From an uncultured delta proteobacterium (GTDB lineage Bacteria > Desulfobacterota > Desulfobacteria > Desulfobacterales > UBA2156), in contig CAVTQK010000023.1 of assembly GCA_963736855.1 (NCBI GenBank), forward strand, positions 92,195 through 156,194: a stretch of 64,000 nt of DNA, written 5' to 3'. A program made the position numbers and the translations under genes. Shown here piece by piece: positions 1 to 64,000 of this stretch. Every line of letters begins with the position of its first letter. Within the stretch, counting starts at the first letter, position 1. The notes below the pieces were generated by a model. That model ran no database searches. It saw only the letters and a list, made by a program, of their open reading frames with translations, and was not told the origin of the DNA.

Positions 1-345
1 GTGGGCCGGGAGATTCCAGACCGAACGGGTAAATTTCGTCTCCGGGTAGGTCCGTTGAGCGCTGTCGATTATCGCCGTTTTTTCCCAGGAAGCGATACGT
101 ACAATGAATTGGTGATGCTGACGAACCTGTACCTATTGGATCCATTGGAGTATGAACTGGAAGTCTACATGCAAAAAAAGCAGACTCAGACCGCCCGATT
201 GGGTGGGGCTGAATGGTCTCGGTTGGGCATGGATACCTGGCTTTTTGCCGGCAAAGAGATCGGTGAGACCAAGAGTACTTTTTATCCGACCCGATATTCA
301 TCGGTTAATCAGAATGTGACCATCAATAATGGGATAACGAGTTGA
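1..345 (+). CDS. tssG: T6SS baseplate subunit TssG, C-terminal part (cut by window edge)
   Basis: KFRLRVGPLS..Y..F.P and terminal RLG...RLG.DTWL motifs; directly upstream of clpV. Confidence 0.85.
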   Translation: MGREIPDRTGKFRLRVGPLSAVDYRRFFPGSDTYNELVMLTNLYLLDPLEYELEVYMQKKQTQTARLGGAEWSRLGMDTWLFAGKEIGETKSTFYPTRYSSVNQNVTINNGITS

Positions 346-386
346 GTGACTAGTCGTCTGACGAAAATCTTACATAGGAGAAATTC

Positions 387-3023
387 ATGATATCCGTCGA
401 TATCAAATCGCTTCTTAAACGCCTGAACAAGTATTGTACACGCTGCCTGGAAGGGGCTGCCGGTTTATGCGTATCCCGAACGCATTATGAGGTAACAGTG
501 GAACACATTCTATCCAAACTCCTTGAAGAACCCCAGTCGGATCTTCCGTTGATACTCCGCCATTTCGAGATCGATATCGGTCGGATGAGCAAGGCCCTCG
601 ATCAAACCCTTGAAGAATTTCGCACCGGCAACGCGGCCAAACCGGTCTTCTCACCACTGCTGATCGAATGGTTTCAGGAATCCTGGTTGATTGCTTCGGT
701 GGATCTGACCGAAAACAGGATCCGCTCCGGCGCTCTCCTGCTTGCCTTTTTAAGAAACCCGACGCGGTTTGCCACCGGTCGGTTTGCGGATCTCTTGGCC
801 GGCATCAGTCGGGATGCCCTGCAATCGGCCTTTCAGAACATCGTCCAATCTTCGGTGGAACAACCTTCTCCCGAAGATCAGATTGCCGGGGAAAAACCCC
901 TGCCCGGCGAAACTACCGCCCTCAAACAATTCTGCGTCAATTTTACTGAAAAAGCGGCTCGGGGTGAAATCGATCCGGTCTTCGGACGGGATCAGGAAAT
1001 CCGCCAAATGGTCGATATTCTGGCCCGAAGGCGAAAAAACAACCCCATCGTCGTCGGTGAGGCAGGTGTCGGAAAAACGGCTGTGGTGGAAGGCCTGGCC
1101 CTTCGAATTATGAAGGAGACGTCCCTCAGATGCTTCGGGATGTCGCCATCCTGGGCCTGGATATGGGGTTGCTCCAGGCCGGGGCCGGTATCAAGGGCGA
1201 GTTCGAAAATCGGCTCAAATCGGTCATCAACGAAATCAAGGCATCACCACAGCCGATCATTCTCTTTATCGACGAAGCGCATACGCTCATCGGTGCCGGC
1301 GGCCAAGCCGGCGGAAGCGATGCGGCCAATCTGCTCAAACCCGCCCTGGCCAGGGGCGAGCTGCGAACCGTCGCCGCCACCACCTGGTCGGAGTACAAGA
1401 AATATTTTGAAAAGGACGCGGCCCTGGCCCGCCGGTTTCAACTGATTAAACTCGATGAACCCTCCGAAAAGACCGCTGTTCTCATCCTGCGGGGTTTGAA
1501 AGAAAAGTATGAAGAAGCCCATGGAGTCGTCGTGAGGGATGATGCCATTCTGACGGCAGCCGAGCTGTCCAATCGATATATCTCCGGCCGGCAGCTCCCG
1601 GACAAAGCAGTGGATCTTCTGGATACCAGCGCCGCCAGGGTGAAGATCCTGCTTACAGCCAAACCGGACATTATCGAGGACAAGGAACGAACCGTCCAAG
1701 CTTTGGAAAGAGAGAGAAAAGCCATTGAACGGGATCGACTGCACGGCATTTCGGTTGAAGAAGAACGATTGAAAGCCATCGATACGGAATTGGAGGCTTT
1801 GAACCATGTCTTGAGTGAATTGAAAGATCGATGGCTCAAGGAACAGGAACTGGGCCAAAACATCGTCGAATTACGGAAGGAATTATACACCCTCAAGACC
1901 CACGAATCCGGTGAAACCACCGAACAAACCACAACTCTGAAATCCCGCATTGATGAAACCACCCAAAAACTGACTTCCCTCCAAAACAATGCGCCTCTTG
2001 TGCGCATCGAAGTGGATCCGGATGTGGTCGCCAAAGTGGTATCCGACTGGACCGGAATCCCCCTGGGCCGGGTGATGCGGGACGAAGCTAGAAATGTGAT
2101 CCACCTGGAAGAACGATTGAAAGAAAGGATTAAAGGTCAGGATAATGCACTGGCCATTATTGCCCAAGTCGTGAAGGCGGCCAAGGCAGGGTTAAAAGAT
2201 CCGAACCAGCCCCTGGGGATTTTTCTGTCTGGTGGGCCCGAGCGGAACCGGAAAGACCGAAACAGGCCTTGCCGTTGCCGAAATGCTATTCGGCGGAGAG
2301 CGCTTTATAGCTTCCATCAACATGAGTGAATTTCAGGAGCGTCATACGGTCAGCCGCCTGATCGGATCACCTCCCGGCTATGTCGGCTACGGTGAAGGCG
2401 GCGTCCTCACCGAAGCAATCCGCCAGCGCCCCTACTCGGTGATATTGCTGGATGAGGTGGAAAAAGCCCATCTGGAAGTGCTGAATATCTTCTACCAGGT
2501 ATTCGATAAGGGCGTACTCTCCGACGGAGAGGGCCGGATCATCGACTTTAAAAATTCGGTTATCTTTTTAACCAGCAATCTGGGAACGGATGTCATTACC
2601 GAAATGACGAGCAGCGGCAGCATGATTCCCTACGAGACCATCCTGAATGCCGTCAGACCGATTTTAAGCAACCACTTCAAGCCGGCGTTGCTGGCCCGCA
2701 TGACGGTGGTCCCTTTCCTGACCTTGCCGAATCATGTCCTCAAGGATATCGTGGCCCTGAAACTCAACAAGCTGGCTGCCCGCATGGCCGATACCCATAA
2801 AATCAAACTGACTTACACCGAATCGGTCAAGGATCAGATCGCAGCGCGTTGTACGGAAGTAGAAACCGGCGCCCGCAATATCGATCACATCATGAGCGGC
2901 ACGATCCTGCCCCAGATGTCCAGGGAGATTCTGACCCGCATGAGCGAGGCCGCCATGCCATCGGAAGTTAACCTGGATTTAAACGAAGACGGATCGTTTA
3001 AAATTCTTTTTGAAGGAGCATAG
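387..3023 (+). CDS. tssH: T6SS ATPase ClpV/TssH, split over three ORFs by frameshifts at ~1120 and ~2228
   Basis: ClpV N-terminus ([11 protein letters not shown]), RRRKNNP, Walker A GEAGVGKT and [29 protein letters not shown]; the pieces join seamlessly. Confidence 0.95.
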
Positions 3024-3025
3024 CC

Positions 3026-5294
3026 ATGGCTGTATTAACCGGCGCGGCTCGAGAGGCTAGATTTCTTTTTAAAGTCGGGGAGATTGATTTCGCCGTGGCG
3101 GATTTTTCCGTCCGGGAAGCGATATCCGAGCCGTTTGATATTGACCTGACCCTTGCCTCGGAAGATGAAATCGACTTTGATGATGTGATCGGTCAGGTGG
3201 CACTGCTCATACTCCTGGAAAGCGAACCGGATCGGTACTTCAATGGCATCGTCAGCGAATTCATGAAGATCGGTCTCAGAGGCCGCTTCTATGTGTACCA
3301 GGCCCGTGTCGTCCCCTCCATATGGCTTTTATCCTTCGAACAGGATTGCCGCATTTTTCAAAATAAAACGGTTCAGGAAATTGTCACTCAGATTTTTAAT
3401 GAAAGAAGGATCACATCCGACCGTTTTAAATTCCGTCTCCAAAATACCTATGAACCCCGGGAGTATTGTGTCCAATACCGTGAAACAGACCTGAATTTCA
3501 TATCCCGCCTCCTCGAAGAAGAAGGCATATTTTACTTTTTCGAACATGACCGTGAAAAACACCTGATGGTTTTCGGAGACAGTACGGTGAATTATCAACC
3601 GATCTCAGGAACCGTCGCAGTCCCTTTCAGACCCTCGGGGGGTCTTGGAGTTACTGAAGAATTCGTCAAGGATTTCCGCTTTCAACGACAAATTCGGACC
3701 GGTAAAGTCACTTTCCGGGATTATAATTTCATCAGACCTTCCTTGGATTTAACCTCCCAGAAAAAGGCCGACTCCTTCGATGAACTGGAGTACTACGACT
3801 ATCCCGGTGAGTACGGCGATAAAAATCGCGGTAAATCGTTAGCCGAAATTCGCTTGCAGGAATCGATGATGTTAAAGGATCGTATTAAAGGTCAGAGCGT
3901 TTGCCCCCGATTTGTACCGGGGTTTACCTTTAAATTGGCCGACCACGACATTGAAGCCTTCAATCAGGAATATCTTCTCATCGAAATCAACCATGTCGGC
4001 ACACAACCCCAGGTGCTTGAGGAAAAGGCCAGCGATGAATCCGGATCCAGCTATGCCAATCACTTTATGGGTGTTCCTTCATCGACCATCATCAGGCCGG
4101 CTCGAAATACACCGAAACCGGTGGTCGAAGGCGTCCAGACAGCTATAGTGGTCGGGCCCAGTGGTGAAGAAATTTACACCGATGAACATGGGCGAATTAA
4201 GGTCCAGTTTCATTGGGACAGGGAAGGTAAGAAGGACGACAAGTCTTCCTGTTGGATCCGGGTCGCAAGCATCTTTGCAGGCGGCCAGTATGGATCCATC
4301 TTCATACCCAGAATTGGCCAGGAGGTGGTAGTCGATTTTCTGGAAGGTGATCCGGACCGTCCGCTGGTTACGGGAAGGGTGTATAATGCGGACCTGATGC
4401 CTCCTTACACGCTCCCCGACAAGAAGACGAAGAGCACGATCAAGACGAACTCTTCCATTGGAGGAGAGGGTTTCAATGAGATCCGATTCGAAGATGAAAA
4501 AGGAAAGGAACAGCTTTTCCTCCATGCGGAAAAAGATTTGGATATCCGTGTAAAAAACGATCGAAGGGAGCTCGTCGGTAATGACCGGCATCTCATTGTC
4601 AAGCGCGATTTAAAAGAAAAAATCGAATTCGATAAGCACGTGACGGTGGAAAAGAGTGAGTTCAAGGAAGTCAAGACCGACTATAATCTTAAAGTCGGCG
4701 GCAAGACTGCTATTGAGGTGACGGGCTCATCCTCTCTCAAAGTGACAGGCAATATGATCGAGAGTTTCAATGCAAATCACAGTGAGAATGTGACAGGGAC
4801 CTTTCATTTAAAAGGGATGAATATAAAAATTGAAGGGATGACCGGTATGGAGCTCAAAGTGGGCGGGAGCAGTATTGTTCTCACCCCGGCGGCAATTTTT
4901 ATCCAGGGAGGTCCCCTGGTCAATATCAATAGCGGCAGTGGTCCGCCGGTTGCACCCGCGTCCAGTTCTCTTGTACCTCCGGTCTGCTCCCTCCCCTCCG
5001 GATGCCGCTGCCGACGCCTCTCCCGGAAAGGATGTGAGCAGTCAAGAAAAGCGCCACAAAGAATCCACCGATGAGGAAAAGAAAGAGAAGAAAAGCTGGA
5101 TCGAAATCGAACTGGTCGACGAGGAAGGCAATCCAGTTCCCGGTGAACGATATAAGGTGACCCTGCCCGACGGAAAGACCGTTGCCGAGGGAACATTGGA
5201 TGAAAATGGCTTTGCCCGCGTGAATGGCATCGATCCTGGAAGCTGCAAAATCACTTTTCCGAATCTGGACAAGGATGCATGGGAGAAGGCATAA
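3026..5294 (+). CDS. vgrG: T6SS spike VgrG with small C-terminal beta-sandwich extension (frameshift ~4985)
   Basis: YCVQYRETDLNFISRLLEEEGI, GRIKVQFHWDR, PRIGQEVVVDFLEGDPDRP; tail WIEIELVDEEGNPVPG continues in ORF 4875..5294. Confidence 0.93.
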
Positions 5295-5311
5295 GAGCAT
5301 AAGTCCTGAAA

Positions 5312-5941
5312 ATGCCTGATTACAAAGTAAAACAGGGTGATTGCCTTTCAAGCATTGCTCTTCGATACGGTCTGAAGTGGGAAAAGATCTGGAAACACCC
5401 GAAGAACTCCAACCTGAGGGAAAAGAGAAAGAACCCCAATGTCCTCTTCCCTGGAGATCTGCTCTTTGTCCCGGAAAAAGAGGAGAAACAGGAGTCCGCT
5501 GCAACCGAGCAGAAACATCGTTTTAAAGTGAAGGGGGTGCCATCGAAACTCATTCTTGTTCTGAAGGATGAAGAGGACAAACCCAGGACCAATGTGAGTT
5601 ATAACCTGGATATCGATGGTCAATTATTTTCAGGTAAAACGGATGGAACGGGCAAACTGGAGCATTCGATTCCACCGAATGCCAAAAAAGGAAAGCTGAT
5701 GATAGAGGATGGTATTGAAGAGTATTCTTTGCAGCTTGGTACGATCGATCCAATTACTGAAATCATCGGCATTCAAGCAAGGTTGAGCAACTTAGGTTTT
5801 TATTTGGGCCCCATGGACGGAAAGATGAATCCTGAAACCATTGAGGCTATTAAGTACTTCCAGACAGAACACGGATTAACAGCGAATGGAGAGGCCGATC
5901 AGGTTACCCGTGATAGGCTTCTCGATGAACACGGATGTTAA
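5312..5941 (+). CDS. LysM + beta-sandwich + peptidoglycan-binding domain protein (copy 1)
   Basis: YKVKQGDCLSSIA..NPNVLFPGD (LysM); IQARLSNLGF..DG..T.EAI..FQ..HGL...GE (PG_binding_1). Confidence 0.85.
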   Translation: MPDYKVKQGDCLSSIALRYGLKWEKIWKHPKNSNLREKRKNPNVLFPGDLLFVPEKEEKQESAATEQKHRFKVKGVPSKLILVLKDEEDKPRTNVSYNLDIDGQLFSGKTDGTGKLEHSIPPNAKKGKLMIEDGIEEYSLQLGTIDPITEIIGIQARLSNLGFYLGPMDGKMNPETIEAIKYFQTEHGLTANGEADQVTRDRLLDEHGC

Positions 5942-5956
5942 AAAGGGCATGGCAAT

Positions 5957-6898
5957 ATGAACGATGATGATCTCTGCCATACGATGCCCCAGGATGGCGA
6001 TGCCTTGGCAGACATGGCTGGAGATGACTCCAGTGATTCCAGTGATCAGAATCCCATCAATGATCCATCTGGGATGCCAAAAGGGCCGCCTGTTTTCCTC
6101 GCAAAAACTGCCTTTGGCGCTCCGGCCAATCAAAATACGATAAGGCCCCAAATCCAACTCGAGCCATTAGTGGATCCTCCCGTACGATTGCTCTGCCAAT
6201 ATGACCCCCGCTGGGGGAGGAAATACCTTAAGAAGCAAAAAAGGGGGAAAGAAAACGAGGCCTATACCTGGACCAAATCAGGTTGTCATCCAACCGGCCT
6301 GGCAATGATCCTTCGATGGTGGGCAGAAGATAACCCGAAGACAGCGGGAAAAATAAAATTCCCCCACACGGAAAAACCCGACAAAATCGAAACTCCCATC
6401 CAGGTCAACCAATGGCTCTGGAATAAGGTCTATGTCCCTTGCGATAAGACCATCTCTCATAATACGATCTGCAACAGCGTTAAAAAATTAACCCATACGG
6501 ATTCAGGTATGCCCATGAAAGGGGAGTACAAAGCTCTTTCAGGGCTGACCGATAAGAAAAAGGCAGAGGCCATTAAAAAGGCCCTCCTATTAGGTCCTGT
6601 CCTCATAAATATGCTTAAACCCGGACACTTTGTGCTGGTACATGGTTATCGCGATGGCAAAATTTATGTCTGCGACCCAGGCAATACATTGAACCGGTTT
6701 TGGGGTAAACCCATAAAAATTGGAGAGCGAATGCCTCCTGGGACTCTACCGAAATGTGATGATGACAAACGAGGCTATGTGTCGATTCCTGATAAGGAGA
6801 AATTTGAAGAGAAAGGCACATGGCTTTCCACATTGATCCGAATGGAGTCTTTCTACTTTAATGAAAAAGAGGTCCATCCGGAATGGAACAAAAAATGA
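5957..6898 (+). CDS. C39-like (papain-fold) cysteine peptidase, candidate T6SS cargo
   Basis: QYDPRW, SGCHPTGLAMIL, GHFVLVHGY, VCDPG give a Q/C/H/D catalytic arrangement. Confidence 0.7.
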   Translation: MNDDDLCHTMPQDGDALADMAGDDSSDSSDQNPINDPSGMPKGPPVFLAKTAFGAPANQNTIRPQIQLEPLVDPPVRLLCQYDPRWGRKYLKKQKRGKENEAYTWTKSGCHPTGLAMILRWWAEDNPKTAGKIKFPHTEKPDKIETPIQVNQWLWNKVYVPCDKTISHNTICNSVKKLTHTDSGMPMKGEYKALSGLTDKKKAEAIKKALLLGPVLINMLKPGHFVLVHGYRDGKIYVCDPGNTLNRFWGKPIKIGERMPPGTLPKCDDDKRGYVSIPDKEKFEEKGTWLSTLIRMESFYFNEKEVHPEWNKK

Positions 6899-6921
6899 GT
6901 TGTTAATCAAGGAGGACAACT

Positions 6922-7279
6922 ATGTTTCCTGCAGCACGAATTTTAGATCCCATAACACATGATCAGATTGTACCAAGTGGAGTGATCGGCCCGCCCTTGC
7001 CAGGGCGACCCATGACTGTTCTTGATCGAATATCTTCCAGCCGCAGTAATGGGAGATTTTGTGACCTGTACGGGGGTTTTATCCGTTGGCATCGTCCATC
7101 CACCACAGGCCGGCCCTCCTCCGGCCATTCCCCCCTCTGTTCCGATCGTCAAGGGAAGTGCTACTGTTTTAATCGGTGGTATGCCTGCAGCCCGCTGGAT
7201 CGCGGATATGGCTGGATGTGGCGTTTTTTTAGGCGATTCAAAACTTGCGGCCACCCGTACCGTATTGATTGGAGGTTAA
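6922..7279 (+). CDS. PAAR-repeat spike tip protein (frameshift ~7021)
   Basis: MFPAAR, LPAAV, GMPAAR motifs and terminal TVLIGG when ORFs 6922 and 7022 are joined; RBS AGGAGG upstream. Confidence 0.85.
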
Positions 7280-7287
7280 GGCAGAAA

Positions 7288-7939
7288 ATGCCCGATTATC
7301 AAAGTCAAAGAGGGTGATTGTATCGAGAGCATCGCCTTCGAGAGCGGGCTCTTCTGGAAGACCGTGTGGAACCATCCGAATAATCGGAATTTGTGCGAAA
7401 AGCGGAAGGACCCCAATGTTCTTATGCCCGGCGACAGAGTATATGTCCCCAAGATCAGAGAGAAGCATGAAAGAGGCGGCACTGAGCAATGCCACCGATT
7501 TCGACGGTGCGGTGTGCCCGGAAAGCTGAAGCTGCGATTCCTTGATCACGAGAAGAAGCCCAGGGCCGGCGCACAGTACGTGTTAGAGGTAGATGGACAG
7601 ACCATGGCCGGTTCTCTGGACCACAACGGAGTGCTGCAGGCGGTCATACCTCCCAATGCTCGGAAGGCCAAGATAACAGTAGGGATTGATGATGACAGTG
7701 AGGAGTTTGAGATGAAGTTGGGCGGGCTCGATCCGATCACCGAAGTCTCGGGCATTCAGGCACGCCTCAACAATCTCGGGTACGACTGTGGATCGACAGA
7801 TGGTATCTTGAACATGCGCACGGAGACCGCTATCCGGTCGTTCCAGGCGAACTATAATCTGGAGGTCACGGGTGAAATGAACCAGGCCACGCGAGACAAG
7901 CTTTTTGAAGCATATGATAACAAAGAGATCGCAGGTTGA
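7288..7939 (+). CDS. LysM + beta-sandwich + peptidoglycan-binding domain protein (copy 2; one extra base at ~7300)
   Basis: ATG at 7288 reads MPDY then KVKEGDCIESIA in the frame of ORF 7364..7939; collinear with copy 1. Confidence 0.85.
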
Positions 7940-7942
7940 GCG

Positions 7943-9106
7943 ATGCCTAACCAAACACGAAGAGGTAATAATAATACATTTACACCACCTAGAATTACCT
8001 ACGCGAAGATTCAGCTGACCCAGCCAATTAGACCAGCGTTTCCGAAGATAGCTCCTCTGTGGAACCAGTTTCGCTTTATCGATATCACGCCGAAAGTCGA
8101 CGGCAAGACGGTCGGCAGCCTCAATAGACAAAAGGTAATGGGGCCTGGCGGCGTGATAAAGAAGGATGGCACGATCGCCTCTATCGCAGAGACGTTCCTT
8201 AGGGAAATGGAAAAGGTCACTCCTGATTGGTACTTCATCTCCGGGCACCATGCACGATTGTATTCATCTGATGAAGACAGGTACCGGCGGATCACGCGCC
8301 AGGAGGTGGCCCGAATACCGAGGGATTCATATGACGAGCTTCTTGTGTATGATCAGGAAGAACGCGGATACCGCAAGCTAACGGCCCAGGAGCGGGCTCT
8401 CTTGCCTAACAATTTGCAAAAAGACCTGTATGTATCTGAAAAGGCAGCTAAGTACAGCGGTTTCTTCAACGATCACTATCACCATGCGCGTTGGGCGGTA
8501 GCCACACGATCAAGGTTCAAGCGTGACGATATCATTCCGCTTTTACGGGAGCGACAGCAACAGATGAAGCCCACCGATAAAACGCGGCCTGTGTTACCCG
8601 ATGACATGGACTATGAGTTGTTTCTACGAAGCACCGAACATGCTCCCACCTCGATGCGCGAGCATGATGACTTTAATCCTCTATTCAGCTTTGATGGTGA
8701 CGCCGCGAGAAAAGCCAAGTGCAAGGGCGTCATCCTCGCGGCCTGTAATACTCTCCAAAGCAAAGAGACCATATTACCTTGGTTCACACGTTTCCCTGAT
8801 TCATTGATCATCGGCTCGCGTCTGGTCCTGCGGGGAGGTTGGGAGCTGTGTAAAGCTATCGCCCAAGCGCCGTTGGCCAGAAATCGGAAATTCTGGGAGA
8901 ATCCAAGAGCCTATTTTGGCAACGACCGGAAGAAAGTCAAGAGATTCGTAGAACAGTTAGCCGGTAAAATGAGACATCCCGATGGCGGTGGATACGGCCT
9001 TGGTCTTATTTACTATGGTGACTTCTACACTTCGCAGCGTGACGCATCGGGTAGGACATCCGTTCAATGTGTCGACTTAATCGCATGGAAGGTTGTGAGC
9101 CCATGA
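7943..9106 (+). CDS. Hypothetical protein, candidate T6SS effector
   Basis: 387 aa ORF right after PAAR and LysM-PG copy 2; no family recognised; FISGHH and ILAACNT motifs. Confidence 0.5.
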   Translation: MPNQTRRGNNNTFTPPRITYAKIQLTQPIRPAFPKIAPLWNQFRFIDITPKVDGKTVGSLNRQKVMGPGGVIKKDGTIASIAETFLREMEKVTPDWYFISGHHARLYSSDEDRYRRITRQEVARIPRDSYDELLVYDQEERGYRKLTAQERALLPNNLQKDLYVSEKAAKYSGFFNDHYHHARWAVATRSRFKRDDIIPLLRERQQQMKPTDKTRPVLPDDMDYELFLRSTEHAPTSMREHDDFNPLFSFDGDAARKAKCKGVILAACNTLQSKETILPWFTRFPDSLIIGSRLVLRGGWELCKAIAQAPLARNRKFWENPRAYFGNDRKKVKRFVEQLAGKMRHPDGGGYGLGLIYYGDFYTSQRDASGRTSVQCVDLIAWKVVSP

Positions 9107-10083
9107 TTGGTAATCAAACAACAGCAACTCCGTTAATGGCCGTCCGGACTACAGCAGAGATAGATCGAGTTTCGTCAGTCTCGTCCATGAGACTTCTATT
9201 ACTGCAGTTTGGTGACCGTCTCCTCGGTGTCCGGGAAATCGAACTCCTGGCCATGATGACCATGGTATCAGAGCTGAATCTGCTATCTCTCCCTGGAACA
9301 CTCCAGGTTGCCTCAGGGGTGAGCACGAGCGACGCTTGGACGGTCAATGCGATGAACGGAGCCGTGGTTGTTTTAGGGCCTGCTCTGGCCACCATCACTT
9401 CGCTCGACGACCTTTCATTGCGACGAGATATACAGATATCAGAAATTCCACCACAGATCAGTGCCCTCGTCCTCAACCATAAGAACTCGTTGCTGCTGTG
9501 CGAGTCGTTCCAGTTACATGATCCGGAATTCGGCCAGTTCGCAGCGGTCTGCCTTGACCTGAAACGGGGGGATGTCATCAATTCGCGCTGCATCACCTCT
9601 ATGGAACCCCTGGAAGCTATATGGGTTGAGGAGTTAGAATCATTCATGATATACGACTTCCAGAGTGATTCCCTATGGCGGTGGTCGCCCTTAAAAGGCG
9701 AACCGCTTACCATTGACGAGACCGTTCTAAACGACCTGCAAGTTACAAGTTTTATTTTCGAGTCTTCTGGAAGACGTTTGACCAAGATCCTGTCTGACTT
9801 CGGTGGAAATCAATTTAAACTTTTACGAGGTATAGCCTCACAGAATAATGTCTCCTGGGGGACACCAGTGGCCTTACCGGATGGGGAATATGAGAGTATT
9901 AACTGGCATCCCAAGGAGGATATCTTCGCCTGCATCCATACCATTGGCGGGGAAATGTACCTCAGCTTAGCTCGGAGCGGTTGTGTCGGAACTCCTTTCC
10001 CTGAAAGCGATTCTTTTGTTTGTTGGTCAATCGGGGAAGTTTGTTATCATTATGCAAGCAATCGGAGTGGGTTAAAAATCTAA
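9103..10083 (+). CDS. Hypothetical beta-rich protein, candidate immunity partner
   Basis: ATGA start/stop overlap with the upstream gene at 9103-9106; no family recognised. Confidence 0.4.
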   Translation: MIGNQTTATPLMAVRTTAEIDRVSSVSSMRLLLLQFGDRLLGVREIELLAMMTMVSELNLLSLPGTLQVASGVSTSDAWTVNAMNGAVVVLGPALATITSLDDLSLRRDIQISEIPPQISALVLNHKNSLLLCESFQLHDPEFGQFAAVCLDLKRGDVINSRCITSMEPLEAIWVEELESFMIYDFQSDSLWRWSPLKGEPLTIDETVLNDLQVTSFIFESSGRRLTKILSDFGGNQFKLLRGIASQNNVSWGTPVALPDGEYESINWHPKEDIFACIHTIGGEMYLSLARSGCVGTPFPESDSFVCWSIGEVCYHYASNRSGLKI

Positions 10084-10536
10084 TCAACATGACCGATCAA
10101 TTCCGATTGACAGCGGATCTTCCTTCGGGTTATTGAAAATTGATAAGTCTTAACAACTGCAGATACCCATATCTTGGTTGTAGATGATGGCGAGACACAA
10201 TTCATGCCCTTGCTTAATCCGTCCACAAAAAAACGATTTCTTTTCAATAATTATTTTATTGGCTCATGAGAAAGAGCATCTGCGTGAATCCATCTTACCC
10301 AGATCCGCGAGCTTTATTCACAACTTGCCTTCAGATGCGAACAAACCAACCAGGACTATGATCGATGTACCCGCCACGGTCGTACCCAGGGGAGTCAATT
10401 GCGCATTCAAAAAACGGTGCGACGTGCCGGAAGGTCATAGACCCAAGTATCCGAAGGTAAAACATGTAGACAAGTGATCTTTGCTCCATTGGCGCCGCAA
10501 GGATAAAATTCGTCAGCCCGAAAGATCTATACGGAA

Positions 10537-11991
10537 ATGCCCACCATCCGCATCCATGTTGAAAAAGGTGGTTCCGACCAGAAAGACTATTCCTTTACCG
10601 AAGCCTTTCGGATCGGGCGCGGGAGCACCTGCCAGGTCCGGCTGACCGACAATGTCGTAAGCCGGCAACACGTGGAAATCCTGTTTATCGGCGACCGTTG
10701 GTGGATACAGGATCTGGGAAGCGCCAATGGTACCTTCATCGCCGACCGACGCATTGAACGGGAGCCTCTGGAAAACGGCACCCAAATCCGACTCGGACCC
10801 GATGGCCCACTGCTTATTGTTTCCCTTGAAGAGGCCGCCCCACCCGAAACACCTGAACAAGACGCCCAATCACTCACCTATTATCGGAACCATTACCTCG
10901 AAAGCAAGGATGAAGGAAAAGCCGGGCAGCATACGATGATGATACGGAAGGCCTTCTCCCAGGTCCAAAAAAAACAGAAAAGAAAATATTTTACCATCAT
11001 CGGTATTGTCGTTTGTCTCCTCATCGTAGTCGGCACTTTCGCAACCGTCAAACATTACCAGCTCAAAAAACAGCGCAAGCTGGCCGAGGATATCTTCTAT
11101 AACATGAAGGTAATGGAGCTGGACTTTTCCGAACTGTTGAGGATTGCCCGGGAAACGAAAGATAAGAAAATCATCGAAAAAGTCGATCAATACAAGACCA
11201 AACGCCGGGAGATGGAGACAAAATACGACCGTTTCATCGAAACGCTTAAAGTCTATAAAAAAGACATGAGTCCTCAAGAACGACTGATTCTCCAAAAAGC
11301 GAGAATTTTCGGCGAATGTGAAATCAACGTGCCTGAAGATTTTGCCAGGGAAGTGTTGAGGTATATCGACAAGTGGAAATCGAGTCCGCGCATGGCGGAC
11401 GCCATCGATTGCGCCCAAAAAAATAGCTATATCGATATCATCAGTCAAACGCTGGCCACTTATGATCTGCCGCCGGAATTTTTTTATCTGGCACTACAGG
11501 AGAGCAATTTTAATAAAGACGCCGTCGGTCCGGAGACCCGATGGGGATTCGCCAAGGGGATGTGGCAATTTATTCCTGATACGGCAAAGCGATATGGCCT
11601 AAAAACAGGACCGTTGGTCAAGCAGAACCGACCCGACCCGAAAGATGATCGACACAATCCGAAAAAAGCCACACTGGCCGCGGCGAAATACCTGCGCGAT
11701 ATATATGATACGGACGCTCAGGCTTCGGGGCTTCTCGTCATGGCATCATACAACTGGGGAGAAAACCGCGTGATCGAACTGATCCGGAAAATTCCCGAAA
11801 ATCCGCGTGACCGTAATTTTTGGAATCTGCTCGTTAAGTACAAGGAAAAAATTCCAGCCCAAACCTATGATTATGTTTTTTTTATTTTCTCGGCGGCCGT
11901 CATCGGAGAAAATCCCAGGCTTTTCGGATTCGCCTTTGACAATCCTCTGGGTACGATTCAACCGGCTGAGGCCAAAGCAGTGAAAGGATAA
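10537..11991 (+). CDS. FHA domain - TM helix - MltD-like lytic transglycosylase
   Basis: IGR..VSRQH..DLGSANGTF (FHA); hydrophobic helix; LALQESNF, AKGMWQFIPDTAKRYGL, ASYNWGE (SLT). Confidence 0.9.
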   Translation: MPTIRIHVEKGGSDQKDYSFTEAFRIGRGSTCQVRLTDNVVSRQHVEILFIGDRWWIQDLGSANGTFIADRRIEREPLENGTQIRLGPDGPLLIVSLEEAAPPETPEQDAQSLTYYRNHYLESKDEGKAGQHTMMIRKAFSQVQKKQKRKYFTIIGIVVCLLIVVGTFATVKHYQLKKQRKLAEDIFYNMKVMELDFSELLRIARETKDKKIIEKVDQYKTKRREMETKYDRFIETLKVYKKDMSPQERLILQKARIFGECEINVPEDFAREVLRYIDKWKSSPRMADAIDCAQKNSYIDIISQTLATYDLPPEFFYLALQESNFNKDAVGPETRWGFAKGMWQFIPDTAKRYGLKTGPLVKQNRPDPKDDRHNPKKATLAAAKYLRDIYDTDAQASGLLVMASYNWGENRVIELIRKIPENPRDRNFWNLLVKYKEKIPAQTYDYVFFIFSAAVIGENPRLFGFAFDNPLGTIQPAEAKAVKG

Positions 11992-11995
11992 AGAA

Positions 11996-12772
11996 ATGAA
12001 ACGCATCTGGATGAGCTCACTTATTTCAAATAAGGAGGCCGTTCAAAAGCTTATGACTGCGATGAAGCCCTATGGCCTGACAGTGGACGGTCATTTTTGG
12101 ACGGACGATGTGAAAAAAATCGGCTGGATATTGCCCAGGAAGGAATTGCTCGATCCAAAAACGGCTTTGTGGTTAATTCTGACTTCGGTCGAAGAAATGT
12201 TAAAACCTTCCATCCGTTACGGGTTGTCCCTGCTTGCACTGGCCGTTCAGGCCAACAGGGAAACCGGGTTACCTATCACAATCCTGCAGACTTCCGGCGA
12301 TCCCATCTCCCCTGAAACACTCACCACTCCGTTGAAAGCTGCAGAGGTGCTTTCCCACAAAGGCACCGTTCCTGGAGCCAAACTGGTGGCCATGGTACAT
12401 CAACCTTTCCAACCGATCGTACCGGAATATCGTTTTGACATTTACGGCCATGAGCAGATCGGCCAGTGGTTCGAAGTCGGCCCCAGACAAACAGACTGGA
12501 AGGGTGCTATGTTCGGCGTCCATGGAGGAGAGATTACAATTCACGCCGTAGGTCCCAAAGGCCGGTTACCCGAAAAGTCGGTCCTTCATTACCCCATGAA
12601 AGGGATGAAACTGGTTTTAGGAAAAGAAGAATATGTTGCCTGGGCCGTCCAAAATCCGCTGAATCAGGACACATCCTATTATATCAAGGTTGACGGATGC
12701 CCGGATTCCATCATCTTCGGTCCTTTAGCCGAGAAAGATGAAGCGGATGTTTATATGATGAAACTAAAATAA
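11996..12772 (+). CDS. Hypothetical protein
   Basis: 258 aa ORF 4 nt downstream of the FHA-SLT gene. Confidence 0.65.
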   Translation: MKRIWMSSLISNKEAVQKLMTAMKPYGLTVDGHFWTDDVKKIGWILPRKELLDPKTALWLILTSVEEMLKPSIRYGLSLLALAVQANRETGLPITILQTSGDPISPETLTTPLKAAEVLSHKGTVPGAKLVAMVHQPFQPIVPEYRFDIYGHEQIGQWFEVGPRQTDWKGAMFGVHGGEITIHAVGPKGRLPEKSVLHYPMKGMKLVLGKEEYVAWAVQNPLNQDTSYYIKVDGCPDSIIFGPLAEKDEADVYMMKLK

Positions 12773-12897
12773 CCTAAAGGATTGACCCGTATGCATCCAT
12801 ACGAGTCCGCAATGAATATTTTCAGACTATCATTGACAGAGGCATCGGAACCCTGCTATGAAATATTAAAATTTATCAATCAATCTGAGGGATTAGC

Positions 12898-13662
12898 ATG
12901 ATGATTCAAGACGTATCGCGAAAAGATCTGGGTAATGAGGAGTTTTTAAGTCTCAGACAGGCGACCGACAAGATTGCCGGGTCTCTTAAAAAGCGCCTTA
13001 CGGCGCACCTGTCGGTATTAAAACCGCTGTTTATTCCTCGAAAACTGCTGGGAACCTACATTCAAAGCGCCTCAAGCGATGATGTGGTGGGTTCGGATAA
13101 AGCCTTTGCCAGGCTTCAGCAGTTATACGCCGCGATCAGCGAAAATCCCTTTGGATTGCGCAAGAAATTGGTTCCCCCGCTGCCGGCAATCTCCAATCAG
13201 ATAGAATATGTCCCTTTTCAATATACGGTTCAATTCAGTGAGGAGGGGGTAAAAACGGTAACCATTACCTCTCCCACGCGATATATTCTATCTTACGAGA
13301 GCAAATGCCCCATCAACCGGCTCAAAGGGATGGTCTCCGGAACGGAATCCCGACACCCTGAAGACCTGAAACAGTCCCTGATCAATCATCTATGCATGGG
13401 AATTATGCTCGAACAATTTCCCGAGTTAAAAGAACTTCTTCAAGATCTGAGATACGATGTTGAAATCCGAAAAATCGATGAGCTGGGCGGTCTGCCCGTG
13501 GTGATCCTATCCGTTCCTTTGAAAACCTTTCTCCCTTCCGACGAATTTATTATCCAGGTCACTCAACTTTCGGGAGTTCCGGCTTTTCAAGAGATCATCG
13601 ACCTGGATGCTGTTGAAAACATGGGTGATCCGCTGAAAGACATCCTGAGGCAGAACATTTAG
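12898..13662 (+). CDS. Hypothetical protein
   Basis: 254 aa ORF with GAGG RBS; no family recognised. Confidence 0.65.
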   Translation: MMIQDVSRKDLGNEEFLSLRQATDKIAGSLKKRLTAHLSVLKPLFIPRKLLGTYIQSASSDDVVGSDKAFARLQQLYAAISENPFGLRKKLVPPLPAISNQIEYVPFQYTVQFSEEGVKTVTITSPTRYILSYESKCPINRLKGMVSGTESRHPEDLKQSLINHLCMGIMLEQFPELKELLQDLRYDVEIRKIDELGGLPVVILSVPLKTFLPSDEFIIQVTQLSGVPAFQEIIDLDAVENMGDPLKDILRQNI

Positions 13663-13733
13663 CACGAATAGTTCATGAAATTTTTCAATGATAATCAATT
13701 TAAGTTATCTTTGACCGCTTGAAGCACTTTTAA

Positions 13734-15314
13734 CTACCACAACAGGGACAGCTCCACCTTTTCACCCGACGGCAAGATTTGACGTGACGGTGTGAGAATA
13801 ATTCGAACGGGTATTTTCCCTTCAGAATCAGGCTTACCGGTATCAATTTCCAGCATTTCAGGTTCCGGATTTCCGCGATGCTCCCAAAAAAGCCGAAACG
13901 CCTCTCTGATTCGGCCTTTAAGCGTGGCCGATTCGAGCCCTTCCTCAAATTTATCCTGACACCACAGTATCAATCGGGTCACGAGTCCTACCAAGAGCTG
14001 GTAATCGACCGGGGTCCTTCCAGTCGTTACCGCCGAAGGTAAAAACACGAAGTCGCGTCCGCTCACCCCGGCCATGGGCATGATTCCGGCTTTCACCATC
14101 TGGTCAATCCGATTTTCAGACAGTGCCGTTTCCGCGGGATGCGGATGACGGGGGTCGGTCATGTCAAGAGGCAGGTTTTCAAGGCTTCCCGACTTCATAC
14201 CGACAAAACGGGTCGGCCATCCAGTTTGTATGACGCGTCGACAGATCAGGTTTCCTACCGCCCAAACCGGGCTGATCCATAGAGACCGACGCTCCGCAAA
14301 CGACACCTGCCGGGGTTTATTGTCCGGGCCATACGGATAACGAGCCAACAGGCAATTCCCGATAACCCCTAGCCATCGTCCCGCGGGAGAATCACCCAAG
14401 ATTCGCCATTTGGCAAAAGATGCATCGTCCAGATGGTGGGGCAGAAATGTCAGCTTGTCCAAATCCTTCCAAGAATTGATCTGGAAAAATTTGGGCGTGA
14501 TCCAAACCATGGACGGGGCAAGTAGAGTTTCTGAAAATTCGGCAATTTTTTTCATCAAATCCAAACATCTTGGGGAACTGTCGAAAGGCATATCCACCAG
14601 AACCAGGGATGGCGGATCTTGCAGCTGTTGAGCCATCAAGAAGGATAGGTTCTCTTCCAACAATTCGGGTTCGCAAGGGAAAATGTCAATTTCAACCTGT
14701 CCATTTGTGCCCCCATGTTTCATGAGCAGTTCCAGGCCCCGCCAGGCCGCTTCCATTTGCCTGAACGGTTCATAGTCGAAAATATTCACCATGCACTGGC
14801 TAAGAATTCTATCCAAGTCGGATGAAACCGTTCTGGATTCTAAAGGGGTCTTTGATCCATTTTCCGGCATCGCCACCATAGAAAGAATGCTGTCTATTTG
14901 TGAAGACGTATCGTCACCCGGTTTCCGGGCAATATCTTTTTGCGGGGTCTGAACCTTTAAAGCCGGCAGGTCCGGCCAGGTTTGAAGACCTGTTCTTATC
15001 TGATTTTCGGATAACCCCTTTTTGCCGGCATCCGCCATAAAATCACTGGCTTCCTTGATTTGGCTCAGATATCGGTTGCTCTGAATAAGTCCGTCCGGCG
15101 TGAAATCCTTTATTTCTTTGAATTGCAGATCCACGCTGCCGGCCGGGCATAATGTCTGCGGCATCGGAATGCGGAGTACAGGATTCAATATTTTCAGGGC
15201 CTCTGAAAGCTCTCCCTGACGGATCCGTAAAGTTTCACGGATACCCGTAGGAGCATCACCGGACAAAAATGTCGCCAACGCCAAGACTTTGAATGGAATA
15301 TCGGGAATCTCCAT
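13734..15314 (-). CDS. Fused TssB-like/TssC-like contractile sheath-family protein
   Basis: N-terminal PFKVLAL..F..IKDFTPDGL (TssB-like); FRQMEAAWRGL, LLARYPYG, LWISP (TssC-like). Confidence 0.75.
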   Translation of the reverse strand: MEIPDIPFKVLALATFLSGDAPTGIRETLRIRQGELSEALKILNPVLRIPMPQTLCPAGSVDLQFKEIKDFTPDGLIQSNRYLSQIKEASDFMADAGKKGLSENQIRTGLQTWPDLPALKVQTPQKDIARKPGDDTSSQIDSILSMVAMPENGSKTPLESRTVSSDLDRILSQCMVNIFDYEPFRQMEAAWRGLELLMKHGGTNGQVEIDIFPCEPELLEENLSFLMAQQLQDPPSLVLVDMPFDSSPRCLDLMKKIAEFSETLLAPSMVWITPKFFQINSWKDLDKLTFLPHHLDDASFAKWRILGDSPAGRWLGVIGNCLLARYPYGPDNKPRQVSFAERRSLWISPVWAVGNLICRRVIQTGWPTRFVGMKSGSLENLPLDMTDPRHPHPAETALSENRIDQMVKAGIMPMAGVSGRDFVFLPSAVTTGRTPVDYQLLVGLVTRLILWCQDKFEEGLESATLKGRIREAFRLFWEHRGNPEPEMLEIDTGKPDSEGKIPVRIILTPSRQILPSGEKVELSLLW

Positions 15315-15356
15315 GATCGGCCCCCTAAAAAGGGATAAAACCGGGGAAGCTATTCG

Positions 15357-16529
15357 TTATCCGACAATCCGTTGAATAACTATCATCAACCGGTTCCACC
15401 ATTCTTTTAATACACCGGCGGTGCCTCCGTCCGATGCGCTGGTGTTGAAAAAAACCTGCCAAACAACTATCGAAACCACGATAACAAAAAGCCCGATTAG
15501 AAAAAACAATAGACCGTGACCCCGCCGCTTGAATTCAGGAACCCCCGGCCAGGCAGCATTCGCTTTTTCTAATGGTTTTCGAGAATCTTCTTCCATGGGT
15601 CGGCCGGCAACTTCTGCCAAGCGCCCGCCGCTTAAAAATTGGAAAACCGGTCCTCGGGGACCCAAAGACAAATGACTGCCTGGGTGAAGAGGAGTCTGGG
15701 AGCTTACGGGTAAATCGTTAATGGTGACTAAACCCTGACCCGTCAAATCCTTAACCCAATAATTGTTCTCATAAAAAAAGATTTGGATATGCCGGTCGAT
15801 AATATCGGCATGGTTGATGATGAAGTTACAATCATCCTTTTTCCCCACAACCACCGGAAGCATCTTAAAAGACTGAATGGTGGGACCCAACTGAATTGTC
15901 AGAGGAGCTTGAATCCGTGCTTCGGCCGGATCCGGTCTCCGTGGCGGTTCCGCAATCCTGGAAGGCATCTGTTCAGCGGACACTTTTGACAGAAGCGATT
16001 GCTTGGGGAATGGGGGTGACGGCCGATCCGGCGTTTGTACCTTTATGTGGTCTTCGGGGGCCGAGGCCGGCAGAGGGGTTACAGGAGGCTTCAGGGAAAA
16101 CGCCGATGCGTCTTTATCAGGTGTACCCAAAGAAGGTACGGAATACTCAACACCGGCCTCTTTTATCTCGGTCAGAAAACTGATCTTTGGGCCGCCTTCT
16201 CCTATCGTGAGCACATCGCCGTTTTTTAAGAACGTCTCCTTGACCGCCTTCCCATTGACGAAACTCCCGTTGGTGCTATGATCAACGAGCTTGAACCGAT
16301 TCCCCTCCCGAACGATTTCTGCGTGGTTCCGGGAGATGAGGGTCAGGTCTTTAGGAAAACGTATTTGGCAATCGGGGTGTCTGCCGATTCGGATAACCGG
16401 GTCAGTGGACTCCTCGACTTTCCCTTTCAGGGGGCCGGCAATGTGAACGAGCTGAACGACAATGACCGGCTTTTCATGCATAATAATAGCATCCGAAAAG
16501 CAAAGTGGGATAAGAAACTCAGAATACAC
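15357..16529 (-). CDS. Double-FHA protein with Pro-rich linker and C-terminal TM anchor (likely start 16481)
   Basis: IGRHPDC..ISRNHA..STNGSFVNG (FHA1); degenerate VGK..DRH FHA2; hydrophobic C-terminal helix. Confidence 0.85.
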   Translation of the reverse strand: MYSEFLIPLCFSDAIIMHEKPVIVVQLVHIAGPLKGKVEESTDPVIRIGRHPDCQIRFPKDLTLISRNHAEIVREGNRFKLVDHSTNGSFVNGKAVKETFLKNGDVLTIGEGGPKISFLTEIKEAGVEYSVPSLGTPDKDASAFSLKPPVTPLPASAPEDHIKVQTPDRPSPPFPKQSLLSKVSAEQMPSRIAEPPRRPDPAEARIQAPLTIQLGPTIQSFKMLPVVVGKKDDCNFIINHADIIDRHIQIFFYENNYWVKDLTGQGLVTINDLPVSSQTPLHPGSHLSLGPRGPVFQFLSGGRLAEVAGRPMEEDSRKPLEKANAAWPGVPEFKRRGHGLLFFLIGLFVIVVSIVVWQVFFNTSASDGGTAGVLKEWWNRLMIVIQRIVG

Positions 16530-16766
16530 GTTCTGAATGACATAAAAAGTATAGCTTACAGTATGGCCATAATGTCAAGAAAATTCACCCCGATTTCGTC
16601 GGTTAAATGAAAATATCATTGTCACCTTATATGGGTTATGCTATTTTATTTAAAATTACCAGATTCGTCCAGTCGCTCAACCGGCATCGACGGTATCCAA
16701 TAAAGATCGATTATCCAATTCAATCTCCATACCAATCGTGATGGTACAAAAGGGGAACCTGGACAG

Positions 16767-17747
16767 GTGATGGGTAAAAGAAAATTTCTGAACACCATTT
16801 GGCTGCTTTCTATCTTTACTCTCATCACCCCTCTGAGGATACATGCCGGAACAAAAGAAAAAACATTCCCCTTACCCCGTGCTGCAGTCGAAGAAACCGT
16901 CATCTCATGGCTGCAAGGATCCGGTTATAGCTTACAGGGTACCCATTTCGAAAAAGGTCTCACCGACATTTGGGCTGAAAAAGAGATGGAACGCTGGCAT
17001 ATCGTCATTCAGCCGCAATCGGCCCTGGCCTGCCATGTGACCGCTGCCTGGACCGGACCCGACAACCCTAAAAACACTGATCCTTACAAGTCGTTATGGA
17101 ACCGGATATCAAACCACGACCAGCCTCCAAACCCGGATAACGACATGAACTACAAGGCCATCCCAAAGGAAGTGCGCTCCAGATTCGAGGCTGTTGTGCT
17201 CATTCGCATCGTCGGTGACGATGACGAAAAGCAAGTATCCGGGTTTTTCTTGGACGCCTATAAAGGACTGGTCATATCCACTGCCCATGACCTGATGGAA
17301 TTTCAGAAAAGCACTATTGTCCTTTACAACGGTCTCGAAATCAATGGACAGGTAGTCTATTTGGATCAGCGCGTGGATCTTGCCCTCATCCAAGTGCAAT
17401 TTACCCCAAAATCGGGTATTCTGTTGACAGAGAGCAGAAATCTGCTGAACTTGAGTGATCGGTTATATGCCATCGGTTATTCAACGGACCGTCGGTCTAA
17501 GGTGACACCCGGAATCGTCAGCGGGCCACCTCGGCGGGCCGACAGCCAGTTGTTATGGCAGGTGGAAATGAAAATTTTACCCGGCAACAGCGGCAGTCCG
17601 GTTTTTGATGAAAAGGGCCGCCTGGTGGCCGTGGTCAAGGGCCGGCATCGTGAAAAAGAATCGGTAGGTTTTTTAATTCCGCTGGAAACGGTTACTGCAT
17701 TTATCAAGGCCAATATTGATTACGTTCAATTTAAAAAGCAAGACTGA
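16767..17747 (+). CDS. Exported trypsin-like serine protease
   Basis: Signal peptide; STAH, DLAL, PGNSGSP catalytic triad motifs. Confidence 0.85.
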   Translation: MMGKRKFLNTIWLLSIFTLITPLRIHAGTKEKTFPLPRAAVEETVISWLQGSGYSLQGTHFEKGLTDIWAEKEMERWHIVIQPQSALACHVTAAWTGPDNPKNTDPYKSLWNRISNHDQPPNPDNDMNYKAIPKEVRSRFEAVVLIRIVGDDDEKQVSGFFLDAYKGLVISTAHDLMEFQKSTIVLYNGLEINGQVVYLDQRVDLALIQVQFTPKSGILLTESRNLLNLSDRLYAIGYSTDRRSKVTPGIVSGPPRRADSQLLWQVEMKILPGNSGSPVFDEKGRLVAVVKGRHREKESVGFLIPLETVTAFIKANIDYVQFKKQD

Positions 17748-17771
17748 ATATTCAACAACACGGTTAGAACC

Positions 17772-19472
17772 ATGAATGCCACCCAATACGGACGCTATCG
17801 CATCGTATCCGAGCTGGGCAAAGGCGCCATGGGAATAGTTTATCAGGCCCATGACCCACAGATCGATCGAATGGTCGCTTTAAAGGTTCTTCGCCAGGAC
17901 CGTGTAATCGATCAGGGGTTTGTCCGACGTTTCCTTGCCGAAGCCCGGGTCATCGGCCGATTGTCGCATCCCAATATTGTTACGGTCTTTGATGTCGGTG
18001 AAGATCACGGCACAATCTATATCGCCATGGAATTCCTTGAGGGACGTTCTTTGGATATGCTCATCCGGGAACAAACGTTCGGCTCGGAAAAAATCGTGGA
18101 TCTGGGAATTCAGGTGGCCGACGCTCTGGATTACGCTCATCGGCAAGGGATTATTCATCGTGACATCAAACCGGGAAACATCATCATTACACCCCAGGGT
18201 CATGTTAAGGTTACGGATTTCGGGATTGCTCATATCGAGGGCACCTCAGACCATCAGATGACCCAGATGGGCGAGATTCTCGGCACGCCTATTTACATGG
18301 CACCGGAGCAGGTGGCCGGACAGCCGGTGGATGGCCGTTCCGACATCTATTCCCTGGGTGTCGTCCTTTATGAATTGGCTACCGGAAAGCGCCCGTTTGC
18401 CGGTGATAATTTAGCGACACTGTTCAATGCCATTGCAAAAGAACAGCCGATAACCGTGTCTCAGCTGAACCCTAAAATTCCTTCAGCTTTTTCTGAACTG
18501 ATCATGAAGTGTTTAAGCAAATCATCGGTGGAGCGATTTCAAAACGGTCAAAGCCTGTCCCAGGCATTAAAGGGATGCCTTGCGAACAGGCCGGGTCTTG
18601 CCACTCCGCTCAGTCAAATTCCAAAAAAGCGAAGAAACGGAATGTATGTACTTTCCGGTGTGGCCGTAATTGTATTGGTTGGGGTCTTGACCTTTTTCTT
18701 TATTTCGGATCGAACACCTCCCCAAAAACCCATTGCATCCAATACCCCGAAGACACCTGCCGAGTCACTGAAGATACCCGATGCAGAAAAGAGAAAACCG
18801 AGTCAGGTTATTTTACCGAAAGAGAAACCGATTGAGCAAGAACCCGTTAGCAAACTGGATGAAAAAAGCTTAAAAGAAGAACCCACCTTAAAAATGCCTT
18901 CCGGAAAACCAAAGCCGCTTCAGATAACGTCGACCCAAAAAATCGACACGCCTTCCCCGACACCGAAATTTGAACCGAGAAAAAGGATCCCCATCGTTGA
19001 CCATCAAACGGAACAAAAACCGCAACGCTCAACCCTGGACGTCCAAACCACGCCAAAAGAGCTTAGCCCCAGCTCAACAGGGAAAGATGATAAAAACGAC
19101 ATACCACGCGAATCCACACCCAGAAAACCTTCTGAAGGGGTAAAGCCGGTTCAAATCCCGGCAACATCCGAAACAGCATCAACTTCTCCGATACCAGCAA
19201 AAGCAGAACCCCAAAAAACCATCGCTGCCGTTGACCATAAACCGGAACAAAAAAGTGAGCCATCCACACTAAATATCCAGAGTGTACCCGAAGGTGCCGG
19301 CTTTTATTTGAACGGCAAGTTTAAGGGAACGACACCGTACAAGGTGAATCTGCCCTATGGTAAATATGAAGTTCGAGTTGAATACGAGAATTATTACGAT
19401 TGGGAAGCTCAGGTCAATCTCGATAAACCGGGAGAGACACCCCTTCGCATTCGACTGATCCCCAAGGACTAA
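17772..19472 (+). CDS. Hanks-type Ser/Thr protein kinase with TM helix and C-terminal PEGA domain
   Basis: LGKGAMG, VALK, HRDIKPGN, DFG, YMAPEQ; IQSVPEGA..GTTP (PEGA). Confidence 0.95.
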   Translation: MNATQYGRYRIVSELGKGAMGIVYQAHDPQIDRMVALKVLRQDRVIDQGFVRRFLAEARVIGRLSHPNIVTVFDVGEDHGTIYIAMEFLEGRSLDMLIREQTFGSEKIVDLGIQVADALDYAHRQGIIHRDIKPGNIIITPQGHVKVTDFGIAHIEGTSDHQMTQMGEILGTPIYMAPEQVAGQPVDGRSDIYSLGVVLYELATGKRPFAGDNLATLFNAIAKEQPITVSQLNPKIPSAFSELIMKCLSKSSVERFQNGQSLSQALKGCLANRPGLATPLSQIPKKRRNGMYVLSGVAVIVLVGVLTFFFISDRTPPQKPIASNTPKTPAESLKIPDAEKRKPSQVILPKEKPIEQEPVSKLDEKSLKEEPTLKMPSGKPKPLQITSTQKIDTPSPTPKFEPRKRIPIVDHQTEQKPQRSTLDVQTTPKELSPSSTGKDDKNDIPRESTPRKPSEGVKPVQIPATSETASTSPIPAKAEPQKTIAAVDHKPEQKSEPSTLNIQSVPEGAGFYLNGKFKGTTPYKVNLPYGKYEVRVEYENYYDWEAQVNLDKPGETPLRIRLIPKD

Positions 19473-19492
19473 ATTTCTTTCAAGTCAGGAGG

Positions 19493-21481
19493 ATGACCAT
19501 GAAAACGTTAAGAAAATCGTTGGTGTTTTTGTTTTTAATCTGCCTGGCCGGTTCGGGACTTTTAGCAGCTGCCCAGGTTTCCGGACAGCCCGCTCCAGGA
19601 TCGGCGGCGCCGGTTTTCACATTAAAGGATGTCTTTGGACGGCCATATGATCTTTCAAGCATGCAAGACCGGCCAATGATCATCCTCTATTTTTTTGATG
19701 CAACATCCAAGGCGAGCCGAACCGGTTTGCAGCACCTCGATCAGTTGTCGCGAACCTATAAAGATGCGGAGCTGGTTGTTTGGGGGATCACCCGGTCCGC
19801 TGCAAGCCATGTGAACGATTTCGTTACCAAGGCCGATCTGCAATTTCCCGTTTTAGTCGATACAGAGAAAGTCAGCGACACATACCAGGCCTCGACCATC
19901 CTGCCCACGGTGTATATTCTCGGTCCGAGATTTAAAGTCCTTGATATTTTTCAGGGAGGCGGAAAAACCACCGAGGTCATGTTGACTCGGCTGGCCTCCA
20001 GACAACTGGATCGCAAACAGACGATGATGGCCAAGGCTATCAGCCGGGAAGTCGAGAAAAACGACCCCGGGAATGTGGAGGCTAAAACCATCATGGGATA
20101 CGCCGCCCTTAAGGAACGTAACTTCCCCGAGGCGGAAAAGAACTTTAAGGAAGTTACCACCCTCAAAGGGGAGGGAGAAATTCTAGGAAAAGAAGGATTG
20201 TCCGCAGTTTATGCTCAAAAAGGCGAAACCGATAAGGCCCTGGCTCTGGCAACGGAAGTGGAAGGAAAAGCGCCGGATCGCGCCTATGTCAATGTGGTGA
20301 AAGGCGACATGCTATACAGCCAGGGGAAAAAAGAAGCAGCCGCAGCCGAATACAACAAAGCGGTTAACAAACCAGAAGGCGAACCGTTCCAAAAGGCGGT
20401 TGCCCTCAATCAATTGGGTCGTATGCAATCCAACCAGGGTCATTATGACTCGGCCCGAAGTCTTTACGATCAGGCTGTAGAAATCAACCCTTATTACATT
20501 GAGGCTACATCCAACAAAGGGGTCAGCTATCAAAAAGAAGGCGATTGGGCCAAGGCACATGAAGCTTTCAAGGCGGCTCTTGACCTGAGCAGGAATGATA
20601 CCTATGCAGCCGTATTGGCAAAACAAAGCGAGGAAATGCTGGCGCTGCAAAAAGATTCGGCCAGAAGGGAAAGGGTCGATAAACTGGTAAAAGAGCTGGC
20701 CGAGCGTTACAAGAGCCAGAAGCCGATCTTCTTCGGAAAAAAAGATGAGTGGACGTCCCGACCCATGATCCTGACCTTTGTGGATATGCAGGAACAAGGT
20801 GCTCTGGCTCAAAGGGATGGAACTCCCGCTGTTTTAAGCAACTTATTAACCGGCCATTTGAACACTTCCGGCCGCGTCCAGGTAGTGGAGCGGGTCCTCA
20901 TCGAACGGCTTCTTGAAGAATTAAATCTGGGGTCATCGGACCTTGCCGATCCGGAAACGGCATTGAAACTCGGAAGGATATTGGCTGCCAAACTGATCGG
21001 TACCGGAATGATTGTTCACATGCCGGATAAAACGCTGTTGTCCATGAGACTCATCGATACCGAAACTTCCGCCGTTGCAAGGGTTTTCACCCGGAAGATG
21101 GATCCATCCGCGCCCCTTGAGACGGAACTTAAAGCGCTGGATCAGGAGATTTTAAAGGCCGTCATCACCAAATATCCGTTGCGGGGATATCTGGTCCAGG
21201 TGGATAAAGATCGGGTAACGGTCAACTTGGGGACCAATCAGGGCGTTGTGATGGGCACTAAGTTCGAGGTCATCCAGTCGGGCAAACCCATCAAGTACAA
21301 AGGCAAAGAACTCGAAGGGCCGGCCCAGGTCATCGGTGAGCTGGAAGTGGTGGAAACCGGTCCGGATATGTCTTTTGCCACGGTTATTCAAGCCGACCGA
21401 CCCTTACAAAAAGACGACAGGGTAAAGGAAAAGCTGGAAGATGTGGTGGCGATGGAGGGAAAAGATGCGGCAAAAGAATAA
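19493..21481 (+). CDS. Exported redoxin-fold + TPR + CsgG-like + FlgT-C-like multidomain protein
   Basis: Signal peptide; APVFTLKD redoxin start; TPR helices; VVER..LLEELNLGSSDL (CsgG fold); VNLG..QGV..G..F. Confidence 0.75.
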   Translation: MTMKTLRKSLVFLFLICLAGSGLLAAAQVSGQPAPGSAAPVFTLKDVFGRPYDLSSMQDRPMIILYFFDATSKASRTGLQHLDQLSRTYKDAELVVWGITRSAASHVNDFVTKADLQFPVLVDTEKVSDTYQASTILPTVYILGPRFKVLDIFQGGGKTTEVMLTRLASRQLDRKQTMMAKAISREVEKNDPGNVEAKTIMGYAALKERNFPEAEKNFKEVTTLKGEGEILGKEGLSAVYAQKGETDKALALATEVEGKAPDRAYVNVVKGDMLYSQGKKEAAAAEYNKAVNKPEGEPFQKAVALNQLGRMQSNQGHYDSARSLYDQAVEINPYYIEATSNKGVSYQKEGDWAKAHEAFKAALDLSRNDTYAAVLAKQSEEMLALQKDSARRERVDKLVKELAERYKSQKPIFFGKKDEWTSRPMILTFVDMQEQGALAQRDGTPAVLSNLLTGHLNTSGRVQVVERVLIERLLEELNLGSSDLADPETALKLGRILAAKLIGTGMIVHMPDKTLLSMRLIDTETSAVARVFTRKMDPSAPLETELKALDQEILKAVITKYPLRGYLVQVDKDRVTVNLGTNQGVVMGTKFEVIQSGKPIKYKGKELEGPAQVIGELEVVETGPDMSFATVIQADRPLQKDDRVKEKLEDVVAMEGKDAAKE

Positions 21482-21980
21482 ACTGCCGTTAGCCGTTGTG
21501 ATCGTCCTGGTTCTTGCCGGATGTGCGGGTGCGCCGCCTGTCCCCGAAAGTATGGATTATGGATCCGGGACGATCGTTGCCCTGTGGAACCTGGAAGACC
21601 TCAGTCCCGTTAAAAGCAGCCAACCGGAACTTGCGGAATTTATTTCCACATCAATTATCGAGACCCTCGAAAGCCGCTGTGAGTTTAGAATCGTTGAACG
21701 GGAAAAATTGATTTTGGCCCTGGAAGAACTCCACATAGGGTCCAGCGAATTGGCCAGTGAAAGCACACGGCTGAAGATCGGCAGGATTTTAGGGGCCGAA
21801 CTTATGCTCTTCGGCGCCTATCAGGTCATCGGTGACATCGTTCGCCTGGACCTGCGGCTCGTGGATGTGGAGCGGGGTCTCGTCGTTAAGGTCGCTTCCA
21901 GCGAAGTTGCCGCAAAGGATCTCGACGCCCGTCTCAAAGGGGTCGAAACAGCCGCAGCGGAGTTATGCGAATCCCCATGA
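21465..21980 (+). CDS. CsgG-like lipoprotein
   Basis: Lipobox LAGC; IVEREKL..ALEEL.IG..A....LKIGRILGA. Confidence 0.75.
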   Translation: MRQKNKLPLAVVIVLVLAGCAGAPPVPESMDYGSGTIVALWNLEDLSPVKSSQPELAEFISTSIIETLESRCEFRIVEREKLILALEELHIGSSELASESTRLKIGRILGAELMLFGAYQVIGDIVRLDLRLVDVERGLVVKVASSEVAAKDLDARLKGVETAAAELCESP

Positions 21981-22022
21981 TAGGGGATGCGCTGCTGATC
22001 GACCCCGGCCCTTTCCTCTCAT

Positions 22023-23397
22023 TCAAGAAGCCGATATTTGCTTCTCTGGAAAAAAGGAAAGCAATTTTATTTTTCGATTTAATCCACATGTAAAGAAAAA
22101 GGACTGTATGCCACTTAAAGGGTTGCCCGCTACATCCGAAAACCCTTCAAGGTTAAAAGTTATATAGATGGTGGACATTAGGGTGGTTAGTGATATGGGA
22201 CACAGTATGCATTAGTGTTTTCCATGACATGATAAGTGCTGTATTATTGTTCTCCCATGCTGGTATTACCAATATGTCCAGCCTGAAATCACGGTCTGGT
22301 ACGACCCTGCCTGCGGATGAATTCATGGCTTCTGAAAAATAAAATACGATTTGTTGCTCAATTCTGCTGTAACACCCTATTGTGCTACCAGCCGATGGAG
22401 AAGTTCCCGTCACTGTCGGAGGTGTGGTGTCGGTCGGAGGCGGCGGCGGTGGATTATCCTCCTCTTCTTCATCATCCTTTAGAGCCGTCGCCGCATAATA
22501 TCCGCCTGCACCGACGGCTGCCAAGCCGAGGATTACGGCCGCGGTCTTTCCCGCTCCGCCTGATTTCGGTTCGATCTTGGCTTCCGGGGTCGATTCTTTA
22601 GGCTTTGGTGTTTCTGCGCTTTTGGATGTAAGTCCCAGCGTGTTGATCTCGTTCAACGCCTCCTTGGCCGGCACCAGGTTCGGGTCTTTGGCCAATGCCT
22701 GGTTATAAAGGTCGGCAGCCTGAGCATAATTTCCGTGATCGCTGGCATCGATTCCCTTGAATAACAGCATCAAGGCCGGAATGCTGGCGGTAACGGGCTT
22801 TTCCAGTTCCGCCTTCTGATCCGGGGTCAATGTAATGTCCATGAGCCGGACAATCTCAAACAGGATCTGTTTTTCAATGGCAATCAGATCCTCCAGATTG
22901 CCTTCAGCGGCAGCCTGGTTGACGATCTTTTGATTGGAGACATTCAAAAGCCTGGGATCAACCCGCAACTGGGTGGCTTTTCCCTTAAGGATATCCCCGC
23001 CGGATAAAAACCGGGCCCCCACCAGTTTTCCTATCCTCGGAACGGTTTCCTTATCCACCAGACCCGTTTTGCCCAGCTCAATCTCCTCCAATATGGCCTG
23101 AAGCCTGGCCCTCTCCACGACCTTAAAATCTTTTAACTTGGCAAGATCGGTTGTCAGCATGACCGATAACCCCTTTTGAAGGGGATTATAGGACTCGTTG
23201 CCGGTTAAATTCTGGTAATACAGGACGGCAACGGATTTGGATGAAGGAACGGCAGGGAGCGATTTTTCATTGGCAATGGCTTGTTTGGCCCACTGAGTTA
23301 TGTCCTTGGTGACGACTTGTCCCGTAAAACCTAACCCCGGATGGAAAAGTCCGATGAATAAAAAAAGGCCGATAGTCCCCAGAGCTGTTTTTTTCAT
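22023..23397 (-). CDS. CsgG-like + TPR + Ig-like (Big_5/SbsA-type) exported protein; C-terminal frameshift ~22200
   Basis: VVERARLQAILEE; TPR; DTTPPTVTGTSP Ig start; Ig end (FSDVAGNPLSG..FFF) lies in another frame below 22170. Confidence 0.65.
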
Positions 23398-23723
23398 GTC
23401 GCCTCCCCGGCTGAGTGTTTGATGGCGAATCAACAGAATATGTAATGGCACAAATTGCTTCTCTAAGAGTCATCATCAATCATAAATATCCGGGCTAAGT
23501 CAAGATTTTTCTGGCAATGCTGTTTCAAGGGTTTTATTTCAAGGTCTTGCGGTTGAAATTCGGATTTGAGCCACCGAAAACATCGGCTATTTTGTCTCAC
23601 GATGTCTTCCCATCCTTGAACTTAAAAGGGTAGAAATGATAGAAGCAGTACCCAAAGCGGTGAACGAAATGGCACACGACAGGGCCTTTTCCCGGCTTTT
23701 CCCCATTGCCTCCCCTTTCAATT

Positions 23724-24239
23724 TCAAACTAATTTTTTCGCGGCTTCGAGTACAGGCGTGTAGTCCGGTTCATGTGTTGTTTCCTTAACCAGTTGTATAT
23801 ATCGGATCACTCCCTTCCTGTCGATGACAAAGACGGCGCGGGCCAGAAGCCGGAGCTCTTTGATGAGCACACCGAAAGCCAGCCCCAGATCGGCTGTCCG
23901 ATGGTCTGAAAGAGTGATAACCTGATCCACCCCCGCAGCACCGCACCAACGCTTCTGGGCAAAAGGCAAATCCATGCTCACCGTCAGGATGACCACATCT
24001 TTCCCGAGTCCGGAAGCCTCCTTGTTGAACCTCCGGGTTTCCATATCACAAACCGATGTATCCAAGGACGAGACAGTGGACAAGATGACCACCTTGTCTC
24101 GATAGTCTGAAACTTTCACCGGTTTTAGGTCATTGCTCAGCAGCTCCACATCCGGGGCCGCTTCCCCCACCTTGACCTCATTTCCCAGCAGAGTGAGGGG
24201 GTTTTGATGCGATGTGATTAACTTGCCTCTTTCTTTCAT
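23724..24239 (-). CDS. tpx: Thiol peroxidase
   Basis: SLDTSVC, SMDLPFAQKRWCGA, LLARAVFV, EPDY. Confidence 0.95.
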   Translation of the reverse strand: MKERGKLITSHQNPLTLLGNEVKVGEAAPDVELLSNDLKPVKVSDYRDKVVILSTVSSLDTSVCDMETRRFNKEASGLGKDVVILTVSMDLPFAQKRWCGAAGVDQVITLSDHRTADLGLAFGVLIKELRLLARAVFVIDRKGVIRYIQLVKETTHEPDYTPVLEAAKKLV

Positions 24240-24499
24240 CGGTTTGCCTCCTATTTTCAATGGACTTCAAAGAATTTGACTGCGATGAATGTAATACGCA
24301 AACCCGCTTAGTCAATCGTGTAAAAAACGATCCGATCAAATCGATCCATTTTAAAAAAGGAGACTTATAAAGAAACTCTCTTTGTTAATGTGGTCGACAG
24401 ATGAATGACAGCTCCCCTTCTTTTAATGCTACATTAGAAATGAATTAGAATTGTTTAAGGAGATGGGATCCTCCAGATTACAAACGATGTATTTTTTTA

Positions 24500-24529
24500 T
24501 TGACAAAAACATTTCAATCTTTATAGATT
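24500..24529 (+). promoter_or_regulatory. Putative sigma70 promoter of the arsR-ABC operon
   Basis: TTGACA-18 nt-TAGATT. Confidence 0.5.
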
Positions 24530-24548
24530 TATTTAAGATAATATTTAA

Positions 24549-25058
24549 TTGGTTGGAGCAACGCCCTTGATTGAGCAATTGAAAGCCCTGGCTGACGAAA
24601 AGCGGCTGAAAATTCTGAAAATGCTTTTAAGCAGCGATTTGTGTGTCGGCGCACTTGCCAAACGTCTGGGCGCCTCCAAGCCGGCCGTTTCCCAACATCT
24701 TCGCATCTTGCGCAAAGCCGGGCTTGTCAGGGGGGAAAAGCGCGGCTACTGGACCCATTACGCGGTGAACGGACAGGCCCTGGTTCAGCTCGCCGACCAC
24801 CTGGACGTTCTGGCGACAACGAAGAGTCCCGCCGTCGCCATTTGCCGACGGATATCCGAACCGTCTTTGAATCATCAAGCATTAAAGGAGGAAGAAATGT
24901 GTCAAAATTGTTGTCAACAGCCCGTCCAATTGAAAGATAAACCGGAAAACTGCACCCCGGAACAGATTCAAAAATGCCATGGGGACGTTCAAGGGCATCC
25001 CTGCATCGAACCCGTTCATAAAGGTAGTGAAAAAAATCATCCGAAAATTAAAAAATGA
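24549..25058 (+). CDS. ArsR/SmtB regulator with Cys-rich C-terminal extension
   Basis: LKALADEKRLKIL, DLCVG, AVSQHLRILRKAGLV; tail CQNCC..C..CHG..HPC. Confidence 0.9.
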   Translation: MVGATPLIEQLKALADEKRLKILKMLLSSDLCVGALAKRLGASKPAVSQHLRILRKAGLVRGEKRGYWTHYAVNGQALVQLADHLDVLATTKSPAVAICRRISEPSLNHQALKEEEMCQNCCQQPVQLKDKPENCTPEQIQKCHGDVQGHPCIEPVHKGSEKNHPKIKK

Positions 25059-26029
25059 CCGAGGCCATTTCCGTTCAAAATCTGGCCAAGCGCTTCGACA
25101 ACGTCGAAGCGGTCGCGGGGATTTCGTTTGCCGTTGAAAGAGGAGAACTGTTCGGTTTCCTCGGACCCAACGGTGCGGGAAAAACCACAACCATCAATAT
25201 GCTTACGGGCCTGGCCCGCCCTGATACGGGATCCATCCGTATCGGCGGAATCGACTGTACGACCCACCCCAGGGCGGCCCAGCATTTGATCGGTGTGGTT
25301 CCGGATGAAAGCAATCTGTATCCGGAACTTACCGGCTTCGACAACCTGTGTTTTTGTGCGGCGCTTTACGGTATAGGTAAGGCCGAGCGGCGAACACGAG
25401 CCCGGGAGCTTCTGGAAACTTTCGGTTTGCTTCAGGCAGCGGACCGCAATTTCGGTGGCTATTCCAGGGGGATGAAACGCAAACTCACCATCGCCGCCGG
25501 CATCATCCATAAACCGGAAATTCTTTTCTTAGACGAGCCTACCACGGGGATTGATGTGGCCTCCGCCCGGCAACTCCGTAAGCACATCGCCGATCTGCAC
25601 CGGTCCGGAACCACCATTTTTTTAACCACACATTATATCGATGAGGCGGAACGGCTTTGCGGCCGGGTCACGTTTATCGTGTCCGGACGCATCGTGGGCA
25701 TCGACACAGTGGAGCACCTGATCCAGCCCATCCAGACAAAACATATTGTCCAGATCTCCTTCGCAAACGGACCCTCCGACGTATCGAAGAAACTTGCAGA
25801 AGCTTTCCCCGATCTGGAATTTACTCTTCCGGGACAAGGCCTTATTCGGGTGGAAAGTGACCGAGTCGTACGCGTCGGAGAAGTGGTCCGTTTCCTGGAA
25901 GACCACGGAATCGAGGTCTCGGAAGCCCGGAGGATGCGGCCGTCTTTGGAGGATGTCTTCGTGAGAATCACCGGTATCGAGACAGACACCATGCACAAAG
26001 AAAAAGAAAAAAAAGGAGGCTGGTTATAA
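25055..26029 (+). CDS. ABC transporter ATP-binding protein (DrrA-like)
   Basis: GPNGAGKTT, YSRGM, LDEPTTG. Confidence 0.95.
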   Translation: MTEAISVQNLAKRFDNVEAVAGISFAVERGELFGFLGPNGAGKTTTINMLTGLARPDTGSIRIGGIDCTTHPRAAQHLIGVVPDESNLYPELTGFDNLCFCAALYGIGKAERRTRARELLETFGLLQAADRNFGGYSRGMKRKLTIAAGIIHKPEILFLDEPTTGIDVASARQLRKHIADLHRSGTTIFLTTHYIDEAERLCGRVTFIVSGRIVGIDTVEHLIQPIQTKHIVQISFANGPSDVSKKLAEAFPDLEFTLPGQGLIRVESDRVVRVGEVVRFLEDHGIEVSEARRMRPSLEDVFVRITGIETDTMHKEKEKKGGWL

Positions 26030-26763
26030 AATCCTGGATCGCCTTCTGGAACATCCTGGTCAAAGACATGCGGACCTATTATCTCAAGCCGCCCAACATC
26101 AGTTGGGGACTCATCTTTCCCCTGGCATGGACAGGAATGTTTTTCATCAAATCCGGAAGCGGCCTGGGAAGCATCCCGACATTGCTTCCGGGCGTGACGG
26201 CCATCTCCATTTTGTTCGGAACCACATCTTTGCTTGCGGTCACTGTGACTTTCGAAAAGAAAAATAGATCCTTCGAGCGCCTCCTGCTTGCGCCGCTTCC
26301 ACTTGAGATTCTGATGCTTGCCAAGACCTCCGGCGCCGTTTTGTTCGGCGTGGCCAACGCCTTCGTTCCGGTGGCCATGGCCGCCTGTATTACGGATCTC
26401 TCCCCGATCGCCTGGCGCTTGTTTATCCCGGCGGTGTTCCTGATTTCCGTGGCATCCACCTTTCTGGGCCTTTTTATCGCCGTGGCCGTAAGCGAAGTCT
26501 TTGAGGCCCAAACCTTCTCCAATTTCTTCCGGTTTCCCATGATTTTTTTATGCGGGCTCTTTTTCCCTATCGAGAAGCTGCCCGCGTTTCTCAAACCCAT
26601 CTCGTATGTGCTCCCCCTGACTTATGGCGCCGATGTTCTTCACGGTGCCGTGCATGGCGAGCATGCCATACCCTTCTTTCTCGATTTCATCCTCCTTGCC
26701 GCATTTTGTATCGGATTGTTTTTCCTGAGTCTCCGCAACATCAGGAAGCGTTGGATTGTCTGA
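26026..26763 (+). CDS. ABC-2 type permease (ATA at 26026 or ATG at 26068 as start)
   Basis: Six hydrophobic segments, FLCGLFFP..LP..L..ISY.LPLTY. Confidence 0.9.
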   Translation: MKSWIAFWNILVKDMRTYYLKPPNISWGLIFPLAWTGMFFIKSGSGLGSIPTLLPGVTAISILFGTTSLLAVTVTFEKKNRSFERLLLAPLPLEILMLAKTSGAVLFGVANAFVPVAMAACITDLSPIAWRLFIPAVFLISVASTFLGLFIAVAVSEVFEAQTFSNFFRFPMIFLCGLFFPIEKLPAFLKPISYVLPLTYGADVLHGAVHGEHAIPFFLDFILLAAFCIGLFFLSLRNIRKRWIV

Positions 26764-26772
26764 CGGCACGAT

Positions 26773-27294
26773 CTAGTCGAAAACGAAATCCGCAAGATAG
26801 ACCGACAGCTTTTCCCGGTTTTCCGGCGTGAGTTCCGGGCAATCGTCGATACCACGGCCGCCTTCAACCACATGGGCCGCAAAGACCATGCATGTAGGCC
26901 GGCCGCATTTTTTACAGTTGGTTTTCGGCAGAAGACTCAGAATCTTTATCAGTTGAGGTTTGGTTTTTCCCGTGTAGCACGGAGTGATCGTTTCCCGGTT
27001 CTTCCATGCCTGATTGATTTCCGTCTTCAGCCATTCTAGAACACGGTCTGCTTCAATGTCATCCTCCAGGGCGTTGACAGCGATCTCCCTTGGGGCCACC
27101 TTGATGATTTTACCGTGGTGATGAAACATTACCAACGGTGGATCACTGAAATACTGGGTGCCTCCGAGAACGGCGTTCAGATAAGGCAGAACCTCGCCGA
27201 TATCCTCGTTCAGACGCGCGATGCAGTGCACCGATTCGAAACTCGGGTTGCACTCGGGCCGAAAAATCTCTTTGACATACCCGGTCAGTAACAT
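26773..27294 (-). CDS. Fe-S cluster domain protein
   Basis: LPKTNCKKCG.PTC..FA...CP motif. Confidence 0.85.
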   Translation of the reverse strand: MLLTGYVKEIFRPECNPSFESVHCIARLNEDIGEVLPYLNAVLGGTQYFSDPPLVMFHHHGKIIKVAPREIAVNALEDDIEADRVLEWLKTEINQAWKNRETITPCYTGKTKPQLIKILSLLPKTNCKKCGRPTCMVFAAHVVEGGRGIDDCPELTPENREKLSVYLADFVFD

Positions 27295-27381
27295 GGGTCC
27301 TCCCACTATTTCCAATGTCCATTAAATATTTTTGGAGATAACCCCCGGCAACTTTTGTAATATTTAAAATCCCTCTTTCCT

Positions 27382-28401
27382 TCAGCGATTATTTTCCGCG
27401 GTTGGATCCGCTTTTTCTTCCACCGGACCCCATTCCATCTTTCCTTCCTTTAAGATCCGCACACAGGCATCCACCACATCGGTGTCGTATTTGATCCCCC
27501 GCCAGGAGGTTAATTCCTCCAGGGCCGCCTGCATCCCCACCGCGGGCCGATAGGGACGGAAACAGCACATGGCATCCACAACATCGGCCACACCGAGAAT
27601 GCGCGCTTCGAGTAAAATGGCATCCCCTTTCAGCCCCCGGGGATATCCGGAACCGTCCATACGCTCATGATGTTGATAGATGACCTCGGCCAAGGGCCAT
27701 GGAAAATCGATGTCTTTTAAAATATCGTAGGCGGCCTTGGGGTGATTCTGGATAATGGCCAGTTCATGCCCCGTTACGCTTCCCGACCGGTTCAAGATGG
27801 CCTGGGGCACAAAAATTTTTCCCAGATCATGAATGGCGGCAGCCATACGCAACCCTTCGGTGCGTTCCCATGAAAAACCCAGTTCCCGGGCGATCCTCCG
27901 ACAGAGCTTTGTAACCCGGCGCTGGTGACCGGCGGTGTTAGGGTCCCGCATTTCAATGGCCATGGACATGGCCTGAATCACGCCTCCCATGGCTTTCCGG
28001 AATTTTTCCCGGCTTTCATAAAGGGGAGTCATATCGCTGACGATTTCGATTATACCGGCCAACTTGCCGTCGGCTGTCCGGTAACCGGTGGCGGTAATAA
28101 TGCCGGGGGCGCTGCGACCGCACGCGTAATGCTTATCCCCTTCGTAGCGAAGCTGTTCCACGCCGTCTCGGATACGATTCATGGGGCAGGCTTGCGTCCG
28201 GCACAAGTCTCCCGGAAATACCTCATAGCATTTTTCCCCGATCGCCTGAGACCGTGAAATGCCCGACAAGCCCGAAAACGCCGCATTCACCCAGAGTATG
28301 TTGAAATCCGTATCGATGACGACTACGGCGTTAGGCACGGCCTCCAGGACCTGCCGATAATCCAGTTCATCCTTTGGATCAACACGCTTTTTAGCCTTCA
28401 T
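27382..28401 (-). CDS. PAS + HD-GYP phosphodiesterase
   Basis: PAS N-terminus; HDLGK, HHERMDGSGYP. Confidence 0.93.
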   Translation of the reverse strand: MKAKKRVDPKDELDYRQVLEAVPNAVVVIDTDFNILWVNAAFSGLSGISRSQAIGEKCYEVFPGDLCRTQACPMNRIRDGVEQLRYEGDKHYACGRSAPGIITATGYRTADGKLAGIIEIVSDMTPLYESREKFRKAMGGVIQAMSMAIEMRDPNTAGHQRRVTKLCRRIARELGFSWERTEGLRMAAAIHDLGKIFVPQAILNRSGSVTGHELAIIQNHPKAAYDILKDIDFPWPLAEVIYQHHERMDGSGYPRGLKGDAILLEARILGVADVVDAMCCFRPYRPAVGMQAALEELTSWRGIKYDTDVVDACVRILKEGKMEWGPVEEKADPTAENNR

Positions 28402-28481
28402 AATATGTTACTTTCGAATTAAATCTTGCATGGATTGGTGTTGTATCCACACGGTTTTAGGCACACCGGGCATGAAGCCGC

Positions 28482-29573
28482 TCACGGCTTGCAGGTCACA
28501 TGGCATACTCCGGTGGGAGTTTCCACTGCATAGGGAAAATATTTCCCTTTGAACCATGAAGCCACGTTGACCAGGCTGATCAATACCGGCACTTCCACCA
28601 GAGGCCCGATGACCGCCGCAAAGGCTTCGCCGGAGTTGATTCCGAAGACCGCCACGGCCACGGCGATGGCCAGCTCAAAATTGTTCGACGCCGCGGTAAA
28701 CGACAGCGTGGTGGTCTGCTCATAGGTCGCCTTGAATTTCATGGACATGAAAAAAGTGATCAGAAACATGACCAAAAAATAGATGCACAACGGAATGGCG
28801 ATCCGCACCACATCCAGAGGAAGTTTCACGATGTATTCCCCCTTCAAAGAGAACATGACCACGATGGTAAAGAGCAAGGCGATGAGGGTGATGGGGCTGA
28901 TCTTGGGAATGAATCGTTCATGGTACCACTTTTCCCCCTTGGTCTTCAGGCCGATGATGCGGGTGATCAATCCGGCAATAAACGGAATGCCCAGGTAGAT
29001 GAAAACGCTTTCGGCGATCTGCCCGATGGTGACATCCACGGTGGAGCCTTCGAGCCCGAACCACCCGGGAAGGATGGTGATGAAAAACCAGGCATAAACC
29101 GAGAAGAAAAGCACCTGAAAGATGGAGTTGAAGGCCACCAGCCCGGCACAGTATTCGGCGTCGCCTTTGGCCAGATCGTTCCAGACCAGGACCATGGCGA
29201 TGCACCGGGCCAGGCCGATCATGATCAACCCCACCATGTATTCGTGATGACCGGAAAGAAACGCAATCGCCAAAAAAAACATCAGGATCGGCCCGATGAC
29301 CCAGTTCTGGACCAGGGACAAACCGAGAATCTTGACATCCCGAAAGACAAACCCGAGTTTCTCATACCGCACCTTGGCCAGAGGCGGATACATCATCAGT
29401 ATCAGACCGACGGCAATGGGAATATTGGTGGTCCCCACCTGGAAGATATTGATGAAATCCCGAACCCCTGGATAGAGATACCCACCGAATACCCCGACAG
29501 CCATGGCTAAAAAGATCCACAAAGTGAGAAATCGGTCCAGGAAACTTAATTTCTTGATGGTCGATCCGGTCAT
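28482..29573 (-). CDS. acr3: Acr3-family arsenite efflux transporter
   Basis: [36 protein letters not shown]. Confidence 0.95.
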
Positions 29574-29607
29574 AAGGCCTCCTATAGAATAATGAGCGAC
29601 TCCTGGA

Positions 29608-29980
29608 TTAGTGGGAAAAATCACGACAAACCGGTTGGGGCCTGCCCATACTATAGGGCGTCATCACGATCTGCCACAATTGAATGCTTTGCGCCCGGAA
29701 AGCCCCGGCGCAGGAAAGGAGGTAATACTCCCACATACGCTTGAAACGACCATCGTATTTCTTTTCCAATCGGGGCCAGGCCTTTTGAAAGTTACGGTTC
29801 CAGGCCATGAGGGTGCAGTCGTAGTGGAGCCCGAGATTGTGCCAATCCTCGATGACAAAAAGATTTTCGGCCGCTTTGGTCATAGTGTCGTTCGGCGATT
29901 TTTCGGGCACGCACCCTGGACTGGAGGTTGAAGAGCACCGCCGGCAATAACCGGAGTTGGTGCCGTAGGCTTCCCCGCAT
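29608..29980 (-). pseudogene. cfa: Cyclopropane fatty-acyl-phospholipid synthase remnant (5'-truncated, internally deleted)
   Basis: LFNLQS..RA..IAERHYD directly joined to EDWHN...RMWEYYLLSCAGAFRA..IQLWQ. Confidence 0.8.
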
Positions 29981-31508
29981 CCGATTCCGTCTTGTTCGGA
30001 TTAATGATTACGGCTGTCAAGGGCTTCAGGTAAAACTCGAAAACCATCAGGTATATAGCGACCAAGAAAAAAAACAGATCCCGGACTACGGTCCAGAGAT
30101 CGGCGGGACTTCCGGTGGTTTCCGTGGAAAAACAGCCGCAGTGAATGTCAAGCCCTCGGATTTGGTTGAATATCAACGAGCCGATAAAAATCGTCAAAAG
30201 ACCGGTGCCCGTCAATGTCGCACCGGGCATCCAGAATCCGGTAATCAGGCACACTCCGAGCAGCAGCTCCAGCCAGGGGAGAATCAATGCAGCAAGGTTG
30301 ACCGCAGCATTCGGCAGAACTTGGTAGTTGTAAACAGCCTGGGCGAAGGCTTGGGGGTGCAGGATTTTATCATAACATGCATACAGGAAAACGGCTCCCA
30401 AAAAAATACGCAACGGATGAAAAAAATAAGATTGAATTCGCATCTTCCTCCTGTCGCTTCCCGAATCATCGGAGCGTGTGGGTTCTGAAAGATGCCCTGA
30501 AATTCCATCGCATGCCATTTCACACAACAGGGTTCCCTTTCCGCAGGTTCCGGTTTCAAACTGCAGCACCGGATGATCGATTTGAAAACGGTGGAGCAGT
30601 TCGTGCCGGATGCGTCCGGCTAACGCTTCCGTACTGCTGACGGATTGATCGGGGACCACAATATGACATGAGAATGCCGTGCTCGTCGAAGATAGCTGCC
30701 AGGCATGTATGTAATGCACGCCCAGGACTCCGGGAAAATTGGATAAAAAGTTGCGAACCTGTTCGATCCGGATATGGCTTGGTGTCGCATTCATCAGGAC
30801 CATCGTGGATTTTTTGAATAACCCCCATCCGTTTTTTAGAATGAAAACCGCGATAAATATGGAAAGCAAAGGGTCCATCCAATACCACGGATAGAACAGC
30901 AGAAGGATACCGTTTATTAAAACAACCACCGAGGTAAGCAGATCCCCTATCATGTGCAAAAACGCTCCCTGTACATTCAGGCTATGGGCTGCGTCTCTGT
31001 GCAGGAGCAAGGCCGAGAGCCCATTGCCGATCACCCCGACTCCGGCCAGGATGATTACGGTCAGACCATTCACCGCCTGTGGATGTAAAAAACGGTGAAA
31101 TGCATGGTACAGGATGATTCCCGAGGCGCCTGTCAGCAAAAAAACATTGATCAGCGCCGCCAGGATCTCGGCCCGTCGATATCCGAACGTATTGGATATC
31201 GTGGCCCCCTTTCGGCCGATCCGAAATGCGATATAGGAAATCAACACCGCGGCAAAATCGCTGAAATTGTGCACCGCATCCGAAATCAGGGCCATGCTGT
31301 TGGCCAGCATGCCGCCGATGACCTGGGCTACGGGGATTACAAAGTTTAATGCCAGGGTAACCAGGAGTCTTTTACCTTCCGAATCCTCCGGTGCCGTGCC
31401 ATGGCGATGTCCGGTATGCATAGCATCGAAAGCTTCCTTCCGATCATCGGAGTGCTCGCAACACAGGGACTGAGGATCGGTTTTTTCCTTAAATTTTTCT
31501 TCAGTCAT
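29880..31508 (-). CDS. CDF (CzcD-like) cation transporter fused to a MauE/DoxX domain
   Basis: ALISDAVHNFSD, GAFLHMIGD, DHPVLQFE; then DKI..P.AFA..V.NY..GLDIHCGCF. Confidence 0.88.
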   Translation of the reverse strand: MTEEKFKEKTDPQSLCCEHSDDRKEAFDAMHTGHRHGTAPEDSEGKRLLVTLALNFVIPVAQVIGGMLANSMALISDAVHNFSDFAAVLISYIAFRIGRKGATISNTFGYRRAEILAALINVFLLTGASGIILYHAFHRFLHPQAVNGLTVIILAGVGVIGNGLSALLLHRDAAHSLNVQGAFLHMIGDLLTSVVVLINGILLLFYPWYWMDPLLSIFIAVFILKNGWGLFKKSTMVLMNATPSHIRIEQVRNFLSNFPGVLGVHYIHAWQLSSTSTAFSCHIVVPDQSVSSTEALAGRIRHELLHRFQIDHPVLQFETGTCGKGTLLCEMACDGISGHLSEPTRSDDSGSDRRKMRIQSYFFHPLRIFLGAVFLYACYDKILHPQAFAQAVYNYQVLPNAAVNLAALILPWLELLLGVCLITGFWMPGATLTGTGLLTIFIGSLIFNQIRGLDIHCGCFSTETTGSPADLWTVVRDLFFFLVAIYLMVFEFYLKPLTAVIINPNKTESDAGKPTAPTPVIAGGALQPPVQGACPKNRRTTL

Positions 31509-32011
31509 TATCTGATGCTCTCATCCGTGGGTAACCCGGCCTGTTGCCATTCGGTCCAGCCGTTCACCAGGACATGAACGTTTTCAAACCCCATTTGAAT
31601 CAAGAAAAGTGCCAGTTCGTTGCTCAATTCACAGTTTTCTCCGTCACAATAGGTGATAATGTATTTTTCACGGTCGATCCGGTTTATCACCTCTACGAAA
31701 TACCGATCCACGTCTTGCCAGGGAATATTCAGCGCTCCCCGGATATGCCCTTCCAGGTAAAGGGATTCCGGGCGGGCATCCACAAAAATTGCCTCCTGGG
31801 ATTCATGGAGCTTCACCGCCCGATTGAGATCGATGATCAGGCTTTTCTCCGCTGCATCGGAAAACCGCGCTTTAGTCGACCAGTCGCCGACAATGGGAAT
31901 TCCGTCGCTGCGCCAATGGTTGACACCGACTGCGATCAAAGAGGCCAGAATCAGGAGCGCGGGAATCTGCCACATCGCTTCTTTCAATGCAAATCTTCCC
32001 GATTTACTCAT
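31508..32011 (-). CDS. Membrane-anchored rhodanese-like protein
   Basis: FVDAR..Y.EGHI.GA.NIP, YCDG..C, L.NGW..W..AGLP. Confidence 0.9.
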   Translation of the reverse strand: MSKSGRFALKEAMWQIPALLILASLIAVGVNHWRSDGIPIVGDWSTKARFSDAAEKSLIIDLNRAVKLHESQEAIFVDARPESLYLEGHIRGALNIPWQDVDRYFVEVINRIDREKYIITYCDGENCELSNELALFLIQMGFENVHVLVNGWTEWQQAGLPTDESIR

Positions 32012-32094
32012 TTTGGCCTTCCTTTACGATTTCATCGTTATTTCAGGGTACTTGACCCTGCGATGTGCTTTTCAACGATTCTTTTATAAATCTT

Positions 32095-32817
32095 TCAAGT
32101 ACCGGAGAAAAACGGGCCGGAGATAAAATATACCCCCAGCAACGCGATGACCACACCGGCACCCCGCTGGAACCACAGGCCTACCCCCTGGTAGGTGCGG
32201 CTTTCCGTCAATCTTCTGACCCATGCGGTGGAGCTTCCTGCCAGTACAATCGGAAGACAATGGCCGAGGGCGAAGAAAATCATCATGATGGATCCGGCGA
32301 CAATCTTCTGTTGAACCGTGACGATGGCCAGAATCGGCGCAATAAAACCGAAGGTGCAGGAACCGGATAGGATGCCGTATGCCAGCCCCAATCCGAAAGC
32401 ACCGTGAATCCCGTGAAGTTTCAAACGATAAAGCAATGAACCGGATATGGAACAGGATTGTACGCCCAGCATGCCCAAAGCCACCCAGATCAGCACGGCA
32501 CCCACCAGAATCTGCCACCAGGTTCCCACGTCCCCGAGCATGCGTCCCAGCAGCGCACATACGACACCCACTGCTGCAATAGTTATGAAAAGCCCTGATG
32601 TAAAAGCCCCTGCATACCAGACCGCTTTCTTAGGATTGACGGCGTTCTGCTGGCCTCCCACATAGGCTATGATTAAAGGGATGGAAGCCAGATGGCAGGG
32701 ACTGAACAGAACACTCACCGTGCCCCATAGAAACGCTCCGGTCATCGCCACTACTGCACCTTGGTTCATCCATTGGTTCACGGCAATAAAAAGCATATCC
32801 AGAATATTCTGATGCAT
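32095..32817 (-). CDS. ccdA: CcdA/DsbD transmembrane disulfide transporter
   Basis: FSPCHL and GSCTFG cysteines in a six-TM protein. Confidence 0.9.
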   Translation of the reverse strand: MHQNILDMLFIAVNQWMNQGAVVAMTGAFLWGTVSVLFSPCHLASIPLIIAYVGGQQNAVNPKKAVWYAGAFTSGLFITIAAVGVVCALLGRMLGDVGTWWQILVGAVLIWVALGMLGVQSCSISGSLLYRLKLHGIHGAFGLGLAYGILSGSCTFGFIAPILAIVTVQQKIVAGSIMMIFFALGHCLPIVLAGSSTAWVRRLTESRTYQGVGLWFQRGAGVVIALLGVYFISGPFFSGT

Positions 32818-32820
32818 TCT

Positions 32821-32925
32821 TTACTGTGACAATCCTGATTTTTATAGTTGCCTGATTACTTCCTTTTCCGGATAAAACCCCACGTGCCGAAACACTTCAT
32901 TCCCTTTTGTTCGGAAAAATCGTCG
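32821..32925 (-). pseudogene. Thioredoxin C-terminal remnant
   Basis: Reads KGNEVFRHVGFYPEKEVIRQL*KSG, matching KGDEVFRHLGFMSEKDIV of 33706..34137. Confidence 0.65.
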
Positions 32926-32975
32926 GTAAAGAGGAGCCTGTTAATATCGTGCCTTTAAAAGCGATCATCGTTCTT

Positions 32976-33677
32976 TTACCTTATGGAACCGGTGACATAA
33001 ATAGAGATCGTCGGCCGCACAGGGCTGTCGGTTTTGACAAAAAGGATATCGGCAAACCCCCCTCTTCCGGGCCGGGCGGCTTCCACCTTGATTACGTAGC
33101 GATCGCTTTTTTGATCGCATCTTTTTTCAAAGCTCCAACGGATGAAACGGCCGTCTTTTGCCTGAATCTCTTTGATAACAAACGGGTATTCCTTCCGCGG
33201 GATGATTTCAACTTCCATCGACAGAGGATCCCCGGCCGAACCGATCAACCGGACGCTTTCCGGGCGGATTTCCGCAAACTTCTCCACCTGACCCGACACG
33301 CTGACAGCCAATAAGGGAAATTTCGGGTCGTTTGTATGAATTCGCACCGTTTCCAAAATTTTTCTTCCACCATATCCAGCGGTGGCAACTGTTACTGTAA
33401 TGTTTCCCTCCTGCCCGGGAAGGATCCGCTTCGTGCTGGTTGCGGCCGTGCACCCTCACCCGGACTCCATTTTGAGGATGTCCAGAGGTGCATCTCCCTG
33501 ATTTTGAATGATAAAATCATGGCTCACCTTGGTCCCTTCCACAACAGGCGTGAATTCGAATGCAGGCGAAGGGATCCGAACTTTCGGTCTTCCGGACTCC
33601 GGACCGGCGGCAAAACTCATCGTTGGAACGCACAGGATCCATACCATTATCCACCGCAATACCGCTCTTCCAGGCAT
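32976..33677 (-). CDS. DUF1573-like exported protein with in-frame TGA (probable selenocysteine, UGC motif)
   Basis: ORFs 33456..33677 and 32976..33356 are in one frame, separated only by TGA at 33456-33458 in context ESG-U-GCT. Confidence 0.8.
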
Positions 33678-33705
33678 CGTATCTCCAATCCAAAAAAACC
33701 TTCCG

Positions 33706-34137
33706 TTAATCTACACCCAACTCCCGCATTTTTAAAACAATATCCTTTTCGCTCATGAATCCCAGGTGACGAAAGACTTCATCCCCCTTTTCATTGAAGA
33801 AAATCTGGGTAGGAATGGCCCGGATCTTAAATCGCTGGGCCTGGTCCCGATGTTTCCAGACATCGATGACAACGACTTCCGCCTTTCCCTGATATCTTTC
33901 CTTGATCTTTTCTAGGACCGGAGCCATCATTTTACAGGGGATACAACTGTTGGATCCCAGATCGATGAGGGTCACTTTTCCTTTGACCGGCAATGAGTCA
34001 AAGCCCATCGAACCCTCCGTCCCCGATGCAATAAATATCGTGCTCGACAATCCGAAGATGATGAAAAAAAAGGTCGCAACCAAGGAAAGGGGAGCCGGTT
34101 GGAGCCTTCTTCGAATTTTTTTAAGACGGCTATCCAC
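33706..34137 (-). CDS. Exported thioredoxin-family protein
   Basis: N-terminal hydrophobic helix, CIPC, AIPTQIF. Confidence 0.9.
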   Translation of the reverse strand: MDSRLKKIRRRLQPAPLSLVATFFFIIFGLSSTIFIASGTEGSMGFDSLPVKGKVTLIDLGSNSCIPCKMMAPVLEKIKERYQGKAEVVVIDVWKHRDQAQRFKIRAIPTQIFFNEKGDEVFRHLGFMSEKDIVLKMRELGVD

Positions 34138-34226
34138 AACAGGATCCTTTCTCTCTTTTTATGGATTCAATCCCCGGCGCAGTACAACAATCTTCAGTCA
34201 TGATCTTCTGCTTTGATTACGGCTTT

Positions 34227-34460
34227 TTATTTTCCGATCCAGGCTTTTACTTCCTGCTTTGACGGAATCTTTCCCACGCTTTTCACTTCGCCGTTCACCA
34301 CTACGGCAGGCGTTCCGAAGACCCCGTAACTCGAAATTTCCAGAATGTTCGTCACCTTCACCACGGATGCGTCCACACCCGACTCCTGCACGGCTTCCTT
34401 GACGATCTTTTCGGTCTGCTGACATTTGGGACAACCCGGTCCCAGTATTTTAATTTCCAT
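34227..34460 (-). CDS. Small redox-active disulfide protein (MTH895-like thioredoxin)
   Basis: IKILGPGCPKC, TPAVVVNG. Confidence 0.9.
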   Translation of the reverse strand: MEIKILGPGCPKCQQTEKIVKEAVQESGVDASVVKVTNILEISSYGVFGTPAVVVNGEVKSVGKIPSKQEVKAWIGK

Positions 34461-34472
34461 AGTAGGTTTCTT

Positions 34473-34979
34473 TCATGATCGGTTTTGTATGTTTTCTGCA
34501 AGCATTTTCTTGAGCGCCGCTTTGGACGGCACTTTCCCAACGAATCGGACCTGTCCATTGATCACCAGAGCCGGGGTCCCCATCACACCGAACTCTGAAA
34601 TCGCCACCGGATCGCGGACATGTTCAACATCTGCCGGGAGTTCAAGTTCCCCCAAAATCACCAAGACGGCCCGTTCAAGGGCGTCACAGTTGGGACATCC
34701 CGGTCCTAGAATTTTGATTTGAAGTCCTGCCGTCTCTTCTTCCGGCACGGGATCGCCGATAAACTTCTTGTACTCCCGAAGCAGTGCTTTTCGATACGGA
34801 CTCCTCGCGCTGTCAGCAATGAAATTTTTCTTGGAAACCCTGGATAAAAGGACTTCCTGGATTTCTTCATCCGAATTGCCTCTTAAGCTTTCGGCAATCT
34901 CCTTGAGGGTCTCGTTTAACCCGATGATGCCGACCCGGTTTCCATCGACAAGAATCTGAGTCACCGATGCCGTTGACAT
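34473..34979 (-). CDS. Thioredoxin-family protein with N-terminal extension
   Basis: IKILGPGCPNC, TPALVING. Confidence 0.88.
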   Translation of the reverse strand: MSTASVTQILVDGNRVGIIGLNETLKEIAESLRGNSDEEIQEVLLSRVSKKNFIADSARSPYRKALLREYKKFIGDPVPEEETAGLQIKILGPGCPNCDALERAVLVILGELELPADVEHVRDPVAISEFGVMGTPALVINGQVRFVGKVPSKAALKKMLAENIQNRS

Positions 34980-34997
34980 GGCATCCCTCCCTTTCGT

Positions 34998-36389
34998 TTA
35001 CCCAAAGAACGCCCCGAAAATCATCCCCGAGATCGTCGCCATGACTACCACCAGACTGACATAAGCGACCGTCTTCTGGGTCCCCAGAATGCTGCGGATA
35101 ACCAGCATACTGGGCAGGCTCAGGGCGGGACCGGCCAGAAGGAGGGCCAGCGCCGGTCCCTTTCCCATGCCCGCCCCGATCAATCCTTGCAAAATCGGTA
35201 CTTCGGTTAAAGTGGCAAAGTACATGAATGCCCCCACCACCGAAGCAAAGAGGTTGGCCCACAGGGAATTGCCCCCCACCAGATCACTCACCCATCGGGA
35301 GGGAATCAGACCTTCCGAACCCGGTCTTCCCAACAGGAACCCGGCGACAAGAACCCCACCCAGGAGCAGCGGCAGGATCTGTTTGGCAAAATCCCAGGAG
35401 GATAAAAACCATGTTTCCGACTCACCCCGACTGGTGGTCAATAGCACCACAAAAGCAACGATACCGATGGAAAATGCGATCAGCGGCTCATGAGGAAATA
35501 CGAAAGCCAAGGCAGTGACGACGACAACGGCCACGAACAGTTTGAATAGGCGAACCCGCATCCAGAAAACGAGCATCCCTCCCAGCACCAGGGCGAATCC
35601 TCCGGTGAGGTACCATTTTATCGAAAATACCTTGCCCCAAAACGAACCCGCCTGTTCGGGACGTCCCCACGTGGCAGAGATGAGAAGCCCCACCATAGCG
35701 GCGAAAAAAAGGGCATTCTGCCACAACGGCCGTTCGACCTCCGGTTCCGGCATATACATGGCGGCGGCCACCTTGGCCTGTTCTTCCTTTCGATACAGAA
35801 GGTGCATGATCAGGCCGATGACAACCGAAAACATCACCGCGCCGATCGCACGGGCAGCCCCCAGTTCCGGCCCGAGGATGCGCGCCGTTAAAATGATGGC
35901 CAGCACGTTGATGGCCGGACCGGAATATAAAAACGCGATGGCCGGCCCCAGCCCGGAACCCCGCTTCCAGATTCCCGCGAAAAGAGGCAGCACCGTGCAG
36001 GAACAGACCGCGAGAATCGATCCCGATACGCTGGCGACCCCGTACGAAACCACTTTGGAAGCCCCGGCGCCCAGGTATTTCATCACCGATGCCTGAGATA
36101 CGAATACGCCGATGGCGCCTGCAATGAAAAAGGCCGGCACCAGACACAGCAGCACGTGCTCCTGGGCGTACCATTTGGCCAGGGCAAGCCCCTCCAGGAC
36201 AGAACCGGTGAAGCGGGGCGATTCAATCGGCAAAAAGAAAAAGACAATAAAAGTCCCGGCAATGAAACTCAGCGGTTTCCAGATGATTTTCCAATCCACC
36301 CGGCTTGGCTCGGAGGCTTTCGCATCCGGTGTCGATTCGACATCCACGGCAGACCGGTTGTTTTCGGCAATCGATACTGTGTTGCTCAT
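34998..36389 (-). CDS. arsP: ArsP/DUF318-family permease
   Basis: LAVCSCTVLPLF, FLYSGPAIN, MYFATLTEVP, AGPALSLP. Confidence 0.88.
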   Translation of the reverse strand: MSNTVSIAENNRSAVDVESTPDAKASEPSRVDWKIIWKPLSFIAGTFIVFFFLPIESPRFTGSVLEGLALAKWYAQEHVLLCLVPAFFIAGAIGVFVSQASVMKYLGAGASKVVSYGVASVSGSILAVCSCTVLPLFAGIWKRGSGLGPAIAFLYSGPAINVLAIILTARILGPELGAARAIGAVMFSVVIGLIMHLLYRKEEQAKVAAAMYMPEPEVERPLWQNALFFAAMVGLLISATWGRPEQAGSFWGKVFSIKWYLTGGFALVLGGMLVFWMRVRLFKLFVAVVVVTALAFVFPHEPLIAFSIGIVAFVVLLTTSRGESETWFLSSWDFAKQILPLLLGGVLVAGFLLGRPGSEGLIPSRWVSDLVGGNSLWANLFASVVGAFMYFATLTEVPILQGLIGAGMGKGPALALLLAGPALSLPSMLVIRSILGTQKTVAYVSLVVVMATISGMIFGAFFG

Positions 36390-36445
36390 GGTTTTCCCTT
36401 CATTTTTATATATCGCGATACAACTTTATATTGGGGTTAAAAAAA

Positions 36446-36793
36446 TTATTTCTTCCCCAGAATCTTATACCGATCGATATGAAACAGGTTGCTGGAAAGA
36501 TCGACTATTTCAGGCGCCTCGTTGAGCCAGTGCCTCAAATTTCCCAGAAGATTTGCGGCATAAGGGCTTTGCCGGCCGTCTGCCGGCAGATAGTTGACCC
36601 ATAATCCTTCTTTGCGAGAGACCACCAGGCCGGCGTCTTCCAGGATCTTCAGATGCTTGCTGGCGGTGGATTGCGCCGTTCCCAGGGCGGTTTGGATCTC
36701 GCATACACACATCTCCCGCTTTTCCAGCATCTTTAAAATCCTGACCCGTGTCGGATCGGATACGGCCTTCATGACTTTTAAAAACGCTTTCAT
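36446..36793 (-). CDS. arsR: Arsenite-responsive ArsR repressor
   Basis: KAVSDPTRVRIL, EMCVCE, SKHLKIL; heads the arsP operon. Confidence 0.9.
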   Translation of the reverse strand: MKAFLKVMKAVSDPTRVRILKMLEKREMCVCEIQTALGTAQSTASKHLKILEDAGLVVSRKEGLWVNYLPADGRQSPYAANLLGNLRHWLNEAPEIVDLSSNLFHIDRYKILGKK

Positions 36794-36909
36794 GGGACCT
36801 CCATATCGCTTTTGAGGAATATAATGACCTAAAAAAGCTCTGTCAAGAATTTTTCTAAAAAGCATTTAGTGTTGTGTATCTAAAAAAGCTTTACAATAGT
36901 CCGTAAGCC

Positions 36910-36973
36910 GTCATTCCCGTGAAAACAGGAATCTAGCTTAAAGGACTGGATTCCGAGGCAAGCCCGGAATGAC
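36910..36973. repeat. REP-like palindromic element
   Basis: GTCATTCC...GGAATGAC termini with internal GGAATC/GATTCC pair. Confidence 0.7.
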
Positions 36974-36996
36974 ACCTATTGTTGACAGCCGTCGAA

Positions 36997-38178
36997 TCAA
37001 TCCCGCAATAAGGTTCCGGGAAGAATGCTCTTTACCCCGAACTTTTCATGCAAGGTGTCCAAGGTGACATTCAGCTTCTTTCTTTTGTCCCGGGTTCTGT
37101 CTTGCTGGAAAAGGCCCAGTTGGAGCCCTGTAGCAATGTGACTGAGATGAGAGACTGAAACCCCCAGCAGCCGAACCGGCTTTTTCCCCAATGCGGTTTT
37201 TCCCAAAAGCCCGCAAATGATTTCATAGATGACGGTGCCGTCATCCGTGGGATGTCCCAGGGTCTCGGATCGGGTTGCGAGAACAAAATCCGCATATTTG
37301 ACTTTCAATGTCACGGTCTTTCCGGTAATCCCATTTCGCCGCATCCGCCTCGCAACCCGGTTGGAAAGCGACAAGAGCTCTTTTTTGGCGGTCTCCAGGT
37401 CTGCGATGTCCTGTTCGAAGGTCTCCTCATGGCCGATGGATTTCATGTCATAATCGGTCACCACGTCCCGATCATCCAGACCTGAGGCCAACCGGTGCAT
37501 CTGGATGCCATGTTTGCCGAACCTGCGCTCCAGGAATACGACGGGCATCTGTCTCAAGTCTCTGAAAGTGCGGATGTTGAACTTCTTCAAAGCGGCCTGG
37601 GTCACCTTTCCCGCACCCCACATTTTTTCGATGGGAAGCGGATCCAGGAAGTTTTGCTCTTCTCCGGGAGCCACCACGGTCAACCCATCCGGCTTATCGA
37701 TATCCGAGGCGATCTTTGCCGCAAACTTGGAAGCCGCCACCCCGGCCGAAACCGTCAGTCCGCATTCGCTGAAAACTGCTTCTTTTATTTTTCGGGCGAT
37801 TTCCGCAGGCTCCCCGAAAAGCCGCACGGAATCGGTGACATCCAGAAACGCTTCGTCGATGGAGAGGGGCTCCACCAGTGGCGTGAACCGGTTAAAGATC
37901 TCAAATATCCGGTTCGATATTTCCTTATACCGCGACATCCTCACCGGCAATACAACGGCCTCGGGACAAAGACGCAGGGCCGTGACCATGGGCTGGGCAG
38001 AATGCACGCCGAGCTTCCGGGCCTCATAGGATGCCGATGAAACCACGCCCCGCATCCGGCTGCCGCCCACGATCACCGGCTTCCCCTTCAAGATCGGATT
38101 ATCCAGAACCTCGACAGCAGGATAAAAGGCATCCATATCCAGGTGAAGGATATCTTTTCGGGGTTTGGAAGTTTCCAT
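36997..38178 (-). CDS. dinB: DNA polymerase IV
   Basis: HLDMDAFY, SYEARK.G, SIDEAFLD. Confidence 0.95.
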   Translation of the reverse strand: METSKPRKDILHLDMDAFYPAVEVLDNPILKGKPVIVGGSRMRGVVSSASYEARKLGVHSAQPMVTALRLCPEAVVLPVRMSRYKEISNRIFEIFNRFTPLVEPLSIDEAFLDVTDSVRLFGEPAEIARKIKEAVFSECGLTVSAGVAASKFAAKIASDIDKPDGLTVVAPGEEQNFLDPLPIEKMWGAGKVTQAALKKFNIRTFRDLRQMPVVFLERRFGKHGIQMHRLASGLDDRDVVTDYDMKSIGHEETFEQDIADLETAKKELLSLSNRVARRMRRNGITGKTVTLKVKYADFVLATRSETLGHPTDDGTVIYEIICGLLGKTALGKKPVRLLGVSVSHLSHIATGLQLGLFQQDRTRDKRKKLNVTLDTLHEKFGVKSILPGTLLRD

Positions 38179-38227
38179 CAGATACCCGGAAACAGTAAAT
38201 AGTGGGCAGTTTTATTTAAAGGATTCA

Positions 38228-38352
38228 GATGGCAAAGAAAAAAGTTAAGTTCAAGGCGTCGCGAATCCCGTGTGATGAGGCGTACTTATCGTACGTCGAA
38301 ATCGCAACGGGATGAAGCGCAACGCAGAAATTGGACTTTTTTCGAAGCCATC
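38228..38352. mobile_element. MITE-like element, family A copy 1
   Basis: GATGGC...GCCATC ends; near-identical to 58015..58140. Confidence 0.8.
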
Positions 38353-38549
38353 AACTCTGTCAGGCAGGATTATCTAACTCAGATGTCTCCAATAAAAACC
38401 GGGCGCAGAAATTTCATGTTTTGTGACAGGCAAATGGTCCCTTCTCCGGGGAATTGCATTCCGATTACTCCGGAAAGAATACCGGCAGAAAGCATCCCAT
38501 GGGCGACCCGTCGCTTGAAGATACGGTTCCTGGCAGCCTCTTCATCCCA

Positions 38550-39053
38550 TCATTCGCTTGGAACCGGCTGGGCCGGCCCATAACTCCAGCTCCCGTCGGG
38601 ACGCAGGCACTTGGTACCGTAAGCTTGGACCTCTTTCCCCTCAATGATAATGGTCGTCGTGTATTCCCGCGTTTGAAGACACGTAGGGTCGGTTGCCGCC
38701 TGCGCGCTGGAAGAAGTGATCGGCTCCCGATAAATCTGACTCGGTGCCGGGACATACACGTATCGATCTCGGTACACCACTGGGGGGTAATAGTCCCTGT
38801 AATAATAATCAGGAGGCGGAGGGGGTGGCGGCGCTAAAATAGTGCCCAGGGTAAAGCCGAACAAAGCGCCCAAAAAAACATCCCCGCCCCGATAATGATG
38901 ATGGTGATGGTAAGGATAGCGGGGATAATAGTGATGATAGGGATGGCTGGGATGGCGAAAATGACGCGCTCCATACACGCCTGCAAACGCCGGCGTTCCG
39001 ACGACAGAAATTGCCAATGAAAAGATTATTATAAGGGTCCATTTGCTTTTCAT
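38550..39053 (-). CDS. Exported His/Pro/Tyr-rich protein with 17-kDa-surface-antigen-like C-terminus
   Basis: Signal peptide, glycine zipper, C..TREY....I.G....AYGT.C..PDGSW. Confidence 0.7.
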   Translation of the reverse strand: MKSKWTLIIIFSLAISVVGTPAFAGVYGARHFRHPSHPYHHYYPRYPYHHHHHYRGGDVFLGALFGFTLGTILAPPPPPPPDYYYRDYYPPVVYRDRYVYVPAPSQIYREPITSSSAQAATDPTCLQTREYTTTIIIEGKEVQAYGTKCLRPDGSWSYGPAQPVPSE

Positions 39054-39224
39054 GACATCACCTCCCTTTTAATGGGTGGTCATCGATGCTTTTTTTCCTT
39101 TTATTAAAATAATTCATCTTTTATCGAATTTCAACTATATTTCAACTCCTTTTTGCCTGATCTGTTCGGCTTCTGATATTGGACCTCCGCCCCTTACCCA
39201 TGGCCATAATTGACCATGATTACT

Positions 39225-39349
39225 TAACCTTGAGCAATTTTCGAGTCAGCCGCATGCGACGGCAGTGTTGGAAGTCATCATAATTCTAAACCATCGCAAT
39301 ATCGGCAATGCGGCGGAAATGAAACAGGATGAACCCGATTCTCAGGTTA
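39225..39349. mobile_element. Short element with imperfect terminal inverted repeats
   Basis: TAACCTTGAGCAAT ... ATTCTCAGGTTA. Confidence 0.45.
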
Positions 39350-39370
39350 CCGAAATTGGGCGAAAAAAGG

Positions 39371-39564
39371 TTGATGAAATCGTAAAAAGGTTTTGTGAGC
39401 GCCATTCAAGTCTTTTCGGAAAAAGAGAGACAAAGGGTTGAGCGTTAAAAATCTCAAGCTGTTTGAGGCACTTGTGCCGAGTTCTTGAGATTTAGCGAAA
39501 CCCTTTGGATCTTCTGAAAAGACTTGCGGCGCGAGAAAAATCGGACTTTTTACGATTTCATCAA
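39371..39564. mobile_element. MITE-like element with 19-bp perfect terminal inverted repeats
   Basis: TTGATGAAATCGTAAAAAG ... CTTTTTACGATTTCATCAA; followed by a partial family A end; solo end at 40313. Confidence 0.8.
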
Positions 39565-39627
39565 AATTAGGATGGCAAAGTAAAAAGCTTCAGATGCAAA
39601 GCGCACAAATCCTGAGAAATGATAAGG

Positions 39628-40023
39628 TTAAAATCTTGGGGGATTTTTCTGGTGATCATCTAAAAGAGCCGCTATTTGGGTGGTCTGATTTTCATTTAAT
39701 CGATCAAATGCAACGCCGCATTGGTTTATCGTAATGAAGGAAAATTCCTCATCGTTCGGTTTTTGGCGATTTTTATAAATGACTTTAACTGGAATATTAG
39801 GAATATAGAAACGCTTTCCTGAAGTAAAAATATCAATATCTCCCTGATCCAAAGTCAATGGAATATCTTCAAGATAATTAAACGACAGACCGTCAAGGGA
39901 AATATCGGCTATTATACCGACCTGGAACGTATTATCTTTTATAGCCACATACATGTCCTTTTCGACCTTACATCGAGGGTGTTTCCTTTTTTCCACCTCT
40001 GGCTCTCGTTTCATTTCAGTCAC
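39628..40023 (-). CDS. PilZ domain protein
   Basis: KRKHPR and DISLDG c-di-GMP-binding motifs. Confidence 0.88.
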   Translation of the reverse strand: MTEMKREPEVEKRKHPRCKVEKDMYVAIKDNTFQVGIIADISLDGLSFNYLEDIPLTLDQGDIDIFTSGKRFYIPNIPVKVIYKNRQKPNDEEFSFITINQCGVAFDRLNENQTTQIAALLDDHQKNPPRF

Positions 40024-40109
40024 ACAATCCTTCCTTTCAGATCCGTTTCATTAAAATGCAAGGCGAATTTGGTGGTTACAAATGATATTTAAGTATTAGG
40101 AGACTGGCC

Positions 40110-40125
40110 AGCAAATTGAGTGCCA
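40110..40125 (-). promoter_or_regulatory. sigma54 promoter of pilZ gene
   Basis: TGGCAC-TCAAT-TTGCT on the minus strand, matches -24/-12 consensus. Confidence 0.85.
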
Positions 40126-40381
40126 GTTTGAAATCCTTTTTTTTAATCTCATAACCAAACTCTAACAGACTATATTCATTAGAAATATGATTTCTATTAC
40201 TTTGGAAAGATCCGAATAACTCTCAAAATTGTGAATATATTTTCAACCTGGATTGGGAAATTTTTTATATACTATTACCTAAATTTCATAATATGGTAAT
40301 CTACCCCCACAATTGATGAAATCGTAAAAACTCAAAGTCACCTTTCCGGCAATTTGATATTTTAAGACCCTTTAAGAGCAT

Positions 40382-41416
40382 TCAATTCAATTGTACATTA
40401 GAATTCATCGGAGGCGCCAAGTTAAGGTCAACGATCTTATATAAAAGGGTTTTATAGCTGATCTTTAAAATTTTAGATGCGTTGAGACGGTTCCAGCCGG
40501 TTTTATCCAGTACTGTAGAGATAACCTCCCTCTCCACCCGATCCAGGGCTTTTTTCCGAATATTTTTCAAGGAAAGCGAAGAAATTTTTCCGGGTTCGAT
40601 TTCATCGACATAAAACAGATCTTCATTAGGGAGAGCCGACCGGCTTTGGCCGTTCAGGATTTCATGTGGATTATACGAATCACCGAGCTGTTTCAGAACC
40701 TCCTCGCTGTCATTCAGCACGATCATTCGCCTAATGACATTCTGTAGCTCACGAACATTTCCTGGCCAGGTATAGGATTTGAATCGTTCCATTTCATATT
40801 GGGAAATCTTTAAGCCTTTTCCGAATTGCTCGGAATACTGCCTCAGATAATAGTTCACCAATGGTTCCACATCCTCGGGCCTCTCCCTTAAGGGTGGGAT
40901 GTGGATTCGGATGACATTGAGCCGATAGTAGAGGTCTTCCCTAAACCGCTTTTCCTTGATTTCCTGCTCAAGGTTTCGATTGGTCGCACATATAAACCAC
41001 GTGTCTACCTTGATCTCTTTCTCGGATCCCAGGGGGGAAAAATCCCCGCTTTGAAGGACATGAAGGAGCTTTGCCTGGAGACCCGTGGACATATCTCCGA
41101 TTTCATCCAGCATCAGGACTCCGCCATTGGCAAGTTCGATGCGCCCGCGCTTTTTTTGTTCAGCTCCTGTGAAAGCGCCTCGCTCGAATCCAAACAATTC
41201 ACTTTCCAGGAGGCCCTCCGGAAGGGCTGCGCAATTGATTTTAATAAACGGCTTAAATTTTCGGTTGGAGTTTATAAAAAGGTTTTGCGCCACCAGCTCT
41301 TTTCCGACGCCGCTCTCACCCGAGATCACGATGTTTAGATCGGTTTTTGCCACATGCTCGATCAAATCATGAATCCGCTGAATTTCTGTGCTGTTTCCGA
41401 TGATGGGTAGAACCAC
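40382..41416 (-). CDS. sigma54 enhancer-binding protein lacking an N-terminal sensor domain
   Basis: GESGVGKE, GAFTGA, LDEIG, WPGNVREL, Fis-type HTH. Confidence 0.93.
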   Translation of the reverse strand: MVLPIIGNSTEIQRIHDLIEHVAKTDLNIVISGESGVGKELVAQNLFINSNRKFKPFIKINCAALPEGLLESELFGFERGAFTGAEQKKRGRIELANGGVLMLDEIGDMSTGLQAKLLHVLQSGDFSPLGSEKEIKVDTWFICATNRNLEQEIKEKRFREDLYYRLNVIRIHIPPLRERPEDVEPLVNYYLRQYSEQFGKGLKISQYEMERFKSYTWPGNVRELQNVIRRMIVLNDSEEVLKQLGDSYNPHEILNGQSRSALPNEDLFYVDEIEPGKISSLSLKNIRKKALDRVEREVISTVLDKTGWNRLNASKILKISYKTLLYKIVDLNLAPPMNSNVQLN

Positions 41417-41464
41417 AGTTTTTTCTCCCTATACCCGATTTTAAAAAAAACACGATGAAACCGA

Positions 41465-41887
41465 TTAGTGTATATACATACCCGACTCGAGTACCATTTG
41501 GCTTTTGCTTTTCCAGATTAAATCTTCGATGATCCTTTCCATCTGATGCATATTGAGGGGCTTTTCTATCACCCAGTCTGCATGAAATTCGGTGGCCGCC
41601 TCGGCAGGCACGGGGCCTGCCCCGGTAATGGCTAAAATCGGAATCTCGGGGAATCTCTTTTTAGCCACCGAGATGACTCCCAAGCCGCTCACATTCGGCA
41701 TGACCAGATCGGTCAGAATCAGATCCACGCTCCCTTGCAGTTGTTCGAGGCACTTCAGTCCTTCCAGACCGTCTTCTGCCGTGTGTACCTCATATTCTTT
41801 CAACTCAAAAAATTGGACAAGCGTCTCGATGACGCTTCTTTCATCCTCAATAATCAGGATTATTCTTTTTGTTTTCATTGCAGCCAC
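41465..41887 (-). CDS. Stand-alone response regulator receiver
   Basis: IIEDE, LTDLVMP, ITG, EKP. Confidence 0.92.
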   Translation of the reverse strand: MAAMKTKRIILIIEDERSVIETLVQFFELKEYEVHTAEDGLEGLKCLEQLQGSVDLILTDLVMPNVSGLGVISVAKKRFPEIPILAITGAGPVPAEAATEFHADWVIEKPLNMHQMERIIEDLIWKSKSQMVLESGMYIH

Positions 41888-42169
41888 TCTCTACCGGCAT
41901 AATTTAGTAATAGAATTTTCAGTGGAGCCCTTTTACACTTTTAAAAACCTGTATGACAAGATTGAAAAAGTGGGGAAAGAATAAGGATTTAAAATCCATA
42001 TTAAAATTGCGTTTTTAAACAATAGTTGGCATCTTTTGCTTTTAAACTGTAAATTTTTTCATTTCTATGGAAAAGAATTTCCACTTTATTTGGGGAAATT
42101 TATTTCTCACCTCTTGTGCTAACCTCATTATATCCCATCACCCCCTTGAACTTAGCCTGGATATTTCAC

Positions 42170-42290
42170 AACCTAAATTGAGCGATTTTCGAATTTCCGC
42201 AGATGCAAGGCGTCCGGAAGCGAAGGCATACAATTCGTACGTCGAACTTTCGGCAACGTAGCAGATGCGGTGAAAATGGTTTTTACAAAA
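42170..42290. mobile_element. Diverged MITE-like element related to family A
   Basis: Shares CAAGGCGTC, TCGTACGTCGAA, GCAAC and GCAGA blocks in the same order. Confidence 0.45.
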
Positions 42291-42491
42291 GAGAACTCTT
42301 TTTCATATTCATAGGGAAAATAAATTCCATTTTTTGTGTAATCTGATACAAAATCTGGTTGAAAATGATTATGCATCTTAGGTATGGAAAAAATCACAGC
42401 TTGGCTTAAGAATGAAAACATTCTTTTTTATCAGTATGTTAAAAAAATATGGCTTAGCTGTTCCGTTTCATGGGAGCCTTTTCTTTATTTA

Positions 42492-42507
42492 TGGCATATA
42501 TCTTGCT
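42492..42507 (+). promoter_or_regulatory. sigma54 promoter of the regulator/EPS operon
   Basis: TGGCAT-ATATC-TTGCT. Confidence 0.8.
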
Positions 42508-42549
42508 TCTCAGTTCCATCTGTTTATGAAAACATTACCATTCTGAATT

Positions 42550-43971
42550 GTGATGATGACTGAGAAAAACGGTACCACTTTAGTTATTGTGGATCCAATC
42601 GAATCCAGCAGGAACTACCTGCGTTTCCTGACGTCTCAATGGGGGTATCTCCCCTTTTGTTTCGACCGGGAGACTATCTGCCTGGACAATTTAAAAGGAA
42701 TGAATCCGGCGCTGGTCATCCACACGTCGCCCAACCTGGATAGCGCCTCCCGCATGGTGCATGCGCTAAAGATGATCTCGTCTGCCTTGCCTATTCTCGT
42801 GATCTCAGCGGATACGGCCGCAGGGGTTACACTGGGGGCCAACGGCTTCAAAGGCGTTGAGGTGATCCTTCCCGATCTTAAGCCGGAGGGTATTCAAAAA
42901 AGGCTCGACGATCTTCTGGCATCGAAAAAACCTGATTCGTCGAGTATTTCTTCCCCGCAGATCATCGGCAACAGCCCGGTCATGCTCAAAATTAAACGCA
43001 TGATTTCCGAACTCTGCCGTTCCACTGAACCTGTTCTGGTAAAGGGGGGATCCGGTACCGGCAAAGAGATGGTCGCCCGCGCCATTCACCTCCGCTCCCC
43101 AAGGATGGGTAAACCTTTTGTCAAAATCGACTGCCATTCCATTTCCAACGGACCGGAGAATACAGGTTTTATTAATCTCAACAATACGTTGCAAAATGAT
43201 GCGTATCGTAGCATCGCCACACTCGGTCTAGCCGATGCGGGGACTTTATTCCTACGAGAGATCGGACTGACCCCCCCGCCGCTTCAGAGCGAACTCTTGC
43301 AAATGACCGAGGAAGGGGCTATCTCGAACCCCGGTTTCCGGACCAAACGCAAGGTCGACATCCGGATTCTGGCCTCTACCAGTATGGATCTGAACCTCCT
43401 GGTTCAGAAGGGATGGTTCCGCAAGGATCTGTTCTTCCGTCTCAATGGATTTTCCATCGACCTGCCGACGCTCGCCGATCGCAGGGAGGACATCCCGGCT
43501 CTAATGAATTTTTTCACCGATCAATATTGTACGGAAAAAGAAACGATCCACATCGACATTGCTCCGGAAGGAAAGCACCTCTTTGAAAACTATAGCTGGC
43601 CCGGAAACGTACGAGAATTGGAAGCGCAGGTCCGGCGCGTCCTCTCGGGGGATATCCGTCAATGGAAGATAGAAGGCGCACCACTCGGCCGGCCGATCTC
43701 CAATCTGAAGCACCTCCAATCCGTCGCTTCCAATATCGATGCCTATGCCGATTTCTCAGAGGTTAAAAACTACCTTAGCGACATGACCAATTTATCGCTC
43801 AAGGATATCTGCAACGAGTTTACCTTACGCGTAGAAAAACGGGTCATGAAAATGGTCCTCGAATACACCCGCTGGAACCGGAAGAAAGCCGCCGGCATGC
43901 TCGATATCAGTTACAAGTCGCTTCTCAACAAAATTCGGGACTACCGCCTGGGGTCCCACCTTGAATTGTGA
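42550..43971 (+). CDS. Degenerate NtrC-like regulator (atypical REC, AAA+ without GAFTGA, HTH)
   Basis: GGSGTGKE, LFLREI in place of Walker B, WPGNVREL, WNRKKAA HTH. Confidence 0.88.
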   Translation: MMMTEKNGTTLVIVDPIESSRNYLRFLTSQWGYLPFCFDRETICLDNLKGMNPALVIHTSPNLDSASRMVHALKMISSALPILVISADTAAGVTLGANGFKGVEVILPDLKPEGIQKRLDDLLASKKPDSSSISSPQIIGNSPVMLKIKRMISELCRSTEPVLVKGGSGTGKEMVARAIHLRSPRMGKPFVKIDCHSISNGPENTGFINLNNTLQNDAYRSIATLGLADAGTLFLREIGLTPPPLQSELLQMTEEGAISNPGFRTKRKVDIRILASTSMDLNLLVQKGWFRKDLFFRLNGFSIDLPTLADRREDIPALMNFFTDQYCTEKETIHIDIAPEGKHLFENYSWPGNVRELEAQVRRVLSGDIRQWKIEGAPLGRPISNLKHLQSVASNIDAYADFSEVKNYLSDMTNLSLKDICNEFTLRVEKRVMKMVLEYTRWNRKKAAGMLDISYKSLLNKIRDYRLGSHLEL

Positions 43972-44016
43972 ATCAAAAGCCGGGCTCGCCCCCCGGTTGA
44001 AAAGGGGTAAAAGTAC

Positions 44017-45652
44017 ATGACCGATCGAAACGTCAAACCGATGCCATTGACGCCGGAGTATATTTTCGGCCTCATCCTGAGGCGCTACTGGTTGGTCCTC
44101 ATACCCTTCTGCATCGCAGTCGTAACCGGCATCATCCTATCCGCCAAACTCCCCCGCACTTACCAGGCCACCACCCTCATCCTGGTGGAACCTCAGAGGG
44201 TCCCCCAGAACTATGTGCAATCCGTGATCCCGGTCGGCATCGAGGGCAGGATCAGCACACTCTCCCAGCAGATCATGAGCCGGACCAACCTGGAAAAGGT
44301 CATCGAGCAGTTCAAGATCTACTCGGAAACGGATCAAGAAAAGCTCTTCATGGAAGAAAAAGTTGCGGACATGCGGAAACGCATCATCGTGGATGTGATG
44401 AAGCACGCCACCAATAAAGACACGGACGCCTTTTCCATCAGCTTCACAGGCAAAGATCCCCAAAAGGTCATGCAGGTCACCAACGCCCTGGCCACCTTCT
44501 TCATCGACGAAAACCTGAAATCCAGGGAAGCCAGTGCCGTCGGCACCAGCACTTTCCTGTTTGACGAATTATCGGGCATGCGGGACCGCCTCAGCGAACT
44601 GGAATCGGCTCTCAAGGATTATCGCCAGAAAAACATGGGCGCACTCCCGGAACAGCTCGAAAGCAACCTCCGCATCCTGGATCGCCTCCAGGCTCAGCTC
44701 ACCGATCGTCAGCTAAGCCTCCGGGAGGCCAGGGATAAGCTGGCCATGGTGGAGCGCCAGATGTCCGAGGCCGAAACGATCCGTCAGCAGGTCATCACAT
44801 CGGAAACCGGTACGCCCGTCGTGCAGGAGGTTTCCCGGGCCAAGGAGCTGGAGATGCTTAAAAACCAGTTGGAATCCATGAAAAGCAAATACACGGATCA
44901 GCATCCGGATGTCATCCGGATGAAGAGCCGGATCGCGCAGCTGGAGACGGAACTGGAGGAAAAGGAAAAGAAAGAGGCCTCCGAAAACGCGACCGCTTCC
45001 CCCCCTACCCCGGTAAAATCGCTCAGATGCCCAACTATAAGCGGGTTTTTGCCTTGCAGCACCAGGCCCTGCAAAAGGAAATCGCCACCCTGGAGTTCGA
45101 GATCGAAAAACTGAACCGCTCCATCAATGAATATGACACCCGCGTCGAGGCAACTCCAAAACGGGAGCAGGAGCTCATGTCTCTCAAGCGCGACTATGAA
45201 AACATGAACGCGACTTACAACTCGCTTCTGCAGCGCAAGCTGGAAGCCGAAATGGCCGTCAACATGGAAAAAAAGCAGAAAGGTGAACAGTTCCGGATCC
45301 TCGACCCGGCCCGTTACCCGGAAAAACCCGATCTCCCCCAACATGCGCCATCTCTTTCTGTTTACCCTCGCGGCGGGCCTGGGGCTGGGTTTCGGGTTGA
45401 TCTTTATCCTGGACTATCTCGACACGTCTTTCAAGATGCCCAGACAGATCGAATCTGTCCTGGGAATTCCGGTAATGGCAACCCTTCCGGTAATTCGTCG
45501 AACCCAAAGACATCCGGATTCAGAGGCTCAAAAATGCCTTCGGTTGTTCGGCAATCGCCTTCTCGCTCGTATTGGCGGGTGCCTTTTTTGCATTGACTCA
45601 AATCGGCGTCGAGCAGAGCATCGCCTTCATCCGCCGTTTTATCGCCGTTTAA
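44017..45652 (+). CDS. Polysaccharide chain-length determinant (Wzc N-terminal/GumC type), frameshifted
   Basis: YQATTLILVE, YTDQHPDV, L.RDY....Y..LL.R, FRILDPA..P..P; frame changes at ~45027, ~45335, ~45500. Confidence 0.88.
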
Positions 45653-45673
45653 ACGCGTCATACGGGAGAACTT

Positions 45674-46561
45674 ATGGGTAAAATACACGACGCACTCGAA
45701 AAAGCAAAAAAAGCTGTTTCCGAAAGTCCGATACACACGGCTGTTTCCGAATTGCCGGAAGACTCGCCCATAATGCCCTCCATCGAAGCCACTTCCGGTC
45801 CCACCCTTCCGGCAGATCATGAGCCCGAGGCCTTTTCAAAAATTTCCACGCCCCTGGCTTACGATAGAAACCGGCTCGACAAAAATCTCATCGCTTTTCA
45901 CAAGCCGAACTCCTTTGAAACCGAACAGTTCAAGATTTTAAAGACAAAGATCCTGTTTCCGGAGTCCGGAGTCTCCCCACGAACACTCATGGTCACCAGC
46001 GCCGTCCCTGGCGAGGGAAAGTCCTTTGTTGCGTCTAACCTCGCCGTCAGCATCGCCCAGGACATCAACCACCATGTCCTCCTCATGGACTGCGACATGC
46101 GTAAACCGAATCTGCATAAAATTTTCGGTTTTTCGGAGGACAAAGGGCTCAGCAATTATCTGACCAACGGCATTCCCCTTTCATCCGTGCTCGTCCGCCC
46201 CCCCGTGGACAAGTTGACGCTGCTCCCCGTGGGAACGCCGCCTGAAAACCCCGCGGAACTGCTCACTTCAAAAAAGATGACCGCGCTTTTGGAGGAGGTT
46301 AAAACCCGTTACAGCGACCGATTTATCATCATCGACCTTCCCCCGCCCAAGCTCACCGCCGAAACTACGGCTCTGGCGCGTCTGGTGGACTGCATCATCC
46401 TCGTGGTCCGATACGGAAGCGCGAAGCAGGAAATGATCCACGATTTGGTGGAGAGCCTGGGAAAAAACAAGATCCTCGGCGTGGTCTTCAACCGTTTCGA
46501 AGGCCGCCAGTTTGGCTATAACGGATATAAAAAATATGACCGCTACTACCGCCACAACTAG
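45674..46561 (+). CDS. BY-kinase (CpsD/CapB-type tyrosine autokinase)
   Basis: VTSAVPGEGKS, DCDMRKP, IIDLPP, Tyr-rich C-terminus. Confidence 0.93.
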   Translation: MGKIHDALEKAKKAVSESPIHTAVSELPEDSPIMPSIEATSGPTLPADHEPEAFSKISTPLAYDRNRLDKNLIAFHKPNSFETEQFKILKTKILFPESGVSPRTLMVTSAVPGEGKSFVASNLAVSIAQDINHHVLLMDCDMRKPNLHKIFGFSEDKGLSNYLTNGIPLSSVLVRPPVDKLTLLPVGTPPENPAELLTSKKMTALLEEVKTRYSDRFIIIDLPPPKLTAETTALARLVDCIILVVRYGSAKQEMIHDLVESLGKNKILGVVFNRFEGRQFGYNGYKKYDRYYRHN

Positions 46562-46660
46562 GCACAAAAATAGGGAACGTCCACGATTTTATGCGTTTAT
46601 CGGCTGGATTTTGCTCTTTAATGTTGCGCTTTAAACTTCGAATTTCGAGCTTTTTTTTCT

Positions 46661-48057
46661 ATGCTTCGTTTATTTAAACAATACTATCCCATCCGCAATA
46701 TCTTCTTCGTGACCGGGGAGTTTCTGTTCATTTATTTTTCCGTTTATACGGCCAGTCTGATCCTTATGGGCGTTGACCGATACCTGAATGACCCATGGCT
46801 GTGGTTAAAGATTTTGATCATCGCCGTTTTTTGCCAGATCTGCCTTTATTACAATGATATGTACGATATTCGCAAGAGCATGAACTATCTCGAAATTGCT
46901 ATCCGGCTCATCCAAGCCCTGGGCGCAGCCTCCATCGGACTGGCCGTGGTCTATTTCATCTTTCCCGAAGCTATCATCGGAAACGGCGTCTTCATCGTCA
47001 GCATTTTTTTGATCATCTTTCTCATCATGGCCTGGCGCTTCTGCTACCAGCGTGTCCTCGAGCGCGGCCTTTTCGATCAGAAAGTGATCCTCTTGGGAAC
47101 CGGCTCCCTGGCTGAAGATATCGCAGCCGAAATTCACTCTAAAAAGGACTGCGGATATCGGATCAGCGCCCGGATTCTAGACAGCAACGCCGCCGACCCG
47201 GATCCCCAAGATCGAAGCGCCCACACGATCATCCAGAAAGGGTATGAAGGGATTTGCGCCATGGCGGAAGCCATGCGCATCAACAAAATAGTGGTGGCCA
47301 TGAAAGAGCGGCGCGGCGCCATACCGATCCGGGAGCTCTTGAAATGCCGCGTCTCCGGAATCGAGGTTCTGGAAGGGAACACCTTTTACGAGATGCTCAC
47401 CGGCAAGCTCCTGGTGGAGCACATCCAGCCGGGATGGCTCATCTTCACCGACGGTTTCCGGAAATCCCTGACTCGTCGGTTTGTCAAGCGCAGCATCGAC
47501 CTCCTGGCCGTCGCGATTCTGCTGATCATCCTGGCCCCCTTTTTTTTGATTATCGTCATACTGATCAAAATCGATTCCAAGGGGCCTGTCATTTTCTCCC
47601 AGTTGCGCGTGGGTAAGGGGCACACCCCCTACCGGATGCACAAATTCCGATCCATGATCGACAGCGCCGAAAAGATCTGCGGCCCGGTGTGGGCCCTGCA
47701 ACGACCCCCGGATCACCCGCGTGGGTCGTTATCTGCGCAAGTGTCGCCTCGACGAGCTGCCCCAGCTCTGGAACGTTCTCAAAGGCGAAATGAGCTTCGT
47801 GGGTCCTCGGCCGGAGCGGGAGCATTTCGTGAAACAACTGGAAGAGAGGGTCCCCTTCTACCGGGAACGGTTCACCGTCAAACCCGGCATCACCGGTTGG
47901 GCCCAGGTCAGCTTACGGTTACGGCGCCTCTGTGAAAGATGCCATGGAAAAACTCAATTACGATCTTTTTTACATCAAGAACATGTCCGTCTGGATGGAT
48001 CTTCTGATCCTATTCAAAACGGTAAAGACTGTCCTGTTTGCCAAAGGATCCCGATAA
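46661..48057 (+). CDS. Priming glycosylphosphotransferase of the PEP-CTERM/XrtA-associated type, frameshifted
   Basis: [39 protein letters not shown]. Confidence 0.9.
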
Positions 48058-48161
48058 CCGGACAGAAGCGGGCGAACGCCCAGTTTGTAACAAAATATTA
48101 ACGATTACAGTAAATTGTATCGAATCCGGTCATGGAATCGACAGGGCGGAGCTGTATCAGT

Positions 48162-48338
48162 GGGCAGAAAAGAAGTTCGAAGTTAGAAGTTAGAAGTTCG
48201 AAGTTGTGGAAAAAAAGAATGTTTAGAGAAAGAAGTTCGAAGTTCGAAGTGATAAGTTCGAAGTTAACAAACAGGAGTCAGAAGACAGATGTCGGATGTC
48301 AGAAAGAGCAAGAAAGTTCGAAGTGATAAGTTGTGGAA
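48162..48338 (-). repeat. Heptamer repeat block, inverted relative to all later blocks
   Basis: GAAGTTC GAAGTTC GAAGTGATAAGTTC arrays. Confidence 0.9.
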
Positions 48339-48363
48339 TATTGACTATAAGAAAGGAACATCG

Positions 48364-48963
48364 ATGAAAACCGCATTCTGGGCCCTCCTGGCAGCGGCAT
48401 TCCTGACCGCGGGAACCGCTGGTTACGCCGCTGAAACCTCTTCAATCCCCTCCACAACCGAAACCGCCGGTAAAATAAAGGATGACTATCTGATCGAGGT
48501 CGGCGACGTTCTCGAAATCCTCACCTGGAAAGAACCTGAATTCACCCGCGAAGTCATCGTCCGTTCAGACGGAAAGATCACCTTCCCGCTCCTCGATGAC
48601 CTCCCGGCAGCCGGATTGCCTCCCATGGAATTGAAAAAAATCATTGAAACCGGATTGAAAAAATTCGTCTCGGATCCCATGGTCACCGTCATCGTGAAAC
48701 TACCCATCGTGCCGAAGTTTTACATCTTAGGTGAAGTACAAAAAACCGGCGAATATCCCCTGACCAAAGGATTAACGGCTCTCCAGGCCTTCGCCCTTGC
48801 CGGAGGCTTCACCGAATGGGCTTCTGAGAAACGAATCGTCGTCATGCGCCGGATCGACGGCCAGGAAACCATCTTCAACGTCAATTATAAAAACATCGTC
48901 AAGGGAAAAGACCTCAGCCAGAATATCCTGGTCCGGCCCGGCGACACAATTATTGTCCCTTAG
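48364..48963 (+). CDS. Polysaccharide export protein (Wza/OPX family)
   Basis: Y.I..GDVL, VRSDGKITFPL, ILGEV..G.Y, AGGFT..A. Confidence 0.93.
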   Translation: MKTAFWALLAAAFLTAGTAGYAAETSSIPSTTETAGKIKDDYLIEVGDVLEILTWKEPEFTREVIVRSDGKITFPLLDDLPAAGLPPMELKKIIETGLKKFVSDPMVTVIVKLPIVPKFYILGEVQKTGEYPLTKGLTALQAFALAGGFTEWASEKRIVVMRRIDGQETIFNVNYKNIVKGKDLSQNILVRPGDTIIVP

Positions 48964-48983
48964 GAACAGATGTCAAAAGCCCT

Positions 48984-49018
48984 TCGAACTTTGAACTTGT
49001 AACTTTTAACTTCTAACT
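48984..49018 (+). repeat. Short heptamer repeat block
   Basis: TTCGAAC TTTGAAC TTGTAAC TTTTAAC TTCTAAC. Confidence 0.8.
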
Positions 49019-49023
49019 CATAA

Positions 49024-50346
49024 ATGCCGATGCCTAAAAAATTAAACCGAATCCCGATCCTTCTCCTCCTCGCTGTTATGCTGGGCGCAGCCCCCCCTGC
49101 CGACGCCCTCCAGCTTGCCTTCACCCCCCGTTTTTACACCGGCGAGGAATACAACGACAACGTCTATCTCACCAACAACGAAGAAGAAGAGGACTTCATC
49201 ACCACCGCCGGCGCCGGATTCACCCTGAAAGCCTCCGGCAAACACAGCACCCTCACCCTCGACTATGACCCCAAATACCAATATTTCTCTGAACTGACGG
49301 ACTTAAGTTTCTGGGAGCACAAGGCAAGCTTCTCACTTGAATCAAAACTGACTCGGCAGACCAAGCTCAAAATCGCCGACCGCTATGGTTACACCGAAGA
49401 CCCGTTCTTCGTCACCGACGTGGTCATCACCGAATTCAAAGGTATAAAAAAAGTGGACTACACGGTGCGCAAAGATCGCGTCCCTTACACCACCAACACC
49501 GCCTCCGCCACGCTCACCCATGAAACCCAGGCGAAAAACACCATCGAGTTCAGCCACCTCTACTCCCTTTTGAAAAATGATGATGAGGAACTCGAAGACA
49601 ACGAGCGGCATCAGCCTTCCCTTGAACTTCAATACAAGCTCACCCCGCATAACAGCCTCGATCTCTTACTCCAGTATACCCGCGGCGATTTCGAGGTCTC
49701 AGAAGACATGGACCGTTACGAAGGCGACCTGAAATGGACCCGAAACCTCTCAACCACCCTCGATGCCTACCTGGATTACAACCATATCTACACGGATTTC
49801 TACCGGGAGGAGACCGGTTACCAGGTCTATAATCCGAGCGTCGGCATCGTCAGTAAGCTGGGAAAACAGACGGAGCTGACCCTGGGGGGCGGATTTTTCT
49901 ATCAGGACAAAGGGGCAGCCGGCAGCGAATCCGGCCCTTCCGCCGATTTGGAATTCAAACACGCCTTCGAGCGGGGAACTTTTTCGCTGACCGGCTCCTA
50001 TGGATCGGATGAAACCTATTTCGGAACCGAAAACCTGGGCTTGAGCCTCTCCTATGACGCAGGTCTGCGCTTCTCCTACCAGCTCCTGGAGCGACTCTTT
50101 TTCAACATCGGCGGCACCTACAGCAGGGACGAATACAAGGATCTGGAAGAGCCCCGCATCGACGACATCTATCAAGCCGACTGCGGTCTCACCTACGTCC
50201 CGTCCTTTTTCAAATGGGCCGTCTTCAGCCTGAATTACATATTACGCAACCTCGATTCCACCGATCCCGAAAAGGTCTACGCCAACAGCCGTGTGATCTT
50301 CCGGATCACCCTGACCCCGGAGCGCCCTTACAAGAAAAACCTCTAA
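49024..50346 (+). CDS. EPS-associated outer-membrane beta-barrel protein
   Basis: Signal peptide, EEYNDNV, alternating aromatic beta-strands; follows wza. Confidence 0.82.
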   Translation: MPMPKKLNRIPILLLLAVMLGAAPPADALQLAFTPRFYTGEEYNDNVYLTNNEEEEDFITTAGAGFTLKASGKHSTLTLDYDPKYQYFSELTDLSFWEHKASFSLESKLTRQTKLKIADRYGYTEDPFFVTDVVITEFKGIKKVDYTVRKDRVPYTTNTASATLTHETQAKNTIEFSHLYSLLKNDDEELEDNERHQPSLELQYKLTPHNSLDLLLQYTRGDFEVSEDMDRYEGDLKWTRNLSTTLDAYLDYNHIYTDFYREETGYQVYNPSVGIVSKLGKQTELTLGGGFFYQDKGAAGSESGPSADLEFKHAFERGTFSLTGSYGSDETYFGTENLGLSLSYDAGLRFSYQLLERLFFNIGGTYSRDEYKDLEEPRIDDIYQADCGLTYVPSFFKWAVFSLNYILRNLDSTDPEKVYANSRVIFRITLTPERPYKKNL

Positions 50347-50500
50347 CTTCTGTTCCTACTACTTCAAACTTATCACTTAAAACTTCTTAAAATGACTTTT
50401 TCCACAACTTTGAACTTATCACTTCGAACTTCGAACTTCTCAAATGCCCTCATTCCACAACTTCGAACTTATCACTTCGAACTTCGAACTTCTTTCTCTC
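50346..50500 (+). repeat. Heptamer repeat block
   Basis: TTCCACAAC-TTCGAAC-TTATCAC-TTCGAAC units. Confidence 0.9.
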
Positions 50501-50525
50501 TTCCCTCTACCCCACAGATGCAGAT

Positions 50526-50554
50526 TTGACACGGGGCTGCACCAAGTCTATAAT
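50526..50554 (+). promoter_or_regulatory. Perfect sigma70 promoter
   Basis: TTGACA-17 nt-TATAAT; ATG follows after a 7-nt gap. Confidence 0.85.
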
Positions 50555-50561
50555 CAACGCC

Positions 50562-51002
50562 ATGATCAAACATTATAAACTACCTGAAAATATCGACCGC
50601 CTGCTGCCCAAAGCAACGGCTTACCTGAGATCCCATAAAGCCATCCTTTTCGCTTATCTTTTTGGCTCACTCGCTCAGGGAAAACGAAGCCCTCTAAGCG
50701 ATGTGGATATCGCCGTCTTTTTAAAAAAAACGAAGAAAGCACCCGCACTCAAAATGGAGATCCTGGGGAAGCTCAATGAACTTTTGAAAACCGATGAAAT
50801 CGACCTGGTGATCCTCAATACCGCACCGCCTCCACTCCGCATGCGAATCCTTCAAACCAAAAAGCTTCTGGTCGATAAGGACCCTTTTTTAAGGCATCGA
50901 TACGAATCGTTGACGATGCGTGAATACATGGATTTCTCGGTATTCGAATCGACCCTTCTTCACAGGAGGTTCTCCATTGGTAGACAAGTCGCTCGTTCTT
51001 AG
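50562..51002 (+). CDS. mntA: MNT antitoxin (type VII TA)
   Basis: YLFGS-x10-DVD, IDLVILN. Confidence 0.9.
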   Translation: MIKHYKLPENIDRLLPKATAYLRSHKAILFAYLFGSLAQGKRSPLSDVDIAVFLKKTKKAPALKMEILGKLNELLKTDEIDLVILNTAPPPLRMRILQTKKLLVDKDPFLRHRYESLTMREYMDFSVFESTLLHRRFSIGRQVARS

Positions 51003-51399
51003 AAAAATAGCCGAATTGGAGATTCACCTGAACCAAATTAATGAATTTTCCAATATAACCGTTAAAAAGTATCTTGAGGATTGGAAGGCACAGCGCGTTA
51101 TCGAAAGAACTCTTCAAATGATGATCGAAATTTGTATGGATATCGCAAGCCACCTCATCTCGGATAAAGGTTACAGAACGCCACAAACATACGCGGACAC
51201 CTTTAAAGTGCTTTATGAAAATAAAATCATCAATAAATCCCTTACCGCTAAAATGGAGAACATGGCCAAGTTCAGAAACGTTATTGTCCATTCCTATGAC
51301 AAAATCGATGCCACCATCGTCGTAAACATATTGAAAAATAACCTTAAAGACTTTGCACGTTTCAAGGAAACCATCATCCGGTTCACCCAGACCCAATAG
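50977..51399 (+). CDS. hepT: HEPN (DUF86) RNase toxin
   Basis: RNVIVHSY (Rx4HxY); AGGAGG before TTG start. Confidence 0.9.
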   Translation: MVDKSLVLRKIAELEIHLNQINEFSNITVKKYLEDWKAQRVIERTLQMMIEICMDIASHLISDKGYRTPQTYADTFKVLYENKIINKSLTAKMENMAKFRNVIVHSYDKIDATIVVNILKNNLKDFARFKETIIRFTQTQ

Positions 51400-51419
51400 A
51401 CTCAATGGCCCATTTACTC

Positions 51420-51580
51420 CCTCGAACCCTATTCTTTTCACTTTGAACTTCTTTCTCTCTGACTTCTGCCATCTGACCTCTGACCTCTGATTCTCAACTT
51501 TTAACTTCTTTCTCAAAATGCTCTCATTCCACAACTTCGAACTTCGAACTTGTAACTTCGAACTTCTTTCTGCCCTCTGG
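51420..51580 (+). repeat. Heptamer repeat block
   Basis: TCTGACC and TTCGAAC arrays. Confidence 0.9.
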
Positions 51581-51584
51581 CCCC

Positions 51585-51621
51585 TTGACACGCATTCTTT
51601 AATGTTATACGATGTATAACA
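51585..51621 (+). promoter_or_regulatory. sigma70 promoter with palindromic operator
   Basis: TTGACA-17-TACGAT; TGTTATAC-GAT-GTATAACA over the -10. Confidence 0.8.
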
Positions 51622-51637
51622 AAAGGGACCGTTCAAT

Positions 51638-51850
51638 ATGATTGCACTCAGATTAGACAAGGAAATCGAGCAGGCTTTGGATCAAATCGCCCGGGCCCGG
51701 GGAGGCACCCGCAGTTCTGTGGTAAGGGAGGCGATCCTCAAATACCTGGAAGATCAGGAGGATCTGGATCTGATTGAACACGCTCAATCCGTTTCACGAG
51801 GCAGAAAGCCGTTGAAACAGTTGAGAGAAGAGCTTGGCCTGGACCGTTGA
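51638..51850 (+). CDS. relB: Ribbon-helix-helix (RelB-like) antitoxin
   Basis: IALRL..E....L..IA......S.VVREAI..YLED.ED. Confidence 0.85.
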   Translation: MIALRLDKEIEQALDQIARARGGTRSSVVREAILKYLEDQEDLDLIEHAQSVSRGRKPLKQLREELGLDR

Positions 51851-52106
51851 AATCAGCGACCTCGCAGAACGTCAGTTGCGTAAACTTGATCGACCGATTC
51901 AAAGACGCATTCTTGACTGGCTCAACGACCGAATTGAAGGATGCAAAAACCCGCGGCATTTTGGGGAACCCCTGAGGGGCTCGCACGCCGGTTTCTGGAG
52001 GTATCGAATCGGGGATTTTAGGATTCTTTGCGACATCCAGGACCAAAAAGTGATCGTCCTGGTTTTGGCCATCGGCCATCGCAGCGAAATCTACAAACAT
52101 TCATGA
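51834..52106 (+). CDS. relE: RelE/ParE-family toxin
   Basis: G.PL.G...GFWRYRIGDFRI..IGHRSEIY. Confidence 0.92.
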   Translation: MAWTVEISDLAERQLRKLDRPIQRRILDWLNDRIEGCKNPRHFGEPLRGSHAGFWRYRIGDFRILCDIQDQKVIVLVLAIGHRSEIYKHS

Positions 52107-52144
52107 TCCCCCTTCGAACCTCGAACTTCGAACTTCTTTTCTCC

Positions 52145-52182
52145 TTGACCCGATCCTCCAATTGTATTATTCTTACCGGTAA
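52145..52182 (+). promoter_or_regulatory. sigma70 promoter after short repeat block 52112..52143
   Basis: TTGACC-17-TATTCT; palindrome TTACCGGTAA. Confidence 0.7.
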
Positions 52183-52206
52183 TATCATTACAATGGGGGA
52201 AAACAC

Positions 52207-52434
52207 ATGCGCGTTACGGTGAAGGGACAAGTCACCATTCCACAACATATCCGGGAAAAGCTGGGCATCACCCCTGCAACCGAAATCGATTTCATCGAGC
52301 AAAAAGGGCGCGTTTATATTGTCCGAAAAGCAAGCAACAAAAAGTCCGGCGGAAAGTTTCGGAAATTGCGAGGGACGGCAACGGTCCGGATGACCACAGA
52401 AGAAATCATGAAATTAACCCGGACGGATGTATGA
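52207..52434 (+). CDS. vapB: AbrB/MazE-type antitoxin
   Basis: VTVKGQVTIP..IR..LGI. Confidence 0.9.
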   Translation: MRVTVKGQVTIPQHIREKLGITPATEIDFIEQKGRVYIVRKASNKKSGGKFRKLRGTATVRMTTEEIMKLTRTDV

Positions 52435-52850
52435 AAGGCGTTATCGTCGATTCGAATATCATCCTGGATCTCGTCACCGACGACCCCAAATGGGCCGATT
52501 GGTCCGAATCCATACTTGACAAACTTACTGACTCCTCACGACTGTTCATCAATTTTGTGATCTATTCTGAAATATCGATTGCCTTTGAACGAATTGAAGA
52601 CTTGGAAGCCACCCTGAACGCGTCCGGTTTCGAAATGCTCGACATTCCCAAAGAAGCGCTATTTTTAGCCGGGAAGGCGTTTTATCGATACAAAAATCGT
52701 CAAGGTGTCAAGCGATCACCGTTGCCCGATTTTTATATCGGCGCCCAGGCGGCAGTCATGGACCTCGATCTCGTTACACGTGATATCAAGAGATACCAGG
52801 CCTACTTCCCCACAGTCCATCTGATTGCTCCTCTGGCATCTGACCCCTGA
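52431..52850 (+). CDS. vapC: PIN-domain toxin
   Basis: VDSNII.D, YSE, LPDFYIGA.A, LVTRD. Confidence 0.92.
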   Translation: MKGVIVDSNIILDLVTDDPKWADWSESILDKLTDSSRLFINFVIYSEISIAFERIEDLEATLNASGFEMLDIPKEALFLAGKAFYRYKNRQGVKRSPLPDFYIGAQAAVMDLDLVTRDIKRYQAYFPTVHLIAPLASDP

Positions 52851-53048
52851 CTTCTGCTCCTCCACTTCGAACTTAAGGCACTTCGAACTTGTAACTTCGA
52901 ACTTTTTTCTTAAAATGCTCTCTTCCACAACTTCGAACTTCGAACTTATCACTTCGAACTTCTTTCTTAAAATGCTCTCATTCCACAACTTCGAACTTCG
53001 AACTTATCACTTCGAACTTCTTTCTGCCCCCTGACTTCTGCTTTCTTC
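52831..53048 (+). repeat. Heptamer repeat block
   Basis: Repeated AAAATGCTCTC.TTCCACAACTTCGAACTTCGAACTTATCACTTCGAACTTC units. Confidence 0.92.
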
Positions 53049-53097
53049 TTGACTTCCCCGCAATTTTGTTATACAGTTTCCTTAAAAACGTATAACA
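53049..53097 (+). promoter_or_regulatory. sigma70 promoter with inverted-repeat operator
   Basis: TTGACT-17-TACAGT; TGTTATAC-15 nt-GTATAACA. Confidence 0.75.
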
Positions 53098-53109
53098 CTT
53101 GGAGGCTTT

Positions 53110-53379
53110 ATGGGTGCTTCCCAAAGAGAAATCGTAACTGTCTCCCCCAAGGGTTGGGTCGTCATCCCCTCCTTATTGCGGAGAAAAATCGGCTTAAAAC
53201 CCGGAATGAGGATTAAGGTTACGGAGACAGACGGCAAAATCCTTCTCACACCTCAAATAGATGACCCGGTGGATGCACTTTACGGCAAGCTTGGAAAGGG
53301 TAAATCTCTCACCAAATCGCTTCTGGCAGAACGGAAACGGGAAAGAATCCGTGAACAAGCCAAAATACATCCTCGATAG
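53110..53379 (+). CDS. vapB: AbrB-type antitoxin
   Basis: VSPKGWVVIP..LR...GLKPG. Confidence 0.88.
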   Translation: MGASQREIVTVSPKGWVVIPSLLRRKIGLKPGMRIKVTETDGKILLTPQIDDPVDALYGKLGKGKSLTKSLLAERKRERIREQAKIHPR

Positions 53380-53507
53380 CTATGCTTTGCTCGCCTATTT
53401 TCAAGGCGAGCCGGCAGGGGAAAAAGTGCGGGATATCCTCAAAAACGCATCGAAGGGTTCTGTTTCGGTTTATCTGTCGGTGATCAGCCTGGGAGAAATT
53501 TATTACA
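53351..53507 (+). pseudogene. vapC: PIN toxin, 3'-truncated
   Basis: YILDSYALLAYFQGE...S.ISLGEIYY then abrupt change into the next gene. Confidence 0.82.
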
Positions 53508-53744
53508 ATGATTTTAAAACCTAAATTTATCCGGCTGAATGGGACGAAACCGCAAAGACATGGTGGCAACCAGTGATGATGTACCCGGTTTAGCTACTGA
53601 AGCCGACACGCTTGAAAATCTTGTCGAGAAGTTAAAAATAATGATTCCGAGAGCTTAGAAGCCAATGGTTTTCAGAATATATCAGAAATTCCTTTCGAAA
53701 TCCTAACCCGCCGCTTTGAGATTGCCCGGCTCCAAGCCGATTAG
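53508..53744 (+). pseudogene. DUF1902/HicB-like antitoxin, frameshifted
   Basis: AEWDE.A / VATSDDVPGLATEADTLE.L..KL..MIP recoverable across frames. Confidence 0.75.
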
Positions 53745-53938
53745 TGTCTGATTATACACCGCGATTAAAGCAAATTTTGAGAGATGCAGGGTGCAATTTT
53801 GAACGCCACGGGAAAGGGGATCATGAGCTCTGGTATAGCCCTATAACCGGAATTCGATTTGTGATAGACAGTCAGATAAAATCCCGACACACCGCAAATG
53901 CTGTGTTAAAGCAGGCGGGGCTCCCTAAGAAATTCTAA
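53744..53938 (+). CDS. hicA: HicA-family toxin
   Basis: G..F.R.GKGDHE.W, HTAN.VLKQAGL. Confidence 0.88.
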   Translation: MSDYTPRLKQILRDAGCNFERHGKGDHELWYSPITGIRFVIDSQIKSRHTANAVLKQAGLPKKF

Positions 53939-53945
53939 GGTGTTT

Positions 53946-54130
53946 TTCTGCCCTCTCTGCTCTTTCACTTTGAACTTCGAACTTATCACTTCGAACTTCT
54001 TTCTCAAAATGCTCTCATTCCACAACTTCGAACTTCGAACTTTTCACTTCGAACTTCTTAAAATGCTCTCATTCCACAACTTCGAACTTCGAACTTATAA
54101 CTTCGAACTTCTTTCTAGCTTTCCAGCCTT
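53946..54130 (+). repeat. Heptamer repeat block
   Basis: Tandem ~51-56 bp higher-order units. Confidence 0.92.
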
Positions 54131-54165
54131 CAGGACTGGTGCCCTGCACCCAATCCAAATTATGC

Positions 54166-54194
54166 TTGACGTAACGCATAAACAGCATTAAAAT
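54166..54194 (+). promoter_or_regulatory. sigma70 promoter of higBA
   Basis: TTGACG-17-TAAAAT; ATG follows after a 5-nt gap. Confidence 0.8.
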
Positions 54195-54199
54195 CGTTT

Positions 54200-54481
54200 A
54201 TGATTGTCAATTTCCGGGACAAACGGACTCAGAGATTCGCAGAGGGAAGAAAGATAAAAGCGTTTTCCGGATTCAAACTCAAAGCCGAAATAAAACTCGA
54301 TCAGCTTGATGCCGCCATTTCTTTGTTTGATTTGGATTTACCCGGGAACCACCTTGAAGCTTTAAAAGGGGAACGCAAGGGTCAATACAGTATCCGTATC
54401 AATGATCAATGGCGGATCTGCTTCGAATGGCCGAAAGGATCTTCAGGTCCGGTTGACGTGGAGATCGTAGATTATCACTGA
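54200..54481 (+). CDS. higB: HigB toxin
   Basis: PGN.LEALKG.RKGQYSIRINDQWRICF, IVDYH. Confidence 0.95.
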   Translation: MIVNFRDKRTQRFAEGRKIKAFSGFKLKAEIKLDQLDAAISLFDLDLPGNHLEALKGERKGQYSIRINDQWRICFEWPKGSSGPVDVEIVDYH

Positions 54482-54488
54482 AAGGAAA

Positions 54489-54809
54489 ATGATGGGACGC
54501 AGTGCCATACATCCGGGTAAGCACCTTGTGGAACAGCTCGAAGAATTAAATATGAGCGCCGCCGAATTGGCCCGCAAGCTTGAGGTGCCTACGAATCGTA
54601 TTACCGAAATCATCAACGGCCGGCGCACGATCACCGGCGATACCGCGCTTCGTTTAGGTCATTTCTTCGGAACGAGTGCAGAATTTTGGATGAACCTTCA
54701 AAAACTTTATGAATTGCGCCTGGCGGAGCAAAAATCGGGAAGAAATATCAAAACCTTGCCGACCCTTGCCGAATCCGCAAAGCATCGAAACTCAGAACTC
54801 CATATCTAA
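54489..54809 (+). CDS. higA: HigA antitoxin
   Basis: HPG..L, RI.EI.NG.R.IT.DTALRL..FFG.S.EFW.NLQ. Confidence 0.95.
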   Translation: MMGRSAIHPGKHLVEQLEELNMSAAELARKLEVPTNRITEIINGRRTITGDTALRLGHFFGTSAEFWMNLQKLYELRLAEQKSGRNIKTLPTLAESAKHRNSELHI

Positions 54810-54872
54810 ATTGAAAAAGCAGAACAGATCCACTACAATATATACAAAAACCCTTTCGAATGAGGTTTTGCC

Positions 54873-55103
54873 ATGAAATTTCAAAGAATTACTATGGATC
54901 CCGAAAAGATGGACGGGGTGGCCTGTATCCGGGGACTTCGAATCCCGGTAGCCACAGTTGTCGGCATGGTTGCCGAAGGGATGACTGAAAAAGAAATCCT
55001 GGAATCCTATCCGGACTTAAATGTCGAAGATATCAGGGAATCGCTTCATTATGCGGCTGAGGCGCTTCGTGAAAAGACGCTTCCTCTTGCTGCCATCGCA
55101 TGA
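54873..55103 (+). CDS. DUF433 antitoxin
   Basis: M.G..CIRG.RIPV, I...YPDL..EDI; promoter TTGAAA-17-TACAAT at 54811-54839. Confidence 0.9.
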
Positions 55104-55222
55104 AGTTCCTGATCGATAACGCACTCTCCCCGAAGATTTCGGATGTTTTGAGGTCTCACGGATTCGATGCCGTTCATGTCCGAGAGTATGGAATTCAGGA
55201 TGCTACAGATGAGGCCATTTTC
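55100..55222 (+). pseudogene. DUF5615 PIN-like toxin truncated by a repeat block
   Basis: [19 protein letters not shown] then runs directly into the repeat unit. Confidence 0.85.
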
Positions 55223-55505
55223 TCAAAATGCCCTCACTCCTCAACTTCGAACTTCGAACTTATCACTTCGAACTTCTTTTTCTAAACATTTTTCTTTCCA
55301 CAACTTCGAACTTCGAACTTATCACTTCGAACTTCTTTCTGGCTTTCCAGCTTCCCGGCTTTCTGGTTTCTGGCTTCCCAGCTTCCACAATTTTGAACTT
55401 CTTTCTCAAAATGCGCCCATTCCACAACTTTGAACTTGTCACTTCGAACTTCGAACTTTTATTCTGACCTTCTTCTGGCTATCCGACTTCCTGACTCCTG
55501 ACTTC
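55219..55505 (+). repeat. Heptamer repeat block
   Basis: TTCGAAC, (T/C)(G/A)GCTTC and TCTGAC arrays. Confidence 0.92.
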
Positions 55506-55572
55506 TTGACATCTACGGATAAAAGGTATACCCTAATTCAAAAAGCGTATACCCTTAAAAGAGGAACCTGAA

Positions 55573-55794
55573 ATGGCCAAGGTCACCGGTAAATACCAGA
55601 TCACTCTGCCTCCTTCCGTCCGTAAATTCTTAAAAATCGTGCCGGGCGTGGAGGTGGACATTGTAAAAGAGGGCCCGCACTTCATTCTTGTCGTCGATCC
55701 CAATTCCCGAATCCGAAAAAAATGGGCCGGAAAGATGAAGGATAGTGAAAAAACCATGGATTACATCGATCGGATCCGGGGGCCTGTACATTGA
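55573..55794 (+). CDS. vapB: AbrB-type antitoxin
   Basis: KVT.KYQITLP..VR..L.I.PG; promoter TTGACA-17-TACCCT at 55506-55534. Confidence 0.88.
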   Translation: MAKVTGKYQITLPPSVRKFLKIVPGVEVDIVKEGPHFILVVDPNSRIRKKWAGKMKDSEKTMDYIDRIRGPVH

Positions 55795-56231
55795 AAATCT
55801 GCGTGGATACGACGATTCTGATCGACATCCTTAAAAATGAGAACCCGGAATACCATGAAAAGCTTTACCTGGCATTGCAGCGAAATGAAACACTTTTGGC
55901 ACCGGTCATCGTTTATGGTGAGTTGATCCCTCTGTTCCATAAAGACATGCCGATGCTCGATGAATTCCTCAAAGATCACCGGATTACGATCAAGCCCATC
56001 GAAATCCCTTCGATAACCGAGGCGGCCGCACGATGGATGGAATACCTGGAACGTAAACAGAAAATGAAATGCCCCCACTGCCGGCGGGTCTTAGAACATA
56101 GAGCCCATTTTTTGTCCGATTTCTTAATCGGCGGGTTTGCATCCGCGGAATGCGACGCCATCCTGACCCGCGACCGCGGCATCTACAAAACCTATTTCCC
56201 GAAACTCAAAGGATACGAGCACTGCCTTTAA
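55791..56231 (+). CDS. vapC: PIN-domain toxin with CxxC insertion
   Basis: VDT.ILID, YGEL, DFLIG, LTRD; KCPHC insert. Confidence 0.88.
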   Translation: MKICVDTTILIDILKNENPEYHEKLYLALQRNETLLAPVIVYGELIPLFHKDMPMLDEFLKDHRITIKPIEIPSITEAAARWMEYLERKQKMKCPHCRRVLEHRAHFLSDFLIGGFASAECDAILTRDRGIYKTYFPKLKGYEHCL

Positions 56232-56309
56232 ACTTCTTTTTTCTGGCCTCATGGCTTCCGGCTTCTTGACCCGTTTCGCCAATCGTGTTAAAATTTTTAA
56301 AAAAAGGAC

Positions 56310-56654
56310 ATGGCCAGACATCATAAAGAGGTACAAACAATGAAGCACCGCAGGATACGTATGTAGCCTATGCCTCAGCTTGACATTGCCAGCCAGGGGG
56401 AAACGATTGAAAAAGCCCGTAAAACCTGACAGAAGCATTAGAATTGTTTTTTGAACATGCATCTGATCCAGAAATTCAACATCGTTTGCACACTGAAATC
56501 TTCATAACTCCTGTTGGAGGCCATTTCGTGGTGCGAACTGGGCAGATACAACAATCACAATCCGCGTTCCCAACCATGCGGAAATTAAAACCGGCACACT
56601 TCATTCGATTATCCGCCAATCTCAACTGACAAAAGCCTTTTTGAAGTGGATTAA
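56310..56654 (+). pseudogene. Decayed hicB-hicA pair
   Basis: PQLDIASQGETIEKAR / LTEALELFFE (HicB) and VPNHAEIKTGTLHSIIRQS (HicA end); promoter TTGACC-17-TAAAAT at 56266-56294. Confidence 0.75.
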
Positions 56655-56685
56655 ATTGAGGACCTCTCAATCTTTTCATCCACCC

Positions 56686-56860
56686 AGCCGCCTGGCTTTT
56701 TTTCTCAAACTTTCTTCTCTGCCTTCTGACCTCTGACATCTGAATTCTGACATCTGTTCCTGATACTTCGAACTTATCACTTCGAACTTCTTAAAATGAC
56801 CTTCTTCCACAACTTTGAACTTATCACTTCGAACTTCGAACTTCTTTTCTGCCCTCTTCC
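56686..56860 (+). repeat. Heptamer repeat block
   Basis: TCTGAC(C/A) then TTCGAAC arrays. Confidence 0.9.
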
Positions 56861-56939
56861 TTACACTCTTGCTTTTATAATTGAACTCAAATAAAATAAC
56901 ATTATACAAGGCCAAACTCCGGATGAGCAAAAATCCGTT

Positions 56940-57060
56940 TGGGAGAAATCTCAAAGAAGCCATCGAATTGCACTTCGAAGATGATCCCGAGGAATTAGAA
57001 GGGTATGTACCATCACCGTCTATCTTTTCGATGATGGATTTAGGACAGCTTCATGTCTGA
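56940..57060 (+). pseudogene. HicB C-terminal remnant
   Basis: RNLKEAIELHFEDD..P..F..M. Confidence 0.6.
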
Positions 57061-57079
57061 AAAATTACTGGGAGGCACC

Positions 57080-57298
57080 ATGAAATTCAAGGTAGTAATA
57101 ACATACGACTCTGAATACGATGGTTATGTAGTCGATGTACCGGAACTCGTCGGCTGCATGAGCCAAGGAAGAACGATCGATGAAGCCTTAAGAAATGTCA
57201 AAGATGCAATTAAAGGTTGGTTGGAAGTGGAAAAAAAACATAACCGACTGGATCTTATAGAAGAAAGGGAGGTCTTTTTGGGCGAGGTTACTGTTTAA
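57080..57298 (+). CDS. hicB: HicB antitoxin
   Basis: GY.V.VPEL.GC.SQG.T.DEAL.N.KDAI. Confidence 0.92.
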   Translation: MKFKVVITYDSEYDGYVVDVPELVGCMSQGRTIDEALRNVKDAIKGWLEVEKKHNRLDLIEEREVFLGEVTV

Positions 57299-57516
57299 TG
57301 GGGATACTTTCAAACATTTCGGGTCATGACGCTGTTAGAATTTTTAAGAAGTTCGGTTATACCCTCGACCATCAAACGGGCAGCCATATGATGCTTTACC
57401 ATGATTCCAGGCCAACTTTATCTATTCCCGACCTTAAAGAATTGGCGCCCGGATTACTCAGAGGGTTGATAAGAAAAAGCGGTTTAACTGTTCATGACTT
57501 TTTGAAAGAAAAATGA
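57298..57516 (+). CDS. hicA: HicA toxin
   Basis: SG..A...F.K.G....Q.GSH, EL..G.L..LIR.SG. Confidence 0.9.
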   Translation: MGILSNISGHDAVRIFKKFGYTLDHQTGSHMMLYHDSRPTLSIPDLKELAPGLLRGLIRKSGLTVHDFLKEK

Positions 57517-57562
57517 TCCCTCCTGCTACCTATCGATTGCCAGTAAGGAGGCTTTCGGAAAC

Positions 57563-57635
57563 ATGAATAAACTGATCGAAATCAACCATGAAATTATGCT
57601 GGGAAAGCCTATAATTAAAGGGACACGAATTCCTG
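57563..57635 (+). pseudogene. DUF433 N-terminal remnant
   Basis: AGGAGG RBS then MNKLIEINHEIMLGKPIIKGTRIP, abruptly cut. Confidence 0.72.
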
Positions 57636-57656
57636 GTATTTTCAAGGAGAGTTTTA

Positions 57657-57887
57657 ATGGAAACATATACCGTTATAAAAAAAGGCTCACAAATCAAACG
57701 TTGTATTCAGATTCCTAAGGAATATTTGGAAAAAGAACTCGAAATTACGATTAAACCCCATAAACCGAAACAAAATATAAGTAAAAAGCTTGCTAAGCTT
57801 TATAAAAAATACAAGGATTTAAATCCGTTTCAATCGATGAAAGACCCCGGTGCATGGCAGCGTGAGGCAAGACGTGGCTGGGAATAG
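57657..57887 (+). CDS. Putative antitoxin
   Basis: C-terminal DP..WQRE.R..W; overlaps the start of a PIN gene. Confidence 0.7.
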   Translation: METYTVIKKGSQIKRCIQIPKEYLEKELEITIKPHKPKQNISKKLAKLYKKYKDLNPFQSMKDPGAWQREARRGWE

Positions 57888-58261
57888 AGCTCTGTTTGAC
57901 AGCAATATCATCATTTATTTATCCAAAAGAGCACTTCCTTTCTCATTTATCGACAAATTTTATGATCATTTTATTTCCGTTAAAATTGATGAACTCGTAA
58001 AAAGTCGAAAATCAGATGGCAAAGTAAAAAGTTCAAGTTCAAGGCGTCGCGAATCCCGTGTGATGAGGCGTACTTATCGTACGTCGAAATCGCAACGGGA
58101 TGAAGCGCAACGCAGAAATTGGACTTTTTACAAAGCCATCAAAATTGCCTGATGCGATAATAGACGCAACAGCAATGGTCAACGAATTATTTCTGGTAAC
58201 AAGGAATATTGATGATTTTAAAAATATCGACGTAAATGTTAACAACCCTTTTGATAAATAG
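57874..58261 (+). pseudogene. vapC: PIN toxin, internally deleted and interrupted by a MITE
   Basis: LFDSNIIIY..ISV before and KLPDAII.ATA..LVTRN.DDF..NPF after the insertion. Confidence 0.82.
57988..58140. mobile_element. MITE-like element, family A copy 2, flanked by AAAATT direct repeats
   Basis: GATGAACTCGTAAAAAGTC ... GACTTTTTACAAAGCCATC; AAAATT at 57982-57987 and 58141-58146. Confidence 0.85.
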
Positions 58262-58264
58262 CCC

Positions 58265-58541
58265 CATTGGTGTCCAAAATAAATCAAAATTCGGCTTTTT
58301 GGACAGATAAGTATTTGATTTAATTCAATGCCTCATGGAAATGTAAATTCAGGTTGTCTTTTCCTTCAGATGCTGTCCAAGAACTGCACGGGTTAGACAA
58401 CATGGCAGAAAGCACCTTCCGGATGCTTGAAAAGCCTTGAAACAGGCCTGTTCGGATTTGTTTCAGGGGCCAAAAGATAGGATTTTGTTTTCAAAGGGTT
58501 CAAATGCTGTCCAAATAAAAAACCGATTTTGGACAATAGTG
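58265..58541. mobile_element. 277-bp MITE with 9-bp target-site duplication
   Basis: CATTGGTGTCCAAAAT ... ATTTTGGACAATAGTG; AAATAGCCC at 58256-58264 and 58542-58550. Confidence 0.8.
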
Positions 58542-58589
58542 AAATAGCCCCTATTATTTCAATCGAACACAAAATTCAACCTCCTGTTC

Positions 58590-58755
58590 TTCCAACTTCG
58601 AACTTGCCACTTCGAACTTCTTAAAATGACCTCTTCCACAACTTCGAACTTCGAACTTATCACTTCGAACTTCTTTTGCCCTCTGACATCTGACTTTTGA
58701 CATCTGACATCTGTTCCTGATACTTCGAACTTCTTTCTCCGTCCTCTGATTCTTT
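58590..58755 (+). repeat. Heptamer repeat block
   Basis: TTCGAAC and TCTGACA arrays. Confidence 0.9.
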
Positions 58756-58843
58756 CTATTTAAACCCTGTTGTTGCAAAAGCTGAGGATGTCCCAGACCT
58801 AAGGCGTCCAAGGGCAAAGCCGTAATATTTTGCTACGATCATT

Positions 58844-58942
58844 GAGACCTTTGAAAAACTAGTTAAACTACCTATGCTGCACTTGTAACATATTGAAATT
58901 ATTGAATCTTCAATTTTAATATTCGCAAAATTCAAAGGTCTC
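58844..58942. mobile_element. 99-bp element with 12-bp perfect inverted ends (IS5/IS1106-like)
   Basis: GAGACCTTTGAA ... TTCAAAGGTCTC. Confidence 0.6.
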
Positions 58943-59045
58943 CCATTGGCAACGAGGGTAAATTTTCGCTTGATATTTGCCTTTAACTTTGAGAAATAAT
59001 ACATAATTTGATATCATCTGATCGACCAATTTTTAGAGGCAGTAG

Positions 59046-59285
59046 ATGAAATATTCCGAATACATCACCATAGATCCGGGGCTTTGTGGAGGGCAACCGA
59101 TAATCAAGGGTACGCGCGTAACCCTCAAGACGCTCCTTGCCTGTCTTGCCGAAGGAGCAACCGTGGATGAAATTTTGACAGATTTCCCGTCACTCAATAA
59201 ATCCCAGGTTCAAGCCGTCATAGCATTTGCCGCGGCTTCGGCTCAAGAGGATCTGCCCATACCTGAAACCCCTGAAGTTGTATGA
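59046..59285 (+). CDS. DUF433 antitoxin
   Basis: I..DP..C.GQP.IKGTRV, IL.DFP.L. Confidence 0.9.
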   Translation: MKYSEYITIDPGLCGGQPIIKGTRVTLKTLLACLAEGATVDEILTDFPSLNKSQVQAVIAFAAASAQEDLPIPETPEVV

Positions 59286-59638
59286 AAATCAAGATTGATG
59301 AAAATTTACCGGCAAGCCTTGCCCTTTATTTTAATAATTGTGGTCATGACGCCGATACGGTCTATTCTGAGGGGCTCATAGGATGCAAAGACACTGTTTT
59401 ATGGGAAAATTGCAAAAAAAATCGGCAGTTTTTGATAACCCAAGATTTGGATTTTTCGGATCGGCGCAAATTTTTACCAGGAACCCATGAAGGTATATTG
59501 ATTGTGAGATTCAAGGATCCGGGGCGGATCGCAGTCAAAAGAAAGCTCTTAGCAATTTTTGAAAGTCAAAATATTTCCGAATGGGAATCATGTTTCGTGG
59601 TTATCACTGAAACGAAGATAAGAATAACCCGGCCATAA
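59282..59638 (+). CDS. DUF5615 PIN-like toxin
   Basis: IDENLP, GHDA.TV, D..L, LITQDLDF, H.GI. Confidence 0.9.
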   Translation: MKIKIDENLPASLALYFNNCGHDADTVYSEGLIGCKDTVLWENCKKNRQFLITQDLDFSDRRKFLPGTHEGILIVRFKDPGRIAVKRKLLAIFESQNISEWESCFVVITETKIRITRP

Positions 59639-59649
59639 TATTGCTGTTT

Positions 59650-59720
59650 TAACTTCGAACTTCGAACTTATCACTTCGAACTTCTTTTGCCCTCTGACCT
59701 CTGACCTCTGACCTCTGCTC
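59650..59720 (+). repeat. Heptamer repeat block closing the TA array
   Basis: TTCGAAC and TCTGACC arrays ending just before the epimerase ATG. Confidence 0.9.
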
Positions 59721-59722
59721 TT

Positions 59723-60384
59723 ATGAAACTCTTACTCCCCGGCGGTAGTGGCTTCATCGGCACTTACCTCGCCTCCGACCTCCTCGAAGCCGGCCACCAC
59801 GTCACCATTTTCGACCGGCAACCCTCGGCTGCCCATCCGGACCGCTGCGTCCTAGGCGACATCCGCGACCTCCGGCCCTCACCCTTGCCTGCCGCGGCAT
59901 GGACGCCGTCATCCACCTTGCCGCCGCACACCGGGACGACGTCCGCCCCCCTTCCCTCTACTACGACGTCAACGTCACCGGCACCCAAAACATCGATCCA
60001 GGCCTGCATCCAAAACCGCATCCGACGCATCCTTTTCACCAGCACGGTTACCGTCTACGGTCTCGACGCCCGCCTTCCCGACGAAACCACCCCCCCAAAC
60101 CCCTTCAACGACTACGGCCGCAGCAAACTCCAGGCCGAAGCCCGTGCTCCGGCAATGGGCCTCCGCCGCCCCGGACCGCACCCTGGTCCTCATCCGCCCC
60201 ACCGTCATCTTCGGCGAAGGAAACCGCGGCAATGTCTACAACCTTCTCCGCCAGATCGTCTCCGGCCGCTTCGTCATGGTCGGCGACGGATCCAACCGAA
60301 AATCCATGGCCTATGTCCGCAACTTGACCCGATTCCTGACCCAAATGCTCGAAACACCCCCCGGCATCCACGTTTTCAACTACC
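59723..60384 (+). CDS. NAD-dependent epimerase/dehydratase, frameshifted and 3'-truncated
   Basis: GGSGFIG, VIHLAA.HRDD, YGRSK, IRPTVIFGEGNRGN. Confidence 0.88.
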
Positions 60385-60712
60385 CACAGCGGTGTGAACG
60401 TCAATAAGGTTAAGGCCGTCACCTTTGCGGTCAGTGCCTTTTTCATGGGCCTCGCCGGCGCGACCATGAGCATGCGGTGGAGCTACATCGATGCAACATC
60501 AGCCTTCAATATCCAGTTCTCTTTCATGCCTGTTCTGATGGCGATATTCGGCGGCATGGGACACCTCTATGCGCCTATCATGGGGGCGACCATTTTCTCT
60601 CTTCTCGAAGAAATACTCACAACCAGGTTTCCCTATTACTACATGCTCCTTTTCGGCTCCACCATGCTGGCGGTCATCCGGTTTATGCCGCACGGCCTGG
60701 AAGGGGGCATTC
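60385..60712 (+). other. C-terminal fragment of a LivM-type branched-chain amino acid ABC permease
   Basis: GVN..K...FA.SA...GLAG, .FGG.G....P..GA, P.GL.G. Confidence 0.75.
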
Positions 60713-60889
60713 GAGAATTCGTCTTCCTCAGCCACGAGAGCATGATACTCTTCACCGGAAGGGTCATAGAGATAGGCGTCAATGACTTCTTCAGCCACCA
60801 GACGATCGAGGTCGTTAAACTCCGGCGTATTTTGCAGAATCTTGCAGGACCGGGGGTTTATCTCCGGGAGTCATCGGTCGAATTTTCAT
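60713..60889 (-). other. N-terminal fragment of a GNAT acetyltransferase
   Basis: MKIRPMTPGDK..LQNTPEF....VAEEVID.YL..Y.ALVAE, immediately downstream of the ATP-grasp gene. Confidence 0.65.
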
Positions 60890-60894
60890 ATCAT

Positions 60895-61891
60895 TTATTG
60901 TAGAGCCAGACGCAGGATTTTGTCTATAAATTGGCTGTAGGTCAGACCGGCGGCAGTCAGCTTGCCGGGCGGCGCCGCTGCCGGGGGTAATATCCGGGTT
61001 AGGGTTGACTTCCAGCACGTAGAATTCACCCGGCTGGCCTTCTCGGAAGTCCACCCTGGCATAACCCCGGCAGCCGGTGATCCGGAAGGCGGCCTTGGCC
61101 AGTTTGGCGATATGGGCTTTCTCTCTGGCGGTGATTTGCGCCGGACATGGACTCTGGTGTTGATGTAATAGAGGCTGTCTTCATCCCATTTGGAAGCGAA
61201 AGTCAGAATACGCGGTTTGTCCGGCGGCAGGGTGTAAACAATCTCCGAGACAGCCGGAATAGTTAAACGCTTATTGCCCATCACCACGGTGTTAAATTCA
61301 CGGCCGTTCAGGAATTCTTCTACCAGAGCTCTGTCCGCCGAAGCCAGACGCAAATTTTTTCCACCTGTTTGTTCAAGTCACTCAAATTATACACGACGCT
61401 GTCTTCGGAAAGACCGTGGCTGGCGTCTTCAGTGACCGGTTTAACTAAACAGGGAAAAGTAAGGTTGAAAGTATTCAAGTTGGAAGGGTGTCAGAATCTG
61501 GATATCGGGGAGTTTTATGCCGGCCTCCGATAGCAGTTTTTTGGTCCGGGCTTTATCCAGGGCCAGATCCAGAGCGGACGCCGGACAGCCGGTAAAAGGC
61601 AATTTTAATTCCGCCAGCATCTCAGCGACACGGCCCTTCGGTCTCAGGGCTGCCGTCAAAGCCTTCAAAAAGATTAAAAACTACATCGGCCTTAATCAGC
61701 TGTAAGGCGCGTTTGACTTTGGTGAGAGGGGGCCGGAGGGGCATTAGAGACATAGTCATAATTCAGCTCTTCCAGAGCTCTGCTGACGGCCTTGACTTCA
61801 TCCATGACCCCCAGTTCGGCTTTAGACTCGCCCATCGCTGATAGCGGTCCGGCTGGGGATCATTATAGATAAGAGCTACTTTTAGCGGCAC
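60895..61891 (-). CDS. D-Ala-D-Ala ligase-like ATP-grasp protein 2 (multiple frameshifts)
   Basis: PFTG...L...LDK..TK, EDASHGL, LVEEFL.GREF, YARVDF, LEVNPNPD. Confidence 0.82.
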
Positions 61892-62885
61892 TGCGAGGTA
61901 TCTCTTCAAAGCAGCATCCAGAATCGAACCGATCAAATCATTATAAGTCCAGCCCGACCAACTTTGCCATAATAATCAGGTCACTGCTGCGGGGATTCAA
62001 ACCGGCCAGGGGATTGATCTCCAGGAAATAGGGCGTACCATCCGGGCTGATCCTGAAGTCCACCCGGGCAAAATCCCGGCATTCCAGGACCTGAAAGGCT
62101 TTCAGAGCGTATTCTTCAATATGCTTTAAGATAGTCTTATCCAGTTTGGCCGGGCATTCGTAGTCCACCAGTTTCTCATAGTCCCGCTTTACTTCCAGCG
62201 AATAAACGAAATCGGCATCTTTTTTGCGCGGCACCACCCGCATGATGCCCACCACTTTGGGCGGGTTGTTGCCCACCATACCCACGGTGACCTCTTCACC
62301 GGAGATGAACTCTTCCACCAGCACCGGCTGGCGGTACTGTCTTCAGAAGTCGGGTGACAGTGGTCTGCATCTGTCTGCGGATCACGGACCAGAGAATTAA
62401 GGCGGATACCTTTGCTGGAACCTTCCCAGACCGGTTTAACAAAAGCCGGATAGGGCAAGGCTGCCCAGTCGATGGACTTGACAGTTATCGCGGTCGATGA
62501 CGCTCCATTTGGGGGTAGGGACACCTTCCCAGGAAACCATTTTCTTGGTGAGATGTTTATCCAGACAGACCGCCAGACACTGGGGGTCAGCGCCGGAATA
62601 GGGGATATCCAGCATCTCCAGGACTGAGGGGACCTGCGCCTCGCGGCTGCGGTAGCTCCCCAGTCCTTCGGAGATGTTGAATACAAAGTCTACTTTTTCA
62701 GAGAGGATGTGTCTTCAGAAACTCGCGGCCGCCCCCCAGCTTCACCACCGAATGCCCTTTGGCTTCGATGGCTGCCTTGAGGGCGTCCACTGTTTCTAAA
62801 GAATCATATTCTTCAAACGCGTCTTCCGGTTGTTCCTGACCGGGAGATACGGCTCTTTAAGATCGTACGAGAGCCCTATCTTCAT
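61882..62885 (-). CDS. D-Ala-D-Ala ligase-like ATP-grasp protein 1 (multiple frameshifts)
   Basis: EEYDS, FVKP..EGSSKGI, LVEEFISGEEVTVG, RVDFR, LEINPLAGL. Confidence 0.85.
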
Positions 62886-64000
62886 TTACAACCGCTTCTT
62901 CCATCTGAGGCTACCATTTCCAGCTTGTTACCGGAATCGGCTCCCGGGTTCCGGAAGGTAATGATACGACCCTGATAGTTCCTCAGTATCAAACGTTCCC
63001 TGGTGTGTGACAGCACGTAGTCCGGCTGCAGCGGGACTTTACCGCCGCCTGAAGGCAGGTCGATGACAAAGGTCGGTACCGCCAGACCGGAGGTATGACC
63101 GCGCATACCTTCGATAATCTTGATACCTGTCTCAACCGGTGTGCGCAGGTGTTCCGTACCCTGTACCTCATCACACTGGAACAGGTAGTAAGGACGCACC
63201 TTGGCTTTCAGAAAGCATGAGAAAGCTTTAAGCTGAGTCTCCACACTATCGTTAATGCCGCGCAGCAAGACCGTCTGGTTGTTGACCGGCACACCGGCCC
63301 GCAACAGCTTATCGCAGGCCTTGGCAGCTTCCGGAGTGACCTCGTTCGGATGGTTGAAATGGGTATTGAACCAGATCGGTCCGTACTTGGACAGCATATC
63401 GCACAGCTCATCATCGATACGCTGCGGCAGTACCACCGGGTACCGTGAACCGATACGGATCATTTCCACATGTTCTATCTTGCGCAGCTTGTACAAGACG
63501 CTCTCCAGCCGCTCGGTGGAGAGGGTCAGAACATCACCACCGGAGATAATGACATCTCTCACCTTGGGGTTATTGCGGATATAGTCCAGCATGGGCTCGA
63601 TTTCTTCTTCTTTACGCACCCATCCGCCGTGCTGCCATTCTCTCTTACGCGTACAATGACGGCAGAACATGGGACAGATATCGGTAAGCACCATGAGTAC
63701 TCTATCCGGGTAACGGTGGACCAGTCCGGGGACTACGGAGTCTCTTTTCTCTTCCAGAGGGTCTTCTTCACCCATATCAGCCATGGTTATTTCTTCAAAA
63801 CAAGGTATAGCCTGCTTTCTGATGGGGTCATTGCGATCTTCCGGATGGATCAAAGAAAGATAGTAAGGGGTAACAGAAAAGGGGTATCTGTTGATGACCA
63901 GTTTCAGTTCCGCTTGTTCTTTGGATGAAAGGGGAATGTACTTGGCTAATTCCTCTACCGTGGTGATACGATGACGGAATTGCCATTTCCAGTCGTTCCA
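62882..64000 (-). CDS. kamA: KamA-family radical SAM aminomutase (lysine 2,3-aminomutase-like), 5' end beyond window
   Basis: W.DW.WQ, HRYPDR, CPMFCRHCTR, SGGD, GGGK PLP lysine; open frame to 64000. Confidence 0.93.
   Translation of the reverse strand, partial: WNDWKWQFRHRITTVEELAKYIPLSSKEQAELKLVINRYPFSVTPYYLSLIHPEDRNDPIRKQAIPCFEEITMADMGEEDPLEEKRDSVVPGLVHRYPDRVLMVLTDICPMFCRHCTRKREWQHGGWVRKEEEIEPMLDYIRNNPKVRDVIISGGDVLTLSTERLESVLYKLRKIEHVEMIRIGSRYPVVLPQRIDDELCDMLSKYGPIWFNTHFNHPNEVTPEAAKACDKLLRAGVPVNNQTVLLRGINDSVETQLKAFSCFLKAKVRPYYLFQCDEVQGTEHLRTPVETGIKIIEGMRGHTSGLAVPTFVIDLPSGGGKVPLQPDYVLSHTRERLILRNYQGRIITFRNPGADSGNKLEMVASDGRSGCK

Follow-up and report, generated by a model that had tools for sequence, protein, structure and literature searches.

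A toxin-antitoxin array with heptamer-repeat spacers in an EPS island of an uncultured delta proteobacterium

Introduction

A run of small toxin-antitoxin (TA) operons, most of them separated by one family of heptamer repeats, lies inside an EPS island of an uncultured delta proteobacterium, and it raises the question of whether the repeats capture gene cassettes or fill spacers. The preliminary description of this DNA had proposed an integron-like, integrase-free capture system. The Vibrio cholerae superintegron is a sedentary chromosomal integron array with VCR repeats and TA cassettes; the STRR are heptanucleotide direct repeats of cyanobacteria. We studied the window, the whole 64,000-nucleotide stretch of contig CAVTQK010000023.1, to which all coordinates refer.

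Results

Thirteen TA modules in an EPS island

We identified 13 type II TA modules at 50.5-59.7 kb of the window, throughout on the + strand between the EPS beta-barrel gene and the epimerase gene, and Pfam thereby confirmed the earlier count of about 13. Seven modules appeared intact and six were truncated or frameshifted, in agreement with the claim that about half are decayed, though some of the six may be assembly indels.

48289..48963, + strand, Poly_export and SLBB polysaccharide export gene (Pfam 6.2e-21)
49024..50346, + strand, BBP2_2 EPS-associated beta-barrel gene, left flank of the array (Pfam 3.5e-12)
50526-50554, + strand, predicted 12/12 sigma-70-like promoter of MNT/HepT (promoter scan)
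50526-51399, + strand, MNT (Polbeta)/HepT (HEPN), intact-looking (Pfam 7.3e-22 and 7.2e-32)
51638-52106, + strand, RHH antitoxin/ParE toxin, intact-looking (Pfam)
52158-52197, predicted palindromic operator of the AbrB/PIN pair at 52207-52850 (palindrome search)
52207-52850, + strand, AbrB-type antitoxin/PIN toxin, intact-looking (Pfam)
53110-53524, + strand, AbrB and truncated PIN (about 50 residues), decayed (Pfam)
53525-53938, + strand, frameshifted DUF1902/HicB-like piece and HicA, decayed (Pfam; indels relative to relatives)
54200-54809, + strand, HigB toxin/HigA (HTH_3) antitoxin, intact-looking (Pfam)
54873-55232, + strand, DUF433 and DUF5615 cut at residue 44/110, decayed (Pfam)
55573-56231, + strand, AbrB antitoxin/PIN toxin, intact-looking (Pfam)
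about 56301-56640, + strand, frameshifted HicB/HicA remains, decayed
57053-57516, + strand, HicB antitoxin/HicA toxin, intact-looking (Pfam)
57563-57718, + strand, DUF433 stub, profile positions 1-20 of 56, decayed (Pfam)
57657-58261, + strand, orf76 and a probable PIN-like gene (57850..58261) split by a 157-nt repeat, decayed
59046-59638, + strand, DUF433/DUF5615, intact-looking (Pfam 1e-22 and 1.1e-19)
59723..60397, + strand, NAD-dependent epimerase gene, frameshifted, right flank of the array (Pfam, two separated Epimerase stretches)
60394-60903, BPD_transp_2 fragment (permease gene) after the epimerase (Pfam)

Of 25 array ORFs submitted to Pfam, 20 had a TA-family match (E<=0.01) and five had none. 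The PIN stub at 53110-53524 scored 19.1 bits, under the Pfam cut-off, and the match of relatives' contigs to this module begins at 53507; the break in DUF5615 at 54873-55232 coincides with the start of a repeat unit. The module at 57657-58261 had no Pfam match, and its second gene is probably PIN-like and interrupted by the repeat, the one support being 50% identity over 26 amino acids to the PIN1 C-terminus (E=0.43). Part of the apparent decay may be false, because the assembly may contain indel errors: relatives' contigs show indels against it at 53532 and 53561 (3/3 runs) and at 53650 and 53654 (2/3 runs).

Paralogous cassettes shared 18-38% protein identity, and we found no DNA similarity between them, only the blocks being alike; the sequences support heterogeneous cassettes acquired independently of each other. 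Every module had its own predicted promoter, with 30 promoter-like sites in the array versus 16.1 +/- 4.4 in shuffles. Homologues of the RHH/ParE pair in other genomes had 71-75% nucleotide identity, and an alignment of eight homologues placed the start of the transferable unit at the -35 box and its end no more than 15 nt beyond the stop codon, with the heptamers outside it.

The array is an accessory region with lower G+C, in an island that dinB adjoins, and of the few TA genes in the genome it holds about half (PIN 2/4 hits, DUF433 3/5, HicA 2/6). As first suggested, the array might stabilise the EPS locus or serve in phage defence; the MNT protein was the sole PADLOC match among 19 proteins, to the candidate system PDC-S09. 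With its many mixed-family, partly decayed type II pairs in a lower-G+C accessory region, the locus resembles chromosomal TA clusters in variable or defence islands. To our knowledge, none that is regularly separated by one locus-specific repeat family is known from print, and our literature search found no description of such clusters.

Composite heptamer blocks in and beside the array

As had been described, one repeat family separates most modules, in the form of 55-58-nt composite blocks built of AACTTCG and CTCTGAC heptamers; a clear block was missing at four module junctions (53524/53525, 54809/54873, 56231/56301 with a remnant only, and 57516/57563). The repeat field occupies the array spacers as claimed, but it starts earlier, with blocks at 48163-48335 and 48982-49018 between the EPS genes Bac_transf, Poly_export and BBP2.

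48163..48335, - strand, inverted composite block of the types GAAGTTC and TCAGAAG, lying between the genes for Bac_transf (sugar transferase) and Poly_export (TRF, sequence reading)
48982..49018, + strand, short heptamer block between two EPS genes (TRF)
50360..50500, + strand, repeat block, two units (TRF)
51440..51575, + strand, repeat block, CTCTGAC heptamers and one AACTTCG unit (TRF)
52112..52140, + strand, short repeat block
52864..53040, + strand, repeat block, 2.5 units of 58 nt (TRF score 262)
53955..54125, + strand, repeat block, 2.6 units of 54 nt, 97% identical to 52930-53022 (TRF)
55215..55470, + strand, repeat blocks (TRF)
56717..56853, + strand, repeat block, TCTGACA heptamers and AACTTCG units (TRF)
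57986..58142, no strand assigned, 157-nt high-copy element with inverted ends, unrelated to the heptamer blocks
58589..58742, + strand, repeat block (TRF)
59646..59717, + strand, terminal repeat block, 94% identical to 58640-58706

The locus holds a 34-nt core 20 times and an 83-93-nt composite 8-12 times. The composite unit carries a conserved non-heptamer core, AAAAT-N7-TTCCWCAACTT, and the mutual identity of inter-cassette blocks reaches 97-100%. The 157-nt element has about 100 genome copies (depth 150-600, loose ends on both sides) and is found across the order.

Within the genome, the AACTTCG family is nearly restricted to the locus and not spread evenly over intergenic regions, as the preliminary description had expected: 62 of the 72 genome-wide matches to AACTT..[AC]ACTT fall within window 48184-59665, and of the 61 period-7 arrays in the 3.9-Mb genome, 25 sit in these 11.5 kb.

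Distribution of the heptamer class

The locus repeats belong to the published STRR/TAACTGA heptamer-repeat class. The available part of PMC4679880 places TAACTGA repeats in Beggiatoaceae, Cyanobacteria and Bacteroidetes, and those repeats resemble ours: they are tandem 7-nt units present 2-6 or more times, in many cases together with related heptamers; they lie mainly between genes but now and then within ORFs on the stop-free strand; and they are patchy across phyla, with 7-nt-step indels and no known mechanism. In comparison with what that part describes, the repeats here differ in their unit sequence (AACTTYG and YCTGAC) and in forming 55-58-nt composites with the non-heptamer core at one locus rather than being dispersed. 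The same part of the paper reports no TA-array association, and the paper as a whole has 0 occurrences of "toxin".

Near-identical AACTTYG arrays occurred in many phyla beside housekeeping genes, at at least 120 loci, and among 150 ORFs neighbouring such cross-phylum arrays none was a TA gene and two were PF05635 genes. The array was intragenic, on the stop-free strand of an ORF, at 23 of 80 loci; all nine of these that were translated belonged to conserved enzymes, with SSKFKVQ-type loops. We know of no mechanism for the spread of heptamer arrays. RAYT transposases are known mobilisers among the REP/BIME/REPIN and Rickettsia palindromic elements. Like these elements, the heptamers are short spacer-filling repeats that can lie in frame in proteins and act as recombination substrates, but the former are palindromic units and a RAYT counterpart was not demonstrated here.

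Elsewhere in this genome, a second TA locus (C18; DUF433/DUF5615 and BrnT) has long direct heptamer arrays on both sides, and the one Y1 transposase that we found beside heptamer arrays lies only there. A second block-bearing locus (C15) is syntenic with that of a genome of another genus (G009), with a PAS regulator, AAA_22, block, GNAT and LolA-like gene, so that the block occupies an orthologous intergenic position without TA genes in two genera; in G009, blocks also lie at both ends of the liv ABC operon.

Relatives and junctions

Cassette order was not conserved among relatives, and no identical order was seen. In a genome of the same genus (G003), dinB adjoins an EPS island of other composition (BBP2_2, Poly_export, Wzz, Wzy_C, PilZ, MNT and Phd/YefM), whose spacers carry about 10 heptamer arrays of the related units GTCAGAG, CAGAGGT and AAAGTTC. 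The closest relative (G005) showed 82-95% identity over window 30000-39096 and other genes thereafter, and none of five same-genus genomes matched window 59640-64000.

Three other samples gave contigs with single cassettes at 90-100% identity and different flanks, and their alternative junctions fall in the repeats, as had been predicted for breakpoints; this evidence comes mostly from short contigs whose sides within repeats measure 30 nt, a situation in which split alignments are to be expected. In the best case (X3), the HigA end is followed by 27 nt and then by a repeat block that replaces DUF433, with a shorter side of 82 nt. One contig showed a slippage-type difference, a 7-nt insertion (ACTTTGA) within a block. 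Moreover, a metagenome contig carried a HigBA pair of different sequence (identities of 44% and 39%) between the same composite blocks, and two RHH/ParE homologues in other genomes had other heptamers close by. Contig L139 has a TA locus with direct heptamer arrays on both sides, and L155 and L157 have heptamer arrays near the cassette. In an order-wide sample the TA-heptamer link was weak, with TRF period-7 arrays at 3 of 11 TA loci versus 2 of 8 loci where the 157-nt element, which is unrelated, lies. A real TA-heptamer link may exist, because of C18, the HigBA contig, the heptamers of the RHH/ParE homologues and the concentration of AACTTCG.

Explanations of the array

On balance, we lean towards a co-accumulation of selfish TA operons with spacer-filling heptamer repeats in a hypervariable EPS island, the blocks serving as passive recombination substrates. 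Two kinds of selfish or neutral DNA would have piled up in one spacer of this accessory island beside dinB. Autonomous type II TA operons, each a minimal unit that begins with its own promoter and operator and ends at the stop codon, would have been acquired separately and kept by addiction, and arrays of the STRR/TAACTGA class would colonise and expand in intergenic gaps, with local amplification here as 55-58-nt composite units. The blocks (55-150 nt, 70-100% identity, about 12 direct copies) could passively support RecA-type or slippage recombination, which would delete, duplicate or exchange segments between relatives and truncate neighbouring genes. We infer this recombination mechanism, as well as the order of events (arrays colonising spacers, or TA units landing in arrays) and any host benefit.

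Since heptamer repeats fill spacers in many bacteria, the blocks are probably no dedicated gene-capture device. An integrase-independent cassette system, with the blocks as equivalents of attC/VCR and block 48163-48335 as an attI-like anchor, is possible but unlikely; under this reading, promoter-to-stop TA cassettes would enter, leave and change places at the blocks through an unknown enzyme or through programmed homologous exchange. Such a system would fit the heterogeneous co-oriented cassettes with a homogeneous repeat between them, as in sedentary chromosomal integrons, the array-bracketed TA loci at C18 and L139, the arrays in L155 and L157, and the differently flanked single cassettes of the three samples. 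The blocks begin 6-41 nt past stop codons, as it would also have them, but their distance to the next promoter is irregular (9 to >300 nt) and four junctions lack them. Blocks also lie between non-mobile EPS genes and at conserved non-TA sites, and the locus holds no candidate enzyme, the only Y1 transposase beside arrays being that at C18. Of the capture system first proposed, the heterogeneous cassettes and the repeat junctions are supported, but an integron-like function specific to TA cassettes is not, given the absence of TA genes from the 150 cross-phylum neighbours and the exclusion of the heptamers from the unit common to genomes.

About as improbable is the view that the blocks are functional cis elements selected here, either protein-bound heptad arrays (operators or insulators) or 3'/5' UTR RNA elements against read-through. 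On plasmids, ribbon-helix-helix proteins are known to bind heptad arrays. Cold-shock protein binding to heptamer repeats is discussed in the available part of PMC4679880. Consistent with such a role, blocks lie between most promoter-bearing operons and the array spacers contain no predicted intrinsic terminators, the region having 7 terminator-like sites versus 15.2 in shuffles. The blocks fold into hairpins of about 10 bp at most, better than shuffles on the + strand (z -1.7 to -4.6), but folding is stronger on the untranscribed - strand (z -4.4 to -8.3). Across phyla, arrays between co-directional genes are mostly on the sense strand (22 vs 3), a bias that is confounded because, on one strand, AACTTTG puts stop codons in all frames. 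Moreover, the irregular number and spacing of the blocks and the tolerance of the same repeat class inside proteins argue against selected elements.

For the window, the earlier statement that no integrase is visible held, and the array contained no attC-like sites. Elsewhere in the genome, however, four loci with true integron integrases exceeded the TIGR02249 cut-off of 265 bits (441, 438, 416 and 338 bits), against none in 14 control genomes; intI elsewhere had been listed among the findings that would speak against the capture idea. One integrase (on C21) is followed by a co-oriented small-ORF array with attC-like inverted repeats and a HicA gene among them. Although these integrases and the C21 array speak for the reading as a CALIN, a decayed array of integron cassettes that one of the integrases serves, we consider this highly improbable: the TIGR02249 search found no integrase on the array's contig, the TA spacers hold no attC-size inverted repeats (palindromes there are operators only), the blocks give hairpins of only about 10 bp, and the integron-side arrays have no AACTTCG heptamers. 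The locus resembles sedentary integron arrays in its co-oriented small unrelated cassettes, many of them TA pairs with own promoters, and in its one homogeneous repeat family. Unlike in sedentary integrons, the repeats here are direct tandem heptamers without R/L boxes or a 60-140-nt hairpin, no integrase is adjacent, and the genome's real integrons lack these repeats. A crude attC scan gave no clusters even beside intI.

In this genome, a truncated 23S_rRNA_IVP (PF05635) gene, with inverted arms of CTGA-type heptamers on both its sides, is wedged between two genes. Such heptamer-armed cassettes of the 23S rRNA intervening-sequence protein share their class of heptamer arrays with the window, but the window blocks are direct, bar the single left-hand block, and their cargo consists of TA operons and EPS genes.

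Thirteen toxin-antitoxin modules form a co-oriented array

The window forms the final 64 kb of contig C23, one of the 25 contigs of the 3.9-Mb source genome. Using Pfam, we assigned 20 of the 25 ORFs submitted from the 50.5-59.7 kb interval to toxin-antitoxin (TA) families, which bore out the number and nature of the modules given in the preliminary description. All TA modules lie on the + strand, a co-orientation that is also expected of integron and CALIN arrays.

Table. TA modules of the array (Pfam; all on the + strand) and putative operators
Complete-looking pairs (seven)
MNT/HepT
RHH/ParE
AbrB/PIN (two pairs)
HigB/HigA
HicB/HicA
DUF433/DUF5615
Incomplete modules (six)
AbrB gene followed by a PIN stub
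DUF1902-like antitoxin gene, frameshifted, ahead of HicA
DUF5615 gene ending at residue 44 of 110, precisely at the start of a repeat unit
HicB/HicA remains, frameshifted
DUF433 stub
Probable PIN-like gene interrupted by an unrelated 157-nt repeat
Putative palindromic operators (three; consensus matches only)
52158-52197
53067-53097
55522-55556

The seven pairs of small toxin and antitoxin genes are predicted type II TA modules. A sigma-70-like site, again a consensus match only, was found directly upstream of nine modules, and together with the operators these sites make up the predicted promoter and upstream palindrome of type II systems. No intrinsic terminator was predicted in any array spacer. 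The split PIN-like gene had no Pfam match and was assigned solely by weak similarity to the C-terminal end of PIN1. TA genes are scarce in this genome and about half of them lie in the array (PIN, 2 of 4 hits; DUF433, 3 of 5; HicA, 2 of 6). PADLOC matched the MNT protein alone, to a candidate system.

Near-identical repeat blocks separate unrelated cassettes

In the spacers, a composite unit of 54-58 nt occurs singly or in up to three tandem copies and joins about five AACTTCG-type heptamers to the core TTTCTCAAAATGCTCTCATTCCAC; the units are often flanked before or after by CTCTGAC/TCTGACA heptamers and a C-rich tail. These blocks start 6-41 nt past the stop codons. TRF returned a period of 7 and 3.6-5.3 copies per run, and such tandem, mixed, intergenic heptamers are typical of STRR/TAACTGA-type repeats. 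The repeat field first noticed here is thus real, and it extends further than had been reported, among the upstream exopolysaccharide (EPS) genes: an inverted-orientation block occupies 48163-48335 between the sugar transferase and Poly_export genes, and Poly_export is separated from the BBP2_2 barrel gene by a further, short block. As stated earlier, repeats separate most of the modules; at four junctions no clear block was found.

We then located the repeats genome-wide, calling period-7 arrays with TRF, which replaced a stricter first detector. The AACTTCG-type regular expression had 62 of its 72 genome matches within 11.5 kb at this locus and eight more at a single locus on contig C15, and 25 of the 61 period-7 arrays were in the same 11.5 kb. 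An even spread over intergenic regions, which the preliminary description had named as counter-evidence, therefore does not apply to the AACTTCG family, nor does this family show the genome-wide dispersal of STRR/TAACTGA-type repeats. The YCTGAC-type heptamers are more scattered. Two resemblances of the blocks were rejected: a sigma-54 promoter in the core, which by eye has the wrong GG-to-GC spacing, and an omega-type heptad (WATCACW), of which each block holds a single ATCAC, taken as coincidence.

Cassettes and blocks differ in their history. Modules of the same family within the array had no nucleotide similarity (best local alignments, 10-21 nt), and their proteins shared 18-38% identity or did not match whatsoever; the cassettes were therefore acquired separately, in agreement with the gain of self-contained cassettes first proposed. 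Between these unrelated cassettes, blocks are up to 97% identical across 93 nt, 94% across 67 nt and 100% across 38 nt, indicating that they were amplified or homogenised in place.

The array differs from integron cassette arrays

We identified four integron integrase loci in the genome above the TIGR02249 curated cut-off (441, 438, 416 and 338 bits), while none of 14 control genomes exceeded it.

Integron integrase genes (TIGR02249)
C21:744805-745752
C24:200981-201931
C22:4704-5633
C13:157249-157968

Three of the four genes are near contig ends. Contig C23 had no TIGR02249 match, so that the array lacks the adjacent integrase of an integron. The earlier statement that no integrase is visible stands for the window and not for the genome. 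Downstream of the C21 integrase gene, small ORFs with attC-like inverted repeats form a co-oriented array, and the arrays beside integrases contained no AACTTCG heptamers. Scanning the TA spacers for inverted repeats (arms of at least 12 nt, at most 120 nt apart), a search blind to pairs flanking whole modules, returned operator palindromes only and nothing of attC size. Folding of the blocks themselves gave nothing larger than hairpins of about 10 bp, which were more stable on the strand that is not transcribed. A strict attC pattern (RYYYAAC...GTTRRRY with DNA folding) found no site in five scanned regions, a relaxed one found 43 sites genome-wide that were unclustered even beside intI, and self-BLAST around the intI genes found no common repeats. 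Rfam at E<=1 gave five chance-level matches in 46000-64000, none at gathering score. Both attC scans are uninformative and do not count against attC sites, so the grounds for separating the TA array from integron arrays are good without being final. A decayed integron cassette array, which the four integrases in the same genome might suggest, is most improbable given a contig free of intI and TA spacers free of attC-size inverted repeats.

The blocks are not tied to the TA genes

Ordinary EPS genes in the window are separated by blocks as well. At the C15 locus, the order PAS response regulator, AAA_22 ATPase, block, GNAT acyltransferase and LolA-like protein is syntenic with a genome of another genus of the same family (G009), so the block is an old resident of a spacer without TA genes. 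In G009, blocks also lie at each end of a liv ABC-transporter operon. The idea of the blocks as a TA-specific device is not supported, since they occur between EPS genes and at non-TA sites in other genomes.

Comparison with same-genus genomes located the array within a variable region. The closest relative (G005) matched window positions 30000-39096 at 82-95% identity and carried unrelated genes thereafter, and 59640-64000 had no match in five same-genus genomes. Another same-genus genome (G003) has an EPS island of different make-up adjoining dinB, with BBP2_2, Poly_export, Wzz, Wzy_C, two PilZ, AAA_14, MNT and Phd/YefM antitoxin genes; its spacers contain about ten heptamer arrays built from related units (GTCAGAG, CAGAGGT, AAAGTTC and others). 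The BBP2 protein had no match in the five genomes, which we regard as a sensitivity miss because G003 carries a diverged BBP2_2 gene. The differing gene content of the relatives places the TA array in a hypervariable island that begins beside dinB at about 39.1 kb. In the window, dinB occupies 36997-38178 and similarity to G005 stops just beyond it; G+C content is 39-46% in 39000-43000 against 49-55% in the first 38 kb. The position at about 39.1 kb, where the similarity stops and G+C drops, is the likely left edge of the island, which extends from there to the end of the contig. Splits affect several of its genes (Wzz/GNVR, sugar transferase, epimerase and D-Ala-D-Ala ligase (Ddl); 44017-45596, 46661-48101, 59723-60397 and 60895-62324) and may reflect either genuine decay or indels in the assembly; at 47913, one contig of another sample is a base short.

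Related heptamer arrays are widespread among bacterial phyla

A 33-nt IUPAC heptamer-array pattern matched at least 120 loci in genome records, including those of Patescibacteria groups, Acidobacteriota, Verrucomicrobiota, Bacteroidales, Planctomycetota, Thermodesulfovibrionia, Chlorobiaceae, Chloroflexota, Cyanobacteria and others. None of the 150 ORFs within 250 nt of arrays, from 80 loci with flanks, belonged to a classical TA family; two were 23S_rRNA_IVP genes and the remainder were largely housekeeping genes. At 23 of the 80 loci the array lay inside an ORF on its stop-free strand, and one further case was on the sense strand. Distant phyla and ORF copies on the stop-free strand (23 antisense against 1 sense) are both features of STRR/TAACTGA-type repeats. 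Nine array-bearing ORFs were translated and proved to be conserved enzymes, including HisH, NuoJ, chorismate synthase, TilS, UppS, GatC, LeuRS and a MurC-like ligase, in which in-frame AACTTTG arrays encode SSKFKVQ-type loops.

In-frame AACTTTG arrays at loci from unrelated phyla
L078:2783-3364
L079:2785-3411
Also L016, L028, L042, L043, L085, L087 and L091

In HisH, a gammaproteobacterial and an Ignavibacteria MAG share the position of the insert, a loop that follows the GWNQ motif. MacGregor 2015 (PMC4679880) reports such behaviour for the TAACTGA repeats of Beggiatoaceae, Cyanobacteria and Bacteroidetes, with no mechanism evident there.

Another arrangement, a PF05635 gene between inverted heptamer arms, is absent from the window, where the blocks are direct and no PF05635 gene was found. 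The genome has a single truncated PF05635 (23S_rRNA_IVP) gene (29.3 bits, below the cut-off; C21:557523-557747, positions 1470-1700 of extracted locus L178), which lies exactly between inverted CTGA-type arms (TCAGAAG.../...CTTCTGA) and is wedged with them into the gap that separates one gene's stop codon from the start of its neighbour. We found no description of heptamer-delimited TA arrays in the literature. The particular feature of the window is the TA array rather than the repeat class, and the locus joins two known kinds, TA clusters and STRR-type heptamer repeats.

Bare operons as the transferable unit, and alternative junctions within repeats

We searched 301 genomes of the order at the DNA level, and 209 had some match, mostly to the 157-nt element. 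Homologues of single cassettes were found at 66-75% nucleotide identity in many of these genomes, while the complete array was found in none of the 301, so that the identical cassette order in relatives that would have spoken against cassette exchange was not seen. In an alignment of eight RHH/ParE loci, similarity ran from the -35 box to at most 15 nt past the stop codon and the flanks were unrelated, indicating that the transferable unit is the bare operon and that the heptamers belong to the recipient locus. Two RHH/ParE homologues in other genomes had other heptamers in their vicinity. In a small sample of the order, TRF found period-7 arrays at 3 of 11 TA loci and 2 of 8 control loci, which is no clear enrichment. 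One RHH/ParE homologue (locus L154 of genome G168, contig C8, about 1400-2200) has a 12-nt direct repeat (AAAATACAAAAT) on its flanks and is followed immediately by a GalE-type epimerase gene; its placement resembles that of the TA module beside the epimerase in the window.

Three public runs, X1 (freshwater sediment), X2 (cave) and X3 (groundwater), shared 6-12% of the words sampled from the array; the search returned no RNA run. Contigs from these three runs match individual cassettes at about 90-100% identity and show alternative junctions, every one within repeats. At the most reliable junction, in X3, the HigA 3' end is followed by 27 nt and a repeat block instead of DUF433 (shorter side, 82 nt). 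The match to the DUF1902/HicA cassette begins at 53507 in all three runs, and X1 and X3, whose listed pieces extend far enough, both place its end at 53956, so this cassette has other neighbours in those samples. One contig carries a 7-nt insertion (ACTTTGA) within a block, the expected signature of slippage. Joints with a 30-nt side, including one in X1 that bypasses the entire array (50496 to 59688) with that side inside repeats, carry little weight, since alignments are expected to split in repeats, and the X1 joint was not counted as an empty site. The run contigs also show indels relative to the assembly in the DUF1902 piece, so some of the apparent decay in the array may be assembly error.

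We favour, with moderate confidence, a co-accumulation of spacer-filling heptamer arrays and autonomous TA operons that persist in a poorly constrained accessory island. The heptamer arrays would be amplified locally; their length and identity could make them a passive substrate for homologous or slipped recombination, and recombination between them would reshuffle and erode the TA cargo. We think it unlikely that an undescribed, integrase-free exchange system uses the blocks as its recombination sites, with promoter-to-stop TA operons, and possibly EPS genes, being inserted, lost and swapped among relatives at tandem-heptamer arrays. TA loci bracketed by direct heptamer arrays do recur, at a C18 locus and on a metagenome contig where a different HigBA pair is flanked by the same composite blocks; however, the transferable RHH/ParE unit is free of heptamers and the blocks are not bound to TA genes. 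A role of the blocks as cis-regulatory or insulating elements appears equally doubtful. What stands of the earlier interpretation is a recombination hot spot with modular cargo; a capture device is unlikely.

The locus bears on how chromosomal TA modules move and cluster and on what heptanucleotide repeats do, in an unusually clean arrangement of 13 unrelated TA units, a repeat matrix of one family and an EPS island that varies among the compared same-genus genomes. If the blocks supply homology only, as under co-accumulation, simple repeats would turn spacers into a hot spot where selfish operons collect and are worn down. If the blocks were true landing sites, this would be a new cassette system, and the long-unexplained heptamer repeats would be attC-like landing pads that build addiction and defence arrays in surface-polysaccharide islands.

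Other repeats in the window and genome

The C18 locus (C18:25929-28493; L172 5930-8494) has two long direct arrays of GGAGGAC/AGATGAC, with 19 and 32 copies, and the same sequence of about 240 nt comes after each array. Enclosed by the arrays are a Y1_Tnp+DnaA_C gene and a DUF433/DUF5615 pair, with an IS66 transposase and a BrnT toxin gene close by. A RAYT/Y1 transposase was rejected as mobiliser: the genome has only three Y1_Tnp matches, of which one is amid these arrays, and neither the window nor the C15 locus has one nearby.

The 157-nt element (57986-58142) has inverted ends, appears to split a gene and has a partial copy at 38225-38354. The genome carries around 100 copies, which fall into two subfamilies (about 97% and about 79% identical); the element has no Rfam match, and most of the 209 genomes with a match carry it at 78-98% identity. 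A repeat of about 75 nt at 58764-58838, on each side of which contigs from other samples end, has 13 other genome copies at 81-92%. Finally, short high-copy elements at 39371-39569 (about 200 nt) and 42170-42275 (about 106 nt) match dozens of same-genus contigs at 85-97%.
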